DNA from: Schmidtea polychroa
Taxonomy: Eukaryota
Reading direction: 5' to 3'
Assembly: GCA_044892525.1 (NCBI GenBank)
Contig: CM097885.1
Coordinates: 17,362,001-17,426,000 of the forward strand
Length of the DNA stretch: 64,000 nucleotides
Within the stretch, counting starts at the first letter, position 1. Each line of letters opens with the position of its first letter. The notes under the pieces were generated by a model. That model saw only the letters and a program-made list of their open reading frames with translations. It had not been told where the DNA came from and made no database searches. The translations under genes and the position numbers were made by a program. Positions 1 through 64,000 of the stretch are shown one piece after another.

Positions 1-345
1 TATGACTCATCAAGGTCATTGAAACAAAGACCATGACTCATCCTATGACTCATCAAGGTCACTGAAACAAAGACCATGACTCATCAATGTCATTGGATGA
101 CTCACCAAGGTCATTGAAACAAAGACAACGACTCATTCAAGGTCAAAGGATGACTCATCAAGGTCATATTTTTAAGGTCAAGGTCATATTTTTAAGGCCA
201 ATGTCATATTTCTAAGGTCAAGGTCATATTTTTAAGGTCAAGGTCATATTTTTAAGGTCAAGGTCATATTTTAAGGTCAAGGTCATATTTTTTAAAGGTC
301 AAGGTCATATTTTTTAAGGTCAAGGCCATATTTTAAGGTCAAACC
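1..345 (+). repeat. Array of (TC)AAGGTCA(TATTTTT) and ATGACTCATC short repeats, related to the Polinton subterminal array at 17730-18295
   Basis: Repeated aaggtcatatttttaaggtc (~20-bp period) and atgactcatc units; the same motifs recur at 17730-18295. Confidence 0.85.
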
Positions 346-714
346 TTCACCAAAGGGTATCATTCGAAAGGTATTTGAGAGGTCTATCTAATGGTCATAC
401 CCTCGAAGGTGTATAGCTGAAGAATTATGATCAAACAATATATATCATCTCCAGTATTTGATGGTAAATATTTGTAGAAAATTTAGTGAATTTTGATCTT
501 TTAATGGGCTCTTATTATTTGTCTGGTTCTATAACAATTAATTAAAAGTCATATTTTTGAATTTCTCTGAGGATTTTAAGAGGATTGATATATATTAAAG
601 GGCTCAAGTGGGTGAAATCTTTAGGGAAAATAAGGGATATAATCGGATAGATGTTTAAAAGAGTAGAAATATTTGCTGAGAGATCGGATAAGATGGGATA
701 TTGTCGGTTATTAA

Positions 715-970
715 ATTTAATGAGGGATGGGTTAAGATGGAAATAGATCATTGTAAGGGAGATATAGTCGATTGACTTTAATAAGAAATCGGTTAAGATG
801 GGAATATATCATTGCAAGGGAGATATAGTCGATTGAATTTAATGAGAGATCGGATAAGGTAGGAATATATCATTGTAAGGGAGATATAGTCGATTGAATT
901 TAATGAAGGATGGGTTAAGATGGGAATATAGTCGGTTAAATTTAATGAGACATCGGTTAAGATGGGAATA
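715..970. repeat. Degenerate ~61-bp tandem repeat
   Basis: ttgyaagggagatatagtcgattga recurs at ~751, ~812 and ~873. Confidence 0.75.
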
Positions 971-2682
971 TATGATTTTTTTAATGGTGATGTTGGTAAA
1001 ATATCATTGTTTTAAGGGAAATGTCAATTAGTCAGTTATGTATCAATAATAATTATATCGTTTTATTAGGTTGTGATTAATTCATTGTATATTAATTTAG
1101 ATTTATGGATTATTAAGTAAGAATAATGATCGATTTACTTGGTTTTGACGATGAAAACTTTACAGATATTTGGGATTGATATCAACTTTAAATTATTTTT
1201 ATCTTTATTTAGACGGACAACGACAAAAGTTGAGAAATATGGACTTAAAACATTGACTAAATAAAATTGATCTTTATTGGAAGAAATCTTGATTTTAATT
1301 AGTAATTAAATCGGTTGAATATTGGTAAAAATGATCATTTGAAGAAATATATTTTATTGAATGGATAAATTTAATCTTTCAATGGGACCTAGTCAGTTAT
1401 ATTGTAGTAATATTTATTTAAAATATCGAGTACAGTGATTAACAAAAATTTAATTATAACCACTTTTATCATTAGATTTTATAAATTATTTAGGGTTAAT
1501 GATTTTACATGTTTTATAGGGAAATATTCGTGATAATAGGAATTAAAGTTAGAATTATAGTCATTTAAATGGGACTTTAAGCAATCTTATTAGTCTGAGG
1601 GGAATATATGATCCTTTACGGGTACTTATCATTAAAATATCAATCTTTAAATATTGATATATTTAGGGGAAATGATGCTTTTTAGATGATTTTAATGAAT
1701 TATTTGTAATAATATGAATTAAGGGTAGAAATATAGTCATTTAAGGGATTTTAAGGAATCTTATTAGTTTGATGAGAATATATGATCCTTTACGGGTATT
1801 TATCATTACAATACCAATCTTTAAATATTGATATATTTAGGGAAAATGATGCTTTTTAGATGATTTTATTAGATAATTCACTTGGATATACCAATTATTG
1901 CCATTTAAATGAATTTACTGGTTTGTTAGATGTTATCATTAGTTATCTAGTCTCTTTTGGAATTTAATGATAATTATTTTTATTGTAGATTGCTGACTTT
2001 GATAATTGTAATGAATTTATACTGATTTTTTGAATATATTGAGAAATCAGTCAATCAATTTGAGTACATGTATTACTTTTACAAAAATAATTAAAATTAA
2101 TTTTATTTAAATTAATTTATTCAATCTAAATCAATTATCTTAGTTGATTAAACTTGAATGATCAGTATTTTTTTATTTACTGGATGATTAATGATTAGAA
2201 TTCTTTCTTGTCCATTAATTAAATTTTTATGATATTTATTTTGAATAATTTAAATTTTTACAATTATTTAATCAATTTTTATCAAGTTATTGATGCCTTG
2301 AGTTCAATTAATTTTTCATCTAATTTTTCAAGTGAAGAGTATTTGCTTTTAAAGATCAATTTGTCAGTACATAGTTGTTGGTTGTAAGTAGTTGGTTGAC
2401 TTTTTAGATTTTGATAAGAAAATAGTGTATGTGATGAAGAGTATTTTGTATTTAATTGCTATTATTTTTATGTGTTGTTAGTTGATTGTTGGTACTAAGT
2501 TGTTGGTATCTTGTATTTGGTAGTTGGTACAGTGTTGTTTACTGATTGTTGTTATATAGTTGTAGGTTGATATTTGTTAATTTCTCGATGGGTTTTGATG
2601 GTGGTTGTTAGTAGTTGTTGTTTGAAACCTAGTGGTTAGTACTTAGTAGCTAGTTAATGGGTAGGTTGTGGTTAAGTGTTAC

Positions 2683-2755
2683 CAATACCCCTACGACTAG
2701 TACCTTTACGACCAGTACCCTTACGACTAATACCCTTACGACCTGTACCCTTAGG
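2683..2755. repeat. ~15-bp tandem repeat (TACCCTTACGACYAG-like)
   Basis: About five consecutive tacc(c/t)ttacgac units. Confidence 0.8.
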
Positions 2756-3232
2756 GGGTCAAAACATCCTGTCGGATAAAGTCAGAGTATATATAATAAA
2801 ACTGATCAACAATAAGTATTTATTGAATGCGATTTTTACATTGCAATAATAAGTCAGTAGTTATCATTTAAAAGAAGTATGTTTTGTAACTTAGAATTCA
2901 TTAGTCTTTCATTGTAATTATTTTGAATTCCACGTGGTGTTTTAAAGTGGTTGAGTTGTGGTTTTTTGATGAAAATCAACATTTTTGTTAAATTTAGACA
3001 TTTTGAAAAGGTTTTTCTACTGATTGTAATTAAAATTATTATAGAAGCTGTATAAAAAATATTAATTTAAAAAGCATTTCATAAAATACAGTGAAGAATA
3101 TTTAGTAGTTAGTTGTAAGTATCTGGTTGTTTGAGAGTTAGTTAGTACGTGGTATCTAGTTGTAAGTATTTGTTAGCACCTAGTTAAAAAATAATCAGTA
3201 ACCGATTGTTGGTAACTGTTGAATTATTATTA

Positions 3233-3264
<32 letters not shown>

Positions 3265-3539
3265 CCATTTAAATTTTCATTATAAATTACATTTCTCAAA
3301 AAAGTTGGTGGTTATTCAATCTTTTGATAATAAAATTAAAAATCTTACTTTAATTTACTCATTTAGCTTTAATTTAAAATTTGAACCATTGTTTTCTTTA
3401 ATTTTAAATTTTGAACCTTAATTTACTTATTTAAAATTTTTAACTTTAATTTACCTAATTATTCTTTATTTCTTAATTTTACACCATAATTTACTTAACA
3501 ACTAAATATAATCCTTATTTTCATATTTAACCAATAATT

Positions 3540-4945
3540 TCATGTGGTCATCTGGTTGTAAGTGTTTGGTATCTAGTTGACAGTGCTTAGTACTAGGTAA
3601 GTTACTTGGTTGTTAGTACTTGGTTGATAATGCTTAGTTGTTGGTTGTATGTACTTGGTATCTAGTTGTTAGTAACTAGTTGTAGGTAATTAATGCTTAG
3701 TAGTTGGTAACTGGTTGTTAGTACTTGGTAGGTGGTAGCTAGTTGGTTGTAGGTACTTAGTAGTTGGTAGCTAGTTGAGTGTTGGTTGTAGCTAGTTAAT
3801 GGGTAACTGGTTGTTAGTATCTAGTTGTAGGTACTTGGTAGGTGGTAGCTAGTTGTTAGCTAATTGTTGTGGGTTGTTAGTACTTGGTTGATTTGATTGT
3901 TAGTACTTGGTAGGTGGTAGCTAGTTGGTTGTAGGTACTTAGTAGTTGGTTGATAATGCTTAGTACCTGGTTGTTGACGGTTGTTAGTACGTGGTATCTA
4001 GTACCTAGTTGGTTGGTTGTTAGTACTTAGTATTTAGTTGGTTGATAATGCTTAGTACCTGGTTGATGTTGGTTGTAAGTACTTGGTATCTAGTTGTTAG
4101 CTGGTTGTTAGTACTTAGTAGCTAGTTAATGGGTAGGTGGGGGTTGAGAGTTAGTTAGTACGTGGTATCTAGTTGTAAGTACTCGGTAGCAGGTAATTGG
4201 TTGTTAGTATCTAGTTGTAGGTATCAGGTTGATGTTGGTTGTAGGTACTTAGTAGTTGGTAATTAATGCTTAGTACTTGGTTGTTGTTGGTTGTTAGTAC
4301 TTGGTAGGTGGTAGTTAGTTGTTAGTACTTGGTAGGTGGTAGCTAGTTGTTAGTACTTGGTACCTAGTTGGTTGCTTGTTTTTGGTTGTTAGTACTTGTT
4401 AGGTGGTTGTAGGTACTTGGTAGGTACTTAGTAGTTGGTAATTAATGCTTAGTACTTGGTTGTTGTCGGTTGTTGGTACTTAGTAGGTGGTTGTAGGTAC
4501 TTAGTAGCAGGTAACTGGTTGTTAGTACTTGGTATCTAGTACCTAGTTAGCTGGTTGTAGCTAGTTAATGGGTAGGTGGTTGTAGGTAGTTAGTAGTTGG
4601 TAACTGGTTGTAAGTATCTGGTTGTTTGAGAGTTAGTTAGTGCGTGGTATCTAGTTGTAAGTACTTGCTATCAGGTAACTAGTTGTTGGTAACTAGTTGT
4701 AGGTATCTGGTTGGTAATACATGTTCGTAAGTTACTGGTTGTTGGTACTTAGTAGGTGGTTAATAATGCTTAGTACCCGGTTGTTGTTGGTTGTATGTAC
4801 TTGGTAGTTAGTTGTTAGTACTTGGTACCTAGTTGGTTGCATGTTTTTGGTTGTTGGTACTTGGTATCAGGTAACTGGTTGTAGGTATCTGGTTGGTAAT
4901 ACATGTTCGTAAGTTACTGGTTGTTGGTACTAAGTTGTTGATTTG
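3540..4945. repeat. Degenerate G/T-rich satellite (TAGTTGGTTGTAGGTACT-like units)
   Basis: Shuffled short units tagttg, ggttgt, agtactt, ggtatc; no ORF. Confidence 0.85.
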
Positions 4946-5199
4946 TTGTTGAATTATTATTAAAATTTGTCTTTGAAAAATATTTCATAAATATTTTCAT
5001 TAAAAATTATCTTAAAAATTTCCATCTAAAATTATCATTGAAAAATATTTCATAAAAATTTCCATTAAAAATTAACTTAAAAAATTATTCCATAAAAATT
5101 TCCATTAAAAATTTCCATTGAAAAATATTTCATAAAAATTTTTATTAAAAAATTTCAATTCTCAAACACCTTCTATTATTTCTACTTTTTGTTAATAAA

Positions 5200-5895
5200 T
5201 TTAAAAATCTTACTTTAATTTACTTATTACATTACTTTAATTTACTTATTTAAAAATTATTACTTTAATTTACTTATTTAAAATTTTTTTACCATTGATT
5301 ACTTAATTTAAAAATTTGGACCATTATTTACTTTAAATTAATTTTTAGAACCTTAATTTACTTTAATTTAAAATTTGGACCATAATTTACTTTAATTGAA
5401 AAATCTGGACCATAATTTACTGTAATTTAATATTTTAGAACCATAATTTACTTTAATTTAATTTTTAGAACCACTATTTACTGTAATTTAATTTTTTAGG
5501 ACCATTATTACCTTATTTGAAAATTTGAGCCATAATTTACTTTAATTTAATTTTTTAGAACCATTATTTACTTTAATTTAAAAATTTGAGCCATAATTTA
5601 CTATAATTTAATTTTTAGAACCATAATTTACTGTAATTCAATTTTTAGAACCATTATTTACTGTAATTGAAAAATTTGAGCTATAATTTACTGTAATTTA
5701 ATTTTTTAGAACCATTATTTACTGTAATTTAATTTTTTAGGACCATTATTTACTGTAATTGAAAAATTTGGACCATAATTTACTTTTAATTTAATTTTTT
5801 TGGACCATTATTTACTGTAATTTAATTTTTTAGAACCATAATTTACTGTAATTCAATTTTTAGGACTATAATTTACTGTATTTGAAAAATTTACC
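5200..5895. repeat. ~29-30-bp minisatellite (CCATAATTTACTGTAATTTAATTTTTAGAA)
   Basis: About 20 consecutive copies visible. Confidence 0.9.
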
Positions 5896-6510
5896 ATGTT
5901 TTTTAGTGTAGACCACCTTTTTCTCAGGACCAAGGAGACTCTCCTTAATTTAATTCGAAAAATCCATGCTTTTTTATTGATAGTCGGATTTTTGTATTGA
6001 AAATATCCTGAGACCTTAAATTACCACGTTTTTTTAGTGTAGACCAGCTTTTTGTATTGAAAAATTTTTTTGTATTGAAAATCCCAGGACCATCGAGACC
6101 CCCTCACTATAGTCTGAAAAATCCTTGGCTTTTTTAGTGGTAGTCGGATTTTTGTATTGAAAATATCCTGAGACCTTAAATTACCATGCTTTTTTAGTGT
6201 AGACCACCTATTTCTCAAGACCAAGGAGACTCACCTCACTATAGTCTGAAAAATCCTTGGCTTTTTTAGTGGTAGTCGGATTTTTGTATTGAAAATATCC
6301 TGAGACCTTAAATTACCATGCTTTTTTAGTGTAGACCAGCTTTTTGTATTGAAAAATTTTTTTTGTATTGAAAATCCCAGGACCATCGAGACCCCCTCAC
6401 TATAGTCTGAAAAATCCATGCTTTTTTATTGGTAGTCGGATTTTTGTATTGAAAAAAATTTTTTGTATTGAAAATCCCAGGACCATCGTTTTTGTATTGA
6501 TTTTCCACTA
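5895..6510. repeat. Complex modular repeat (TTTTTGTATTGAAAA / TAGTCGGATT / AGTGTAGACCA units), possibly the terminal region of an element
   Basis: Blocks of ~60-170 bp repeated 3-4 times; the ORFs here are repeat artefacts. Confidence 0.8.
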
Positions 6511-6797
6511 CGAATAACTATTAAAAGTTGAGGTAAAAGGAGATTCCCTTTTGAGTTCAATCTCCTAAAACTCAAGTTTGATATAATTGTTGTATAAATT
6601 GTTATATTTAGTTCGTTGTACTATATTATGTATTTATTTGTTACTACAACACTACATACAACATAAAACATTCCCAGCAATCTCGAAACAAGTTTTAAAG
6701 GAGACTCTGCTGGCCTCTAACAATCTCTATTATAATATGCACTCATAATTACACTATAATCGAATGCTGGTATATATATATATATATATATATACAT

Positions 6798-9094
6798 TAG
6801 GGTTATGACTTTTTATCAACCACATGTTCCTTTACTGTAGTTTGATGAATACTTACCTAAAAGGCAAGAAATGAACTATTATTTGCATATCTTTTCAAAA
6901 ATGTTCACCTCGCCATTGAAAAATCAATTTTGACATAAGTACAAATGTATTTCAAATGTATTTAGAATGTCATAGTCATGTAATACAATAAACTTTCAAT
7001 CCAACAATGACTCAGACCGTTGACCTTGTTCATGCTTGTTGCACAGAAGGAATCGAAGGTGTAATTTGTCTTTATTTTTGCATGATGAATAAATTTCCTC
7101 CATTACTTTGATAGCGCGCTCTGCGCATTGATTACTTATGGGTATGGATGGCTCTCGCTTCCAGTGATTTTTCAAAGAGCTTAAAGTCTTTTTGTATGGA
7201 TTCAGTATTTCAGCCAAGTTAATTAAGTCGTTTCCGGTGTACAGTTGGTCTGTAAACCAATGGTCTGCCCAGCCATACGATATAAATCGACATACTCTCT
7301 GCAGAATTGTCCTTGTTGAAGGAATTAAAAGGAAGGCCAGGATCGCTAGTATAGCTCTGGAGTTCCACCTCGCATTGCTAATGTTGGGTATTTTCTGAAA
7401 CTTGATCAATGGAAAATGTCCCTTTTCCTCAAAAAATCGGAACACTCGAGTGAGATGAAACAAAAATTTCATATCATCTCTCCAGCCTGATGTTTCGAGA
7501 ATTACTTCTGTTCCGTTATCAAACTGTGTTTTCAGTTGTTCGTACTCCTTCAACAGTTGAGATATAAATGGATATTCGATGTTTGGCGATTGTGTTTTAC
7601 TTCCAAGTTCTTCATCCATCACCAAACGGAGGATTCTATCTAATACATGGTGTTGACAACTGATAAACTGAGGTTTGTTGATGCGTTTCTCTGTGAACAT
7701 TCGTTGCAATATTACAACAACACCATTCTTTTTTTCCAGTGTTAACGCTGGTGGTATTTGCAACAATCATCTGTATTGAATTCCATAAGTGAAATTCATC
7801 GAGAACTTTAGAAATTCCTTCAGCAATAGTTAAAGCCCTGCCATCTACAAAGCCAAGGACATTCAATTTGATTTCTCTTCTTTCATTTTTAAGGACGACC
7901 ACTTGATAATCCATTCTGTCGATGTGCTTGCCATCAAAAGGTAAGGACCAACTTTCTTCCTTCAGCTTGATTGCCTCTTTGATTGTTGACTTGTAAATAG
8001 CTGATTGACATGGAGTTGGGATGTCAATGCCTTCACGAGCCAATTGCTTGCGTATGTTAGCAGCTTTGTTTGTTGATACTCTTGAGGAGGTCACCATGTT
8101 GAGTGCAATTCTGCTTTTATGATGTTTTATGCTTGGTTTAGGAGTTGTCTCATCTTCTTCTTCATTTTTTTCATATTCAATGTCGTCAGCCTCAGAGTCA
8201 GAATCACTAAAACCAGGATAGTAAGATGATGAGTTGGATGACTCATTAGAAAATTTTTGTCTTTTAGAGGGATGGATCGTTTCTTTACTGGCCGCTTGGC
8301 CTGTAGAGTATCTCACTGCTCCTTTGCTTTCCACTTGGAGATGGTACAATCGCTTGTCCTCGGAAGATAACCATGTTCCACCCACTTTAGTAATATAAAA
8401 AATTTCAAGGGGTTCTTGGCTTCCCTGCTTGACACATTCATCATAACATTTTAGTATTTTATCAAGCTTTGCTCGTATAACTTGATCAGATACATGAGGA
8501 AAATTCAGGTTATTCTGAAACTATTTGGTGACTTCTTTGGAAATTTCCGCTATTCGCTCATTTCTTCCTTTGATTTTTGGTCCAAGGTAATTGTAGTGTC
8601 CGATAATTTGCTTTTGGAGAGACATTCTGCACTTTCTTCCAGTGAATATTCTTCCAAAGGGACCATTCTTCTTCTTTTATGAGAGTCTTCAAATTTTATC
8701 AGATTATTGGTCCAGACATCCTTGTTCTTCTGAATGCTACTATTGCTAGGCTTGTACGACACCATGTGTTGCTTCTGTAATAACTATAAAATTAGATGAG
8801 CAGCTATATATTGATTCAATATATTGAGCTATAAATATTCTGTTATTTTCCAAAATGTTCTAAAGTTCTAAACACTTCTAATCTATACAAGTTTTAAATG
8901 ATTTGCAGGGAAAGCCACAAGTATTAGTAGTAGCAGTAACAAGATTAAATAAATGACGAAACGTAATTTGAATTGCGGGGTGACCTTTTTTACAACCGAG
9001 AGGACTTGAACATGTTTTCAATGTTTTCTAATAAAAGTTCATCGATTTATGACACAGGAAATTAATTTATTTTTAAAAAGTCAAAAAGTCATAA
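6798..9094 (-). mobile_element. Decayed hAT-superfamily (hATm-like) DNA transposon
   Basis: One end TAGGGTTATGACTTTTT next to (TA)n; partial inverted copy AAAAAGTCATAA at ~9083-9094; transposase relic inside. Confidence 0.65.
6996..8765 (-). pseudogene. Frameshifted DDE transposase (hAT-like)
   Basis: Pieces 8550-8765, 7636-8385 and 6996-7766 carry FDGK, NTTSVNTG, CQHHVLD, NARWNSRAI and SNQCAERAIK motifs. Confidence 0.8.
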
Positions 9095-9208
9095 GTAGAA
9101 CAAACCTCCATAACAATATATATTGGTGGGTTACAGGTAGACCACATTTTACCTCTTCGATCTGTTTCCAGCGTAACCCAGAATACAATGATGCTATGAT
9201 ACTCGTGA

Positions 9209-10500
9209 TCAACATTGAAACTGTATCAAGCGGGTGAGTACCAGCAAAATGTGAGCATACTTTTGTATACTATTATTGTCAGAAAGGTTTTCATTCCATA
9301 ACAAGCAACATAATTCAATTATTTCAACCAATGGTTCATTAGTAAACAGACTACAAACATCAAACGAAACCATAATTTCATCCACTCTTTGTCTAACATA
9401 TTTTGCAATGCAGGAAACAAATTCAAAACTATCTTTACATTCAAATTCTGATCGTATTAATGGTTTCAATAATCCATCCCAAAATTTGGCTATTTTATAC
9501 TGGGCAGTGCCAATCATGGATAATACAGGTCTAATAGGCACGCCATCTTTATAGATTTTTGGAAGCCCATAAAGTTTTGCTGGTTGTGACCCCATTGGGC
9601 GAATAGATTTAAACAACTCTTCATCAATTTGCTTATTTTTAATTAATTTATTCAGTATCTCTTTTAACAAATTCTCATCTTTAAGAGGAGGCTGTATTCC
9701 ATATTTTCGAGAAATCTCTACTTTCGCAAACTTGGAGCATTCAAAATATCATTAAACTTATTCACATATACATCGTGGTCGAGAATTACCAATCCATTTC
9801 CTTTGTCAAACTTGCATATATTGATGTCTTTTTTAGTTAAATTTTTTAATACAGTAAAATCTTTAATATTCTGCTTTTTATTTTTATCAATATACTCCAT
9901 CGTACTCGAACTCAACACACTCTTCACATAATTAGTATTAATATCCTTCATCGATCGAAGTATATGAAAGTATAAACTTTCAATCTTAGCACATAATTTT
10001 GTTTCATCAATTCTTTTCTAAATAGTATGATTGGGACAAAATTTCAAAATACGATCCTCCTCTTCAGACAAAATAACTTTAGTCATATTTATTAATGTAT
10101 TATCTACACTAAATTTAGAGATCCTAAATGATTTTTTTAATTTATTAATATGAGCATTCTCTTTTGATTTTAACTGAGAAATTGAACTTTTAATACACCA
10201 TTCAACACATACCTGCAAACAAAACTCATTTGTTATTTGATTCAAAGTAAATTCAATATTTAATAGTTTTTTATCCAAGGATGTTCTCATTATCTTCTCC
10301 AATATTCTCCTTAACGTTCTTTTATGTATTATTTGCACATCTTTACTTGAAAGACAATCACTAAGTTTCATTTTAAAAATGAACGAAGGAATCATCTTTT
10401 CTTCTAGACAAGTCTCAAGAAAAAAATGTCTAGTTCTTTACTTTTAAGTGCAATAATCTTTTGAATACTGGAACAGCAGAAACATGATTTTTGAATAAAT
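9209..10500 (-). pseudogene. 5' portion of a second Penelope ORF (N-terminus to early RT)
   Basis: Fragments 10018-10395, 9718-9951 (KFDKGNGLVILD) and 9209-9670 (YGLPKIYK, MVSFDVCSLFTN). Confidence 0.85.
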
Positions 10501-10554
10501 TGTTAAACATACATGGCAATGATTTTATTATGAGATAACGCCAATCAAACATTC

Positions 10555-10600
10555 TTTTTACGATATATTTCGACAGTTTTCCTGCAATCATCAGGTGAGA
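10555..10600 (-). ncRNA. Degenerate minimal hammerhead ribozyme in the Penelope pseudo-LTR
   Basis: Minus strand reads UCUCAC-CUGAUGA-UUGCAG-GAAAA-CUGUC-GAAA-UAUAUC-GUAAAA: catalytic core, stem II, palindromic short stem III; stem I mismatched. Confidence 0.55.
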
Positions 10601-10746
10601 TATAATAACTATGTAAATTACGGATTTTAAACAAATTTATTAATTATATAAAAACTTTTTATTTAATAAAACTATGTAATTATTTTTAAAATTTTAGCAT
10701 TCAGAATTTAATTTAATAATTTAAAAAATTTTATTAATTATTTAAT

Positions 10747-12300
10747 TTAACACAACAATCGATAGATACAATATACAAGAAAAAAATTATTTAAAACATT
10801 TAAAATACAAATATTCACTACATTCTGCACATTAATTGTCGGATTCAATGACTTTATCAACAACGCCTCACAAATCACACGTTCCCAATACTTATCAAAA
10901 TGTTTTAATAAAAGTTTAAAATCAGTCATACCTATTTTAATCTTACAGCCCTTATTGTGCTCACTAATATGGGTCAAAGCCTGCGGTCTATAATGTTCTC
11001 GAGCTCGAATGCAGAGATGACGGGAAGTCTCTCCAATGTATGTGGCATTACAAACATTACATGTAAACTGATAAACGAGATCGGAACACAATTCAACCAG
11101 AGTTTTTGACTTATTAATAAACATACTTTCCATGAAGTTGACACTATCCGATAGTTTAAATTCCCTAACTGCTTTCTTATCTTCACTTTATAATCCTTAA
11201 AACCTTCTGAGTACGGCAATACTAACACAAATTTAGGCTCATCATCCTTCCTCACACTATTTAATTTATTTGACTCATCAGACTCACACACCTCAACAAA
11301 ATCACATCCAGATTTTAACTCGTCAGACTCACACACCTCAACAACATCAGACCCAGAATTTCTCAAACATGGATCCTTAACATTTCAACCAATTTGTCAA
11401 CACTTTTTACTGAATTTTCAAAAGTAGAAGACAAAGACCATGCACGATAAATCAACCCCTTCACCATATTTCTTTTATACTTGAATTCACAAAAACTACC
11501 GGAAGAAGTATAGAGACCAGTATCAGTTGGTTTTCTATAAATCTCTGTCTCATAGTGTTTCCCTTTGCGTTGTATTAACAGATCCAAGAAAGCAAGTGAT
11601 GATTTTTTCTCCGTTTCACATGTGAATACAATGTTTTGTGTAGACTATTCATATAATGCAAAAACGGATCAACATGCCTATGATTTTCAAATAAAAGAAA
11701 AATATCATCCACATACCGTTTATAAACAGTGGGTTTCATACCTTGGAAAGATGCAATTTTCTTTTCTAAGCTTGTTAAAAAAATTGAAGCCATCGTTGGT
11801 GCTAAAGGAGAACCCATAGCAACTCCATCTATTTGTTGATACCATTCTTTATTGAAAAGAAAATTGATTTTTGAAGTAGCAAATACTAGAAGTTCACGAA
11901 ATGCTCTTCCATTCAAAATATGATGTTCAGAAATATTTTCATTCCATAACAAGTAACATAATTCAATTGTTTCAACCAATGGTTTATTAGTAAACAGACT
12001 ACAAATATCAAACAAAACCATAATTTCATTCATACTTTTTCTATCACATTGTGCAATGTAGGAAACAAATTCAAAACTATCTTTACATTCAAATTCTGAT
12101 CGTATTAATGGTTTCAATAATCCATCCAAAAATTTGGCTATTTTATACTGGGCAGTGCCAATCATGTATAAAACAGGTCTCATAGGCATGCCATCTTTAT
12201 GGAGTTTTGGAAGCCCATACATTTTTGCTGGTTGTGATCCCATTGGGCAAATAGATTTAAACAACACTTCATCAATAAAACAGGTCTCATAGGCATGCAA
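10747..12300 (-). pseudogene. Penelope RT plus GIY-YIG endonuclease, frameshifted
   Basis: YGLPKLHK, GVAMGSPLAP, YKRYVDDIF, YRKPTDTG; VYQFTCNVCNATYIGETSRHL...EH...EALLIKSLNPTIN. Confidence 0.9.
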
Positions 12301-12759
12301 TCTTTATGGATTTTTGGAAACCCATACATTTTTGCTGGTCGTGATTCCATTTGGCGAATAGATTTAGAGTTGCAACGTCAAAAATTGAACTAAATATCAG
12401 AGTTATCAACTACCATCGAAGTGCATCCATAACACAACTAAAAATATAATTTTTTTTTGAAATTACCTTAATTAAATTTAGTCATTACTAAAATACACCT
12501 AATTCTTTTGTATAATTTGGATTTATACCATTTTAATATGATTGGAAAAAAAACTTTTATAAATTAAAATGTTATTTGGAAATTCATTAAGTTCATTAAA
12601 TGTCGAAGCAATTGCTTAAAATCAATTTCAATTTTAAATATTAAATATCTAAAGTTTTATTAAAAATTATCAATCATATAATAAACTTGTAATGTAAAAC
12701 CTTGTTTAAATAATACATCATTTTATTAGCATAAAATTAAATTTATATGAAATATGATA

Positions 12760-14998
12760 AATAGTCTTCGAAATTCAAAATTAATTAAAAATAATTCAAA
12801 ATATGAAGTTTATTTTTTTGAAATCTCTAATGATCTATGTGAAATATTAAAATCAAATTCAATTAATGAAATTGATGCTAATTTTGATCACAATGTAAGT
12901 TAATTAGATTTATCAAATTTTTAGTTTATCTAGATGAAATTCAAAGATTATCTGCATCCCAGATAGTAAAAATACCGTACTTAGTTTATCTACAGATCAA
13001 TGTCGTTCTGATCAAGTACTTATAGGTATTGATATAAAGTAAGAAAATAATATTTATAGAAATTATCATTGTAATTAAAATTTCTCAAGTAACAATTTAT
13101 TAAATAATTTGGGAACAATTGAAGAAAGAATTATAGTCAAAGAAAATCACCAATTAAACATTAACAAAAAAAGAAAAGTAAATTCAGATCTATTTAATGA
13201 TAATCAGCCTAGTGCCAAAAAACGATTCGTTGATCAGAAAAATGAAAGTGAGATTGAGGTCGAGGTTGATCCAAATCTAAACAATCAGCCCAAAGAGGAA
13301 AAATCATTTTCAATGAAAACTAAAATAAGCGTTTTGGATGAATTAAAATTAGGCAAATCTATAAAACATATTTCTAACGCGTTAAATATTTCGGAAAATA
13401 AAATAAAAGAATTTCAGTCAAAAGAAAGCGAAATTCGTAGACAGTATCACGAATCTGTGAATGAGCGAGTGGAATTGAATAATTCTTCATCACAACCGCC
13501 GATTGCTAAACAAATTACATCAGAAAAGCAAAATGTCAAATCAAGCGTAAAGACAAACAAATATCAGCCTAATTTACGTAAAAGTACTGAAATATCTCCA
13601 CAAGATTCGGCTAAATGTGTTTTGAATTTGGATTTTGAATTAACAAGGGAGAATGGTAAATTATTATTTAGTGAATCCCTCAAGAGAACATCAGTTGATT
13701 TGCCGAACTTCAGTTTCCAATTGCCAAAAGATCATCCAGATATCCCTAAACCCGATTTGTTACATCCGACTAATCTGACGCAAGCCTCAATAAACAATCC
13801 TATAAAGAAGCCACCAACAGATCTGAAGAACAGTTCCTCGAATCCTCTATTTCCAGTAAAAGAAAAAATTGTGAAAAAGGCACCGGAAATAGGAAATGTC
13901 ACTGTTCAAGTATCAAAGAAACCGTCACAGATTGAAATAAAATTGCCACAAGTAGACAAAAAGATGGAAAAGGTTGAAATAAAGCCTTTAAATACAACAG
14001 AATCCTCTAGTAAGAAATCAAACAAAAGAGCTGAGCCCACAAAAGATAAAGATATTCCCATCAATAAAGACTCGGTAGGGAAAATCCAACAAAAACAGCC
14101 AATGACAAAATCGAATTCATCGGAAAATCAAAACGAAACAACAGATATTCCGACTCAATTCAAATATATCGTCGTGGATCCTAGTGCCACCGATTTTATG
14201 CCGTTAGAAAATGTCGATCCTGATCTCAAGTACAGCTTTAATTATAAAGAACTTCAATACAAAATTACTGGCTCCTTTTACAGGTCAACAAATGTCGACA
14301 GTGAAGATTTTATCAATGAAGTTCAGAAATTGTATGAGAGATTTACTGAATGCGCAAAGATCTATGAGAAATATCGCCTGAAAAGGAATGAATTGAAGAA
14401 TCGAGCGAGCAATGCTAAGTGCAGCAAAGATATTTCTGTAATAATTTCTGCATTATTAAAACAATCGTTCTCATTTTCATATTATTATTAATATTTTTTG
14501 TTTCAATGACATCATAACCTCAATTTTACAAAGTAATAATTCCCGATGAAAATGAATAATAATACGGAGAGGACAATAATATTATTACATTCTGTCTACA
14601 AGATTACTGTGCCATTCCTCTAGCATCAGGGTATTCGTATTGAGAATAGACATTCAATTGACAGATCCCTGAAATCAAAGCAGGACTAATCTCATACCAA
14701 ATAGTGATCAAACTTGTATGTAGATCTGCTAGCATTTAAATAAAATAACCAAATCCCGATTCCAACTAAAGAGCTTGAGCTATTATCCATCTTATAAAAT
14801 ATCTTTATAATCAAATATTTAATTATATATTATCAATAATTATCGATAATTATATTCTAGGAACTTTATAAAGAATTTTATCACTTGGTCGAAGAAGAAA
14901 AACTTCCATTTTTCAAGAATCTGGAGAAGGAAGTGGCAATCTTACAGATTAAATTGACCAAAGCTGCACATCTATTAGGAATAAATTTGAATCTTTGA
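12760..14998 (+). CDS. Spliced host-like gene with a CENP-B/Psq-type HTH, a long low-complexity linker and a C-terminal helical domain; 5' exon structure uncertain
   Basis: Large exon ~13090-14437 (SFSMKTKISVLDELKLGKSIKHISNALNISENKIKEF = HTH-like); GT donor 14438 and AG acceptor 14860 join in phase 0 to last exon ELYKEFYHLVEEEKLPFFKNLEKEVAILQIKLTKAAHLLGINLNL*; AATAAA ~15050; small GT-AG introns at ~12895-13090. Confidence 0.6.
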
Positions 14999-16309
14999 GC
15001 TATTCTCCCGATGAAATTTCCCAGCCTCCAAACTTTCCTTTTATTTATAAATAAATATTTTTTGCATTTGATAATTGTTTATTGGAATAATAATTTCGTT
15101 CGAATGGCAAATTTCATTACTGGTTATTCCTTATTTCTGTTTTGCAGAATAATTATCAAATATTTTCATTAAAATCCCAAAAAGGCTTTGTCGGTCAATC
15201 ATACGGTGAAGTGACTTATCAGTGTCTTAATTCGACTAAGGGGTAAACAAGAGGTCGAATCCATTTCTAATCATACTTCTCTGAATGAGACTTGGTCGAT
15301 TTCTCAGAGCGTGGACCACCGAAACGGACACATGTAGCCGTATTTCATACTGATCAATTCGAGAACAAGAAAAAGACGAAGACTACCCAAACCAAGAAAC
15401 TCCACCTTTAAGCGAGATGATCGGAGCAACGAATTAATGGGTAATTATGACGATTGTGTGTGCCAGTATAAATGTATAAGTAGATATAAATAGTATTAGT
15501 ATTATTCCTTTTGTAAATAATGTAGAAACTATTAAATTAACGTGAATAGTACAATTCCTTTCGTAGATAATTTAAATTAAGCAAATAATAAAATGTTGGA
15601 TGAGAATAATGTAATTATAAATAATTTTAGTAGTAGAATTGGTGGAAATAATTATAAAGTTGAAATAAATAATGCGTTGAAAACAAATTTAAAAAAGCGA
15701 ATCAATCTTATGTAATAGAAAATTAAAAAAATAAAAGTCAATAAAAAATAAATATTGATGATGCTATTATTTTAAATATGCTGAATAAAAATAATTTTAA
15801 AGAAATAAAAAAATTGATGACGATAAAAAGAATGCGGAAATAATTGTACTCAAATTTTATCGATAGATGCGTAAAAAAATTTAAAACAAGCAGAAAATAT
15901 GATTTTTGCACATAATGAAAACGATAGAATATTTGATACATGTGGCTGTAAAATACAAAATAGAAGTGAAACATATTTGAAGAAGGATCAGTATAAAATG
16001 GGTGGACGTCCAAATGTAATAATAATTAAAAATTACTTTAAAAATTATTTGTTCGATTATAAAAAATATCTGAAATCCATTTTTAAACAAACACGGAGAC
16101 AAAATTTGGTCCGCAAATGGTAGTCCTTTAAAAACTTTGGGAAGAATCAAGCTTAGAATAAATATAGGAAATAGAGAAGAAAATATTGTTTTTGTAGTAG
16201 TTGAAAATGTATCTCCATCGATAATTGAAGAAATCGATTTATTACGTAGGTTTGACATAAATTAATAAAAAGGTTATAGGAAATAACAACGCAAATGCAA
16301 CCGAATATA

Positions 16310-16504
16310 CCGTAGAGTGCCGATTTTAATACCATGGTACACTATAGGGAAAACGCCAAAAATTTGATTTACTTTGAAATCCAAATATTATACCAGATAC
16401 ACTATTTGGTTTATTATACCATGGTACACTATTTGGTTTATTATACCCTGCTATACTAATTATACTACACTATTTGGGGAGGTATACTATTTGGCACTCT
16501 ACGG
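16310..16504. mobile_element. MITE (Tc1/mariner-pogo type)
   Basis: Terminal inverted repeats CCGTAGAGTGCC / GGCACTCTACGG flanked by TA on both sides; internal tacactatttgg repeats. Confidence 0.85.
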
Positions 16505-16539
16505 TAATTATAATATAGAAATATGAAACATTGAAGCCA

Positions 16540-17645
16540 AATTTGAGAAAAGAACGAACGATGAACTTCGATTTAAAAGAGCAATAGAATTAATAGGATT
16601 AAGGTGTGACAACAAACTTTATGGAGCAATATAAAAATGCCGAAGTATTTATGATAGATAAATGCGATATGGGCAAAACCAATCTATTAAAGCATGATAT
16701 TGAAACCAATCCATTTTAACCCAAGAAGACGATCAGCCCTCCTAGAAAAAAATATTGAAGAAGCCATTAAAAATTTGAAAGAAAACGGCATTATTAGGAA
16801 ATGTGACTCACTATGAAATGCGCCCTTAGTATGTGTCTGGACTGAGTTTAGATTTTAGAAGTTTAAATAAAATGACGGTGTGAAAGTAATTAAATAGAAT
16901 TAGTATTTAATTTCCAGATTTAAATAATATAATAAAAAGAGATAATAAAACTATAAATTAAAATAATAAATAAAATATATTTAAGAATGATTGAAAATTA
17001 AAATATAAATATTTATTGAATGGTTGTGTACGAATATTCCCCATTCAATTATTAACTTATGCTGCAAAAATATCCTCAAAGCTAAAACAGAGATTTTTTA
17101 AATAAGAGAGATTTTGTGATGTTTTATAAAATATAGTTTTGTTTTGCTTTTAAAATATGGATGTAATTAATTCAAGAAATCGAACATCTAATAAACGGAA
17201 AGATAAATCTTCTAAATGTCTAATATCGAACTTATTTTAGATTCATTAAACGGTTCTATGTACTTTAGCACCATTGATCTGGGAAGTGCGTATTATCAGG
17301 TTGAATTCACAGCGAATTTGCAAGAACAGATATCGTTTTTTCGTTGACCTTTGCGTGTGAACATTCATGGAAAGAAATATATTTTTTCGGGAATTATAAA
17401 TATGTGTAGTCGATACATTTCGTTGACAGCTGTAGCAAAGCAAGATGAACAAATTACAGCGGATATTATTATGAAACTTTGGATATTTAAATATGGGGCA
17501 CAGATAATTCAAGTTGATTGTGGCAAAATATTTGAGTCTAACATGATAAAATAATCACAATATACAGCTACAATTTTATAGCTCTTATCACCACAATACT
17601 AATGGTTTGATTGAAAGACAATTTTGAACAACACGAGATTTTATC
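16540..17645 (+). pseudogene. Highly decayed Gypsy pol fragments (RT start, integrase), cut off by the Polinton end
   Basis: IEEAIKNLKENGIIRKC and LDFRSLN at ~16755-16870; IQVDCGKIFES and SYHHNTNGLIERQF at ~17500-17625, homologous to the Gypsy at 21487-25064. Confidence 0.75.
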
Positions 17646-17729
17646 AGTAGTAGATGGATTGGGGCCCGCAAGACCACATACCCCCCCCCTCCTCCCCCGG
17701 CCGGAAAAATTAAAAAAAATTTTTTTTTC

Positions 17730-18295
17730 AAGGTCAAATTTTAAACAAAGACATATGACTCATCCAGGTTGTTTCAAGGTCATTTCAAGGTCGCATTACT
17801 CATCCAAGGTCATTCCCAAGGTCATATGACTCATTAGGATGAATCATCAAGGTCATATTATTATTTTTAAAAATATTATTATTTTTATTATTATTTTTCA
17901 AAAATATTATTAAGTGGTCTTGAGGGCCCTTGGTTTTCGTTTCCCAAAAGTTATCGTTCATATCATTTTATTTCATCGATTGATAGCTTATTTTGAAGCT
18001 TAGTGCAAGACCTTTCGAATGAGCTATTGAAGGTATCATCATCATTATTATTGGCAAAGTTATTAACGTTTTCCCGAGACCATTTTCAAGGTCATTTGAC
18101 TATTTTATTATTATTTTTCAAAATATTATTATTTTCAAGGTCATATTATTATTTTTCAAAATATTATTTTTTCAAGGTCATATTATTATTTTTTAAATTA
18201 TTATTTTTTCAAGGTCATTTATTTTTTCAAGGTCATTTATTTTTTTTCAAGGTCATTTATATTTTCAAGGTCAAATTTTTTTTTCATGGTCATAT
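17730..18295 (+). repeat. Polinton subterminal TCAAGGTCA repeat array
   Basis: About a dozen (t)caaggtca copies plus atgactcat. Confidence 0.85.
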
Positions 18296-18385
18296 TTTAA
18301 AATTTAAATTTACAGAGTTCCCGCCAACGAAAATTGTTCATCGATAGCTCATTTTAAAGCCCAATCCAAGACCTTTTGAATGAGC

Positions 18386-19236
<851 letters not shown>

Positions 19237-19691
19237 TAACTAATGTAGTTGCTCATTGCAAACTACAAGGAATATTTTAAAGCTATAGTTTCTTAATCAC
19301 TTTTTTTAAACATTTGCATAATTTCAACATAACAATTTTATTATTTTCTCCATTTTCGTCATAATAATTTCAATACAACATTTTCATAATTTTCTTCATA
19401 ATAGTTTCATAATTTTCATCATAGTATTTTCTTCATAATTTCCATCATAGTATTTTCTTCATAATTTCGTCATAATTACAATAATAATTCAAAAAAAAAC
19501 ATAATAATTTTACAAATAAGATTTATGCAACTGTTTAAAAAAGTGATTAAGAAAATTAAAAAAATTTTTTAAAGAAATATAATAATATAATAATTTTTAA
19601 AGAAATATAAAAAATAAAGAAATATAAAAAAGTGATTAAGTAAATTAAAAAATTTTTTTTTAAAGAAATATAAAAATAAATAAAGGCTTAC

Positions 19692-20249
19692 ATTGTGATT
19701 CCATGTCGGAATCAGAGACCTCAGCAACCTCCTCAATAGAATTGAGGGCATTATCACTATTTTCAAGCTCCTCGATTGCATTTTCAAGCTCCTCGTTAGA
19801 ATCATTATTAATTTCAAGCTCCTCGTTAAATTCATTATTAATTTCAAGCTCCTCGTTAAATTCATTATTGATTTCAGCGTCCATGTCAACATTAAACACT
19901 AAAATGTTTTTTTTTAAAAAATAATATACTAAAATAAAATAAATTTACTTTGTTTATTGAAAACATTGTTTTGCCCAACAAATAAGGCATCATTAACCGG
20001 GGCATCATTAACACGACATCATCGACGTCGCTAATTATAATAGGTTCTAAATAAAAAAAAATAATTTCATAAAAATTAAAATATTTAAATTTACTGAAAA
20101 TCCTATCAACATTCAAAATTGAATCATCTTCGGTCACTTGGTACCAGTCGAAAGGATCTAAATAAAAAATAAAATATAAGAAATAAATAAATAATAACAT
20201 TACCGGTAGTCAATAGACTTCTTAAAATATTATTGTTTTCGTTAGCCAT
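19692..20249 (-). CDS. Small intron-containing acidic protein gene within the Polinton (one apparent 1-nt frameshift; 3' end not resolved)
   Basis: ATG at 20249; GT-AG introns 20203-20158, 20094-20047, 19948-19899 and a donor GTAAGC at 19691; the last resolved exon encodes EINNEFNEEL repeats. Confidence 0.6.
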
Positions 20250-20539
20250 TTTAAAGTTTTAAAGTTTTAAAGTTTATAATTTTGAAAAATTTTGAAAAAT
20301 TGTGACAAATTTTAGATTTGTCAATGTTTATAAAGAGAATAAATATTTTCCTGTCCCAGCCAATGAGAATTTAGGCACACACACATAGACACTGAATATT
20401 TTACTCTCTCAACCATTCACATGCAATGTAAATCACTCAGAAATTACACGTGACTGCCTTTGTTAGTCATGCCTTTGTTAACTTGCAATGTGCATGCTCC
20501 AGGCATAGGTGGTTTTTATGTTGAATTAATAATATTTAT

Positions 20540-20920
20540 CTAAATAATAATAAAATTAATTAAAAATAGTAATATTTTTTCAAAATAATAATATTTTTCA
20601 AAATAATAATAATATTAATAATAATAATAATATTAATTAAAATAATAATATTAATAATAAAATGATAATAATATTATTACAAATAAAAAATAATAATAAT
20701 AATATTAATAATAATTGTTATTATAATAATAGTAATTATAATAATTATAATAATAGTAATTATAATAATTATAATAATAATAATAATAATACTAGTAATA
20801 ATAATAATAATTATAATAATAATAATATTATTATTAATATTATTATTAATAATTATTATAATGTTAATTATAATGATAATAATAAAAAAAAATAATAATA
20901 ATAATAATAATAATAATCAC
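20540..20920. repeat. (AAT)n-rich low-complexity tract
   Basis: Direct reading of the sequence. Confidence 0.9.
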
Positions 20921-20944
20921 AACAACATTTATTAAACATCAAAT

Positions 20945-21265
20945 TTTTTATACAACAACCAAGCTAAACAATGTTGACCACATGTTTGGGTCAATGGATT
21001 TTGAAACATAGTTTTATTATACACGATAGGTTTCCCCATTGTTTGTAGTTGGGTAATAAAAACCCATAGGATCGAACACGAATATATTACCAGGTTTCAC
21101 ATATATAGCTATCCAATGTTCTCCACCAAGATGAGAAGATTGAGTATTGACGATTATTGCTTGATTATTGCTCAAATATAGAATTTTATCAAGAGGAAAA
21201 ACTCCTACAAATTCATTTCCCAATATTTGTTTTTCAATTCGATTAACCTGAACAGAACTACTATA
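20945..21265 (-). pseudogene. Polinton adenain-like cysteine protease, frameshifted near the C-terminus
   Basis: FVGVFPLDKI, AIIVNTQSSHLGGEHWIAIY, FVFDPMG; a downstream frame gives QNPLTQTCGQHCLAWL with the catalytic Cys. Confidence 0.85.
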
Positions 21266-21326
21266 ATAAATCCTGAGTATAAAAAACAACTTACTCCATG
21301 ACAACGTTTTGTGTGTCTGTATACAT

Positions 21327-21482
21327 TTATACCAACACTGTTCTATTTGAAGTAATTTGAACTTCATTTTCAAATACTCCATATATTATAACATGTACCG
21401 GTTCAGTACTGGCTTTTGCAAACTTTATATCCAGTCGTAAATTTCCATTTTGAGGTAATTGACTCTGATTTAAATCAAAATC
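21327..21482 (-). pseudogene. C-terminal remnant of the Polinton major capsid protein
   Basis: Manual translation FDLNQSQLPQNGNLRLDIKFAKASTEPVHVIIYGVFENEVQITSNRTVLV* matches the Polinton MCP C-terminal pattern; the rest is replaced by Gypsy sequence. Confidence 0.7.
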
Positions 21483-21486
21483 TCTG

Positions 21487-21900
21487 ATGGACAAAGTAGA
21501 CAAGCAAAGAGATCAGATTAACAGTATGAAAAGTTACACCAGAGTGGTCTATCAGGAACCACAGAGAAGAGTACAATACAAGAAGAAAGAACAGAGAGAA
21601 GAAAGTATCCGAAGAGAAATGCCAGAAGGCTGGTTATGCCACAAAATAGGACACACGAAAATTGATTGTCCAATAAAAGGTAAAATAGAATGCTGGACAT
21701 GTCATAGAAGCGGACATATAAGTAGAAACTGTCCAGATAAAAAAGCTCCAAGATGTTTTGGGTGTGGGAAAGAAGGTCATATAAGAAGATTGTGTCAGGA
21801 AATACGTTGTGAAAGATGTAGCAGAAATGGTCATAGATCCGAGGAGTGTTATACAAAGATGAGGTACGGGAGAGCGACGGAGAGACAAAGATTCACGTGA
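21487..21900 (+). pseudogene. gag: Gypsy Gag C-terminus with CCHC zinc knuckles
   Basis: CWTCHRSGHISRNC, CFGCGKEGHIRRLC, CERCSRNGHRSEEC. Confidence 0.9.
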
Positions 21901-22049
21901 AACAGATACAGTCGGATAAATGGTATCGAGGAAGAAGAAGAAAGGGAATCGTGTGTAGAGACAAATGAAGATAATTTTAGGAAGACGTACCCAAACAACA
22001 TGGCTCCACCAGTAGAGGAGTTGGTTGGAGCCATATTCTAACAGAAAAT

Positions 22050-25000
22050 TTGATGGGATATCCTCAAGGGGCAGAAAAGTGGGAGAATGTTGGAAGGGTA
22101 AGCGAGAAAGTATACAGGTTCCTAAAGAGAGAAATGTTTGAAGAGGAAGTGGAAAGAATTGGAACCATTGAAACGGAGCAGGTTGTTGAAATTTTGTATA
22201 ACAGAATGCAAGGAAGGCCTAGTATAACAGTAAGGATGAATGGGGAAAATTTCGACTGTTTATTAGACACTGGGGCAAGAACCAATGTAATGAGTGTGAA
22301 CTGTTTTAACAAGCTACGAGGACAACAATTGACGAAAAGTGACGATAAGTTACGATGCGCAAACGAGAGTACGATCGAGACAATAGGAAAAACGAAGGTG
22401 CAAGTAACCATTGGAAATGTTTCGAAGGAAGTTATATTCATTGTGGCGGAGAAAGTGACACCAGACGTGATTGGAGGAATCGAATTACAAGAAACATTTG
22501 GATTTAGACTGTTAAAAATTAAAGATATCGAGGCTAGTGAAAAAGACAAGAACTATATTTGGAACATTGAAGCAAAATTTGGCAGAAAAATAAAGGATGA
22601 CGAACGATTAATACGAGCGTTGGAACAGTTAAAGATCAATGAAGATAGCAAATTAAAGGAAATTATAACAAACAGTGGAAACGTGTTTATGGCAGATAAA
22701 TGGGATGTGGGTCACACACATTTGGTAAAACACAGGATAGTTACAAGAGGTGAGCCGATAAGCATAAAACCATATCGCCAACCACTAAATTTGGAATCAA
22801 AGATTGAAGAAGCAATACAAAATTTGTACGAAAATGGAATTATACGGAAATGTAACTCCATGGAATACACCGCTAATATGTATATGGAAAAAAGAGAAAA
22901 AGGATATTAGACTATGCTTGGACTTTAGACAGCTGAACGCGGTAACAGAGAGGCAGGCATTTCCAATGCCAAACATAGACGAGATGTTGGATTTGTTAGG
23001 ATGATCCGTCTTTTTCAGTTCAATCGATCTAGGTAATGCATATTACCAAGTGGAACTAGAAGAAGAATCACAGGAGAAAATAGCTTTCTCAACAAAGAAT
23101 GGACAATATTGTTTCAACAGAATGCCGTTTGGAAATGCAGCAGCACCAGGTACGTTCCAAGAAATGATGACAAAAGTATTAGGCAAAATAAAGGGAGCAA
23201 TGGTGTATTTGGACGACATCTTGATTTATTCAAGCAGTAAAGAGAAACACTATACAATACTCGGAGAAGTGTTAAAAGCGATTGAGGAAGCAGGCTTAAG
23301 GATTAATCCAGAAAAATGCCAAATAATAAAGAAAGAAATCAGATTCTTAGGACACATAATCAGCAAGGAAGGAGTACAGACAGATTCATCTAAAATTCAG
23401 GCCATACAGAACTTTGGGAAGCCTAATTGCGTAAAGAAACTCCGAAGCTTTTTAGGTATTTGCAATTATTATAGAAGATTCATCAGTGATTATGCAAAGA
23501 AGACAAGAATGTTAGAACAATTATGTAGCAGACCAAGTAACAAAAAATTAGAATGGAGTGAAGGAACGAATAGCGTGTTTGAAGGATTGAAATTAGCACT
23601 CACGACGGCGCCAATCTTATGTTTTCCGGATCTGAAAAAGGAGTTCATTTTAGATACCGACGCTAGTTTCGATACCATTGGAGCAGTACTTTCACAAAGA
23701 GATAAAGATGGAAAGGAAAGAGCCACGAGAAAGGATATTGTATTACAAGAAAGGAACTATTGGCGGTATATTATTTTTGCATTCATTTTAAGCACTATCT
23801 CTACGGAAGAAGATTCACGCTCAGGACAGACCACAAGGCAATCACGTTTATGATGACAACCAAGAAGCCGATTACTTCACAATTCCAAACATGGATCAAT
23901 TATTTGAGCAGTTTAGATATAAGAGTAGAATACAGAAAGGGTATTAATCACCAAAATGCAGACATGGTGTCGAGAACTAAATGTGACACGTGTGTTCAAT
24001 GTCAAATGGCCCACGAAGAAGCTAAGAAAGGAAAGATAAAAACAAGATTACTAGACTCGATCAGAGAAGAGGGAAGAAGCAACATCCAACATGGAATTGT
24101 AGAAGTACGAAAGAAAACGATGATACCTGAAAATGAGTTACAAGAAACAATAAAGGAAATACATAGACTATTGTGTCATGCTGGAGTCGAGAAGATAGCC
24201 AATTATATGAAAGATAGATATGTTGGAAAACACATGTGGAGTAAGATTCAGGAGATTGTTCGAAGTTGTGAGATTTGTCAAAAAACCAAGGCTTTAACAA
24301 TAACAACGAAAGAACCAGTAAAAAGACAAGATTCGAAGGAAATGTTCGAAATTATATTCGTGGATATATGTGGAGCGTTGGCAGAAACAAAAGGAGTTAA
24401 GAAGTATATATTGGGCATAATAGATCAGTATAGTAAGTATCAAGTCTTGACAGCGATAACAAAACAAGACGAAGAAACAATAAAGAAAACGATTTTAGAA
24501 AAGTGGATTTTAAGATCTGGATGCCCAAAGGAGATAAGAGTTGATTGCGGAAAGGCGTTTGAATCAGGAATGATGAGAGAATTCACAAAGATGCTAGATA
24601 TTAAATTATATTTTTCGAGTCCATACCATCACCAAACAAACGGTCAGATAGAAAGACAATTCAGGACAATACGGGATTTGATAAATGCTACTTTACAGGA
24701 TAAAAAGAAGACGGATTGGGCAGAGATAATACCAGAAGTCGAATTCACTTTAAATGCAACCAAACAAAAAACGACAAGGAAAAGCCCGGCAGAGATAGTT
24801 TTTGGAAAAAAGATTAGCAGGGAAAAATGGTACGGGTCCAAAGAAATACCGATAAAGGAAGAACTAGAAGAACAAACAAGGAGAAAATTCAATGTAGGAG
24901 AAGAAGTATTAGTAAAAGTAGAAACACGCCACAAGGGCCAGGACAGGTATGAAGGTCCGTACAAAATGATAGAGAAAGTGCATGACAGACGATACATCTT

Positions 25001-25064
25001 AAGAAATGAAGATGGAAAAAGGATCGAAAGAAATGTGGAAATTTTCTTAAGAAGGGGGATATGA
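22050..25064 (+). pseudogene. pol: Gypsy Pol (PR-RT-RNase H-IN), broken by frameshifts and a stop
   Basis: LLDTGA; LCLDFRQLN; RMPFG; YLDD; LDTDAS; HRLLCH...CEIC; VDICG, VDCG, GQIER; GPY. Confidence 0.92.
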
Positions 25065-25307
25065 GGAAGTTTTATGATGAAGAAATTTTTAAACTGAAAA
25101 TTTTAAAAATTAAAGTTTAGATTAATTTTTAAAAAAACAAAATAAGAAGATATTTTAATTAAAAATATCTTCGTAGAAAATTTGTTTAAATAAGAAAGAT
25201 TAAGGAAGATATAATTTGATTTTGATATTTATTGAAATAAAATTTATGGAAACAAAAACTGATTTTAATGTTTTTCAGGATGAACCTCCATACTAATAAT
25301 ATCAGAA

Positions 25308-26363
25308 TTAGCCATCTACTTTACGAAAATGAGTTTTGGAACCTTTTGGAAAGTTTATAAGTTTTCCACTATCATCACGAATATTTATTTCTATATTGTT
25401 TATACATGAACTTGCTATTGGTAAATACATGGGATTATCGATATTTATATTGACAACTTCATCATGTTCATATTTGCCAATCCATACCGATTTCAAAAGA
25501 GGAACACAGGAATCACCAACAATTATGGGTTCGATAATGTTAGTATATATGAACATTTGTTGATGATGTTCTAGTATTCGTGGTTTGCGTATACCAGTCG
25601 ATTTTTCTCGATATTTTTGCTTATCTAATCCAAGTGAATTTGTCAAATTTTTATCAAATGTAACTTCGCAAATATCATCATTCAAACTGAAGGTAAACAT
25701 CAAATCTTTCACAATTTCCAGATTTTTAAATATGTGTGAACAATTGAACTTTAAATATTTAAGTAAATCATCAAGTTTATCAAAATATAATTCATCAGCA
25801 AAGGTGAATGATTCTTCAACTTCATCATTATACGACACAGATATTTTGATTTCTTCTTTCACTATACTGTTTGCTTCAAATAGATTAAAACGTAATAAAT
25901 ACTCGGTCTCCGTAACAATATTTTTCAACTTATTGCAACCCATTCGTTTGGCATCTTCAATAGTTTCGAATGTTATTGTAAATGGTTTAAAATCACAACT
26001 GATATTTAATCCATCCTTGTAAAATATATAGCAATGCGAATCTAATATTTGATTCGGAATATGATATGTTTTATCATAATTACTGATAACAAAGATACCC
26101 CTACATGTTTTCATAATATTCCTTTTGAAATCAATCTTACATTGACTATAAAATGGGACTGTGTTGTACACGAATGTAAAATCTTGCAGTGCAACTTCCC
26201 AGTCACCATTTAAAGAAATCGGATTCTGGAGATTGACCATAAATTTACTGGCTTGATTGTCTGGATGAATTAATGGGCAACTATTGCTCGGTAAAATAGT
26301 ATAAAAATTCACTTTACTAGGTCTTTTGCAGATATCCATGACGGGTTTTGATAACCATGCCAT
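25308..26363 (-). CDS. Polinton minor capsid (penton-like) protein
   Basis: FYTILPSNS...L.GDWEVAL N-terminus; IYTNIIEPIIVGDSCVPLLK...IEINIRDDSG...HFRK C-terminus; the true start may lie downstream of the ORF-track ATG. Confidence 0.8.
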   Translation of the reverse strand: MAWLSKPVMDICKRPSKVNFYTILPSNSCPLIHPDNQASKFMVNLQNPISLNGDWEVALQDFTFVYNTVPFYSQCKIDFKRNIMKTCRGIFVISNYDKTYHIPNQILDSHCYIFYKDGLNISCDFKPFTITFETIEDAKRMGCNKLKNIVTETEYLLRFNLFEANSIVKEEIKISVSYNDEVEESFTFADELYFDKLDDLLKYLKFNCSHIFKNLEIVKDLMFTFSLNDDICEVTFDKNLTNSLGLDKQKYREKSTGIRKPRILEHHQQMFIYTNIIEPIIVGDSCVPLLKSVWIGKYEHDEVVNINIDNPMYLPIASSCINNIEINIRDDSGKLINFPKGSKTHFRKVDG

Positions 26364-26906
26364 TTGACATAGTATTGTTTATCCTTGCCGACCTTTTTAG
26401 TTTTCAATATTTTTTGAATTCCTGCTCATAAAATTTCCCTTGTACAATATTATTATCACTGTCTTTGATGACATACATTACAGGATTCTGTTTAGTATTT
26501 ATTTTTGAAATTACAAAGACTTCATCACTCCAATTTGTATCAAAATTTTTAATAAATGGTGATGCACTAATTTTACTAATTCTAACATGGTCACCGACTT
26601 TATATTTAGGTTTTGTAATTTTTACAGATTTCTTAGAAGTCAATGATGTTTTTGATATAATATCAACCGGTCTCAATCCATTCAGTCCTCGATGTGATGA
26701 ATGATTATAACTTGTTATTATTTTCGGTAAAGCATTTACCCATTTTTTATTACCTTGATGCACGAACAATTTCTTTAATCTATCTCTCAATGTTCGATTA
26801 AATCTTTCAACAGGGCAGCTTTGTATTGAGAATGTACCGAGTAGTGATTTATTTTCAGTTTATCGAGGATTTGCTTAACTTTGCTATTGTAGAATTCTTT
26901 ACCTAA

Positions 26907-26965
<59 letters not shown>

Positions 26966-27353
26966 CCAAATCTGTTTGCAAGTTATTAGGATGTCCATCT
27001 TTAAATCAACTATTAATTGCCTTGGACATTTCTTCTGCAGATTTTGCCTTGACTGGTATTGCTCGTGCAAACCTGCTGTATACATCAATACATGTTAAAA
27101 TATATTTATACCCATTGTTAATTTTCGAATAGGGTATCATCTCCATCAAAACTATTTGCCATAAATCGTCAATACCAAATGTTTTATAGGCTCTTGTTGG
27201 AAATCTTTTCCGCATTGGTTTGTTCAAACTGTACGCAAGCTGATCTGATAACCACTCCTGGGTTTCTTTTTTCGAATTCGGAACTCTTTTGTTTAAATTT
27301 GCCACTCCACCGAAACCGGCTTCATCTTCTGGGTTCATCCAAATCTTCTCCAT
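26300..27353 (-). pseudogene. Polinton retroviral-type (rve) integrase, frameshifted, with a probable intron at 26965-26903
   Basis: WLSDQLAYSLNKP, YKYILTCIDVYSRFA, QTDLG/KEF, YNHSSHR, KYKVGDHVRISK, NWSDEVF, GKFYEQE. Confidence 0.9.
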
Positions 27354-27414
27354 TACAGCAAGAAGATTTAAAATTAAATTTAATGTCGGGCAATGAAGGA
27401 TTAGCACCCATTGT

Positions 27415-27810
27415 TTATGATTGATTTCCTACAACTCCACCTAATAATGATAATGCCAGAGGTATCAATGCACCAATAAATCCACCTTGTTTTTTATATA
27501 TAATTTTCCTCATTTGCTTACGATTTTTATTATTTACTAATGATAATAAAGGTTTCCTATGTTTGCTCAATAAATGCTTTTTTGATTTACTGATTTTAAT
27601 CTTGCCTTTGACTACTTTAAGTATAATATTGAGTAAATCATCGACAACAAAATTTGGGAATGATTGCAATATATTCATTCTTTTCATACTCGGGGCCTTT
27701 AACAATGCATTAAAAAATGGAAAACTGCGATGATTTTTAACTACTTTTTTACTGATTTTACATTTACTGGTTTTACGTTTAGGTTTAGGATTTTTCGAAA
27801 TAAGATTCAT
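27415..27810 (-). CDS. Basic Polinton core protein with an adenovirus pX-like C-terminus
   Basis: Lys-rich 131 aa ending KKQGGFIGALIPLALSLLGG, resembling the GGFLPALIP motif of adenoviral pX. Confidence 0.7.
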   Translation of the reverse strand: MNLISKNPKPKRKTSKCKISKKVVKNHRSFPFFNALLKAPSMKRMNILQSFPNFVVDDLLNIILKVVKGKIKISKSKKHLLSKHRKPLLSLVNNKNRKQMRKIIYKKQGGFIGALIPLALSLLGGVVGNQS

Positions 27811-27944
27811 TGCAGAAAACTTTCAGTAACAAGTTTTTTAGATGGTGTATAACTAGTTGTTGGTGGAACTTTTGGAACTTTAATACTCTTTAATACTTTT
27901 TCTTAATTTCCTAATATTTTTCACCCTTGCTTTTAAAAACATTA

Positions 27945-28582
27945 TTCATAGAGGTTTTCAACTTTGTTTATAAACCATGGCACCTTTTGGGTTGAAAATA
28001 TCTGTTTACTCGTAAATCATCGGGACATTGTTGTGTGAAATCAAGAAATATATATCCATGAGGTATTTTTGTAGCATCTTGAAATGCACTGATAAGAAAA
28101 TTACGATTGTTAGGGTATGCTTGACGTGCAAGAAAATCAATCACTGTTGCATCTCTAGGATTCTTGAAAATAACTAAATATTGTACATTTAAATTACGTG
28201 TTCGATGTGCCCCACCTTGATGAAATAGATTTTGTGTTATGAAAATAACTGTTACACCGACATGTCTGCTGATCTTTGTAAATAAATTATTAAAATCTTT
28301 TTCTTTATTAGCTTCTTAATACAAATCATCGATAATAATGACATCACCTTTCTTTAATCGGCTGGACCAGTTTTTATCGAATCCCTTTACTATTTTCATG
28401 TTTTTTAATTTACAGAAACTTGATTGAGTTAATCCATGTTCTTCATCAGCACCCCTATGCCAATAAATCCTGTTGAATTTTGATTTGAATAAATTTGATT
28501 TTAGTAATTTACAAACAAATATTGTTTTTCCACTACCACTCGGACCAACGATTTGGTATACTGCATCATTTCTTAATTCCAT
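27945..28582 (-). pseudogene. Polinton DNA-packaging ATPase (A32/FtsK-like) with an in-frame stop at 28316-28318
   Basis: Walker A IVGPSGSGKT, Walker B VIIIDDL; after the stop SRHVGVTVIFITQNLF...YLVIFKNPRD...HGYIFLD. Confidence 0.9.
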
Positions 28583-28685
28583 TTCAAAAATTTTAAAAAT
28601 ATATGTGTATTTGTTTATATTCGATGCTTTAATGAACTCGTACTCAATTTGTATATAATGACTAATTTTCATAAATGATTTAATA

Positions 28686-29111
28686 ATGTTAGCAAATATA
28701 AATTATCGAGGAAATTTTGATGTAACAAATATGAGGTTCCCACCAGGAAAACCCCAGCAAATTATCGATAGAAGCGGGAAATACCCGATAATATTTTTCA
28801 AGACTGGTTAATGTAGAATCATGGGATGTAAGAAACCCTTGGATATTAATAAATTACAATATCGAATAAATAATATTATAATCCAATCAATTACCGTTAC
28901 TATGGATATGGGACATATTATCAATCTATATAACATGTCGAAAAAATGTGATTGTATGTTTGAACCGGAATTGTTTCCGGCACTAAGACTATTAAATATA
29001 TTCAACGTGTTTGCTAGTGGAAAGGTTGTCATGCTAGGGTTGAGAAATTTGGAGTATGGGGAATATGTTGACAATGTTCGAAATGTGATAATTTCATTGG
29101 TCAATTTCTAA
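28686..29111 (+). pseudogene. Compact TATA-binding-protein (TBP)-like gene, one in-frame TAA at 28809
   Basis: Two TBP-repeat signatures: IIFFKTG*CRIMG and FEPELFPALRL...NVFASGKVVMLG. Confidence 0.7.
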
Positions 29112-29229
29112 TTGGTTAATTTCTAATTGGTTAATGTTTGTTTTAAACAATATGTTTTCTGTTTAGAAATCATTTATTCAACAAAAATGTACAACATACA
29201 AAGTTCCGCAATCACCTCAATGAAAGAGC

Positions 29230-29265
29230 ATGCAAATTATGGTAATTTCAAATTTTTATTATTAC

Positions 29266-29322
<57 letters not shown>

Positions 29323-29676
29323 ACATATGAATATCAATCAATTATCCTGCAAAGATTATGCTTCTACTATTATCCAGAATTAAATGAAATTCTACAAGAT
29401 AGAGATCCAGCTATCATTCCGGATTTGGTATACAACCAAACACGAATCAGGATATTCGATATAATAAACACCTTTCTATTGGATATCAAGATAGGAAGGG
29501 TGATGAAAGAAATGAAACCAGAGGATCCTTGCATTTTCGGATGTAGCTGTTGCAATTTCCGTTATCAACAATATGTTGAATGGTGTTTGGTGAACTCTGA
29601 GAAATCACCACTCGAGTCAGATTGTATCAAAATAAATTTTTATGTTGAATTGTTTTGTTTTTGTAAATCGAAATAA
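29230..29676 (+). CDS. Unknown Polinton ORF; the (TA)n stretch is probably intronic
   Basis: ORF with CIFGCSCC; GTAATT donor-like site before the TA microsatellite. Confidence 0.35.
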
Positions 29677-29938
29677 TAGAAATAGAAATAATAATAGTAA
29701 TAAAAATAGTGATAATATAAGTAATAATAGTAATATTAGAAATAATAATAAAAAACAATATTTATAATAAAAACATTAATGCAACATTTATGCAAATGAC
29801 ATGCAATTTAAACAAAGACATGCTATAATCTGATTGGTTGATAGGCATGAGTCAAAGGTATAAAAACCCTGTAACATTTCATTTTAATCATTATTTACGA
29901 CGATCAAGAAAATTTCATGCACCGAAAAACCTAAAGAA

Positions 29939-30310
29939 ATGGTACAACCAGTTCAAATGTTCCACAACTACAAAATGTATTTTTTGAAAGAAGAAATCAA
30001 TATGAAATTGGTTGCACCCGTCAAGCTAATTCCAACTAAATTTCAATTCTTATCCGGCACGCTTTCAATATTAGATGTTAAAACTATTGATGATGTTTTT
30101 AAACGGCTAGATTCGAATCTATCGTGTAATCAACATGCCTGGTTCAACAAAAGATATGCAAGATTTTATGATGGTTTTGATGAAATCGGTTTCAAAGAAA
30201 ATGAAAATTGGTATATAACAATTGCAATCCAGGGATATAAAGTTGATAATAATGATGTATATTCCCCTATTTGGAAAATTATGTCTGCTAGACTATCACA
30301 AATATTTTAA
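29939..30310 (+). CDS. Unknown Polinton ORF (123 aa)
   Basis: Open frame preceded by CTGATTGG (CCAAT box, reverse), TGAGTCA and TATAAAA at ~29830-29866. Confidence 0.45.
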   Translation: MVQPVQMFHNYKMYFLKEEINMKLVAPVKLIPTKFQFLSGTLSILDVKTIDDVFKRLDSNLSCNQHAWFNKRYARFYDGFDEIGFKENENWYITIAIQGYKVDNNDVYSPIWKIMSARLSQIF

Positions 30311-32669
30311 CTATAAATTTTATAATATTCGACTATGTTTTTAGTTAACCATGATTTGTGATAGAAATTTGAAATTATATAATTGTTGGGCTAGAACTGA
30401 CTTCTAGACCCAAACTTGAATTGTGACTGAAAGGTGCAGGTACACAACATGCAAAAGCAAGAAGTTTAGTTAAATATGAAAATTACATCAAATAAACAAT
30501 ATTAACTAAAGGAGAAAGTAACAAAAACCTAAAACACAGAAATTAAATAAAATTATACAAAAGCAAGAAGTGATGCAAAAATAGAACTCAAAAACAACCA
30601 AATAAACACAGATAAGCATAAAACAGACTCGAACAACTTAAAAGACGATAAAAACCGAAAAAATTCCAGAAAAGCCCAGAACATTCCATTAAAATGGCGA
30701 TGACCATCACAAAAGCCAGCTAGAACAATAAAAGTTAGAGGAAATAAATAAATTAGTATTAAAAATAATAAATCTTAAAAAGAAATTCACAAAACATCGG
30801 TTAAAATAAAAATTAAATTAAAAGCAAAATAGAATGTTCTGGAACCGTTCCAAATCCATCATGGACGGCAAATTAACGAAAAATAATTAAAGAATAAAAA
30901 TATAAAAATAAAAACAAAAATTATGGCACAAAAATTGTCATTAAAAATAGCAAAATCGTAAAATAGAAAATTCTGGAATAAAAAGAATTCGAGTTTGTTT
31001 TAATGCATCAATACATACACGTGTACAAAATAGGTATATATACCGACACGTTTCGGTCATAAATCAATCTTTATGCCAATATTTTGCTGAAAAATTATTT
31101 TGGAGAATCATTAGTAAGCCTTTTGATTTGTTGTAATTTTATGTTATGTAATTATATTAATATCGACCTTTTATCTATTAAAAATATTTTTAAGATTTTA
31201 TGTTTAGTAATTCTCGACGGATCAGCGGCGTCCGAGTACGTCTCTGATCGGTCCTGCATATAATTTTAAATTCGATTTCTCATGCACACATGCATTATGA
31301 TTATCTATAACACTCTTTTTTGTTCGGGTCAGTTCGGAGGTCGAACTACTTCATGGTCCTGCCATGGAGTTAGGTCGAGGAAACCCTCCGCCTGACTCTT
31401 TGTATTTATGTAAGGTCGACCGTAAATGGTTGACTCAAAACTCAACACTAAGGTTTGTGGAAGTGGTCACAGTGGGGCCATGGAAGCAATATTCTTCCCG
31501 ACCTTGCACGTAATACAAATTTAAAATCAACATTAAAAATCCATGTCAAATATCTCTACAATAAGGTCTTAATCTGAGTAGAACTCATACCTAATCTTAC
31601 ACAATTCTACAATCACCTTAATGAAGTCGGTTGATCAATAATAGCAATTCCAGTTGTACTTAAACATATGCCGAATCCGGTTTTGGTAATAGGAATTTAT
31701 AGTAACTCAAAGTAATAGAAATGATATAGTGTCCGGCATAGGTGTAGGTATAACTTCATCTAGTTGGGAATTCGAGGTTAATTACTATGTGAATAAAATC
31801 AGTCTACCTATAGATATTACAAATCTAACCGACTAAATTACAAGCGCCATCTTAAAAATTTATAAAAATATAAGTACTTATTACAAAATTTACTAATTAT
31901 AATCAAAATGCAAGTTGTAGATAATTATAAGATTTCAGATATAAAGCATACCGACCCTGAAACTATAAATTGGTAATGGAGAAGTCTTGATAACAAATTT
32001 TAGATGGGGATAGTAGTAGATAAATTTTAGCATAAGGATCAATTAACTTAGAACTAGTTATGTATAGACTGTATATTCGTCAATATTCTGAAATTATAAC
32101 CTAATAGTACCAAGAAATCTGCAAATAATTTCGGAAGACAATGTTGATAAAAAAGGGGTACTCGTAAAGAAGTACACGAGTCGAATATAAAATTATAATC
32201 CCTGAATTCTGAAATGACGAGTGGTGAAGTAATAAAGTGACAAATTGTAGAAATAGAAAACGAAAAAATTTCAAAGTACAAACTCATAAATAAAATTATA
32301 AAATATAGAATTAGAATTTATAGAATATAAACTTATGAATAGAAAAAATTAAAAAACTATAAATTATAAAATATAAAATTGGCAATTATAAAATATAAAT
32401 TTATAAATTACGAAATATAAAATTATAAATTGTAAAGTATAAAATTATAAAGTATAAAATATAAAATTATAAAATATAAAATATAAAGTCATAAATGATT
32501 AAATTACAGACTATAATATATATAATTAGAAATTACAAATTTATAAATTGGAAAATAGAAAATTTTAAATTAGAAACAGAAATTTGTAAATTACAACAAG
32601 TAACTTCCTAAATCATAGAATAGGAACCTCTAAAATGGGAAATATAAACTTCGAATTGTACCATATAAA

Positions 32670-32909
32670 ATTATACTACTAGTATTATTATTATTAACCC
32701 TAATATTATTGTTATTATTGCTGATATTACCATCATTATTACTATTATTCTCATTACCCCTAGTATTATGAATGTTATTATTATTACTATATTATTATTA
32801 TTATTATTATTACTACTATTACTATTATTATTATTATTATTGGTATTATTATTATTATTATTATTACTATTATTATTATTACTATTATTATTAGTACCAG
32901 AATGATTAG

Positions 32910-32975
<66 letters not shown>

Positions 32976-33130
32976 CATTATTATTATTATTATGATTTAT
33001 TTATTATTATTATTATTATCATTTTTTATTATTATCATAATTATTGCTATGATCATTCTCCCTAGTGTTATTCTTATCAACATTATGATTATCACCATTA
33101 TTGTTATTACTATTATTTCATTATTAATTT
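32670..33130. repeat. (ATT)n microsatellite inside the LTR
   Basis: Direct reading of the sequence. Confidence 0.9.
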
Positions 33131-33981
33131 CCAAAAATCAAAATTTGATTGAATTATCGATTTAGGATTTCCCCCACGACTAAATTTAGAACCTACCCCT
33201 TTACTCCAATAAAAATGACCATAATTCCAGAAATCTATTTTTAGTAACCCCCCTCGGAGAAAATGCTAGGACTATTAATTCAATAATAACATGAGTAGGT
33301 GCGCACATATAGACATGTGTAAATGTAGGTAACTATACGTATCTAATAAGTTAATTTAACCCAGGCTCATCAGTGACGGATATATCTTAGTTAACTTAGC
33401 GGCCCCAGAAATTAAAAGTCAGGTAAAACCTCCATTAACCTAAACCAATTCATTGAGGACTAGGAATACATTGGGACAGTCGATACCAACCGTGGAACTC
33501 CACGGAATCAGTCGCATGAATTATCGATAACTGACAAAATTTTATTTTACAAAAATCAAAAGCGATTAGCCAAAGAACATGCTAAATTAAAATTATTCAA
33601 CAAAACTTCTAACACCACTAAATACAAATTAAACTAAAGATACCAACACAGAGTCATATAAAATTCCATTAGGGCTTTGAACAACCGGTCATTCCACCCG
33701 AGTGAAAGATTCCCACCAAATATCTCTAAAATCGAAAAGCTATGGTTAAAAAATTAAACTACTTACAAGCAAATCAAAGCGGACTATACCACTCATGACG
33801 AGTACAACCGAAGGAAAGGCAAGCAGACGAGAAGCTAAGCTCGTTGTTAATACCTGTCGCCTCAGCGTACCCGAATTTAGTGGCAAAAGATTTAAACCCT
33901 GAAATTTCAAATTTGTTATAATATTTAAATTAAAATACATAAAATATAATTTAAATGATCACTTAGTGATAAATACAAATT

Positions 33982-35048
33982 TAGAGAAAAATAGCTAATT
34001 AAAACAAGAGGATTGTTGATAAAATTTTTTTTTGATTATTAGTAGACAAAATATGGAACTTCATTCTATTGTTCCTAGGATTATAGATGTTAGTCTTAAA
34101 ATAAAATATTTCTTTTTATTTTCAAATTCTTAAAGGGAAAAAGGGACAACAAAATCCTGTCTTTAACGTCGTATTACAATCAGTATAAGTGGCTTGATTG
34201 TTCTTTTGTAGAAATGTCCTATTCTGACAGTGGTAGTAACGAAGAAGCCGACCGACAGATGCTTACACGACTCCGGACACGGTACATATGGTACCGTATC
34301 CATGATTGGAACCGGGGCTTGGACCTCGACAACTGGGGCCCAGTAATCAGGAGTGGGCCGGAACCGGACGCCCCAGCTTGGGTAAAAACAGAGCCCACAA
34401 ACGATTTTTTGCAAGAGGCCCGCGACCGAGCGGCCATCGAGGTAGAAGCAGCCCAGATGCGATTGAGGAAAATCGACTTGCAAATCCGGGCAAACAAGGA
34501 AGGGAAAACCGTAGAGAAAAAAATAGCTAATTAAAACAAGAGGATTGTTGATAAAATTTTTTTTTGATTATTAGTAGACAAAATATGGAACTTCATTCTA
34601 TTGTTCCTAGGATTATAGATGTTAGTCTTAAAATAAAATATTTCTTTTTATTTTCAAATTCTTAAAGGGAAAAAGGGACAACAAAATCCTGTGTTTAACG
34701 TCGTATTACAATCAGTATAAGTGGCTTGATTGTTCTTTTGTAGAAATGTCCTATTCTGACAGTGGTAGTAACGAAGAAGCCGACCGACAGATGCTTACAC
34801 GACTCCGGACACGGTACATATGGTACCGTATCCATGATTGGAACCGGGGCTTGGACCTCGACAACTGGGGCCCAGTAATCAGGAGTGGGCCGGAACCGGA
34901 CGCCCCAGCGTGGGTAAAAACAGAGCCCACAAACGATTTTTTGCAAGAGGCCCGCGACCGAGCGGCCATCGAGGTAGAAGCAGCCCAGATGCGATTGAGG
35001 AAAATCGACTTGCAAATCCGGGCAAACAAGGAAGGGAAAACCGTAGAG
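33982..35048 (+). repeat. ~530-bp tandem duplication within the LTR
   Basis: 34214-34516 repeats at 34746-35048 (offset 532); junction at TAGAG microhomology. Confidence 0.92.
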
Positions 35049-35102
35049 GACCTAGAAGAGGCCGGGACAACCCCGCGGAAGAGGGGAAGGCCTCGCAAGT
35101 GA
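34746..35102 (+). CDS. LTR-encoded 118-aa protein with a C-terminal AT-hook (truncated duplicate at 34214-34534)
   Basis: GC-richer coding island ending TPRKRGRPRK*; pyrimidine tract-TAG just before the ATG; AATAAA at 35201. Confidence 0.65.
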   Translation: MSYSDSGSNEEADRQMLTRLRTRYIWYRIHDWNRGLDLDNWGPVIRSGPEPDAPAWVKTEPTNDFLQEARDRAAIEVEAAQMRLRKIDLQIRANKEGKTVEDLEEAGTTPRKRGRPRK

Positions 35103-35306
35103 CCGACCTGACTCATCGTCAAATTTTTTTTTTGTGCAATTATCATCAGTTATGACTTAATTAAACTTTAATTTTAGTGACGAATTATTTTATTCCTTTC
35201 AATAAATTATCTTATGAATTGCGTGCTTAATATCTGAAACTATGTTTATTTATAATATTGATCTTATTATATAATGGAATGAGCGTTATGCTGCAAGAAT
35301 GAATCA

Positions 35307-35753
35307 TTGAATTTTCACCTAGTGTTCAAACTACTTGAAAATTTGCGAAAGGACAGGGAAGAAGCCCAAAAACAGGCCGAGGAGCTCCGCATACGAGTAG
35401 ACAAGCTCAAGGGACGGTGCCGGGAACTAGAAAGCACCTGGTTTAGTCCCGAGGATATGAAAAAGAAGGTGGCGCAGGTCCTTCAACTGCAGGCTCAAGC
35501 CGCGCAGGATCAGATGGAGATCCGGGCACTGAAGCTCCAGCTCCGCGCGTTAGAAACCGAGCGAAATGAACAAGTAGTTCACGGAGCCGCCATAAGCCAA
35601 ATCCGGCCGTTGACTGTGGAACTAGCAGCAATATACCCTCCGGCCGCGAAAGAGAAACCCAAAAGAAAGCGGTTAGGACGGAACATCCGGGAGAAGTTAA
35701 AGAAGGCTAGGTTAGCCGAGTATGAGCGACAAGAAAAACCTACACCAATGTAA
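35307..35753 (+). CDS. LTR-encoded coiled-coil protein with a basic C-terminus; start uncertain
   Basis: GC-richer open frame with heptad character and KEKPKRKRLGR. Confidence 0.55.
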   Translation: MNFHLVFKLLENLRKDREEAQKQAEELRIRVDKLKGRCRELESTWFSPEDMKKKVAQVLQLQAQAAQDQMEIRALKLQLRALETERNEQVVHGAAISQIRPLTVELAAIYPPAAKEKPKRKRLGRNIREKLKKARLAEYERQEKPTPM

Positions 35754-36155
35754 TTCCCGCGATGTGAACAGTCACTTGTGCTAGATATATTGAGTTTTTT
35801 TTTTGATTGTTTATTGCTAATGTCTAAATACAAATTTAGTTAAATTAATGGATGAAGTATATTGTTTGCAAACGTTGAGTGACTGAAAACCGAGGTGTTG
35901 AGAGTTGGGAAAACAATTTCGAATAGGGGACCTGAGGAAATCGGACACAAACCTTCTAACGGTAGTCCGTGAACCCGTGGAGTACTCGACAATTATAGTG
36001 CGTTGATGCGCTCACTTTTTGCGGGTACTCAACCCTTGGTACAGTACCAACGTTGATCACTCAACGGGTACCAAGCGGAAAAACAATGTTGCATGTTGGG
36101 TTACGCTGGTAGCAGCACTTAATCATTCGACCACCTGTAACCCACCATACAAATT

Positions 36156-36173
36156 TGGGGGCTCAGCCGGGAT
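36156..36173 (+). promoter_or_regulatory. Primer-binding site complementary to the tRNA-Pro 3' end
   Basis: TGGGGGCTCAGCCGGGAT, 16/18 identical to the classical tRNA-Pro PBS TGGGGGCTCGTCCGGGAT. Confidence 0.85.
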
Positions 36174-36869
36174 TTGCAAATTTAATTGGTGAAAGAACCC
36201 GAGAATAGATATAATGGAGAGAGTAAAAGCTGATATAAAGTAATATGCATTCAAGATTGAGCAAATTGTTTTCCCAAACACTTAAACTTAGTACATGGAT
36301 ATGTGAATATGATAAAATGTAGGTGAAATGTTTAAATGGGTGATTGAAGTTTTGAAGTGTGTCAACATATGAATGTATTAAAAGTGAGTATGAGAATATC
36401 GTACGAATAGCGTAGTAATAGAATGAAATGATAATAAACGAAAAGTAAAACGAAAACAAAATATAATAAAAATTTTAAATATTAACGATTAATAGAACGT
36501 AAATATAAAGAAATAATAAAATTTAAAAATAGGGAAAAGGGGGGGATAGCACGCTAATAAAAATAAACCAAATGAACAAAGTAGTTAAACTTAATCAGAA
36601 AACGTGTAAATAGGGCGATAACGAATGGGATATGGGTTATATATAATAAAACGATTATGATAAAATCACAAGAACATGAGAGAAGTTTGCGCGGAATAGA
36701 ACATTAAACCAAGGGAGACTGGGTTGTTAAGAGTGATAAGTAGAATGTAAAGGTTTATTGAAGCACTAATAAAATAAGGTATCCAGGATATTAGAGGGAA
36801 AATGATAAAGGGGGAAAATGACGCGGAATATTAATAAAAAGGGAACTTTAATTAATAAATCTTACTTAG

Positions 36870-37352
36870 ATGGAATCAACCGGCTACATTACAAAGAGAC
36901 TCGAAAAATTCGTAGATTTAACACACAATTCGTTACAACGGCTAAATCGCAAAGCGGAACAGTTGGTGAAAATCCAAGACGAGATGAGCTTGAAGCCAAG
37001 ACCGCAAGCTGAGGAAATATGTGTAATGATGAAAATAGCAACACCTAATGCAGAATTGACCACTAAAAGAGTCTATCAAATTCAAAATTTACGATTAGAT
37101 AATGCCAAATTCAATATCAAATGGCAGGAGATAATGATAAAAATGGAAACGATTGAAGAAGAAATTAAAGAAGCAATCGAACATCAAATTAAAGACTTTA
37201 GAAAATGCTTCATATGCAGAATCAATGAAATACGAGTAATGACGATCCCATGTGGTCATTTATGTTATTGTGAGAATTGCGCAGAGAAAATTAAACGATG
37301 TAACGTATGCGATACGAACGTTAGAGAAAAAATTGTAATATACCTCCCGTAG
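36870..37352 (+). CDS. Coiled-coil plus C-terminal IAP-type RING (putative E3 ligase), upstream of gag
   Basis: CFIC...IPCGHLCYCENCAEKIKRCNVC...IVIYLP. Confidence 0.85.
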   Translation: MESTGYITKRLEKFVDLTHNSLQRLNRKAEQLVKIQDEMSLKPRPQAEEICVMMKIATPNAELTTKRVYQIQNLRLDNAKFNIKWQEIMIKMETIEEEIKEAIEHQIKDFRKCFICRINEIRVMTIPCGHLCYCENCAEKIKRCNVCDTNVREKIVIYLP

Positions 37353-39710
37353 GGAGATGTTGTCAAATAAATTTATTGTGAATGAAGTGAAAAAAAATTA
37401 TTAAATTATACTAAAAATCCATTATAGCAACCGAAAGGTATAAAACATACGATGAACATAGACATATAAAAGACACAAAATACGTTAAATAAATAGACAA
37501 GCTACACAGCAATTAGAACTAAAATCAAAACCGAATGCAGGACTGATCATAGTCGTATGGATGAGCTGTTCGATAAGATCAGTACGATTTTCACTTCCAA
37601 TTTTCTTTCTTCCTGTTTCATTATTTTGGCATAGAGAGATACGATAACGAGGGGATGACAAGTGAATCGTCCTTACGACACTTGCCCGGATGGGGAAATC
37701 CTGATCACCCTGACGAGAGAATGTAGTAGGATCCATCGCAAATGTTGGGGAGTTTCTGTCGAGTGACTGATCACCACTTAGGGGAAATGAACCAACGCGA
37801 TTATTATATTTTTTTTGTCTGGGAGACTGGGGTTGACTAAAAGGGTGAATAAAAATAGAAAAATAAAATAAAAATTGGAAAAACGCGCGCTAAATGTTAA
37901 AAATTTAATCCGAGAGCAGCTGCGGATTTGAAGAAACCGTTTTTGGACTTCAAATCAGATGAGAAATAATGATTTTTCCCTAGCGAGTGATGAGGCACCC
38001 GAGTACAGCGGCTAACCACCGGACTGTAGTGTCCAGGTGATTATCAGCCAAGGGACTGATGATGCTGGATCACCCAATACAAAAACCCGGATACCACACC
38101 GAGTATTGGGCGCACTTTTTTGAGTTGCTAGCGGGACTTGATACAAAAACCCGGAAGGGTAGCGAGCGAGAGAGACCCAGTTACCTACACCGAGTATTAA
38201 GGAGCCCAGTGAAACGGTTGTGAGATGCGGGTCAACCGGTAAAGGACTCGTACTCAACAGGCAACCAAGATTGGACCAGTTGTGAGGCGGGAGACCGAGA
38301 GTCAACTGCATATCCAATTTCCTTTTATCTTCACTAGTCGGGAGATCTGGTTCATCACTTTTGAGAATCAAGATCGAGGCGATTAGGCATTTCCATGTTT
38401 TTTTTAAATCCTGATAGATAGGATGTTTTTTTCTTCGTGATTATTGCTAGCAGGGGTCGGTACAAAACCCGGATGCCCACACCGAGTACCGATAGGCCCA
38501 GTGAAACGGCGATGAGATTAGAGTTACCGGTATTGGACTCTTTTCAATAGGCGGCCAAGAATTGAGCCAGTTGTGAGGCCTCAGCAGATTAGGAATTTGA
38601 GTAGGAGGAGCCTTAAATTTTTAATTAGTCCGAAAGCCAACTGTCAACTCAATTTAATCGCGGTAGGGACGATAGTAGAAAGCGTCGAGGGGTTGAAGAA
38701 ACCTCATTTAGGGCATTTGAAACCGGTCAGGGACCGAAGACCGCGAATATGGCGTAATGGTGTAAAAGCCCAGGCGTCGAGGAGTCGTAAAAGACTTCAT
38801 GAGATTAAAATGAGTTGATTAAACCGGCCAGGGAGCCGATGGTAATTGAGTGAAATAATTTAAATGAAATAGGAGAGTTGATTGGACCGGTCAGGGAGTC
38901 GATGGTAAATAAATGTAGATGCAGAGGTCGCGCGAACCAAAGCATCGATGAGTAACTATGAAATTGATTAAATTGAAATAGATTAAGTGCGACAAATATG
39001 TAAGGAGTAAAGGAGAATTATGATAAAGCGCCGGCGCAAGAGAAAATAAAACCAGTTTTTGGAGGGGAAAAGCGAACGAATAGATATTAGTTGAGTTACT
39101 GAATTTATTTATTAATGATATGTGTACTTTGATATTTCTATAATTGATATTATATTTGATGATTATAAAAGGGATAGATAATTGATGCGACTATATAGAT
39201 AATTGATATGAGTTATAGATAATTTAAAATCGACTTAAAATCAAAATGGGGCGAATAAAGAGAAGTGTAGAAAGTTAGAAAATTTGAAGCGAAGGAACAG
39301 TAAAATAAAGGGAAAATGGGAAGTAAATGAAGGGTTTAATAAAGAGAATTTATGATATGTACTAGAGGTGTTAATTATTTTAGAATAAAGCAAACAATTC
39401 AGAAAGAAATCAAAGAAATCAAGAAAGCAATAGAAATCAAGAGATCTAGAGAAACCAATCAAAAGCAAGGAATCAAAGAACTTAATAAAATTAGAGAATT
39501 ATAAAGATTAAAGAAAAAGCGAGACAATAATCAGAAAATCGAAGCTCAATCGACGAAGTAGAAAATTTATCAAAAGATATTAAAAGGAGGAAAAATTGAT
39601 AATATAGCTAGCCGAACCAGACGAAAAAGTAAGGGAAACCTCAGTTTATTAGAAAAGAAGAGATAGAAAGAGCCAAGAAAAACAGAAAACTACACAAGAA
39701 ACCAGCATCA

Positions 39711-40986
39711 GTGGAAACAGTATTTGAATCCGACAGTTTAACTAACGAATTTGAGAACAGCGACGATTTCAAACGAACCGAATTAGATCCAATAAGCGAC
39801 GTCGAATCAACTGAAGAAGAGGAAAATATATCCGAGACAACAGAGATAACCGTACTGTGCCAAGAGATAATGTCGGACGGAAACACGAACGAACCAAGGG
39901 TAACGGACCCACCGGAAGCAAGTAATGTGCACGTCAACATTGGAGAATTCAGAGAGAAATTTCGAGGAGAGCCATTCGATGGAAATATAAACCAGCTAGA
40001 AACATTTATAAAAGAATTTGAGGTATACATTACGATATGTCACTGGCCAGACATAGTCGTACGAGAACGAATACCCCTATATCTAAAGGGAAGCGCCCAA
40101 GATGTATACTTGGAGGCGAAATGTGATGCAACAAAGTTGAGAACGTGGAAAGAGATCAAGGAGTTTTTAATAAAAACATTCGGTACCGAAAAAGAAGGAA
40201 ATCGAAAAATGTTAGACTTCCTGCATCGAAAGCAGAAATATAACGAATCCAACGCACTGTACGCATGCGAATTGAGACGACTAGCACGAGAAGCCTTCGA
40301 TTCAAATCAACCAGTTCCGGAAGACAAGATAATAGCCGTATTCGTAGATGGCATGAAACGAGAGGATATACGAGCAACCTTAGGATGTCGAGCACCAGAG
40401 ACGCTGGAAGAAGCACTAAAAATAGCCAACAAATGCGAAACTTACCTAACACCAATACAAGTAGCAGCAATGACAGCAGCTCCAGCAGCTCCAGCAACAA
40501 CAACAACAACCACAAACAACCAAGTCAATAATGCAAATCCAGTAATGAATCAATTCATCCCAGGATCGCAACAGTTGTTCAAAACCTCGCAAACGAGAAA
40601 CCAAGACAATGGAGGTAATATTCAAAATTTTACTAATAATTTCAGGAACAACGACAATCGAACGTGCAACATATGCCAACGATCAGGGCATTGGAGCAAT
40701 GAATGTTATAGAGCAAGGATGTGTCAAAAGTGTGGGAGAAGAGGCCACACGGAAACCATCTGCAGAGGTCCCACGATGCCTACGGGCAGAGGAGGAACTA
40801 GAACCTGCTACAATTGCAACCAGCCTGGACACATGGCCAGAGAATGCACGATGAGAGCCAAACCAAATCAACCAGGATCAAACAACCCAATTCAGAACAC
40901 GCAAATCAACCTCATGCAGGAAATCGAACAATTAAAGGATATGATCCAGCGAATACCGACTAATAATCAACAACAACGAATCAACA
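39711..40986 (+). CDS. gag: Gag (capsid plus 3 CCHC knuckles), first part of the polyprotein; start codon uncertain
   Basis: PFDG...LKGSAQDVY...RKQKYNES (capsid); CNICQRSGHWSNEC, CQKCGRRGHTETIC, CYNCNQPGHMAREC. Confidence 0.92.
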
Positions 40987-43900
40987 ATGATGCAGAGCAC
41001 CGAAGAAATCCGGAAACAACCAAGTAAGCAACAACAAGACCAACAACGAATCGAATGGCAAAGGTTACAAAACGAAGAAGCCAGAGAAATTCAAGAAAGA
41101 TGGAAACAACGGGAAGCGAATCCCGGAAGAATAAATATGATGAGGTTAACAAATAAAGAGGAATCTCACACTGCGGAGCAGTGTGTTAACAACGAAGGCA
41201 GTGATCTGATAAAAACGACGAAAGAAAATGAGATTGATCCACAGACAAAATTGAGCAGCGAAGAGAAAATACAATTGATTAAAGAATTTACCAAAGAGGA
41301 GAAAGAAAGGAGACAAAAGAAAGATGAGAGCCAAGACGAATCAAAAAGCAATGAGATAGTTACAAAAAATCGAATTCAGAGGGTACTACTAAAAAAAATC
41401 GAAGACAGAATCAAAAACGAAAACCCTACATTAACTAAGGAACAAATCAAAGAAAAAGTGAAAGAGCATTGGTTCAGGAAAAATGAGTGGTTCGAAAAGA
41501 AAGAACCACATACCAAAGCTAAAATAAACATGTTGAGACAAATGCGGAGTGATCAGACGGATCAGGAAGATGAGAAAAGTGAGGTGAGTAGCCTGGGAGG
41601 CGAATTATTTCAGTCAAGTGAGGAAAACAACGAACCGAAAACACCTCCAAACAGTGAAACACCTCAAAGTAGTGATGAGAGTGAAAATGATGACATGAAA
41701 TCAATGATAGAAAAAGATGATGAGGAGATATTTGAGGAAATTTTCGACACAGTAACAGAAATAGAGCGGAATGAGAGCTACATCAACGAGCTAACATATA
41801 GAAAATGCGTAAAACTTATAACTCAAGTATACCAGTGTGAAGGAGGTATAATAACGGCAGCATGGAAAGATTTAGCAACAAGATATAAAGAGAAACTAAA
41901 GGAAGCAGGCCCAGATCAATATCAGGTAAGTATTCAACACCCCGAGATTCAGATACAGACTATTGAATTAAAAGGAACAAATACCGATGAACTGTACAAC
42001 TGGGTACAGGAAAAAATGGGAACGAGCCATAAAAATAAACAATTATATGTCGATGGTTACAAAGTTAAAATGGGCATACATTTGGTAGATGCGATGATAT
42101 GGCCAAACGGAACTAACATCTTAACCTTAGAGAAAACCAGAGACGACGAATCAGTGGCAGAAATGTTCCAGAAAATCCAACAAGTGTTTAACAATGAAGT
42201 GGAACCAGAATTGGAAAAGATCGAACGAAAAATAATGAAAGAAAACCAAATAATCTTGGTTAAACAAGCTATCGATCAGGCAAGAAAATATATTAATAGA
42301 CTGAGAGAAAGATGGCCACAACTAATGAAACAATTTGTCAAAGACGTACGAGACACGGAAATTATGAGATTCGAAGATAAACGAGCGACAGAATTGATAT
42401 CTAAATACGGAGAATACGAGAGAACCAAATGCGAACGAGAAACGATAAAAATAAAGGTGAAGTTGCCAAATGAAGAGAAACAAATAATAGAAGTTTACCC
42501 CGATTGCCAAGTTGACGAGTTAGTGCAAATCATGGATCAAGAAATCATCCAAAAAGCTCGAGAAAATAGTGAGGATGGAATGATCGAAGATGTGATAATA
42601 ATGTACAACCGGCATATGTTAGAAAGAGGAGACCGAACTGTAATTTACGAACTGGGAATCTGGGAAGATGGAGCCGTCATCAATATAATTGCGATGGATG
42701 AACCATCGGGTGGACACAAGAACGCCACCAAAACAGAGCAACAAATTAAAAGATTCCAATGGGGGATGAGAGCAAAGATGGATCGAATAATAGATATTTA
42801 TAACCATTGGCTAAAAGATGATAAATTAAAATTAGCAGCATTCAATGATAAAGATTGCAAACTGATACCATGGAAAAAGGTGTGGATTGAAAGTGAAGCT
42901 CGATGGGATTGGGAGCAGCAAAAGTTGGAACCAAATTGGATAGATAATATACCCGAAGAGATCGCAGCAGTATGGGTAAGAGAGAAACCAATCGATGCTT
43001 ACCAGGATATATTACCACAAGAATTCCAAAATGAGTTACAATCAGGAGAAGATGAGGAGATACGAGAACCGGTAAGGTTAGCACCATTCACGTGGAAAAT
43101 TGAGAATTGGATGGAAAAGATAAAATCAGCAAGGGAAGAGAAAATCACACGATTAGTAAGTCCACCGTTCTACTCAGGATTAGGTGAGTACAAGATGAAA
43201 TTGCGAATATACCCGAACGGAGATGGGGTAGGAAAAGGAAGTTATGTGTCGGCATTCTTCATCATCTGCAAAGGGAATTATGACGATAAGGTACCATGGC
43301 CGTTTAGCAGAAAGGTAACGATAGCGATCGAACCACTGAAAGATAGCCTTAACATACATAAAGAAACAATGAAACCAGACCCAAGGAGCACATGCTACCA
43401 ACGACCAACAACATCAGAAAATATCGCTTCTGGGACGTCTAAATTAATACGTCTAAATTACATTGAGAATGAACAATCAATATTTGTGAAAGACAATGCT
43501 ATCCAGATAAGAGTAGAAGTTGAATCAGAGCAAGAAATGAACCAACGACTGAACATACCAGAAAATCAACCGAGAATCTGTATGATGAGGAGAAGAGTGC
43601 CTGATTCAGGATATCTACCAATAGACGCCGACGCAGATGAGGAGGAAGCAGCAACATTGTTGGAAGCACAAAAATGTAAGGAATTGATGGAGATATTACA
43701 AAACGGGGCGAAAAATCGTCGACGAGCGGTAGTAGAACTAGCAAAATGGATAGCCGAATCATGCAAAAGGATTCAAAACCTACGAAAAATCGTTAAAGCG
43801 ATTGAAGAATATCGACGGGTATACGTATGGTACCCTGAACAATTTGGTGAAATCATTCGGAAATGGAAACAACAAGAGTGGGCCGAAAACTTACCTGAGA

Positions 43901-45204
43901 AATATCAACTAAAAATATTCTTGCCAGATTTTGAACCAATGGAAAAGGAATTCTACACAACAGCCAAGGTCAGGGAAGGTAAAAAGAGAATACCTTATGA
44001 ACTCCCATTCCACTTACAACACGAGGGACGATCATTAGACGACGATATCGAAATTGGTGTGACACCACTCCAAGGAGAAATTGTGAACAGATTAACGGTG
44101 AGTAAAATTGCAGGGAGAGAATTAAGAAGAAGAGAAATAAAGCAAAAATCATCTACACAACAACCAGGAAGTTTAGACACACCAGAAGTTCCAAATGCGG
44201 TTAGTGAAGTAACGATCGAAACAACGGGAGAAGACGAAATACTAGACGAATTACAAGAGATAGTAGAAGCAGGCGAGATTATGAGAGCATCGCAATCAGG
44301 AGATCTATTCATCGACGAAGGTGAACCAACAACTGATGATCTAGATGGATTTGTATGTGCGCAAAGACAACCAGTGGAAACGACAGAAGCCGAGACGGAT
44401 TTAGATAATGTGGGGGGAAGTGCCAATAAAGATGTAACCACAACCGATGAATGGAGTAACTGGAGAGTAGATCCAGGAGCGACCACGTCAAAAGATACAA
44501 CTTACAATCCGCCAAAACGGAAAGAAACCGGAACGGCTATGGATCGACGAACAAGAGGAAGACCAAAAACAGATAAAGCAGAGGTGGAACCAAAATCCAA
44601 AATTCAAGCACAAATGGAACAGGTAAAAACTAAAATGGATAAACTAAGCGCATTAGTAAAACAAGTCAAAGTGAAAACAAACGTCCGGGAACAAGGGACA
44701 CGATGGATAAACGACTTATTAGCTAACATGTTAGCGTTATCAAATCCAGATGTGAAAAGAGTAATGAGGAAGGATAATATTCCGACCGAAGCCAAACAAT
44801 TATGGGCGGTATTGAAACCGATATTAATGAAAATCATGGATAATAAAATTCGATTAACGTTAAAGGATCCCGTGGAACTCAGATTAATTGTGGAACATCT
44901 GTTAAGCAGATCAGAAGACCAAAATCGATATTTAGTGGGATTAGCATATTTGGTGTATAACGTCATTGGTCAATATAAAAAACGAATGCCAAAATATAAC
45001 GCAACTGGTTATGAATTCACAGTAACAGAAATAATCCAGCGATCAATAGAACCATATATACTTGAACAAGGGGGATGGAGAAACTTCATCGAGTCAACTG
45101 GAAAGAAAGATCAAACGGAAATGATGCAAGCAAAGTTACGCGATTTGCTAACGGAATTCGAAGGAACAATCAATATGAACAACCCAAGAGCAAGCCGAAA
45201 GGGA
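40987..45204 (+). CDS. Polyprotein accessory region: up to three ubiquitin-like domains, a TRAF-type MATH domain (~43084-43524) and a Bcl-2-like domain (~44690-45090)
   Basis: PFTWKIEN...SPPFYSG..YKMKLRIYPNGDG.GKGSYVS.F...KGNYDD..PWPF (MATH); YILEQGGWRNF (BH2); IKIKVKLPNEEKQIIEVYPDCQVDEL...PSGG (UBL). Confidence 0.8.
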
Positions 45205-47569
45205 ATGAATGCCATAATAACCACGATACTGATATGGATGATGTGCATCAAAGGAACGGAGTCATTTGCAGTATACGACTGCGACAACATAAAAATCCAT
45301 GAGAAATATTCATTAAAGGATACGGAAGACTGTAAAGCGGCAAACCCAAGAAAATTACAAACAGTCATGGCATCAGTCTCGTATAACGTATATCAAGAAG
45401 CAGATTTCATCAAAACCATGGTCCAAGAATGTACGGTAACCAGAAAGATATTTGCACATCACTGCGGTTCATCCTCCCACTCAACAATCATAGAACCGGG
45501 ATTGGAATCGACAGTAATATTACTATCAAGAGAGGAATGCGAGGAAGGATTCCGATCAGGGAGAATCCACTTAAGGCAAGGGATTGAAATTGCTGCAGAA
45601 CCAGGAAAAATAAAAACGACTCGCGTGTATACGGCAGGCAGAATCACTAAAGGAGATGGAACATGTGAGACAGGAACATACACCTTGAACGGACAACTGG
45701 TTAGTGGAGTGGTCGTAATAGAAAGCTACGAAGCTAAATTAGAAAGGTATCAAGGTTATTTCGACCCTGACACGCAAGCAATGAAGAAATACCCAAGTTG
45801 TCTCGCATCAGATCGATCATGTTCAACCGGAATGTCAACTCTGGTATACCATGCGGATCAGAAAGTATGTCGACTAATGTTACTCAAAACAGCAATATTC
45901 GAAGAAATCCAAGGGAAAGTATACAGTGAACCAAAAGGAGAAGCAGAAAAACGAGCGATGGAAGAGCTGAGAGCAAGGAAAGGATTCAGAGAAGACGTAA
46001 TAACATCGAAATTGGAATCGGAAGTAACACCCACAGCGATAATCTCCAAAGACGATGGAATAGGAATGAGGTTCATAAAGAACAAAATGGTGAGTAAATG
46101 CGATGAGATGGTGATCAGCACCAATTATAAAGGGATCTACTTGTCGCGGAGAACCCTAGCAAATGCAGTCGGAAGACTAAGCGAAAAGGATGTCAAACTA
46201 TATTTATACGCTAATAATAAGATGGATTTCTTATATCACAGAGGATTAACATCCACGGAAAAAGTCTACCATGATCTGTTAAGAAACGATTGCCTGCTCA
46301 ACAAAGAAATATTGAGAACAAAATTAGCAATGGCGATTACAAATCCAGATAACGCAAATCCGTTACTACCATTACAGGAAGGATATTTCGGACGAATCGT
46401 GGGTGAAGTGATGTACACCTACCAATGGCAAAAGATAATGGCAAGATTGCCAGAAAACCCTACAATACCAAGAGATAAGTGTGCAAACGAACTCGAAATT
46501 ATTCACGAAGGTAAACCCAGGTTTGTGCAAGCAGTCACTAGGGTGATGAACCCGGTAGGGTTTCAACCAAATCTGTTTAATTGTAGTAATGCATATGGGC
46601 CAATGTATGAAAAAGAAGATGGACAATGGGTTCAATTCCCAAGTAAAACAATCGTAGTAATTTGGATTGACGGAACTAACAACAGAACTAGAGTTCAAGC
46701 CGATAGACGTATCCCAGAGTGGATTATATACACCAAAAGATCTCGAATCAGCAAGAGCCCACCTGTTATTCCCAGCGCAAAGACAAGCAATCTTATCAAA
46801 TATAGTGACTATTTCTGGAGGAAATAATTATGGGGAGAGCCCGAACTACGAGCTATTATTATCACCAAGTCACTACCAACAAGCAACAGCAAACATGATG
46901 AAGGCTATGTGGGGTAGATTTTTAGTATTTGGCCAAATGATGGCAGGAATACTCGGAATTATTCTGATAATACAAATAGTTAGAGTGATCCTAACTCAGA
47001 TGCTAGCATGTTTTGACATCTATAAGCGCGAGAGAAAAGTAAATTGGAAACTTGCAATTGGATTCTTACCGTTCTTAGCGAAAACAATGGTGTTGCATGG
47101 ACACTCAAAGGATATTCATCGAATAAAAAGATTGTTGAAAATATTAACGCAAATGAAAGGGACAGACGAAGAAGTCGGATGTAAGTTCAAAGTGATAATG
47201 AGATTAGAAGCAGAAAGAACTCAAGAGAAAGCGAAAAGAACCGGGAAGTGGAAAAAGTGGATGAATCTCAGACGAGACGATGATAGTGATGACAATGATG
47301 ATTTCGACGACGACGACAATAATCAAGGAGGAGTAATGTTGATAAACAAAAATACAGCCACTTGGGAAAACGAAAAAATGAAACCATGGGGACCACCATA
47401 TTTACAGGCACCAACTAATGGACCAATGCGACGACCAGGAACAATGAGAGAACGGATAAGAATGGGAACCGGAAGATTACCCGTACCGAATATTTATCCA
47501 ATGGCTTATGAGCCAAATTGGGCAGCACTGGACCCAACAATGACCAAGCCAGTTAAAAATGTGGGGTAA
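45205..47569 (+). CDS. env: Envelope-like glycoprotein (chuvirus/Monjiviricetes G-like), frameshifted at ~46660
   Basis: Signal peptide MNAIITTILIWMMCIKGTES then FAVYDC; HCGSSSH; AGRITKGDGTCETGTY; Cys-rich ectodomain; SGLYT; TM segment FLVFGQMMAGILGIILIIQIVRVIL. Confidence 0.75.
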
Positions 47570-47572
47570 GAG

Positions 47573-50500
47573 GTGGAGACACGAACGATTGCAGTATTGC
47601 AGACACCAGCAGGACCATCATTAACTATCACGGTCGAAGTAAACGGAATAGAGATGGACGCAATGATTGATACCGGAGCAAATATCTCAGCAATAAATAT
47701 GAATATGTTACCAGGAAGACTATGGCCATGCATTGAGGAGACAACCATGGATGTAATAACATGCAGCAAACAATCCATAGCGGTAGTAGGAAGAGTATGG
47801 TCAACGATCGAATACAAAGGGGTTAAAGTTACAACGTACCTCGCAGTCATTAGACAGCTAAGCGTATCATGTATAATTGGAACAGATGTAATGCCGCAAT
47901 TATTGAAGGAAATTGTGATTGATTTGAGTTCCATGAAATTAAAAGATAAAACTGGACAGATATGCACAATGAGAACAGAAGTGAGATGCTCCGAAAAAAT
48001 GATAATACCAGCACGTACCCAGACAATATGTTATGTCAAGGTCGATAACGAAGCCAAAGGAGATATGATATTTGAACCAAGTCAAAAATTCGAGAAGAGA
48101 AGGGAGCTGCCATTGGCAAGAGAAATTGTCAGTATAAATGAGGATAACGAGATACCCATCAACATCACCAATTTTGATGAGGAAGATAAAGTAATCTACG
48201 AAAACGAGAGACTTGGAAAACTCACACCAATGATGAACATTGAGCTGCCGGAGATAAAAAGCGAGGGAGCAGACGAAAAAGAATTATGGACCATCGATAG
48301 CGAACTCCTAAATGAAGACGAAAAGGAACAACTCAGACAACTACTGATTGAGTTTAAAGATATTTTTGCGGCTTCAGATTTGGATTTGGGTACTAGCGAT
48401 GTAACTCAACACATTATACCATTAACAGATGAGACACCCATAACCTTGAGACCATATCGATTGGCTGAAGCACAAAAAACGGTAGCAGAGGAAGAAGTAC
48501 AAAAGATGTTAGATGCTGGTGTAATAGAACCTAGTTGCTCACCATGGCAATTCCCAGTAGTAATGGTCAAAAAGAAAGATGGCACACAGAGATTTTGTAT
48601 TGACTATCGGAGGTTGAATGCAGTAACTAAAAGGGATACGTACCCACTGCCAGACATAAACGAAATGTTACAGATGTTGCATGGAGCAGCATACTTTACA
48701 TCTTTAGATTTAAAGAGTGGATACTGGCAAATTAAAGTTAAAGAGGAAGACAGAGAAAAGACAGCCTTCACCATCGGAAAAGATCTATATCAGTTTAAAA
48801 AGATGCCATTTGGATTAACAAACGCACCTGCTTCGTTTCAAAGATGTATGAACTTTGTGACACACGGAATTAAACAATGTATGGTGTATATTGATGATCT
48901 GTTAATTTATTCAGGTACTTTCGAGCAACACTTAATCGACATCAGAAACGTATTCATAGGACTGAAACAATGGAAGCTGAAATTGAAACCGTCAAAATGC
49001 GATTGGGCAAAGGAGAGAGTCACATTTTTAGGACACATTGTGTCGGCAAAAGGAAAAGAACCAGATCCGAGAAACGTTGAGAAAATAAAGAATTGTCCGA
49101 TACCAAAAACCGTGACTCAGGTACAAGAATTTCTGGGATTATGCGGATACTACCGCAAGTTCATCAAAAATTATGCAACTATCGCAAAACCAATTCAGGA
49201 ACTAACAAAAAAAGATACTCCATTTCTGTGGGAAAGGGAACAGCAAATAGCGTTCGAATCGCTAAGAGATAAATTAATAGCCTCGCCTATCTTAATCCAC
49301 CCAGATTTCAAAAAGCCTTTTTTATTAGCAACTGATGCAAGTGGATACGCATCAGGAGCTGTGCTAGGACAATGGGATGAGGAGAAAAGAGAAAGAGTCA
49401 TCGGATATTATAGCAAGACGTTCAAAAAGCACGAAAAGAATTACTCAGTCACAGAAAGAGAAGCTTTAGCAATAATTCAGGCGATAAAACATTTCAAATA
49501 TTTATTATGGGGACACGAGATAATTATTACTACGGATCACCAACCTCTAGTTTGGTTGGGCCAACATAAAGAAGCATCTAGCCGATTAATGAGATGGGCA
49601 ATGCAATTACAGGAATATTCCCCATACATCAAGTTCAAGTCAGGAAAAGCAAACGCAAATGCAGATTGCATGTCGAGATTCGTATTTGAAGAACTCATGG
49701 ATCATGACGTCAGGCGAATATGCATGATAATCGCGGAAGATATCGATTTTACCAATCTAAAGAACGAACAAAAGGAAGACAGCGAATTGAAACTAATAAT
49801 CGAATTCCTGGATAAAAACGATATGAAAATATTCAACAACGATGATCGATTGAAAGAACATATGGAGAAAAATCGTCACAGATATACAATCGAGAAAGAA
49901 TGGCTATTGGTAATGGATGGCGACAAACGACTGATGTGTCTACCAGAAAGTAGACGGAAAGAAATTATGATTCAATACCACGACGGTAAATTGGGCGGAC
50001 ATATGTCAGCCAAGAAAACAGAAGCAAGGCTCAAACAGAAATATTACTGGCCAAATATGAGCGATGACGTGAAAGAATGGATAAAGAACTGCTTGATATG
50101 CGCAACCAGAAAAACAACGGGCAGTAAACTAAAGCCGCCATTGAAACCAATGCCGATACCGCCAGAACCGATGACAATGATTGCAATGGATGTAGTTGGA
50201 CCACTACCAGAGACTAACAGTGGAAATGTGTATATATTGGTAATAACTGATTATCTGACTAAGTTCCCTGAAGCATTTGCGATGCCAGACCAAAAAGCAC
50301 GAACGGTTGCAAGGATATTAGTGGAAGAGATCTGCTGCAGATATGGAACACCAAAACAAATCTTAACTGACCAAGGAACTAATTTCATGAGCGAGATAAT
50401 AAATGAAGTGACAAATTATTTTAGAATTGCCAAATTGAGAACCTCGCCATACCACCCGCAAACGAATGGTCAGACAGAAAGATTTAACGGCATACTAATA

Positions 50501-51120
50501 GACATGATGTCAAATTACGTGAGTAAACATCAAAAGGACTGGGATGAATATATTAAGTTGTGTCTAATGGCTTATCGAATGTCAATACACTCATCAACGA
50601 AAATGAGTCCGTTTAAACTCATGTATGGAAGGGAATGCAACATGCCGATGGATCTCGAATACCAACCGCCAATCTCACAATATATGGAGATAGACGATTA
50701 TGTGACAAAGTTCAAAGAGAGAATGCAAGAAATATGGAAAACCGCAGGGATGAACATCCGATTCAACCAAGAAAGTTATAAGGAATTGCATGATTAAAAG
50801 AAGAACGTGCAAAACCATCAATTTAAAGTCGGAGATTGGGTTATTATAGAAATACCCGAGTTAATCCCAGGAACGGCAAAGAAATTACAACGTAATGGCA
50901 GAGGGCCATATGAAATCATCTATGTAAACGAGAACAACGCTAGAGTAAAGTTGGTTAACAACCCACTAATTAGACCCATTTATGTGAATACGTGTCGATG
51001 TAAAGCAGTAGCGAAAACTGCCACTAAAGACCCAGAAACAAGGAAGATAATCACGAGATCACAAACAAATACCACAACGGAACCAGAAGTAAGCGGTAGA
51101 TTAACTAGATCACAGACAAG
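47573..51120 (+). CDS. pol: Pol: protease, RT, RNase H, integrase with GPY module; in-frame TAA at 47567 and 50795
   Basis: IDTGA; FCIDYRRLN; LDLKSGYWQ; MPFGL; YIDD; ATDAS; HDGKLGGH...CLIC; MDVVGP, TDQG, GQTER; FKVGDWV...GPY continuing in frame after the stop. Confidence 0.97.
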
Positions 51121-53887
51121 ACGGATATTCATGTTGAGGGGAGAAACAAGCAGCAGCGCCCATAAAGGAACCGAAGCAGAAAGCGAAGCTGACGCAATGG
51201 CAAGGAGCCAAGCAACATGGAATATGACAGTAAAAATAGCACGAGAAATTGTACCAGAATGGGCCGATATAACCAATAAATACCAAGTATTGGGCAAACT
51301 AATGTTAGTAGCAGAAAGATATGCGAAAGGACGAAGATATGCCGAAGGATTACAAATACCAACCCAAATATATGAACTAATCCGGAGATTACCAATCATG
51401 TTCCTAACAAGTGATTTGAGTAATAACTGGCCAATCCATCATGCAGTGAAAGCAGGACAAGAAAAACGAGCATTAGAGATTATACGAATAATGGAAAACT
51501 GCAAACAATCAACAAACGTCAAAAACAGTAAAGGAAAAACTCCACTGATGAAAGCCATAGCAATAGGCGCGTCAAGAGAAGTACTCAGAGAATTATTGAG
51601 AACGGGATCCACGTTGAAAGAAAAAGATAACAAACAACGAACCATCTTACGTTATGCCGTCAGGTCAAAAAGACCTAGTATACTAAACTTTATCACGGGA
51701 AATGCAACCGCTGAAGAGGCCGAGGTGTTGGGACAGAGCATTGAACCAATTCTGGAAGCCATCAGAGGAAACTTAGACAGAACCGCAGCAATGTTAATCA
51801 AATGGAAACAAAACGAATTAAAAGCGGAAGTAATCGATATAAATCAATTTCAGAACACCGAAAATATCGTACTAAGGAGCGCCATATACTCAAGACCACC
51901 AATGCCAAAAACCATTAAAGCAATATTACAAAGAAATAGAGCAGAATTGACAGGTAATTGGTGGAAATGCACAAAAGCACATACGATGAAAAAGCAACTA
52001 GAAATAATAGTGTGGGAATGGCACCGGAAACAACGGAAATATCAAGGAACCAAAGAAGAACGAGAAAGTATCCACAACGATAAAAAAGAGATAATTAAAA
52101 AATACGAAGAGATGATCAAAGCGACAAATGTCGAGGACGACATTTTTGGGAAAACCCCGGGTGAGAGGAATGACGACGATGACGACGACGAAAGGATGGG
52201 GGATAACGATAACAACCCAGAGGAAAACGACAGAGAACAAAATCCGGAGGGCGGAGAAACAACGGATGATGATGAGGAGTTGGAAGAAGACGAAGAGGAC
52301 CAATGTCGAGGTGAAGATCAGGGATTCGACAAAACAGAAAACAAAAAGCGAAAGTCCCCACTACACAGCATAGTATTTCGGAATCAAATCCAGCCAATCC
52401 TACTACAAAGAATATTTATAATACTAACATCTATCTGTTTAACGGAAACAAAAAATATGAGAATCGTAAGAGAAGCTTTCCAAGAAGGCGAAGTATTTAT
52501 GATAAAAGTCAGCGATTACGACGGAAACGCCGTCGGAATATGTGTGCAACTAATGGAAGGAACAGGAGTAAGTTGTGATTTCAGATCGATAACAAAAGGA
52601 AAGATCTTTAGCAGCCAAAAAAGAGACCCCAGGCTATGCGGAGATTATGACATCTGTAGGGACATAACAACAGAGGAAATGGAACTAGAAAGAGCCAATG
52701 AAACCGGAGTACATTTTCAACTTAACATTCTGAAAGAAGGTATCGAAATAGAGGATAAAGGGAGTCGATCAATTACACATGTATGCATCAGAGAAGACAG
52801 AGATATATGCATAATAACAGATATGACACAAGACCACAAATTCTTCTGGGGAGAAGTCAAACCAAATACCCCTACTGTGGTATGCGCAGGAACACAAGGG
52901 ATAGTAGTATGTAAAGGAACAAGAACTGCACCAAGAAAAGACAAACCAAAGAGTATGGCAATGAAACAAGGTCCATTGATGGGGATAGCAACCAAGAAGC
53001 CAAACAAATCAGTTAGAACAAAAACAACAACACAACAAAATCAAACCGAATTAATAACAACAACAACATGGATTAACGAAGTAATTAAAGACGAAAGACG
53101 GGAAGTGCAGATAACTATTAACCTCAACAAGAAAGGTGAAGAGGTAATTACAGTCAAAAACCAAGAAGGAGAACCAATCATAAGGATATGTGTAATGGAT
53201 AAGACGGGAATAATCGACTGTACAACAACACCGATAGACAAAGGTGCAGACGTTAAAATGGAGACAGGGAAACGGAAAGAGCGATACCAAGTATGTATCC
53301 TTAAGAAAGGAAGAGGAACCAGCGTATGTCAACCAATAACTCGACAAAAACCCCAATTAATAAACATACCGTGGATACCCCGAGATCAAGAAGGGGGAGA
53401 GAAACGGGAAAATCACAGTCACCTAACAGAAAAAGAGAAGGAACGATTACATCAAGCATTCAAGAAAATCAAAGCACCAGAAACAAACACCACAGGTAGT
53501 ACAATATTAACGACAGAAAAAACAAATAATGGAACAACGATAATCACAAAGATGATATGGATAACTAGCGCGATAGTAAGCACGATAATAGCGTTAGCAA
53601 TGATTCAGTGGATAAGAACCACCAAAAGATGTAAACAAAAACCGAGAAACCGAAGAAAATGGCCCAAAGTGGAAAAATTTGAATACGGTATTCCAACCGA
53701 GAATCTGAATCTAGGAGAATACGAGGTGGTAGAGGACCCCGGATCCAGTGGATTGTGGATGTCGGAACTACCAAGAATACCCACACCTAACGAATGGGCA
53801 CACGAAGTCGATATATACCGACTAACGGACGAAAGATATGGGGGAATGCGCACGCTGCATTCCGGCCCCATGGCGACACTGGTATAA
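51121..53887 (+). CDS. Post-integrase extension: ankyrin repeats (~51420-51690), acidic linker, then a type-I membrane protein (signal ~52400-52450, TM ~53552-53614)
   Basis: WPIHHAVKAG, GKTPLMKAI, QRTILRYAV; hydrophobic IFIILTSICLT; repeated Cys-containing beta units; MIWITSAIVSTIIALAMIQWI followed by a basic stop-transfer. Confidence 0.8.
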
Positions 53888-54033
53888 CGAGAGGAGGAGT
53901 TGTTGTAAATAATGTATAAATGGAATGATAAAAGTAGTGATAATAGTAGTATGTACAAAATAAAAATAGAAAAATTAAAACAATATGTAGAAAAATCAAA
54001 AACAAGTATGATGACCATGTATTATAAATAGGA

Positions 54034-54489
54034 ATGAACCAGAGAAACGAAGAGCAGGAACACCCAAATGGGATACCACATGTTGTTGAAGTAAGAGAAC
54101 AGCCGCTTATGAATGTACATCCAGTAGACATGATGGAAATGAACGTGCCAAACCAGCCGAGTCAGCCAACAGGATCCATGTGGAGGGCACAGTGTGAATT
54201 AATGACCCAATTGACAAATCAGACTCAAGAGCACTGGGTACGAAACCAAACGGCGTTGATAGAGAGTATTAATAGAAATGCAATATATATTACAAAAATA
54301 GAGGAACAACACCAAATAATCGCGCAACTGGAATATAATAACAATCAGTTAATAAGCCAAATCAGATGGCAAGCGGAAGAAATTAGAAGGTTGCATGAAA
54401 ATCGACAACATGATGATATTGCCAGTTTAGTCGAGTGGATGACCGGACTGCCAGGAACTGAAGAACCGGACTCGACGGTAGATGTATAG
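54034..54489 (+). CDS. Accessory ORF, 151 aa, coiled-coil, unknown function
   Basis: Open frame with the same flanking signals as neighbouring genes. Confidence 0.6.
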   Translation: MNQRNEEQEHPNGIPHVVEVREQPLMNVHPVDMMEMNVPNQPSQPTGSMWRAQCELMTQLTNQTQEHWVRNQTALIESINRNAIYITKIEEQHQIIAQLEYNNNQLISQIRWQAEEIRRLHENRQHDDIASLVEWMTGLPGTEEPDSTVDV

Positions 54490-54578
54490 GAGAGAAAGGA
54501 GTGAAATGTAAATAATCCTGTAAATAAATAGAGTTATAATCAAGTAGAAATCCCAAGATTAAAAATCATCATTGTAGA

Positions 54579-57500
54579 ATGCAAAACAAAGCGGAAGAGA
54601 ACCGGAGAGAAGCAGAGGAACAAAAGATTAACTATGAATTGATGAGAAAATATCAAGCCAAGCCGGACGAGTTCGAAGAGAGGCTATTATGTGCCGATGC
54701 AGCATGTAGAAGACTAAAAAAAAAAATCAAATTTTATTTTAAGTAAATCAATCTGGCACAAGGCCGAAGGGGAGAACGGTTCTCACCCTTAAATAAACTG
54801 AGATTTTTACGTCTATTCTCTTTGGATGCTGGAGTTAGGAGCTCTGGCATCAAACATGGTTTTTTGGCTTGGTTTAGTATCGGTTAGGGGAGGCTTTCAG
54901 TCCAATCAGCTTATGCTTCCTGTATAATAAGATTAAAATATCGGAGTAGGAAGACTCCATTTGTGATTTTTATAACGTTAATAGCTGATGTACTTATAAT
55001 ATAATAGAGATTGAAAGGATGTTGTAAAGTACCAAGGGTTTTAATATATTACAGATATGAACACCTAAAAAAAAGTATTATCCTATGAGCGGGGCCCCTA
55101 CAAGGGCCCCTACATTTACACATAAGCCATATTAATCTATTTATATTTATTTAAGTTTTAATAATGATTATTAGAAGGGGATAGAGTTATTAGTTGAGGC
55201 AAATAGCAACGCATTAGTAATTAAATATTAAAAGTAAAAATATTAAAAGTAAAATTATTAAAAGTAAAACCCCTAAATAGTTAATATTAATATAATAGTA
55301 AAATATTTGAGCTATATAAATACACCTACACCTATATACATATATATACATATATTAGTCATTGTTATAGGTATTTTCAATCCCTGGAGGAGACATATGA
55401 AAATCTAAGCAACTACGTATTTATCGTATTACGTTTATAATAACCATAGTGTATATATATATTATTCCTTAAGGGTGTGTTCTCTAAAGATATGATAGCT
55501 GCTTACTACCGCAGCTGTGCAAGCGTTTCTTGCCAGGCTTTTTATTTCAGTTTTGGAGAGACCTATTTTACTGAGAACTTGGTCGTTTTTGTTGTACCAA
55601 GAGCCTAGAGTACCTATTATCAAAGTAGACAATGTAGTTTTTACTTTATGAGTTTTTTCTATTTCGATTGCCAAATTGGCATATTTTCCGTAATTATCTG
55701 CATCCGCTTTTTTAAAATTTTCTCTTTGCTCGTAAGGTACTTTGATATCTACAATGTGGGTAATTTTATTTCTCGATGATCTGATGAGTAGGTCAGGTAT
55801 TAAGGTAGTTTCGATTCCCTGTGGCGTGCGTTCGATGTCCATTTTGAATCCATAGTTAAGAAGAGATTGACATACCGCTTCTAGTACACGTGTATGCTTA
55901 TTTTTTCTTGCATTTATTTTTGCAGGGCAGTGATTGAATACATGCGCCTGTGTCTCTGGGTGGGAATTGCATTGCCTACATAGAGTATTTTTTTTAGCCT
56001 TTAATCTATGTGGTGCATAGTTTAGTTTAAGGAGATTGTTCCTTGCTCTTATAAGGAATAGGTATTGAGCATCGGTTAGAGTGTCAGTTTTAACCAGGTA
56101 GTCAGCCACGCTACTATTGCATATGGATTTAGCAATATGCCCTTGGCATTTGAGATTGATCCATTTTTCTGCATGGATTAAGCCTATTATTGAGTGGAGT
56201 TCTGATGATGTGTTGTTGAGATTTGTGGAGAAGAAATAATTGATCCTTTCTTTGTATTTTATTTCCAGCTGGTACATGTCATCTAGTAAGACAATTTTGA
56301 CATAAATTCCATATTTTAATCTTAAGAGGTCGACGGATTTCCTGAATTTAGAAAAGAAAGATTTATAACCAAAGTTTTTTGTAGTATCACCATTGATCCA
56401 TGATAAGGCAGCCTCTATATTGCCATTACCCCGTGATAATGCAAGTTCCATTAGTACTAGATTTTGGAAGCCTGTATCAGAAGAATTTAGTGCCCGAGCA
56501 AGGTGTACAATACTTTGTATGAGATATTCATCAATGGCTGAGGTTAGTCCAATACCTCCCATTTTCACCGATGCTGATTGGAGCAAGTCAAACTCGATGC
56601 GGGTGTAGATTATGCCGAGGGTGTGATATAAGATTAGCCAAGCTAAAGCGAGAAACTTGTCCAGGATGTGGAGAAGCATTTAAGTTGGTTCCCACTGGCA
56701 CGATACCGGATAGAGCAATGAACCGAGAAATCAGAGAAGTGAAAATAAGATGCACCCAAAGGTCATGCGAATGGACAGGTCGAGTAAAGGAGTTAAGAGC
56801 CCACATAGACGTATGCGAATATCTAGAATTGGAATGCGAAGCATGCACGGTAAAGTTTTTACGAAAAGAGAAAACCAAACATAAAGGGGAATGCGAAGCG
56901 CGAACGGAAAAATGCGAATTTTGCGGAGAAACTGCTAATTGGAGAGAAATCGAAATGGAACATCGAAACGCAGTAGAAAGACGGATTTGCGACGAATATA
57001 CAGGGAGATGCCCAAACGAGTGTGGAGAAATTAACAACGTCAGATTATATGAACATTGGGAGATATGCACGAGAAAGACGATAAAATGCCCAATGGTAAC
57101 ATTCGATTGTAGAGTACAATTACCAGCAGAAGAAATGAAGAAGCATGTGGAGGAGAATACATTCGAGCACATGCAAAAGATGATGAGAGCAATAGAGTTA
57201 ACAGCAAGGGCAATCGAAGATGTTAAAGACGAACTCAAATCACATAAAATCATGATAAAAGAAATGCTGAGCTCACAGGAAAGCTTCGAAAATACGAGAG
57301 AAGCCGTAACACAAAGGATGTTGAAATTAGACGACAAATTAGTCGAAGTAACTAAACTACAAACCAAATGGACTGCAAAGGAACTGACAACAGAGGAACT
57401 ACCAATATTGCCATATATGTGGAAAATCCAAGGAATAACAGAAATAATAAAGCAAGCAAAGCAAGGAATCCAGACAACGATAGTGAGCAAACCATTCTAC

Positions 57501-57860
57501 GCCAAGAAACATGGATACAAGATGAAATTGAGATGGTTTCCAAATGGTGAGGGAAAGTTTAAAGATCGGTGCATGTCCATGTATATGCAAATCTGTAAAG
57601 GAGATTTTGACGACCTAATAGCATGGCCATTCCGACATAGATTAAAAATATCTCTCTTGGGATCAAAAAAGACACATATAATGTGCTGTCGAGCATCAAG
57701 TCCAGCATGGAATAAACCGATTACAGAGGTTAACCCTGCGGTAGGAGTAGCAGAGTTTATGCAGCTATACCAGTTTAATGACGGGTCCTACATAGAAAAG
57801 GACACTATATTCTTCCTAATCGAACTAGACGAGGAAGGACCAACAATAGAAATACGATAG
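54579..57860 (+). pseudogene. TRAF-like gene (RING, TRAF zinc fingers, coiled coil, MATH) split by a LINE insertion
   Basis: 5' part MQNKAEE...RLLCADAACRRL (54579-54716) and 3' part QTRCGCRLCRGC...CEWTGRVKEL..H...YMWKI...SKPFYAKKHGYKMKLRWFPNG...WPF (56589-57860). Confidence 0.88.
54732..56587 (-). mobile_element. 5'-truncated non-LTR retrotransposon with restriction-like endonuclease (NeSL/R2/R4 group)
   Basis: Minus ORF ending at 55462: GGIGL thumb, CRQC...ETQAHVFNHC, PDLLI...IVDIKVPYE, KY, IIGTLGSW; ~730-bp 3' UTR ending AATAAAA; candidate TSD TCAAA at 54727 and 56588. Confidence 0.88.
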
Positions 57861-58000
57861 ACGGATAGAAGGGAACTGTAAATATTTTGTAAAAACGATG
57901 TAAAGTAAATATAAAGTTATTGTATACAGTAAAGTAACTTACCAAAACCATAAAAATTAGAAAAAGAAAATGCGAAAAGAAATGATGAAATTTATTATAG

Positions 58001-59179
58001 ATGATTAATCAAGAGAGACCGAATATCCGAAAGAAAACGATCACAATGAGAGAGGAAGAGGACAATACGTCACCTAGAGAAAGAGTGAAGGATGCGGAAG
58101 TCAACAAAACAAAACCAAGTAGTTACGCGTATTATCGGAGAATGGGAAATGATTATAATTTGGTACATGAAAATTTGAAACTGGGAGATAATGAACAATT
58201 CAGATGTGAGAACCAGAGATATCTGTCATTTGAACATCAGACCATTTTCACCAAGGAACAGAGCCGAGCGCTAGCACGCGACGGATTTTTCTTCTCCGGA
58301 AAACCAGAGATACCCGATCAAGTAACGTGTCGTTTCTGTAAAGGGAAATTAGCAGAATGGAAAAAAGGAGAACACCCAAAGGAGAAACATCGTAAACGAT
58401 TTCCAACTTGTCTATTCGTACTGGGATTTGATGTACACAACAAACCGGAAATCAAATATGAAGCCTTGGAGAAATTGAAAACTGAAGACGAAAAAGGAGG
58501 GGAAATGAGCATCGCGATAACCAGAATCGTTGATGAGTATGTTCCAACTTGTGAAGGGGAATTCCTCACGCAAATAGCAGATAATAGAATGAAAACGTTC
58601 GGAGATGATACGAGAGGACCTGAATTAGCAATAAGAGGGTTCTACCTAACAGAAAATCAAATACTAAAGTGTGAAAGATGCGAAAGTCAACAGAGATTAC
58701 CAGAAGAAGGCATACCAGAAATTAGACATCAAGCATGGTGCCTGTACCACAACGAACAAGAAACCGAATACCCAGAAGTGCTAGTAACAGAGGAAGAGGT
58801 TGACGAAGTGGTAGACAAACCCAACATGTGCAGAGCGTTGAAAGCAGCCGGAATAGGCACGACAAGGGCAAAGAACATGATTAGAGAGAGACTACAGAAA
58901 AACGTACATATACCAACAACAACGTACGATATGATCAGAGCGATAACTCAGTATAGGGAAAAACCTGAAACAAAAATAAAAGAAGAATCAATGGTCAAAG
59001 CAGCTATCTTACGAGATATCAAATGTACTATGTGTTGGGAGAGGAGTGTAGAAGTTATTCATATGCCATGCGGACATTTGATCGCATGTGCCACATGTAG
59101 TAGAAAAGTAAAGGAATGTCCGATGTGCAGACAGAGGATTGCGCAGCGAATCAAAGGATTTCGCTACGCCGATCAATAA
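58001..59179 (+). CDS. iap: Inhibitor-of-apoptosis protein (BIR, degenerate BIR, RING)
   Basis: RYLSF...LARDGFFF...DQVTCRFCKGKLAEW...HRKRFPTC; RMKTF...LAIRGFY...CERC...HQAWC; CTMC...PCGHLIACATC...CPMC. Confidence 0.92.
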   Translation: MINQERPNIRKKTITMREEEDNTSPRERVKDAEVNKTKPSSYAYYRRMGNDYNLVHENLKLGDNEQFRCENQRYLSFEHQTIFTKEQSRALARDGFFFSGKPEIPDQVTCRFCKGKLAEWKKGEHPKEKHRKRFPTCLFVLGFDVHNKPEIKYEALEKLKTEDEKGGEMSIAITRIVDEYVPTCEGEFLTQIADNRMKTFGDDTRGPELAIRGFYLTENQILKCERCESQQRLPEEGIPEIRHQAWCLYHNEQETEYPEVLVTEEEVDEVVDKPNMCRALKAAGIGTTRAKNMIRERLQKNVHIPTTTYDMIRAITQYREKPETKIKEESMVKAAILRDIKCTMCWERSVEVIHMPCGHLIACATCSRKVKECPMCRQRIAQRIKGFRYADQ

Positions 59180-59261
59180 CAAAAATTAAAATTCCGTGTA
59201 TAAAGTGTAGATAATAAATGTATGAAATAATAGTGGTAGTAATAGTGTAATTATTTAGACA

Positions 59262-60860
59262 ATGAATAAAGAATCACAAACCTATGTGGAAACCGAGATG
59301 CAACAACTCGAACAGTACAAATCCATCATACAAACATACGAAGCAGAAAGAGTAAAGAGAGAAATAGAAATGTACAAAACCATGTATGAGAAAAAGCAAC
59401 AAGAATTAGAAGCGGAGAAGGCGGAAGCACTAGCAACAAAAGAGGAGTGGATGAAACAGGTAGAGGAATTAACCGAGGATGTGAGAAATACCTCAACATA
59501 CCAAGAATTGGAGGAAGAGCTCTCGAATTTACGAACTCAGCGGATTATGGAGATAGTTGGGTTATGCGGAGAGATAATAATGCAGAAGGCACAAATTAGA
59601 GAAGCAAAGGAGCAATACGAGGAGGAACAGCGTAAAACGGAACGAATAAAACTACAAGCGCAACAATGGAAACGAAAATACGAAACCCTCCAGACAAGGC
59701 AGAATGATAGTCACGAACATCAAATACGAAATTACAAGGCCGAACTAGAAGAAGTAAAGGGCAAATGCGCAATGATGAAAGAAAAATGGGAAAGATGCAA
59801 AAAGACCCTAAACGAAGTCAGAGGGCAAGGGAGGAGAACACCGCATAGAGAACCAATTGTTAAAGATAACGTATTAGAGCGAATTAACACACAAATAAAG
59901 ATACAAGCCCAGAAATGGAAGTATAAATACCTAGGAAGTCAAACTCAAGTGCTCTATTGGAAAATCAGTAGCAAGGAACAACTGCGATTACGAAAAGCAG
60001 ACCAAGAATTTTACGAAACAAGAGCTGCACAGCGAGAAGAAGAGGAAGTAGAGTGGAGAAAACGACAGCAGAAATTCGAAGAAACCGAAAAGTGGCTCAA
60101 GCACCAAGCCCGAAAATGGAAAGAGAATTGGAAAGAAACCAAAGAGGAATTAAGACAGTTGCCTATGAAACTGATGGAAAGAGACGAATTTAAAATGTGG
60201 GAAATGATAGAAAACCAAAAGGAGGAGATTAGCCGATTGAGTAGAGAACATAGAATTAAAACGCGGACCAGCGATGGTAGACAGAGAATCATAAAGAAAC
60301 AGACTCGAGAGATAAGAAGGTATGAATATCAGGAAAAGAGATGGGAACAACAATTAACAGACCAAGATAGACAGATCCGGCAATTACAAACCGAGGTAGA
60401 GGAAGCCAATCAAGAGATGAACGGATATAAAGGTATGTACACCCAAAGGGATGTGAATTGGAAGCACCAGATTGAGCTTAATGCGAAATATAGAGAGGAG
60501 TGCGACAAGACAATTCAACAAACCAAACAGGAAACCGAGATAATAAAACGATGCTTCGAAGAAAATGAAGCAAATTTGAGAGCGGAAATTGAGAAAATAA
60601 AAACGCTCGAAAGAACCCAACGATTGGAAGAGGAATTAAACGAAATGATAGAAAACGAAGGTAGATTAACGTTTTTATTGGATGAGGAAATAAACATCTC
60701 AACGGAGCTACGAGAGGAAATAGATCGGTTAAGGAGACAACCACCAATATTATTAATGCCACTCTACCCGTTCCCGTTGCAAGTGCCACAGCCTGCCGAA
60801 GTCACCACAGATGAAGGCTTCGATGAAATTAACGAACAAAATAACGCAACATGGATTTAG
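59262..60860 (+). CDS. Long coiled-coil protein (532 aa) with QA(Q/R)(Q/K)WK repeats
   Basis: E/K/Q/R-rich heptads; QAQQWK, QAQKWK, QARKWK. Confidence 0.75.
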   Translation: MNKESQTYVETEMQQLEQYKSIIQTYEAERVKREIEMYKTMYEKKQQELEAEKAEALATKEEWMKQVEELTEDVRNTSTYQELEEELSNLRTQRIMEIVGLCGEIIMQKAQIREAKEQYEEEQRKTERIKLQAQQWKRKYETLQTRQNDSHEHQIRNYKAELEEVKGKCAMMKEKWERCKKTLNEVRGQGRRTPHREPIVKDNVLERINTQIKIQAQKWKYKYLGSQTQVLYWKISSKEQLRLRKADQEFYETRAAQREEEEVEWRKRQQKFEETEKWLKHQARKWKENWKETKEELRQLPMKLMERDEFKMWEMIENQKEEISRLSREHRIKTRTSDGRQRIIKKQTREIRRYEYQEKRWEQQLTDQDRQIRQLQTEVEEANQEMNGYKGMYTQRDVNWKHQIELNAKYREECDKTIQQTKQETEIIKRCFEENEANLRAEIEKIKTLERTQRLEEELNEMIENEGRLTFLLDEEINISTELREEIDRLRRQPPILLMPLYPFPLQVPQPAEVTTDEGFDEINEQNNATWI

Positions 60861-61009
60861 TCGAAGAGAGAGGTCGCCTGTAAATAAGAATGATTTAAAA
60901 AAAAAAAAAAAAAAAAAACATCAAACCAAAACCAAATAAAAATTACAAAACCAAAAAATTCAAAATAAAAAGAAGACGAAAGGAAATATGATGTGTATAT
61001 TTTGTAGAT

Positions 61010-61777
61010 ATGAATTATTTAAAAGAAAGAGAATCAACGAGTAACGAAGGAAAGTCAAACGACCAACCTGAACAAAGCCAGGATATGATACCAATCAAAC
61101 AAGAACCGATGAAATATTATAGCAATAAATGGAGAGTCAGCAAGAAGTTGTTCAAATTAAAGATTGCAAATCAAAATGTAGAGATTACGAGATTGAGGTA
61201 GCATATTGTTCAATCAAGACGATTAATAAACACTGTCAAGCAAGAAATTTTGAGGGAAATAAAGGAATCGAAACGAAAAGAGACAGAAAATAAAAACCTG
61301 AGACAAGAGATAGTAGAGTTGAGAGCTCAGGCAGTAATCGAAGATTATTGGAAATCAGAAACAAGGAAGTTGAAAAAGATTGTGAATATCGACCAAGTCT
61401 ATATCGAGCAGTTAGAAGCACAATATGCTTATGCAAAAACAAGAGTGCGAGAAAGTAAAAAAGTCGAGAAGAGAAATGTAAAACTCAAGGAAGAGATCAA
61501 GGAACAAAGAGAGGAAACAGAAAAACAATGGAAGTTGAAAGAAAATTACCGGAGAATCTTAAATCAAAAACGACGAAGCATGCAAGCATTGCAGACGGCA
61601 ATAACCATCAAGCAGAGAAAATGGAAAAGTAAAGAGAAGCAATTACAAGAAATACCAGAATTAAAGAGACAGTTGATAGCAACGCAACTCGAAGTAATAA
61701 GAATGAACGAGTTGAGCAAAAGACGAGCACCTGAACCTCCCGTAAAATTATGGGATGAGGTCAGTGGCTCCCAATAA
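61010..61777 (+). CDS. Coiled-coil accessory gene in two ORF pieces (intron or lesion at ~61200-61250)
   Basis: ORFs 61010-61201 and 61250-61777; acceptor-like site before the first ATG. Confidence 0.55.
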
Positions 61778-61853
61778 ATGAGACAAAATAACCGTGTAAA
61801 TAAATTGTAAATAAAGCCAAGTAATTATTATTAACGCATATGTATATGTAAAG

Positions 61854-62840
61854 ATGAGAAGCCTAATCGTGATGATGATTATAATGACAATGCCAAAAAT
61901 CCTGCAAGCAGAAGAGTCAATGATCAGATGCCAGAAAGAATACCCATATCGCAGAGAAGATAGTACATGTAGTAGCTTTAAATCGATCTGCGAAAAACCC
62001 AATGAGGAATGCGAACAAATCAAGTTACAATGTTCGCAATGTCCACAAACAACTGAAAGTTCGACGGAAGTGCAAATGGCTCAGACAATAAAAACAATGT
62101 TAGAACAAGAAATGAAAGTTATCAGAACCCAGATAGCAACATTAGCCAAACAATGTCAAAGTCAGAAATCAAAGAGAGAATCCCAAACAGATCCAGCCGC
62201 AATGAGAATGATGGTAATAATATTAGAGGAAATAAAACAACAGGTAAAAGCAACCGCCTATGGACGTCCAAGCAATTGCGAAATAGTAGTAAAATCTTTG
62301 GAGGAAATGAAAGGAAAAATAACTTCCATCATCAAAGAGGAACCCAGCATTAAAAATGAGGTAACGAAAACCTTGAAAGAAATGACAAGGGAAATCCTAA
62401 CTACCATAAACAAAAACCCAACGAACTCCGAGAAGATGATTAAAACCCTTGAGGCAATAAAGAAAGTTGTCACCTCAGAAGAAAACAAATTCAATAAGCC
62501 CGAAAAATCGGAAACGGCGGATACAACCCAATTAAAAGAAATTATGAACAAACCCAAAGTAATAGAACCGAGAGAGTCTGAATCCCTCACAATATTGATC
62601 CTATTAGTGGCGAGCCTAATGATAAACATCACCGTACTGAGCCTGATTGCACTCAAACCCAATTCCGGAAAAGAAAGAAACAAAACCCTCAAACTAAAGG
62701 AACAATCAAGAAGTATTCGTATCCCAATGGAAGAACAGCTAGTCCAAACAACGAACCAACCAAGCTACTTCAAATCTTCCCCAAACATTGAAACCAGAGC
62801 CGTCATCGAGACGAGATCCCGAACAACCGAGTTTTATTAA
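61854..62840 (+). CDS. Type-I membrane protein: signal peptide, 6-Cys N-terminal module, helical repeat stalk, TM, short tail
   Basis: MRSLIVMMIIMTMPKILQA; CQKEYPYRREDSTCSSFKSICEKPNEECEQIKLQCSQC; LTILILLVASLMINITVLSLIAL. Confidence 0.75.
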   Translation: MRSLIVMMIIMTMPKILQAEESMIRCQKEYPYRREDSTCSSFKSICEKPNEECEQIKLQCSQCPQTTESSTEVQMAQTIKTMLEQEMKVIRTQIATLAKQCQSQKSKRESQTDPAAMRMMVIILEEIKQQVKATAYGRPSNCEIVVKSLEEMKGKITSIIKEEPSIKNEVTKTLKEMTREILTTINKNPTNSEKMIKTLEAIKKVVTSEENKFNKPEKSETADTTQLKEIMNKPKVIEPRESESLTILILLVASLMINITVLSLIALKPNSGKERNKTLKLKEQSRSIRIPMEEQLVQTTNQPSYFKSSPNIETRAVIETRSRTTEFY

Positions 62841-63194
62841 TGTGACATCACGACAGTATAAACATTTCATGACATTATAAAACATTATCAAGCAATCATG
62901 ATTTCAAAGACCGAGACTGATTGTGACTAATAACATTGATTCTTGAGCATGATAATTTTATTTTTGTGTGGACCGACCTCGGTCGTTCTTTTTCTTCATC
63001 TTTCAACCCATCCGTAGAATGTAGTATAATATTAGCCTTTTTATGTATGTGGGTATTGAGGTCACGACCCTGTAGCTCGTAGACCCAATTTGCATGTAGG
63101 CACTTGTAATATAGTGCAAGTATTCTGAAAAATAATTTTCTTCATCTTGTGATTTATATTGCGGGTCGCAATTTTATGGGCCCCGAGTTTTTTA

Positions 63195-64000
63195 TGTTGG
63201 GCTAGAACTGACTTCTAGACCCAAACTTGAATTGTGACTGAAAGGTGCAGGTACACAACATACAAAAGCAAGAAGTTTAGTTAAATATGAAAATTACATC
63301 AAATAAACAATATTAACTAAAGGAGAAAGTAACAAAAACCTAAAACACAGAAATTAAATAAAATTATACAAAAGCAAGAAGTGATGCAAAAATAGAACTC
63401 AAAAACAACCAAATAAACACAGATAAGCATAAAACAGACTCAAACAACTTAAAAGACGATAAAAACCGAAAAAATTCCAGAAAAGCCCAGAACATTCCAT
63501 TAAAATGGCGATGACCATCACAAAAGCCAGCTAGAACAATAAAAGTTAGAGGAAATAAATAAATTAGTATTAAAAATAATAAATCTTAAAAAGAAATTCA
63601 CAAAACATCGGTTAAAATAAAAATTAAATTAAAAGCAAAATAGAATGTTCTGGAACCGTTCCAAATCCATCATGGACGGCAAATTAACGAAAAATAATTA
63701 AAGAATAAAAATATAAAAATAAAAACAAAAATTATGGCACAAAAATTGTCATTAAAAATAGCAAAATCGTAAAATAGAAAATTCTGGAATAAAAAGAATT
63801 CGAGTTTGTTTTAATGCATCAATACATACACGTGTACAAAATAGGTATATATACCGACACGTTTCGGTCATAAATCAATCTTTATGCCAATATTTTGCTG
63901 AAAAATTATTTTGGAGAATCATTAGTAAGCCTTTTGATTTGTTGTAATTTTATGTTATGTAATTATATTAATATCGACCTTTTATCTATTAAAAATATTT
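63195..64000 (+). repeat. 3' LTR (first 806 bp; continues beyond the window)
   Basis: Colinear with 30384-31189 at a constant offset of 32811; I found two substitutions (30451/63262 and 30631/63442). Confidence 0.97.

Follow-up and report, generated by a model that had tools for sequence, protein, structure and literature searches.

The window (the whole 64,000-nucleotide stretch of DNA analysed here) contains a truncated relic of a Polinton, in which a decayed copy of a miniature TATA-binding protein (TBP) gene lies head-to-head with a packaging ATPase gene (Table 1). The earlier note had described a frame of about 140 codons with a single TAA and both TBP motifs, some 100 bp from a divergent ATPase start, and both descriptions proved accurate: the frame consists of an ATG plus 141 codons with one in-frame TAA, and 101 bp separate its start from the ATPase ATG at 28584 on the minus strand. 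When X was placed at the stop, the frame matched the Pfam TBP family (PF00352) with an E-value of 1.1e-10 (41.6 bits, cut-off 22.9), and all 29 matches up to E 10 in a PDB sequence search were TBPs or TBP fusions. The copy measures 426 nt versus 438 nt in open copies, with 409 of 426 aligned bases identical. This window copy of the mini-TBP gene is a pseudogene and cannot make the full protein.

The surrounding element is equally degraded. The ATPase, pVII-like and integrase frames are all broken, a Gypsy-type insertion has taken the place of most of the capsid gene, and the Polinton is interrupted at 30384 by a giant LTR element; neither the polymerase nor a terminal repeat of the Polinton was found within the 64-kb window. 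The window copy retains the box discussed below (ATAAAC) before the ATPase, basic protein, integrase and minor capsid genes. The pVII-like label of the basic gene is our assumption, and we take its neighbour to be the minor capsid (penton) gene partly from its position. As to the two insertions, the decayed Gypsy-type element (about 21483-25288) carries gag zinc knuckles, protease, reverse transcriptase and integrase, and the giant LTR element (30384-64000, about 33 kb, with LTRs of 806 nt that are 99.75% alike) has ORFs for gag, pol, a viral fusion glycoprotein and MATH/TRAF, BIR-RING, RING and ankyrin domains.

Table 1. Coordinates of the relic Polinton and its promoter words in the window
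Feature	Position	Strand	Remark
Mini-TBP gene, decayed copy	28686..29111	+	Stop in frame at codon 42; open copies are 12 nt longer
Host-type TATA box TATATAAT	28652..28659	+	34 nt upstream of TBP start; assigned from sequence
TATAAACA box, candidate late promoter	28612..28619	-	34 nt upstream of ATPase start
A32-like packaging ATPase	27968..28584	-	Broken, stop near 28316; Pox_A32 E 2.8e-7 on an open copy
TATAAACA box before basic pVII-like gene	27965..27972	-	Within ATPase 3′ end
Basic core-like (pVII-like) gene, broken	27415..27945	-	Without Pfam match
CATAAACA box before integrase region	27412..27419	-	
Retroviral-type integrase with chromodomain, frameshifted	26312..27428	-	
GATAAACA box before minor capsid-like gene	26376..26383	-	
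Minor capsid (penton)-like gene	25308..26378	-	Without Pfam match; label partly from position
Major capsid gene, 3′ remnant	21330..21482	-	Capsid identity taken from open gene
Adenain-type protease	20935..21385	-	Peptidase_C5 E 7.8e-6
orfA, variable ORF 3′ of TBP	29224..29676	+	
orf141, conserved neighbour in one subclade	29888..30310	+	Canonical TATAAAAA upstream at 29859-29866

Further copies were sought in the same genome (781 Mb) with the 99 residues downstream of the stop, and the best 150 of 3655 candidates were scored. All 150 were 90-100% identical, and 136 of them, judged by eye, carried an uninterrupted 154-codon frame, a share that overstates intactness because these are the best-scoring matches. 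Among 29 other top copies that were fetched, 24 were open 145-codon genes of equal length with a mean difference of 1.2%, and all six copies fetched with their flanks turned out to be complete Polintons of 16.6-17.3 kb, so that the intact copies in related Polintons for which the earlier note had proposed a search do exist. Each of the six has terminal inverted repeats of 656-832 bp (97.0-99.7% identical), AG..CT ends and a 6-bp target duplication. One strand encodes, in order, a polymerase-like ORF, protease, major capsid, minor capsid, integrase, basic protein and ATPase, and the opposite strand encodes the TBP followed by small ORFs. Pfam recognised the integrase (rve E 1.7e-5, Chromo), the ATPase (Pox_A32 E 2.8e-7) and the protease (Peptidase_C5). 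The double-jelly-roll major capsid was identified through its Atlas neighbours (0.98, PF21738 clusters) and by hhalign to a PF21738 protein (83.6%, E 8e-6); its gene gave no direct Pfam or PDB match. The ORF of about 1400 codons that adjoins the left repeat, which we take to be the polymerase, had Endonuclease_7 in its C-terminal part as its sole Pfam match. The terminal inverted repeats contain tandem words (locus L115:6011-6667 and locus L121:5984-6639) that are presumably AP-1/CRE-like. Contigs from runs presumed to be RNA span the stretch and carry no strand or start information.

Other Polinton families of this genome encode TBPs that are 53-62% identical, some of them beside ATPases that are 88-97% identical (L150, L153, L155, L157, L159, L161, L163, L167); this disparity indicates that the TBP arm has been exchanged between families.

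The fold check proposed in the earlier note also came out in favour of a TBP. An open natural copy, folded together with 93 homologues, was predicted with a pLDDT of 96 and a pTM of 0.83 to form a two-lobed saddle, all 145 residues of which align to residues 66-240 of yeast TBP (Z 13.3, rmsd 2.4 Å for the predicted model); across cellular TBPs (yeast 1ytb, human 1cdw, archaeal 2z8u) the likeness amounts to Z 13 and an rmsd of 2.4-2.7 Å. Foldseek returned 44 matches at E<=0.001, and every one among the matches listed was a TBP. The mini-TBP shares with its cellular counterparts three of the four intercalating Phe, the FxxG turns and the C-lobe Glu-Pro-Glu stirrup. It differs from them in size (145 versus about 180 residues), in sequence (21-26% identity), in the lack of a Phe99 equivalent, in polar residues at several base-reading positions, and in the N lobe. 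In the model this lobe keeps its strands and has no helix of at least four residues, and the alignment gaps place the losses at H1, which is gone, and at most of H2, which is vestigial. The short forms thus do not have both helices in each lobe, whereas long forms of the clade do. According to the text of a TBP survey (PMC7221094), TFIIA, TAF1, Mot1 and Brf1 bind the basic patch of H2, and TFIIB is bound by two Glu residues of the C lobe that have diverged in other viral TBPs. In the short forms these stirrup Glu residues are kept in 90 of 93 and 92 of 93 sequences; in long forms the first is less conserved (18 of 27).

The DNA face has been altered in a consistent manner. Residues are numbered here as in yeast TBP, a numbering that is in part our own assumption. 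Among the 93 short forms the intercalating residues F116 (92), F190 (93) and F207 (93) are retained, with no conserved aromatic at the F99 site, and the replacements V122 to Arg (92), T124 to Met (93), L205 to Asn (93), N159 to Ser (89), V161 to Thr (87), I194 to Arg (91) and V203 to Cys (93) are nearly or fully fixed. Short and long forms share V122 to Arg, T124 to Met, L205 to Asn, N159 to Ser or Thr and V161 to Thr; the short forms additionally show V71 to Asn, and I194 to Arg and V203 to Cys are also short-form changes. The residue equivalences were taken from the sequence alignment rather than from model coordinates, with the numbering set from positions given in PMC1636458; as described there, the altered-specificity yeast mutant TBPm3 is changed at three sites, I194, V203 and L205. 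Two observations count against a late factor of altered specificity: I194 and V203 are variable among the 27 long forms, which have only L205 of these sites fixed and whose relatives share the box, and the conserved phosphate contact Arg196 is lost in the mini-TBP. The mini-TBP gene is conserved within a Polinton clade, and the DNA specificity of its product has probably changed.

A protein search retrieved 108 homologues at 37-63% identity plus one near-identical sequence, mostly of 144-190 residues and all with PF00352, and a search of cluster representatives gave 111 at E<=1e-10. Metagenome loci were represented by the best 80 of 175 matches, 39 of which carry a Polinton hallmark gene (25 of the 34 that are at least 3 kb long); in these loci the TBP stands on either side of the ATPase or follows the protease or the polymerase. 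The mini-TBP is 22-34% identical to host TBP paralogues (in local matches) versus 37-63% to TBPs from unrelated datasets. In a 32-row tree, with which a quick 60-row tree agrees, Polinton-type TBPs form one clade (support 100/99) on a long stem, and the short forms form a subclade within it (100/98); some Polintons carry long forms of 163-189 residues with the N-lobe helices kept. Grouping two own-genome Polinton TBPs with six host TBP rows was rejected (p-AU 4.7e-8), which excludes a recent capture from this host. Joining the whole Polinton clade to all host rows was weakly rejected (p-AU 0.022), and joining it to three fast host paralogues was not (p-AU 0.14). The host has a canonical TBP and at least five further TBP-family genes, some of them intronless and fast-evolving (L141-L146). 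A scan of viral contigs with the TBP alignment yielded one giant-virus-like locus with an ordinary TBP, and scans of viral contigs with ATPase and capsid queries gave no matches.

Ratios of dN/dS were 0.21-0.41 for seven between-family pairs of this genome (dS 0.9-1.9, near saturation), and 0.19-0.49 for five metagenome pairs. Three close pairs, which differ by few changes, gave 0.09, 0.16 and 0.80. Judged from these sequence comparisons, the gene is under purifying selection in an old Polinton-borne clade. The word "captured" in the earlier note holds in a very old sense only.

Promoter words were counted in the 100 nt upstream of each placeable start codon, in loci of this genome and of metagenomes, after near-copies had been removed at 70% identity. 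ATAAAC occurred upstream of all 25 ATPase genes versus 2.2 in dinucleotide shuffles (maximum 7), mostly at –31 to –49 with a mode at about –35, and was preceded there by T (18), C (6), G (1) or A (1). It was likewise found upstream of 12 of 12 major capsid genes (shuffled 1.2) and, with starts as called, of 10 of 13 minor capsid (1.1) and 5 of 7 integrase genes (0.6), as well as of one pVII-like and one protease gene (n=2 each), 0 of 4 polymerase genes and 3 of 17 orf141 genes. The minor capsid and integrase starts that lack it, the small pVII-like and protease samples and its occurrence at a few orf141 genes count against the scheme proposed below. Before ATPase genes, reverse-strand ATAAAC was found in 0 of 25 cases and GTAAACA in one of 25.

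TBP genes themselves were preceded by ATAAAC at chance level (5 of 59; shuffled 3.7) and by host-type TATA words in 34 of 59 cases versus 15.5 in shuffles. These TATA words lie at a distance similar to that of the box and have C at position 7 in one of 46 matches; a complex of host TBP with C at this box position has been solved, according to the title of entry 1qn3, which counts against the scheme proposed below. So does the presence of TATAWA at –60 to –20 in only 29 of 54 TBP genes.

An origin of the box as a by-product of protein coding was rejected for the ATPase gene, where the box is non-coding, and is unlikely for the capsid gene on grounds of codon usage: there the box overlaps a small basic ORF, always as the codons ATA-AAC, with a joint chance of about 1e-10.6 over 10 elements that are not independent. 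The box also persists in elements from other datasets whose ATPases are 35-38% identical and which must have other hosts.

A second Polinton family of this genome, without a TBP match in the stretches scanned, served as a control. In this family the box was found at 0 of 10 gene starts (–100 to –15) and at 0 of 28 capsid starts, after two loci of the original 30 had been set aside for misplaced starts. Because the control comprises one lineage only, and its promoters are of a quite different type, it does not isolate the TBP as the cause, and no element that lost its TBP within the Polinton-TBP clade was found. In the TBP-less family (L169, L175, L126, L171, L192-L221) an AT-rich run immediately precedes the genes, with AAA-ATG at the junction. 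Such starts resemble poxvirus late starts and may mean that transcription depends on a helper.

No neighbour gene common to all TBP loci was found among the loci compared. A conserved ORF of 155-190 residues with an acidic N-terminal motif, which we assume to be exonuclease-like, is present in 25 TBP-carrying loci and sometimes duplicated (e.g. L066:505-1026), but it has no Pfam match and is absent from the family of the window; orf141 is confined to one subclade. No obligate partner gene was found among these neighbours. The predicted fold of orf141 (pLDDT 91) had as its best Foldseek match the phage Enc34 ssDNA-binding protein (E 0.03, prob 0.96, TM 0.44, a weak match), and on this modelled likeness orf141 is a possible Polinton SSB. 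It lies behind a canonical TATA box and words that we take to be CCAAT-, octamer- and AP-1-like, and its homologues seem to be spliced in some loci. Polinton-borne TFIIB was not detected among the 21 PF00382 matches in this genome, of which the 10 fetched were all host genes. Intronless TFIIB-like genes of 301-310 codons form arrays at L138, L139 and L164 (C1 at about 23.85-24.19 Mb; C3 at about 38.2-39.1 Mb), and some of these genes lie on a repeat unit of 7.9 kb.

In size, repeats, AG..CT ends, 6-bp duplication, integrase, A32-like ATPase, protease, double-jelly-roll capsid and long polymerase-like ORF these elements resemble known Polintons/Mavericks (adintoviruses), whereas the Polinton papers examined describe neither a TBP nor a dedicated promoter word. 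As far as the text of PMC12529657 describes them, KSHV ORF24 and EBV BcRF1 belong to the viral TBPs of beta- and gammaherpesviruses, which use a TATTWAA late box. As in the Polinton system, a TBP fold whose DNA face is polar is encoded by the virus itself, structural genes stand behind a variant TATA box and earlier genes have conventional promoters; the Polinton word, ATAAAC, is a different one. ORF24, as the same source presents it, is large and multidomain, binds RNA polymerase II itself and needs five viral partners (PMC12529657), whereas the Polinton protein is a bare 145-residue saddle that keeps the TFIIB stirrup and for which no obligate partner gene was found among the loci compared. 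The fold match to BcRF1 was weak (E 0.03), and the relation to the ORF24 type is one of analogy, not membership. TBP-like proteins of Nucleocytoviricota, with BFVD matches down to E 2.8e-8, have likewise lost the eukaryotic N-lobe regulatory surface, and the survey text describes their TFIIB-binding Glu as diverged and the proteins as often paired with a viral TFIIB (PMC7221094). The Polinton TBP, in contrast, keeps the Glu, and no TFIIB of the element was detected in the search described above. In the tree, Nucleocytoviricota TBPs, whose viral labels were partly guessed, fall outside the Polinton clade.

Taken together, the mini-TBP is probably a Polinton-specific late transcription factor of altered specificity that reads ATAAAC(A), a candidate for a role like that of herpesvirus ORF24 at its TATT box. 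From the fold, the conservation, the box and the control we infer DNA binding, use of TFIIB and timing along the following lines. Host machinery would first transcribe the TBP gene from an ordinary TATA box; the Polinton TBP would then bind the variant box ATAAAC(A) via its changed DNA face and would recruit host TFIIB and RNA polymerase II via the retained Glu-Pro-Glu stirrup. Packaging and capsid genes would thus be driven from the box, an early-to-late switch made by one protein, and loss of the basic H2 surface may have freed this protein from TFIIA, TAF1, Mot1 and Brf1. The earlier note had suggested a basal transcription factor for the element's own expression; a role in the element's own expression is indeed likely, while the generic character implied by "basal" does not fit a DNA specificity that has probably changed.

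The box might instead be read by a host factor (forkhead, the host TBP or one of its paralogues), with the Polinton TBP binding DNA elsewhere, at a replication origin, in packaging or on episome chromatin. ATAAACA does fit the forkhead consensus, the extra TBP-family genes of the host offer further candidates, and the correlation between box and TBP rests on one TBP-less lineage. Against these points stand the chance-level frequency of GTAAACA, usually the strongest forkhead word, for which a forkhead reading of the box was rejected; the strand specificity of the box and its distance from the start codon, the same as that of the TATA boxes of TBP genes; the retention of the TFIIB-binding Glu pair; and the persistence of the box in elements that necessarily have other hosts. 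We consider this explanation rather unlikely.

A protein that keeps its TFIIB stirrup and has shed the TFIIA/TAF1/Mot1 surface also has the look expected of a dominant-negative TBP, so the Polinton TBP could act as a decoy or repressor that dampens host transcription by sitting on host TATA boxes or sequestering TFIIB. This seems improbable, given that the residues which read TATA have been replaced on the DNA face in a fixed pattern and that the same elements carry a matching private box. It is barely conceivable, finally, that the gene is a recently captured host TBP retrocopy carried along as a decaying passenger. The broken window copy and the intronless TBP paralogues of the host would fit such a history, and an old origin from fast host-like paralogues was not rejected; yet most fetched copies are open, own-genome Polinton TBPs do not group with the host clade, and purifying selection acts across a broad clade in other Polintons. 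Recent capture is refuted by the dN/dS ratios and the tree tests.

With regard to prior work, the literature covered on Polinton or adintovirus TBPs and promoters yielded one figure label; Repbase and most subscription papers lay outside this scope, and prior annotation may exist. That label, in the legend to Fig. 5 of Starrett et al. 2021 (PMC8502044), marks a "TBP" gene "similar to TATA binding proteins" in some element with an adintovirus-like polymerase; the accessible text of that paper comes without family, structure, distribution or promoter, and the gene may or may not belong to the present clade. There is no mention of Polintons in the text or searchable supplements of the TBP survey PMC7221094, and word searches of PMC11131425, PMC10748475, PMC11296320, PMC12220804, PMC10675990 and bioRxiv 2026.06.19.733378 returned no Polinton TBP.

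The window copy is dead, but its family probably has a one-protein late transcription system, and this system is open to direct assays, in which the DNA words to compare are TATAAACA, CATAAACA, TATAAAAG and GTAAACA. The box can serve as a quick marker in the sequence by which Polinton genes are classed as early or late, and the Polinton TBP, as a natural minimal TBP with probably changed specificity, may serve to probe which TBP surfaces are needed for RNA polymerase II initiation. We see an even chance that a large Polinton branch runs its early-to-late programme on the smallest known orthogonal transcription system, consisting of one 145-residue TBP, its own promoter word and host TFIIB, and escaping TFIID, TFIIA and Mot1. 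Polintons would then be split between nuclear self-sufficient viruses (TBP plus ATAAACA) and a second type whose AT-rich boxes abut the start codon and which would depend on some other machinery. A defined regulator with a matching, defined DNA word is an argument that a genuine viral programme has been retained in this clade, and together the TBP and its box bear on how animal Polintons time particle production and on whether they need a helper virus.

Follow-up and report, generated by a model that had tools for sequence, protein, structure and literature searches.

A candidate cleavage code for the element's own protease in the polyprotein of a Burro-type giant Gypsy element of Schmidtea polychroa

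Organization of the element

The window, that is, the whole 64,000-nucleotide stretch of Schmidtea polychroa DNA that was analysed, contains from position 30384 onward an LTR element that spans 38.0 kb when the neighbouring stretch is included and is bordered at both ends by the same 5 bp. A 532-bp tandem duplication lies inside its 5' LTR at 33983-35048. The single large polyprotein encoded between the LTRs (Table 1) changes frame in the window copy near 40945-41027 and 46661-46827 and is interrupted by stops at 47567-47569 and 50795-50797. These breaks are a property of the window copy, because about 53 of the 150 genomic matches that were scored (tallied by eye) keep an uninterrupted 4,791-aa frame. 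ORFs downstream of the polyprotein encode TRAF-like and IAP-like proteins according to Pfam.

The gag part encodes a capsid and three CCHC knuckles, and the env-like protein lies in frame between gag and pol, with the order PR-RT-RH-IN supported by Pfam in both a natural copy and the window. The domain labels of an earlier first-pass annotation, made from the letters alone, hold up: Pfam supports MATH, env, PR, RT, RH, IN, and ankyrin in the window, and the Bcl-2-like label stands through alignment to a sister family, whose own Pfam Bcl-2 match falls below the curated cut-off. Among the cargo, MATH, BIR, and ankyrin are identified by Pfam, the Bcl-2-like part only indirectly, and the ubiquitin-like part as a lead only. 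The MATH domain is 34-43% identical to cellular TRAF-type proteins. Structure prediction by AlphaFold without an alignment on 40984-44100 reached a pLDDT of 35, too low for use. The env protein opens with a hydrophobic signal from about 45214, and a signal-peptidase cut is likely near 45265; all 12 of the env starts listed show a hydrophobic stretch followed by A-x-D-C.

By its layout against the published description of Burro/GYPSM1, the element is a Burro-type giant Gypsy, an already described planarian kind: its LTR-bordered span exceeds 30 kb, and other copies keep a single polyprotein frame of 4,791 aa, against the 4,800-5,100 aa or so expected of the kind. As far as that description goes (PMC6431247), the shared features comprise a length over 30 kb with LTRs, one ORF of about 4,800 aa, gag, three CCHC knuckles, BIR, MATH, ubiquitin-like and Bcl-2-like parts, an in-frame env between gag and pol, a dUTPase-like part, and ankyrin. 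The likeness to Burro1 is one of published layout. The same review places the ubiquitin-like part between MATH and BCL-2, whereas in the window copy it precedes MATH, where it is a lead only.

Table 1. Features of the element in the window, with candidate protease sites
Feature	Position	Strand	Basis or remark
5' LTR	30384..36149	+	5.77 kb; 99.3-99.5% identity with the 3' LTR
Gag-cargo-env-pol-ankyrin-membrane-protein polyprotein	39633..53887	+	five long ORFs; Pfam
EITVLC, candidate pre-capsid site, weak	39843..39860	+	profile rank 18; absent from the first-pass list
QVAAMT, candidate capsid/nucleocapsid site, weak	40458..40475	+	generic rule only; absent from the first-pass list
QINLMQ, post-nucleocapsid site, training site	40902..40919	+	sole rule match past the last CCHC in the scanned gag piece
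Second post-nucleocapsid site, split by frame break in the window copy	40977..40994	+	single frame in one natural copy
RINMMR, likely site	41128..41145	+	profile rank 2 of about 4,700; flank hydrophilicity rank 3 of 91
KINMLR, likely site	41521..41538	+	profile rank 3; flank hydrophilicity rank 1 of 91
Ubiquitin-like stretches (lead only)	41830..42750	+	Atlas feature matches 0.82-0.85; Pfam ubiquitin matches in relatives
MATH (TRAF-C) domain	43087..43521	+	PF22486, E 4e-28
RICMMR, likely site, 17 codons past MATH	43573..43590	+	rank 1 in the two-site and four-site profiles
Bcl-2-like stretch, approximate ends	44827..45090	+	alignment to sister family, E 2e-9
TINMNN	45166..45183	+	rejected as protease site
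Env-like fusion glycoprotein	45205..47026	+	PF24664
TIAVLQ, pre-protease site, training site	47585..47602	+	catalytic Asp is residue 26; overlooked by the first-pass annotation
Aspartic protease domain	47627..47902	+	PF00077, PF13975; DTG intact at 47669-47677
QICTMR, post-protease site, moderate	47957..47974	+	profile rank 9
RICMII, RNase H/integrase site, training site	49715..49732	+	about 12 codons past the Ty3 RT chain end
RIFMLR, integrase/ankyrin site, training site	51122..51139	+	first rule match past the integrase-terminal L-[RT]-[SR] motif
Ankyrin repeats	51434..51697	+	PF12796, E 2e-8
RIFIIL, ambiguous	52409..52426	+	tied rank 6-7; also begins the hydrophobic signal of the second membrane protein
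RICVMD, probable false positive	53183..53200	+	rank 4; in the likely luminal domain of the second membrane protein
3' LTR, first 806 bp	63195..64000	+	5.2 kb in all, extends past the window

A recurrent motif at polyprotein junctions

The first-pass annotation had listed ten short strings at domain boundaries and interpreted them, under the pattern I[NCF][MLT][MLI], as a protease cleavage code. All ten are present on the forward strand where it had placed them, and seven match the pattern in frame (40902, 41128, 41521, 43573, 47957, 49715, and 51122), whereas TINMNN (45166) and RIFIIL (52409) do not match and the string at 40977 spans the frame break; the last was left out of every statistic.

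Published accounts of comparable proteases supply a register for these strings. Ty1 protease sites are described as carrying Val/Ile at P2 and P2' with hydrophilic P3/P3' (PMC6952103), the Gypsy-like protease ASPRV1 as preferring hydrophobic P2/P2' (PMC11402058), and foamy virus sites as resembling those of the yeast elements (PMC3185560). All seven pattern sites and TIAVLQ (47585) fit a hydrophobic P2 (Val/Ile), a hydrophobic P2', and a polar P3, and 45166 fails. The motif occurs at the borders of the nucleocapsid, protease, RNase H, and integrase, and it adjoins MATH and ankyrin. In a gapless alignment, residue 1 of HIV-1 PR falls one residue from the start set by 47585. The Ty3 RT chain 4OL8_A, when aligned, terminates at the RNase H motif: RICMII follows about 12 codons later, and in the cargo-free relative L050 the site matches this end exactly; the distance from 49715 to the first motif of the integrase is the same in two sister families. 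For the post-PR junction, which the first-pass annotation had also named, the case is moderate, QICTMR not being kept at that place in relatives.

A Ty-like rule was applied to corresponding windows of other elements. In the 13-residue pre-protease window it finds a match in five of the six sequences with a protease, this element included, with the Asp at 25-27, and in the sixth family a second copy does match in that window. Where the anchor was found, matches occurred in 5/5 RNase H/integrase windows and 5/5 post-integrase windows, counts that include a probably wrong post-integrase match in family D and an RNase H site picked by eye in family C. As the rule was written once the junctions had been seen and covers about 2-3% of positions, only the pre-protease result is strong; the 7/7 matches in the long post-nucleocapsid window are uninformative for the same reason, about 2% of positions matching.

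Taken in this register, with P3 polar, P2 Ile, P1 Asn/Cys/Phe/Ala, then the cut, P1' Met/Leu/Thr/Val, and P2' Met/Leu/Ile, the motif x-I-[N/C/F/A]↓[M/L/T/V]-[M/L/I] is likely where the aspartic protease of the element itself recognizes and cuts the polyprotein, as judged from sequence comparison. The linkers around RINMMR and KINMLR are very hydrophilic, a setting typical of short linear motifs, and the repeated string might accordingly be a short docking motif, or else a site for a host protease; this is highly improbable, as the motif is found both at the start of the protease and at the RT/integrase border, ends that the element's protease produces in Ty3 and foamy virus, and its letters vary with the element family.

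Bare enrichment and junction-anchored profiles

Nominally, the pattern I[NCF][MLT][MLI] is found seven times in 4,743 aa against 1.2 expected. In the comparison with shuffled sequence that had been proposed as a check, it does not exceed chance after a look-elsewhere test: over 31 shuffles, the best post hoc pattern of the same form averages a nominal -log10 p of 9.2, compared with about 3.5 for the original pattern, and the best pattern of that form in the real sequence is an unrelated Asp-rich one. The bare enrichment carries no evidential weight, because the pattern was chosen post hoc and shuffles give stronger ones. As to the position of the motif relative to folded domains, the Pfam-defined stretches make up 34% of the protein and contain none of the seven pattern sites (p about 0.055), compared with 31 of the 91 generic rule matches.

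A different result was obtained with profiles anchored on junctions. A four-site profile was trained on 40902, 47585, 49715, and 51122, and about 4,700 other positions were scored; 43573, 41128, and 41521 took ranks 1-3 (three observed vs 0.06 expected, 0/1,000 shuffles), followed at ranks 4 and 5 by 53183 and 53288, both inside the second membrane protein past its signal. This profile is not fully blind, since at least two of its training sites were also on the first-pass list. With a two-site profile (47585 and 49715), 43573 again ranked first, and the excess had a p of 0.01-0.02. Unlike the bare enrichment, the junction-anchored test does exceed chance.

These results bear on the view that the motif is a chance product of post hoc motif picking on an Ile/Met-rich protein in which short hydrophobic strands open domains or signals. 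The superior patterns of the shuffles fit such a view, as do the in-domain look-alikes RICVMD, QVCILK, and DICIIT and the coincidence of RIFIIL with a signal peptide start, but profiles trained only on position-defined junctions retrieve other sites, the register agrees with the HIV-1 PR and Ty3 RT chain ends, and the accessory ORFs of the same element contain no pattern match in 2,215 aa. Chance is therefore considered improbable. The reading of the motif as a cleavage code is supported, on present sequence data, by junction position and Ty1/Ty3-type specificity, and the bare pattern by itself is no evidence for it.

Individual candidate sites

At the gag end, the core of EITVLC changes conservatively between two subfamilies while its flanks differ, and QVAAMT is located directly past the last capsid helix. 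No comparable site occurs over the 684 codons from 41521 to 43573, a segment that encodes the two ubiquitin-like stretches and MATH, and the dUTPase-like/RT border of the element likewise lacks the motif.

Several candidates were rejected. TINMNN (45166) has Asn at P2', lies below the top 22 of the profile, differs from the window in all seven copies covering the site, and has no match at that place in relatives. The Bcl-2/env junction looks like a signal-peptidase junction instead of a protease site; the Bcl-2-like part would end in the env signal and require no protease site there. RICVMD (53183) is positioned downstream of a signal amid Cys-bearing strands, where a cytosolic protease should not reach, and QVCILK and DICIIT are in-domain look-alikes that were judged false positives by topology.

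Relatives, copies, and the origin of the additional sites

Six diverged relatives were compared, namely genome families B, C, and D, P0001, L049, and L050, of which families B, C, and D are mostly 42-51% identical to the element from RT to integrase. Protein searches gave one match, together with three ankyrin-only and 13 TRAF/MATH-only matches, and metagenomes gave three loci; no closer sister family at 60-80% identity was found in protein searches, own-genome family searches, or viral contigs. Within an element, sites resemble each other more than they resemble those of other elements (p 0.013 in the set made up of this element, P0001, and L050; p 0.046 over six elements); with this element removed, the likeness is not significant (p 0.13). 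In five diverged relatives, no extra sites beyond the junctions exceed chance. In L050, which lacks ankyrin, the stretch that separates the integrase from the last membrane protein's signal holds one site, and this post-integrase site is also the start of that signal. P0001 carries its ankyrin part between env and PR, preceded only by a look-alike that is not significant.

Conservation among family copies had been proposed as another check. In nine comparison copies, 85-99% identical, the sites are kept with mostly conservative changes, although 51122 is disrupted in one. Variable columns are equally frequent in core (9/48) and flank (87/465), and the core count is inflated by a 43573 row misaligned across a deletion in one copy and a pre-capsid window three codons off. 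With copies as similar as 85-99% identity, the test has no discriminating power. The comparison drew on 20 stretches, among which L052, L053, L056, and L057 held no family copy and L063 was left out. In the contigs of a second species, two motif-codon differences appear among those listed (40 of 177 difference rows), both synonymous, in a set where 31 of the 40 are synonymous anyway.

At the DNA level, no cassette duplication of a site was seen, the site codons and flanking DNA being unrelated: the best flank pair shares 22/48 bases, against a background mean of 14, and at least 21 shared bases are found in 2.4% of random pairs. The lack of DNA likeness beyond the site residues speaks for selection at the peptide level and against a recent copying of cassettes. 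Because no DNA cassette duplication is visible, the new sites have probably arisen or been kept under protein-level selection. An unlikely alternative, though less so than chance or docking, is that the protease cuts at no more than the four or five canonical junctions and that the extra copies past the nucleocapsid and past MATH are relics of old internal duplication, or of recombination at a site, and are unneeded for cargo release. It would agree with the relatives that carry no extra sites above chance, with the grouping of three extra copies within about 210 codons past the nucleocapsid, and with the absence of a conservation signal among family copies. Against it, the unrelated site codons and flanks leave near-identity at the protein level only, which needs selection, and RICMMR stands directly past MATH, 684 codons from the nearest copy.

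Proposed processing and cargo release

If the motif is the site of the element's protease, cutting at it would yield about 12-14 products. On the gag side, these would be the capsid, the nucleocapsid, and three small spacers of 25, 50, and 131 aa. The cargo would comprise a 684-aa ubiquitin-like-plus-MATH protein and a Bcl-2-like protein of about 560 aa ending in the env signal, followed by env, a 124-aa protease, a 586-aa dUTPase-like-RT-RNase H protein, and a 469-aa integrase; at the 3' end, an ankyrin protein of about 430 aa and the second membrane protein would be released. Host signal peptidase would generate both membrane-protein N-termini. The cargo would thus emerge as a few multi-domain blocks rather than as one product per domain.

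The earlier proposal that captured host domains were fitted with the element's cleavage site, so that one polyprotein releases many separate effectors, accordingly finds partial agreement. Ankyrin is bracketed, by 51122 and less surely by 52409, and the C-terminal end of MATH is marked by a site (43573); however, the ubiquitin-like stretches would stay fused to MATH, 45166 fails, and the diverged relatives show no extra cargo sites above chance. An own site on both sides of a captured domain was found at best for ankyrin, and MATH and the Bcl-2-like part each have one bordering site or junction within multi-domain blocks. Ankyrin appears to be the best case of fitted cargo, with RIFMLR and RIFIIL on either side of the insert versus a single site in L050. 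More tentatively, a virus-like, near-consensus code, specific to each element family and placed around captured signalling domains, may let the transposon particle, as it matures, release a TRAF/ubiquitin-like, an ankyrin, and a membrane-anchored Bcl-2-like protein separately, all of them acting on host cell death; this possibility is held with somewhat less than even confidence.

Relation to known systems

Published work has cast the Burro polyprotein as a 'tinkerer', so far hypothetical, of the apoptosis and ubiquitin pathways (PMC6431247), and the accessible literature on Burro contains no processing map or site motif. BURRO1 is reported to be up-regulated in planarians after smedwi-2 RNAi (PMC8532177). 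The site map implies roughly twelve distinct products whose ends are predicted, whereby the cargo question becomes testable. The element type, protease processing, and the capture-release principle are already known; what is added is a specific prediction rather than a system of a new kind.

As reported for Ty1, Ty3, and foamy virus (PMC6952103, PMC3185560, PDB 4OL8), the proposed sites have Val/Ile at P2, an aliphatic P2', a small or polar P1, and a polar P3, and they fall where PR begins and where RT gives way to IN. Those systems have about two to four loosely similar sites, whereas the element has up to about ten candidates of a tight Ile...Met-rich form, some of which adjoin non-core domains. 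A consensus site is described as generally absent for retroviral proteases (PMC3185560), and a near-consensus processing code would be unusual for a protease of this type.

In enterovirus G carrying a torovirus PLCP (PMC10715025), a captured domain likewise sits between the virus's own protease sites and is released by that protease. That system is an RNA virus with a 3C cysteine protease and one cargo, whose release was established by reverse genetics as cited there, whereas in the present case the carrier is an LTR element, the cargo forms several blocks, and release is predicted from sequence alone. If the prediction is true, an LTR retrotransposon would have the capture-and-release layout known from enterovirus G. 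A giant Gypsy element of orchids bears a captured host-like AlkB domain as well (PMC9289625), but there the cargo occupies its own separate ORF and a cleavage site is unneeded.

Relatives and other families

Directly 3' of the Bcl-2-like stretch of the main element lies the env signal (window 45214-45265), which could double as the C-terminal membrane anchor of that stretch. At least three further Burro-like families bearing env are present in other stretches of the same genome (L031-L046), with shorter open frames of at most about 3,050-3,360 aa, and Bcl-2-like stretches also occur in these families. An ORF 3' of the polyprotein of one genome family, family D (L044:4352-6181), resembles a DEDD-type exonuclease, as judged by eye, and a Pfam search of this ORF returned no match over the cut-off.

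In P0001, a diverged relative found by protein search, an additional degenerate protease-like stretch followed by ankyrin repeats (together residues ~1943-2350) is located between env and the true protease. Its catalytic motif, read by eye, is D-T-A, and a candidate cut site is placed at 26 residues, the same spacing as in the main element. In L049 (61-3057), a relative from metagenomes, a Phe-led motif of its own, F-[TA]-[IV]-[SIV], appears by eye in three copies downstream of the knuckle; this triple series resembles the Ile-led series of the main element.

Accessory ORFs, LTRs and other retroelement remains

The RING-only accessory ORF contains a motif look-alike at 37014, which is not above chance. 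Three more ORFs of 533, 191 and 341 aa (window 59259-62840) appear coiled-coil-like by eye, and a Pfam search of them gave nothing over the cut-off. The 5' LTR contains a 532-bp tandem duplication (window 33983-35048) that is absent from the 3' LTR. Elsewhere, window 9279-9628 is 92% identical to 11927-12276.

Accessory ORFs of the main element and separate retroelement remains
Feature	Window position	Strand	Source
RING-only accessory ORF	36870-37352		Pfam
TRAF-like accessory ORF (zinc finger + MATH)	56523-57860		Pfam
IAP-like accessory ORF (BIR + RING)	58001-59179		Pfam
Ordinary Gypsy pol, broken, separate from main element (PR, RT, RH, IN)	21981-25064		
Reverse transcriptase fragment	11578-12303	(-)

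Follow-up and report, generated by a model that had tools for sequence, protein, structure and literature searches.

Giant Ty3/gypsy elements named Burro or GYPSM1 have been described in dugesiid planarians (Arkhipova & Yushenova 2019, PMC6431247, citing Grohme et al. 2018), and BURRO1 is described as highly abundant and active, with an RNA that is enriched in the gut and under piRNA control (PMC8532177). As set out in the 2019 text, Burro/GYPSM1 elements exceed 30 kb, occur in thousands of copies and encode one polyprotein containing gag with three CCHC motifs, MATH_TRAF_C, env, PR, RT, RH, IN and ankyrin repeats; env, which matches mononegavirus fusion glycoproteins, continues the frame of gag into pol, and accessory BIR and RING motifs are present (PMC6431247). 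A 2026 survey describes GAG-ENV-POL errantiviruses with an HSV/gB-type ENV in Platyhelminthes, Nematoda and Bryozoa, including Smed_errantivirus_1 to 6 (PMC13524379); it used an LTR distance of ≤14 kb, and its planarian entries, for which it found no LTRs, are not described as 38-kb elements. The stretch of DNA that we analysed (64,000 nucleotides, hereafter the window) holds an element of 38.0 kb with LTRs of 5.2–5.8 kb, for which a first look at the genome gave 2971 candidate copies, and it shares with Burro/GYPSM1 the properties named above from the 2019 text. The in-frame gag-env-pol order and a mononegavirus/gB-type env are already in print (PMC6431247, 2019; PMC13524379, 2026), and the window adds no new kind of element because this arrangement has been published for planarian Burro and for the flatworm GAG-ENV-POL elements. 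The window very probably carries the env module of a Burro-type Ty3/gypsy endogenous retrovirus, i.e. a chuvirus-type class III fusogen within a single-frame polyprotein that would be processed while threaded through the ER membrane, here in a defective copy. Env genes make retrotransposons infectious agents. When env lies in frame between gag and pol, the question arises how one translation product can give both a secreted membrane protein and cytosolic enzymes.

All features given below are on the + strand. The 5′ LTR (30384..36149, 5766 nt) matched the 3′ copy in three blastn segments (99.35% over 4133 nt, 99.35% over 1225 nt and 100% over 410 nt); it has a ∼550-nt tandem unit in one copy more than the 3′ LTR and contains two short ORFs. 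The 3′ LTR starts at 63195, reaches the end of the window at 64000 and continues 4410 nt beyond it, to window-equivalent position 68410. The pair is 99.3–100% identical and begins with TG, the LTR does not finish in a clean CA, and a possible 5-bp target-site duplication (ATAAT) is weak, with A/T-rich, low-complexity flanks. Upstream of gag lies an accessory ORF with a C3HC4 RING finger (36870..37352; Pfam zf-C3HC4_3, E 1.4e-11). The gag region (39633..41027) has a capsid-like domain and three CCHC zinc knuckles (Pfam Retrotrans_gag, Ty3_capsid and zf-CCHC; three CX2CX4HX4C motifs) and is followed by the middle part of the polyprotein (40945..45204), which contains a MATH/TRAF-C domain at 43087-43521 (Pfam MATH_2, E 3.5e-28). 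After env comes pol (47570..50797) with aspartyl protease, RT, RNase H and integrase (Pfam RVP, RVT_1, RT_RNaseH, Integrase_H2C2 and rve); the protease DTG is at 47666-47683 and the RT YIDD at 48887-48898. The C-terminal part of the polyprotein (50798..53887) carries ankyrin repeats (51434-51697; Pfam Ank_2) and then a second membrane module, recognized by its hydrophobicity. Two more accessory ORFs were identified with Pfam, one TRAF-like (TRAF zinc finger and MATH, 56523..57860) and one IAP-like (BIR, E 4e-15, and RING, zf-C3HC4_3, E 3.2e-12; 58001..59179). BCL2-like, SUMO-like and dUTPase-like motifs were found in Burro/GYPSM1 by HHpred (PMC6431247); here Pfam at E ≤0.01 gave none of the three (SUMO-like as Ubi2), the published finds having come from the more sensitive HHpred. 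Judged by its PR-RT-RH-IN order, gypsy-type RT/RNase H, H2C2 integrase and CCHC gag, the element belongs to Ty3/gypsy. An earlier reading of the DNA from its letters and open reading frames (the sequence-only reading) had called it a Gypsy element with a gag-env-pol order, and both points agree with the Pfam domain set of pol and with the position of env between gag and PR.

The Env module opens with MNAIITTILIWMMCIKGTES, a 20-aa signal-peptide-like segment (45205..45264) that starts at an ATG at 45205 and contains the hydrophobic segment at aa 1889-1903 of the intact 4791-codon frame. FAVYDC follows directly (45265-45282), and signal-peptide cleavage is likely to occur immediately before it; fused relatives have a hydrophobic segment of like kind ahead of A[YF]DC. 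The ectodomain (45265..46918, with its end at about 46918) is ∼555 aa long, close to the ∼550 aa first estimated. It had also been called Cys-rich, and with 14 cysteines and one N-glycosylation sequon (intact numbering) it is better described as having conserved cysteines than as strikingly Cys-rich. A single sequon is low for a viral glycoprotein, and we count it against our preferred explanation. The transmembrane anchor (46919..47011; Kyte-Doolittle maximum 2.7–2.9) is the only one in Env, at env aa ∼576-608, and its ectodomain has a sole RxxR, at aa 117. Class III fusogens have a single C-terminal TM anchor and do not require an internal furin-type priming site. From the translation, a cytoplasmic tail or linker of about 180 aa with an acidic run (47012..47566) connects the anchor to the protease. 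Thus the internal signal peptide, FAVYDC and TM helix that had been noted upstream of the protease could all be located.

What kind of protein is this Env? Pfam PF24664 (Monjiviricetes_fusion) matched the window env in two parts, with 149.5 bits (E 1.2e-43) for the N part and 70.5 bits (E 9.6e-20) for the C part, at a gathering cut-off of 27. By BLASTP, aa 16-611 aligned with aa 27-590 of the glycoprotein of Tacheng Tick Virus 4, a member of the Chuviridae, at 24% identity (E 2e-43). Word-indexed homologue searches gave just 3 and 4 relatives and an exhaustive search was used instead, in which 994 library proteins matched env at E ≤1e-3. Among 20 cluster representatives two were named, one being a chuvirus G and the other a protein from a metagenome bin with the label Flavobacteriaceae, and copies from beetle genomes were the named members of one further cluster of env relatives. 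In a 68-sequence family alignment, all 14 cysteines (C26, 43, 76, 87, 112, 154, 199, 206, 222, 299, 363, 408, 426 and 460) were invariant or at least 90% conserved, and the four motifs on which the family call of the sequence-only reading had rested (YDC, CG..SH, AG....G.C..G.Y and GLYT/GIY) were all present in the consensus. The AF2 model of the unaltered Env of a sister copy had a pLDDT of 87.7 and a long central helix at 332-379. When this model was searched with Foldseek against the PDB, herpesvirus gB was the top match (E 1.7e-14) among 118 matches at E ≤1e-3, and VIA-align gave a Z of 10.0 to gB, with 416 residues aligned at an rmsd of 7.0. The top BFVD matches were glycoproteins of chu-like viruses (E 1.7e-40 to 1e-35), the best being that of Tacheng Tick Virus 4 (1.7e-40), and the neighbours of Env in a language-model atlas were the PF24664, rhabdovirus G, gB and gp64 clusters. 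A sequence search of the PDB with Env gave a chance match only (E 1.4), and the kinship to solved structures is therefore visible at the fold level alone. The analysis thus found both profile similarity (PF24664) and structural similarity (BFVD, gB) to viral fusogens, whose absence would have refuted the sequence-only reading. On these profiles and models the window env belongs to the chuvirus/Monjiviricetes G family and is a class III viral fusion glycoprotein, with predicted fusion activity; this bears out the chuvirus-like envelope glycoprotein of the sequence-only reading. The confident, model-based assignment of a class III fold is an addition of the present analysis.

In sister copies of the element, gag, env and pol are parts of one open reading frame. 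All five sister copies fetched over this span had a single frame of 4791 codons, in the order gag, MATH-domain region, env, PR-RT-RH-IN, ankyrin repeats and second membrane module, and in this frame no separate start for pol follows env. When 80 of the 2971 candidates were scored, 42 had frames of at least 4700 aa and 29 had exactly 4791, so intact copies are present elsewhere in the genome. The 4791-codon frame contains exactly four hydrophobic segments, in the order signal/TM, signal/TM, and this order would place gag and pol in the cytosol and both Cys-bearing regions in the lumen. The second module opens with a signal-like segment (52397-52441), continues with an ectodomain-like region of 371 aa that has 12 cysteines and closes with a TM segment (53555-53614). 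For this module (52397-53614) the language-model atlas gave no usable match, phmmer against the proteins gathered in this analysis found no homologue, none among the longer proteins either, and AF2 run on the single sequence yielded a poor model (pLDDT 45.2). The module occupies the classical place of env, after the integrase.

A route by which one chain could supply both kinds of protein can be proposed from this order of segments. Gag and the N-terminal domains would be translated in the cytosol, until the internal signal peptide directs the growing chain to the ER. There, signal peptidase would cleave immediately before FAVYDC and the ectodomain would pass into the lumen, until the TM helix halts the transfer; because the helix stops transfer, the tail and PR-RT-IN would remain cytosolic, where the element's own protease could free them in the style of a flavivirus polyprotein. 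With trimeric Env on membranes, capsids would be able to bud and to fuse with other cells, and the element would therefore spread between planarian cells as an infectious agent. Synthesis of Gag, Env and Pol at 1:1 is unusual for retroelements, and this is counted against the proposed route.

We also considered that Env is translated from a subgenomic mRNA that begins near 45205 and results from splicing or from trans-splicing of a spliced leader, that gag-pol perhaps comes from an env-less RNA and that the single open frame is a side effect and not the way in which the proteins are expressed. In retroviruses and Drosophila gypsy, spliced RNA is the source of Env, and trans-splicing occurs in flatworms, which counts for this route, as does a Met codon that in this element family coincides with the first residue of the signal peptide. 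The more distant relatives of env (28–41% identity) speak against it. In 9 of the 13 examined, PR/RT/RH/IN lie downstream of env in the same protein (one of these fused relatives has a gag zinc knuckle upstream of env), and the fused relatives keep internal signal peptides, mostly without a Met at the start. Moreover, env is joined on either side in frame and without a stop even in relatives down to 28–41% identity, which is hard to explain if ribosomes never cross these junctions, and the absence of a separate start for pol in the 4791-codon frame points the same way. We therefore regard a subgenomic mRNA as a possible but doubtful source of Env, and prefer translation as part of the polyprotein. 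The same relatives bear on the age of the association. In an unrooted tree without Anakin sequences, the window env clustered with 11 envs that are parts of longer proteins (PR/RT domains lie downstream in 9 of them), while the glycoproteins of Chuviridae were on the opposite side of the main split. The sequences thus point to an old, shared association of env with retroelements rather than a recent capture, and the independent capture of the sequence-only reading stays a suggestion.

Is Env needed by the element? Between the window copy and one sister copy, dN/dS was 0.03–0.05 for env and similarly 0.01–0.06 for PR, RT and IN; the tail or linker was less constrained than the ectodomain (0.17), and the polyprotein middle part gave 0.08–0.15 against one sister copy. 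The env dN/dS was 0.01–0.13 in all 74 of the 105 copy pairs that differed at at least 25 nt (dS up to 0.27; these pairs have branches in common and so are not independent of one another). Purifying selection on Env is strong. Some selection against stops and frameshifts in env is expected anyway, as pol follows it in the same frame, and the low dN/dS argues for constraint beyond mere upkeep of the frame. That the constraint on Env equals that on PR, RT and IN in lineages that have diverged is a further addition of the present analysis, and it is what an element that needs Env to multiply would be expected to show. This need could conceivably be met inside the cell, if Env served for instance as an ER anchor that makes the polyprotein a platform for assembly or replication, with no transfer between cells: being fused to env by itself ties gag and pol to the membrane, there is only the one glycosylation sequon, and ordinary retrotransposition could yield thousands of copies. 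Yet the strong purifying selection extends over the whole ectodomain (0.03–0.05 in the one comparison, 0.01–0.13 in the other) and not just over signal and TM, and Env retains every one of the 14 cysteines of the family as well as the complete class III fold, which a mere anchor would not need. We consider a purely intracellular role improbable, and a fusogen of an element that passes between cells the better reading.

The copy in the window is dead. Its env has an 11-nt deletion after 46658, at which the reading frame shifts (near 46659), and a second env frame (46661-47569) runs to a TAA at 47567-47569, at the junction with PR. Of the 9 copies L002-L010, 8 keep the 11 nt and L003 shows other indels at this place; L011, L013 and L015 keep the 11 nt too. 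The junction has no stop in 7 of the 9 copies L002-L010, those whose alignment reached it, and a sense codon was likewise read there in L006. Neither the deletion nor the TAA was found in any other copy whose alignment reached the site. In addition, 1-nt indels after 39657 and 40985 sever gag from the rest of the polyprotein (as compared with L011, L013 and L015), and a stop at 50795-50797, absent from all five sister copies, ends pol. With these five lesions (the deletion, the TAA, two other frameshifts and one other stop) the window copy is unable to make Env. The 11-nt deletion was also considered as the mark of a subfamily, since L002-L005 had matched the frameshifted tail, and this was rejected because 8 of the 9 copies L002-L010 retain the 11 nt.

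The sequence-only reading had described env as in frame with pol after one TAA. For the letters of the window this is correct, as the second env frame and pol (from 47570) share one frame; as a design it is not, because the 4791-codon frame is unbroken in the five sister copies and the TAA is therefore a nonsense lesion of the window copy, where other copies have a sense codon and an open frame. The single TAA between env and pol would fit a stop that is read through at low frequency and sets the ratio of Env to Pol, as at the gammaretroviral gag/pol stop, but the sense codon in 7 of 9 copies, the unbroken frame in five further ones and the four other lesions in the same window copy make this highly improbable. 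It is just as hard to credit that the broken window env is a decayed, functionless fragment of a chuvirus G that lies within a retrotransposon by chance, given that env is intact and in frame in 42 of the 80 scored copies, is under strong purifying selection and keeps its position in distant relatives.

Beyond the published arrangement, the present analysis adds a precise account of the lesions that killed the window copy and a model of a membrane polyprotein with two modules that is topologically coherent and directly testable. The flavivirus-like, membrane-threaded topology with a second, orphan membrane module after the integrase is possibly new. More tentatively, capsid, fusogen and replicase may be made as one ER-threaded, flavivirus-style polyprotein in which the 12-Cys ectodomain after the integrase is a second envelope protein, and the element may be an actively infectious agent; we put this forward as a possibility that we do not favour. 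If true, the strategy of gene expression would, to our knowledge, be without example in any reverse-transcribing virus. Together with the very low env dN/dS in deeply diverged, co-existing lineages, it would make the element a retrovirus-like agent that is actively infectious in planarians and might pass from permissive differentiated cells into stem cells.

Compared with the published Burro/GYPSM1, by description and not by consensus, the polyprotein here is 4791 codons instead of 4873 aa, and the Env here is class III and gB-like, where the 2019 text lays the weight on a similarity to gypsy Env (F-type) in HHpred (PMC6431247). With the GAG-ENV-POL errantiviruses the element shares a Ty3/gypsy pol, a class III env upstream of it, multiple near-identical copies and a flatworm host (PMC13524379). 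The ENV of Smed_errantivirus_6, the nearest published segment among those compared, is ∼73% identical to the window env by a count by eye over ∼154 residues, and none of the six printed Smed_errantivirus ENV segments (PMC13524379) is identical to it; because the identity to Smed_errantivirus_6 is only ∼73%, the window element may be a different family member or come from a different host species. The G proteins of Chuviridae/Jingchuvirales share the Pfam family and the cysteine pattern, align over the full length and are the best structural match, but they are encoded by stand-alone genes of ∼650 aa in negative-strand RNA viruses, whereas here the glycoprotein is a segment of a retroelement polyprotein. 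In Anakin-type elements env is a separate ORF. These mosquito elements are, as here, LTR retroelements with a chuvirus-type glycoprotein, but they belong to BEL/Pao and to an insect host and not to Ty3/gypsy (Dezordi et al. 2020, PMC7642597). In a Pfam scan of pol at E ≤0.01 the Pao peptidase family was absent and only gypsy/retroviral-type families were listed. The errantiviruses gypsy and ZAM of Drosophila are, again as here, Ty3/gypsy elements with an env, and are thought to move between cells. Their env is F-type (baculovirus F-like), lies 3′ of pol and is expressed from spliced RNA. In errantiviruses in the strict sense, a separate ORF 3′ of pol encodes an F-type env, whereas the env here is class III, 5′ of PR and in frame. 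Flaviviruses and pestiviruses, which are RNA viruses with class II fusogens, are not homologous to the element and serve as an analogy of mechanism only. Their polyprotein is cleaved by host signal peptidase at the lumenal face and by the viral protease at the cytosolic face. It is threaded through the ER membrane by internal signal and stop-transfer segments, as the order of hydrophobic segments suggests for the polyprotein of this element.

The env lies at window 45205-47569, within a long series of plus-strand reading frames. It opens with an ATG at 45205 and, on translation, a hydrophobic, signal-peptide-like segment of 20 residues, directly followed by FAVYDC (45265-45282, plus strand). 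This first frame reaches ~46659 and then shifts; the second frame (46661-47569) encodes a strongly hydrophobic transmembrane (TM) segment (46919-47011, plus strand) and, C-terminal to it, a tail of ~180 residues, and ends in a TAA at 47567-47569. Pol starts at 47570 in the same frame. As the frames, the segments and the TAA were all found there, the sequence-only reading, which had described a signal peptide, FAVYDC, a TM helix and one TAA ahead of an in-frame pol, was correct about this stretch. It had also placed env between gag and pol of a Gypsy element, and this order was borne out: upstream of env lie a gag with a capsid-like domain and three CCHC knuckles, then a long segment that includes a MATH/TRAF-C domain (Pfam), and downstream follow Ty3/gypsy-type protease (PR), RT, RNase H (RH) and integrase (IN), then ankyrin repeats (Pfam).

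We then considered the family of Env. The Pfam family PF24664 (Monjiviricetes_fusion, 'viral fusion glycoprotein'; cut-off 27 bits) matched both env halves, with E 1.2e-43 and 9.6e-20. An exhaustive profile-free library search, queried with env from an unaltered sister copy, returned 994 relatives at E<=1e-3 among 1.84 billion representatives, including the Tacheng Tick Virus 4 glycoprotein (P0031, family Chuviridae; aligned at aa 16-611, E 2e-43) and a cluster that includes beetle genome copies (P0029). In an alignment of env with 67 relatives, 14/14 ectodomain cysteines were either invariant or kept in at least 90% of the sequences; the consensus also contained the motifs named in the first reading. 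An AlphaFold2 model of the intact sister env, built with the relatives' alignment, had a pLDDT of 87.7 and a central helix of 48 residues. Against the PDB, its top Foldseek match was herpesvirus gB (E 1.7e-14; 118 matches at E<=1e-3), and VIA-align to gB gave Z 10.0 over 416 aligned residues (rmsd 7.0). Among predicted viral structures the model was closest to chu-like virus glycoproteins (best E 1.7e-40), next to qin-, xinmo- and rhabdo-like G proteins, then to gB; the language-model atlas result was in accord with these searches. Both profile and structure thus show the likeness to viral fusogens whose absence would have spoken against the original call, and by family profile and predicted fold Env is a chuvirus-type class III fusogen. 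This fold call may be new for the element's env.

Intact copies, a proposed check, were found elsewhere in the genome. The searched genome (781 Mb) held 2971 first-look candidates for env; among the 80 scored, which are skewed to intact copies because they are the best-scoring part, open frames of at least 4700 aa surrounded env in 42 and frames of exactly 4791 in 29. Five copies of this intact kind were retrieved, and in all five a single unbroken frame of 4791 codons, with its first Met at position 104, spans gag through the end of the ankyrin/membrane region. Five lesions set the window copy apart from three of these intact copies (L011/L012, L013/L014, L015/L016). One nt is deleted after 39657; one nt inserted after 40985 cuts gag off from the remainder; the loss of 11 nt after 46658 causes the env frameshift; and two stop codons interrupt the frame, the TAA at 47567 and another at 50795. 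The 11 nt were present in eight of the nine copies L002-L010, the ninth (L003) having other indels at that place. No stop was found at the env/PR junction in the seven of these copies whose alignment reached it, and in L006 env continues directly into the protease. The 'one TAA' between env and pol is therefore present in the window copy as first described, but is a lesion seen only there. By its lesions, the window copy is dead and cannot make Env. Its DNA differs by 3-6% from the abundant lineage, yet its own LTRs differ by only ~0.3%.

Between the window copy and one sister copy, dN/dS of the env ectodomain was 0.03-0.05 (dS 0.13-0.22), in the same range as PR (0.02), RT-RH (0.01) and IN (0.06), while gag and the Env tail, at 0.17 each, were above it. 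Among 15 copies, 74 of 105 env pairs differed at 25 or more of 1380 nt, and dN/dS was 0.01-0.13 for all 74, although shared branches make these pairs non-independent. Because pol lies downstream, selection would act against env stops and frameshifts regardless; the strength of the missense constraint, however, shows that multiplying lineages kept the Env protein itself, and this strength of selection may be new. Among copies with an intact 4791-codon frame, env dS reached 0.10-0.16 with Env proteins only 2-4 residues apart in 460. The element is therefore present as several old lineages side by side, all with working-looking genes (copies L006-L019, on several contigs).

How might Env be made from such a frame? 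Exactly four segments of the 4791-codon frame are hydrophobic. Two belong to env, its signal peptide (aa 1889-1903) and its TM (aa 2469-2493); further on come a second signal-like segment (aa 4296-4310) and a second TM (aa 4681-4701). We read the four, in order, as signal, stop-transfer, signal and stop-transfer. On this reading the cytosol would hold Gag with the N-terminal domains, and the ER lumen would hold Env; after the Env TM, the tail, PR, RT, IN and ankyrin repeats would return to the cytosol, and a second region (371 residues, 12 Cys) would be in the lumen. Cleavage by host signal peptidase would release Env at its N-terminus, and cuts on the cytosolic side would fall to the element's own protease, the same logic as in flavivirus polyproteins. 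Alternatively, env may be made from a spliced or trans-spliced mRNA. However, the 13 closest long relatives that were examined, which come from metagenome assemblies and share 28-41% identity, include nine with PR and/or RT/RH/IN downstream of env in the same protein; one also has a gag knuckle upstream. These fused relatives retain an internal signal peptide ahead of A[YF]DC, and in most of them it does not begin with Met. As the fused layout and internal signal peptide are kept, the polyprotein route is supported. This two-module, membrane-threaded polyprotein with an orphan second ectodomain may be a new model.

The second module (window 52397-53614, inside ORF 50798-53887) consists of the signal-like segment, the 371-aa region with its 12 Cys and 6 N-glycosylation sequons, and the TM segment, and follows integrase and ankyrin repeats at the usual place of a classical env. 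Its dN/dS was 0.10 against one sister copy. The language-model atlas, phmmer against the collected proteins and a search among longer proteins yielded no homologue or fold for it. All three distant relatives that extend >400 aa beyond integrase have at least two hydrophobic segments there.

The env tree had 52 rows, the element's env and 51 of 150 listed matches, most fragments being left out; 11 relatives were cut from longer proteins (9 with downstream PR/RT domains), 6 were short or uncertain and 34 were stand-alone (~650 aa). One branch (SH-aLRT 89-90) has on one side the element's env, all 11 longer-protein envs and all 6 short ones. A starred set (97) adds two long-branch stand-alone rows to this side; opposite it, the other 32 stand-alone rows, among them the chuvirid and the beetle-copy cluster, make up a starred set (97) of their own. 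This fits an old, shared association of the env lineage with gypsy-type polyproteins; the tree, unrooted and with most rows unnamed, shows neither a recent capture nor a direction. P0010, a 2627-aa env-PR-RT-RH-IN polyprotein 36% identical to the element's env, is entered in a public database as a hypothetical protein from a metagenome bin labeled Flavobacteriaceae; most likely, retroelement DNA of an animal was mis-binned there into a bacterial genome. The giant metagenomic relative P0156 (4844 aa, seven hydrophobic segments) has the env signal peptide with its YDC motif near aa 212, and YDC occurs again at aa 4173; a duplicated module or read-through across two elements may account for this.

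The whole element measures 38.0 kb from LTR to LTR. The 5' LTR (30384-36149, 5766 nt) and the 3' LTR (5216 nt, from 63195 past the window end to window-equivalent 68410; L021, L022) are plus-strand direct repeats with 99.3-100% identity, DNA beyond the window included. They are very long, with short ORFs at 34632-35102 and 35283-35753 and a tandem unit of ~550 nt (33983-34814) of which the 5' LTR has one copy more. Outside the polyprotein are accessory ORFs: a small RING ORF upstream of gag (36870-37352), a TRAF-like ORF (TRAF zinc finger and MATH, 56523-57860) and an IAP-like ORF (BIR and RING, 58001-59179); long Lys/Glu-rich ORFs at 59259-62840, coiled-coil-like in appearance, matched no Pfam family. 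A 405-aa minus-strand ORF (window 55462-56679) overlapping the start of the TRAF-like ORF has a weak, below-cut-off match (E 9e-4) to zf-RVT, the zinc-binding tail of reverse transcriptases, and may be a fragment of a nested non-LTR element. The A/T-rich DNA upstream of the element carries dense tandem and satellite-like repeats (window 3600-6350 and 18390-21000) with periods of roughly 28-31 nt and roughly 9-12 nt, and a separate 300-nt repeat pair at 9271/11919 (92% identity) could be the LTRs of a small element.

Finally, we compared the element with published systems. A full-text search for papers from 2018 that combine planarian, retrotransposon, envelope, fusion glycoprotein and gypsy found none. 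The feature is real and correctly identified, and its kind is already published. Mosquito BEL/Pao elements have captured a chuvirus glycoprotein (PMC7642597). GAG-ENV-POL gypsy elements with an HSV/gB-type ENV are described in Platyhelminthes, Nematoda and Bryozoa (eLife 2026, PMC13524379), in a study that has six S. mediterranea entries, calls the chuvirus-like glycoprotein structurally gB-like, cites a 2022 paper on nematode gag-env-pol elements and limited its LTR search to 14 kb; for entry 6, the ENV segment as printed shows ~73% identity to the element's env, counted by eye. Burro/GYPSM1 are giant gypsy elements of Schmidtea mediterranea (>30 kb, thousands of copies; Arkhipova & Yushenova 2019, PMC6431247). 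Their 4873-aa polyprotein comprises Gag (three CCHC), MATH_TRAF_C, env, PR, RT, RH, IN and ankyrin, with env in frame between gag and pol and matching mononegavirus fusion glycoproteins, and they also have BIR and RING motifs; that a retroelement carries apoptosis and ubiquitination regulators had been noted for Burro already. BURRO1 is reported to be active and highly abundant, its RNA enriched in the gut and controlled by piRNAs (PMC8532177). Feature by feature, our element matches Burro as described in print, and may be a different Burro family member or one from a related host.
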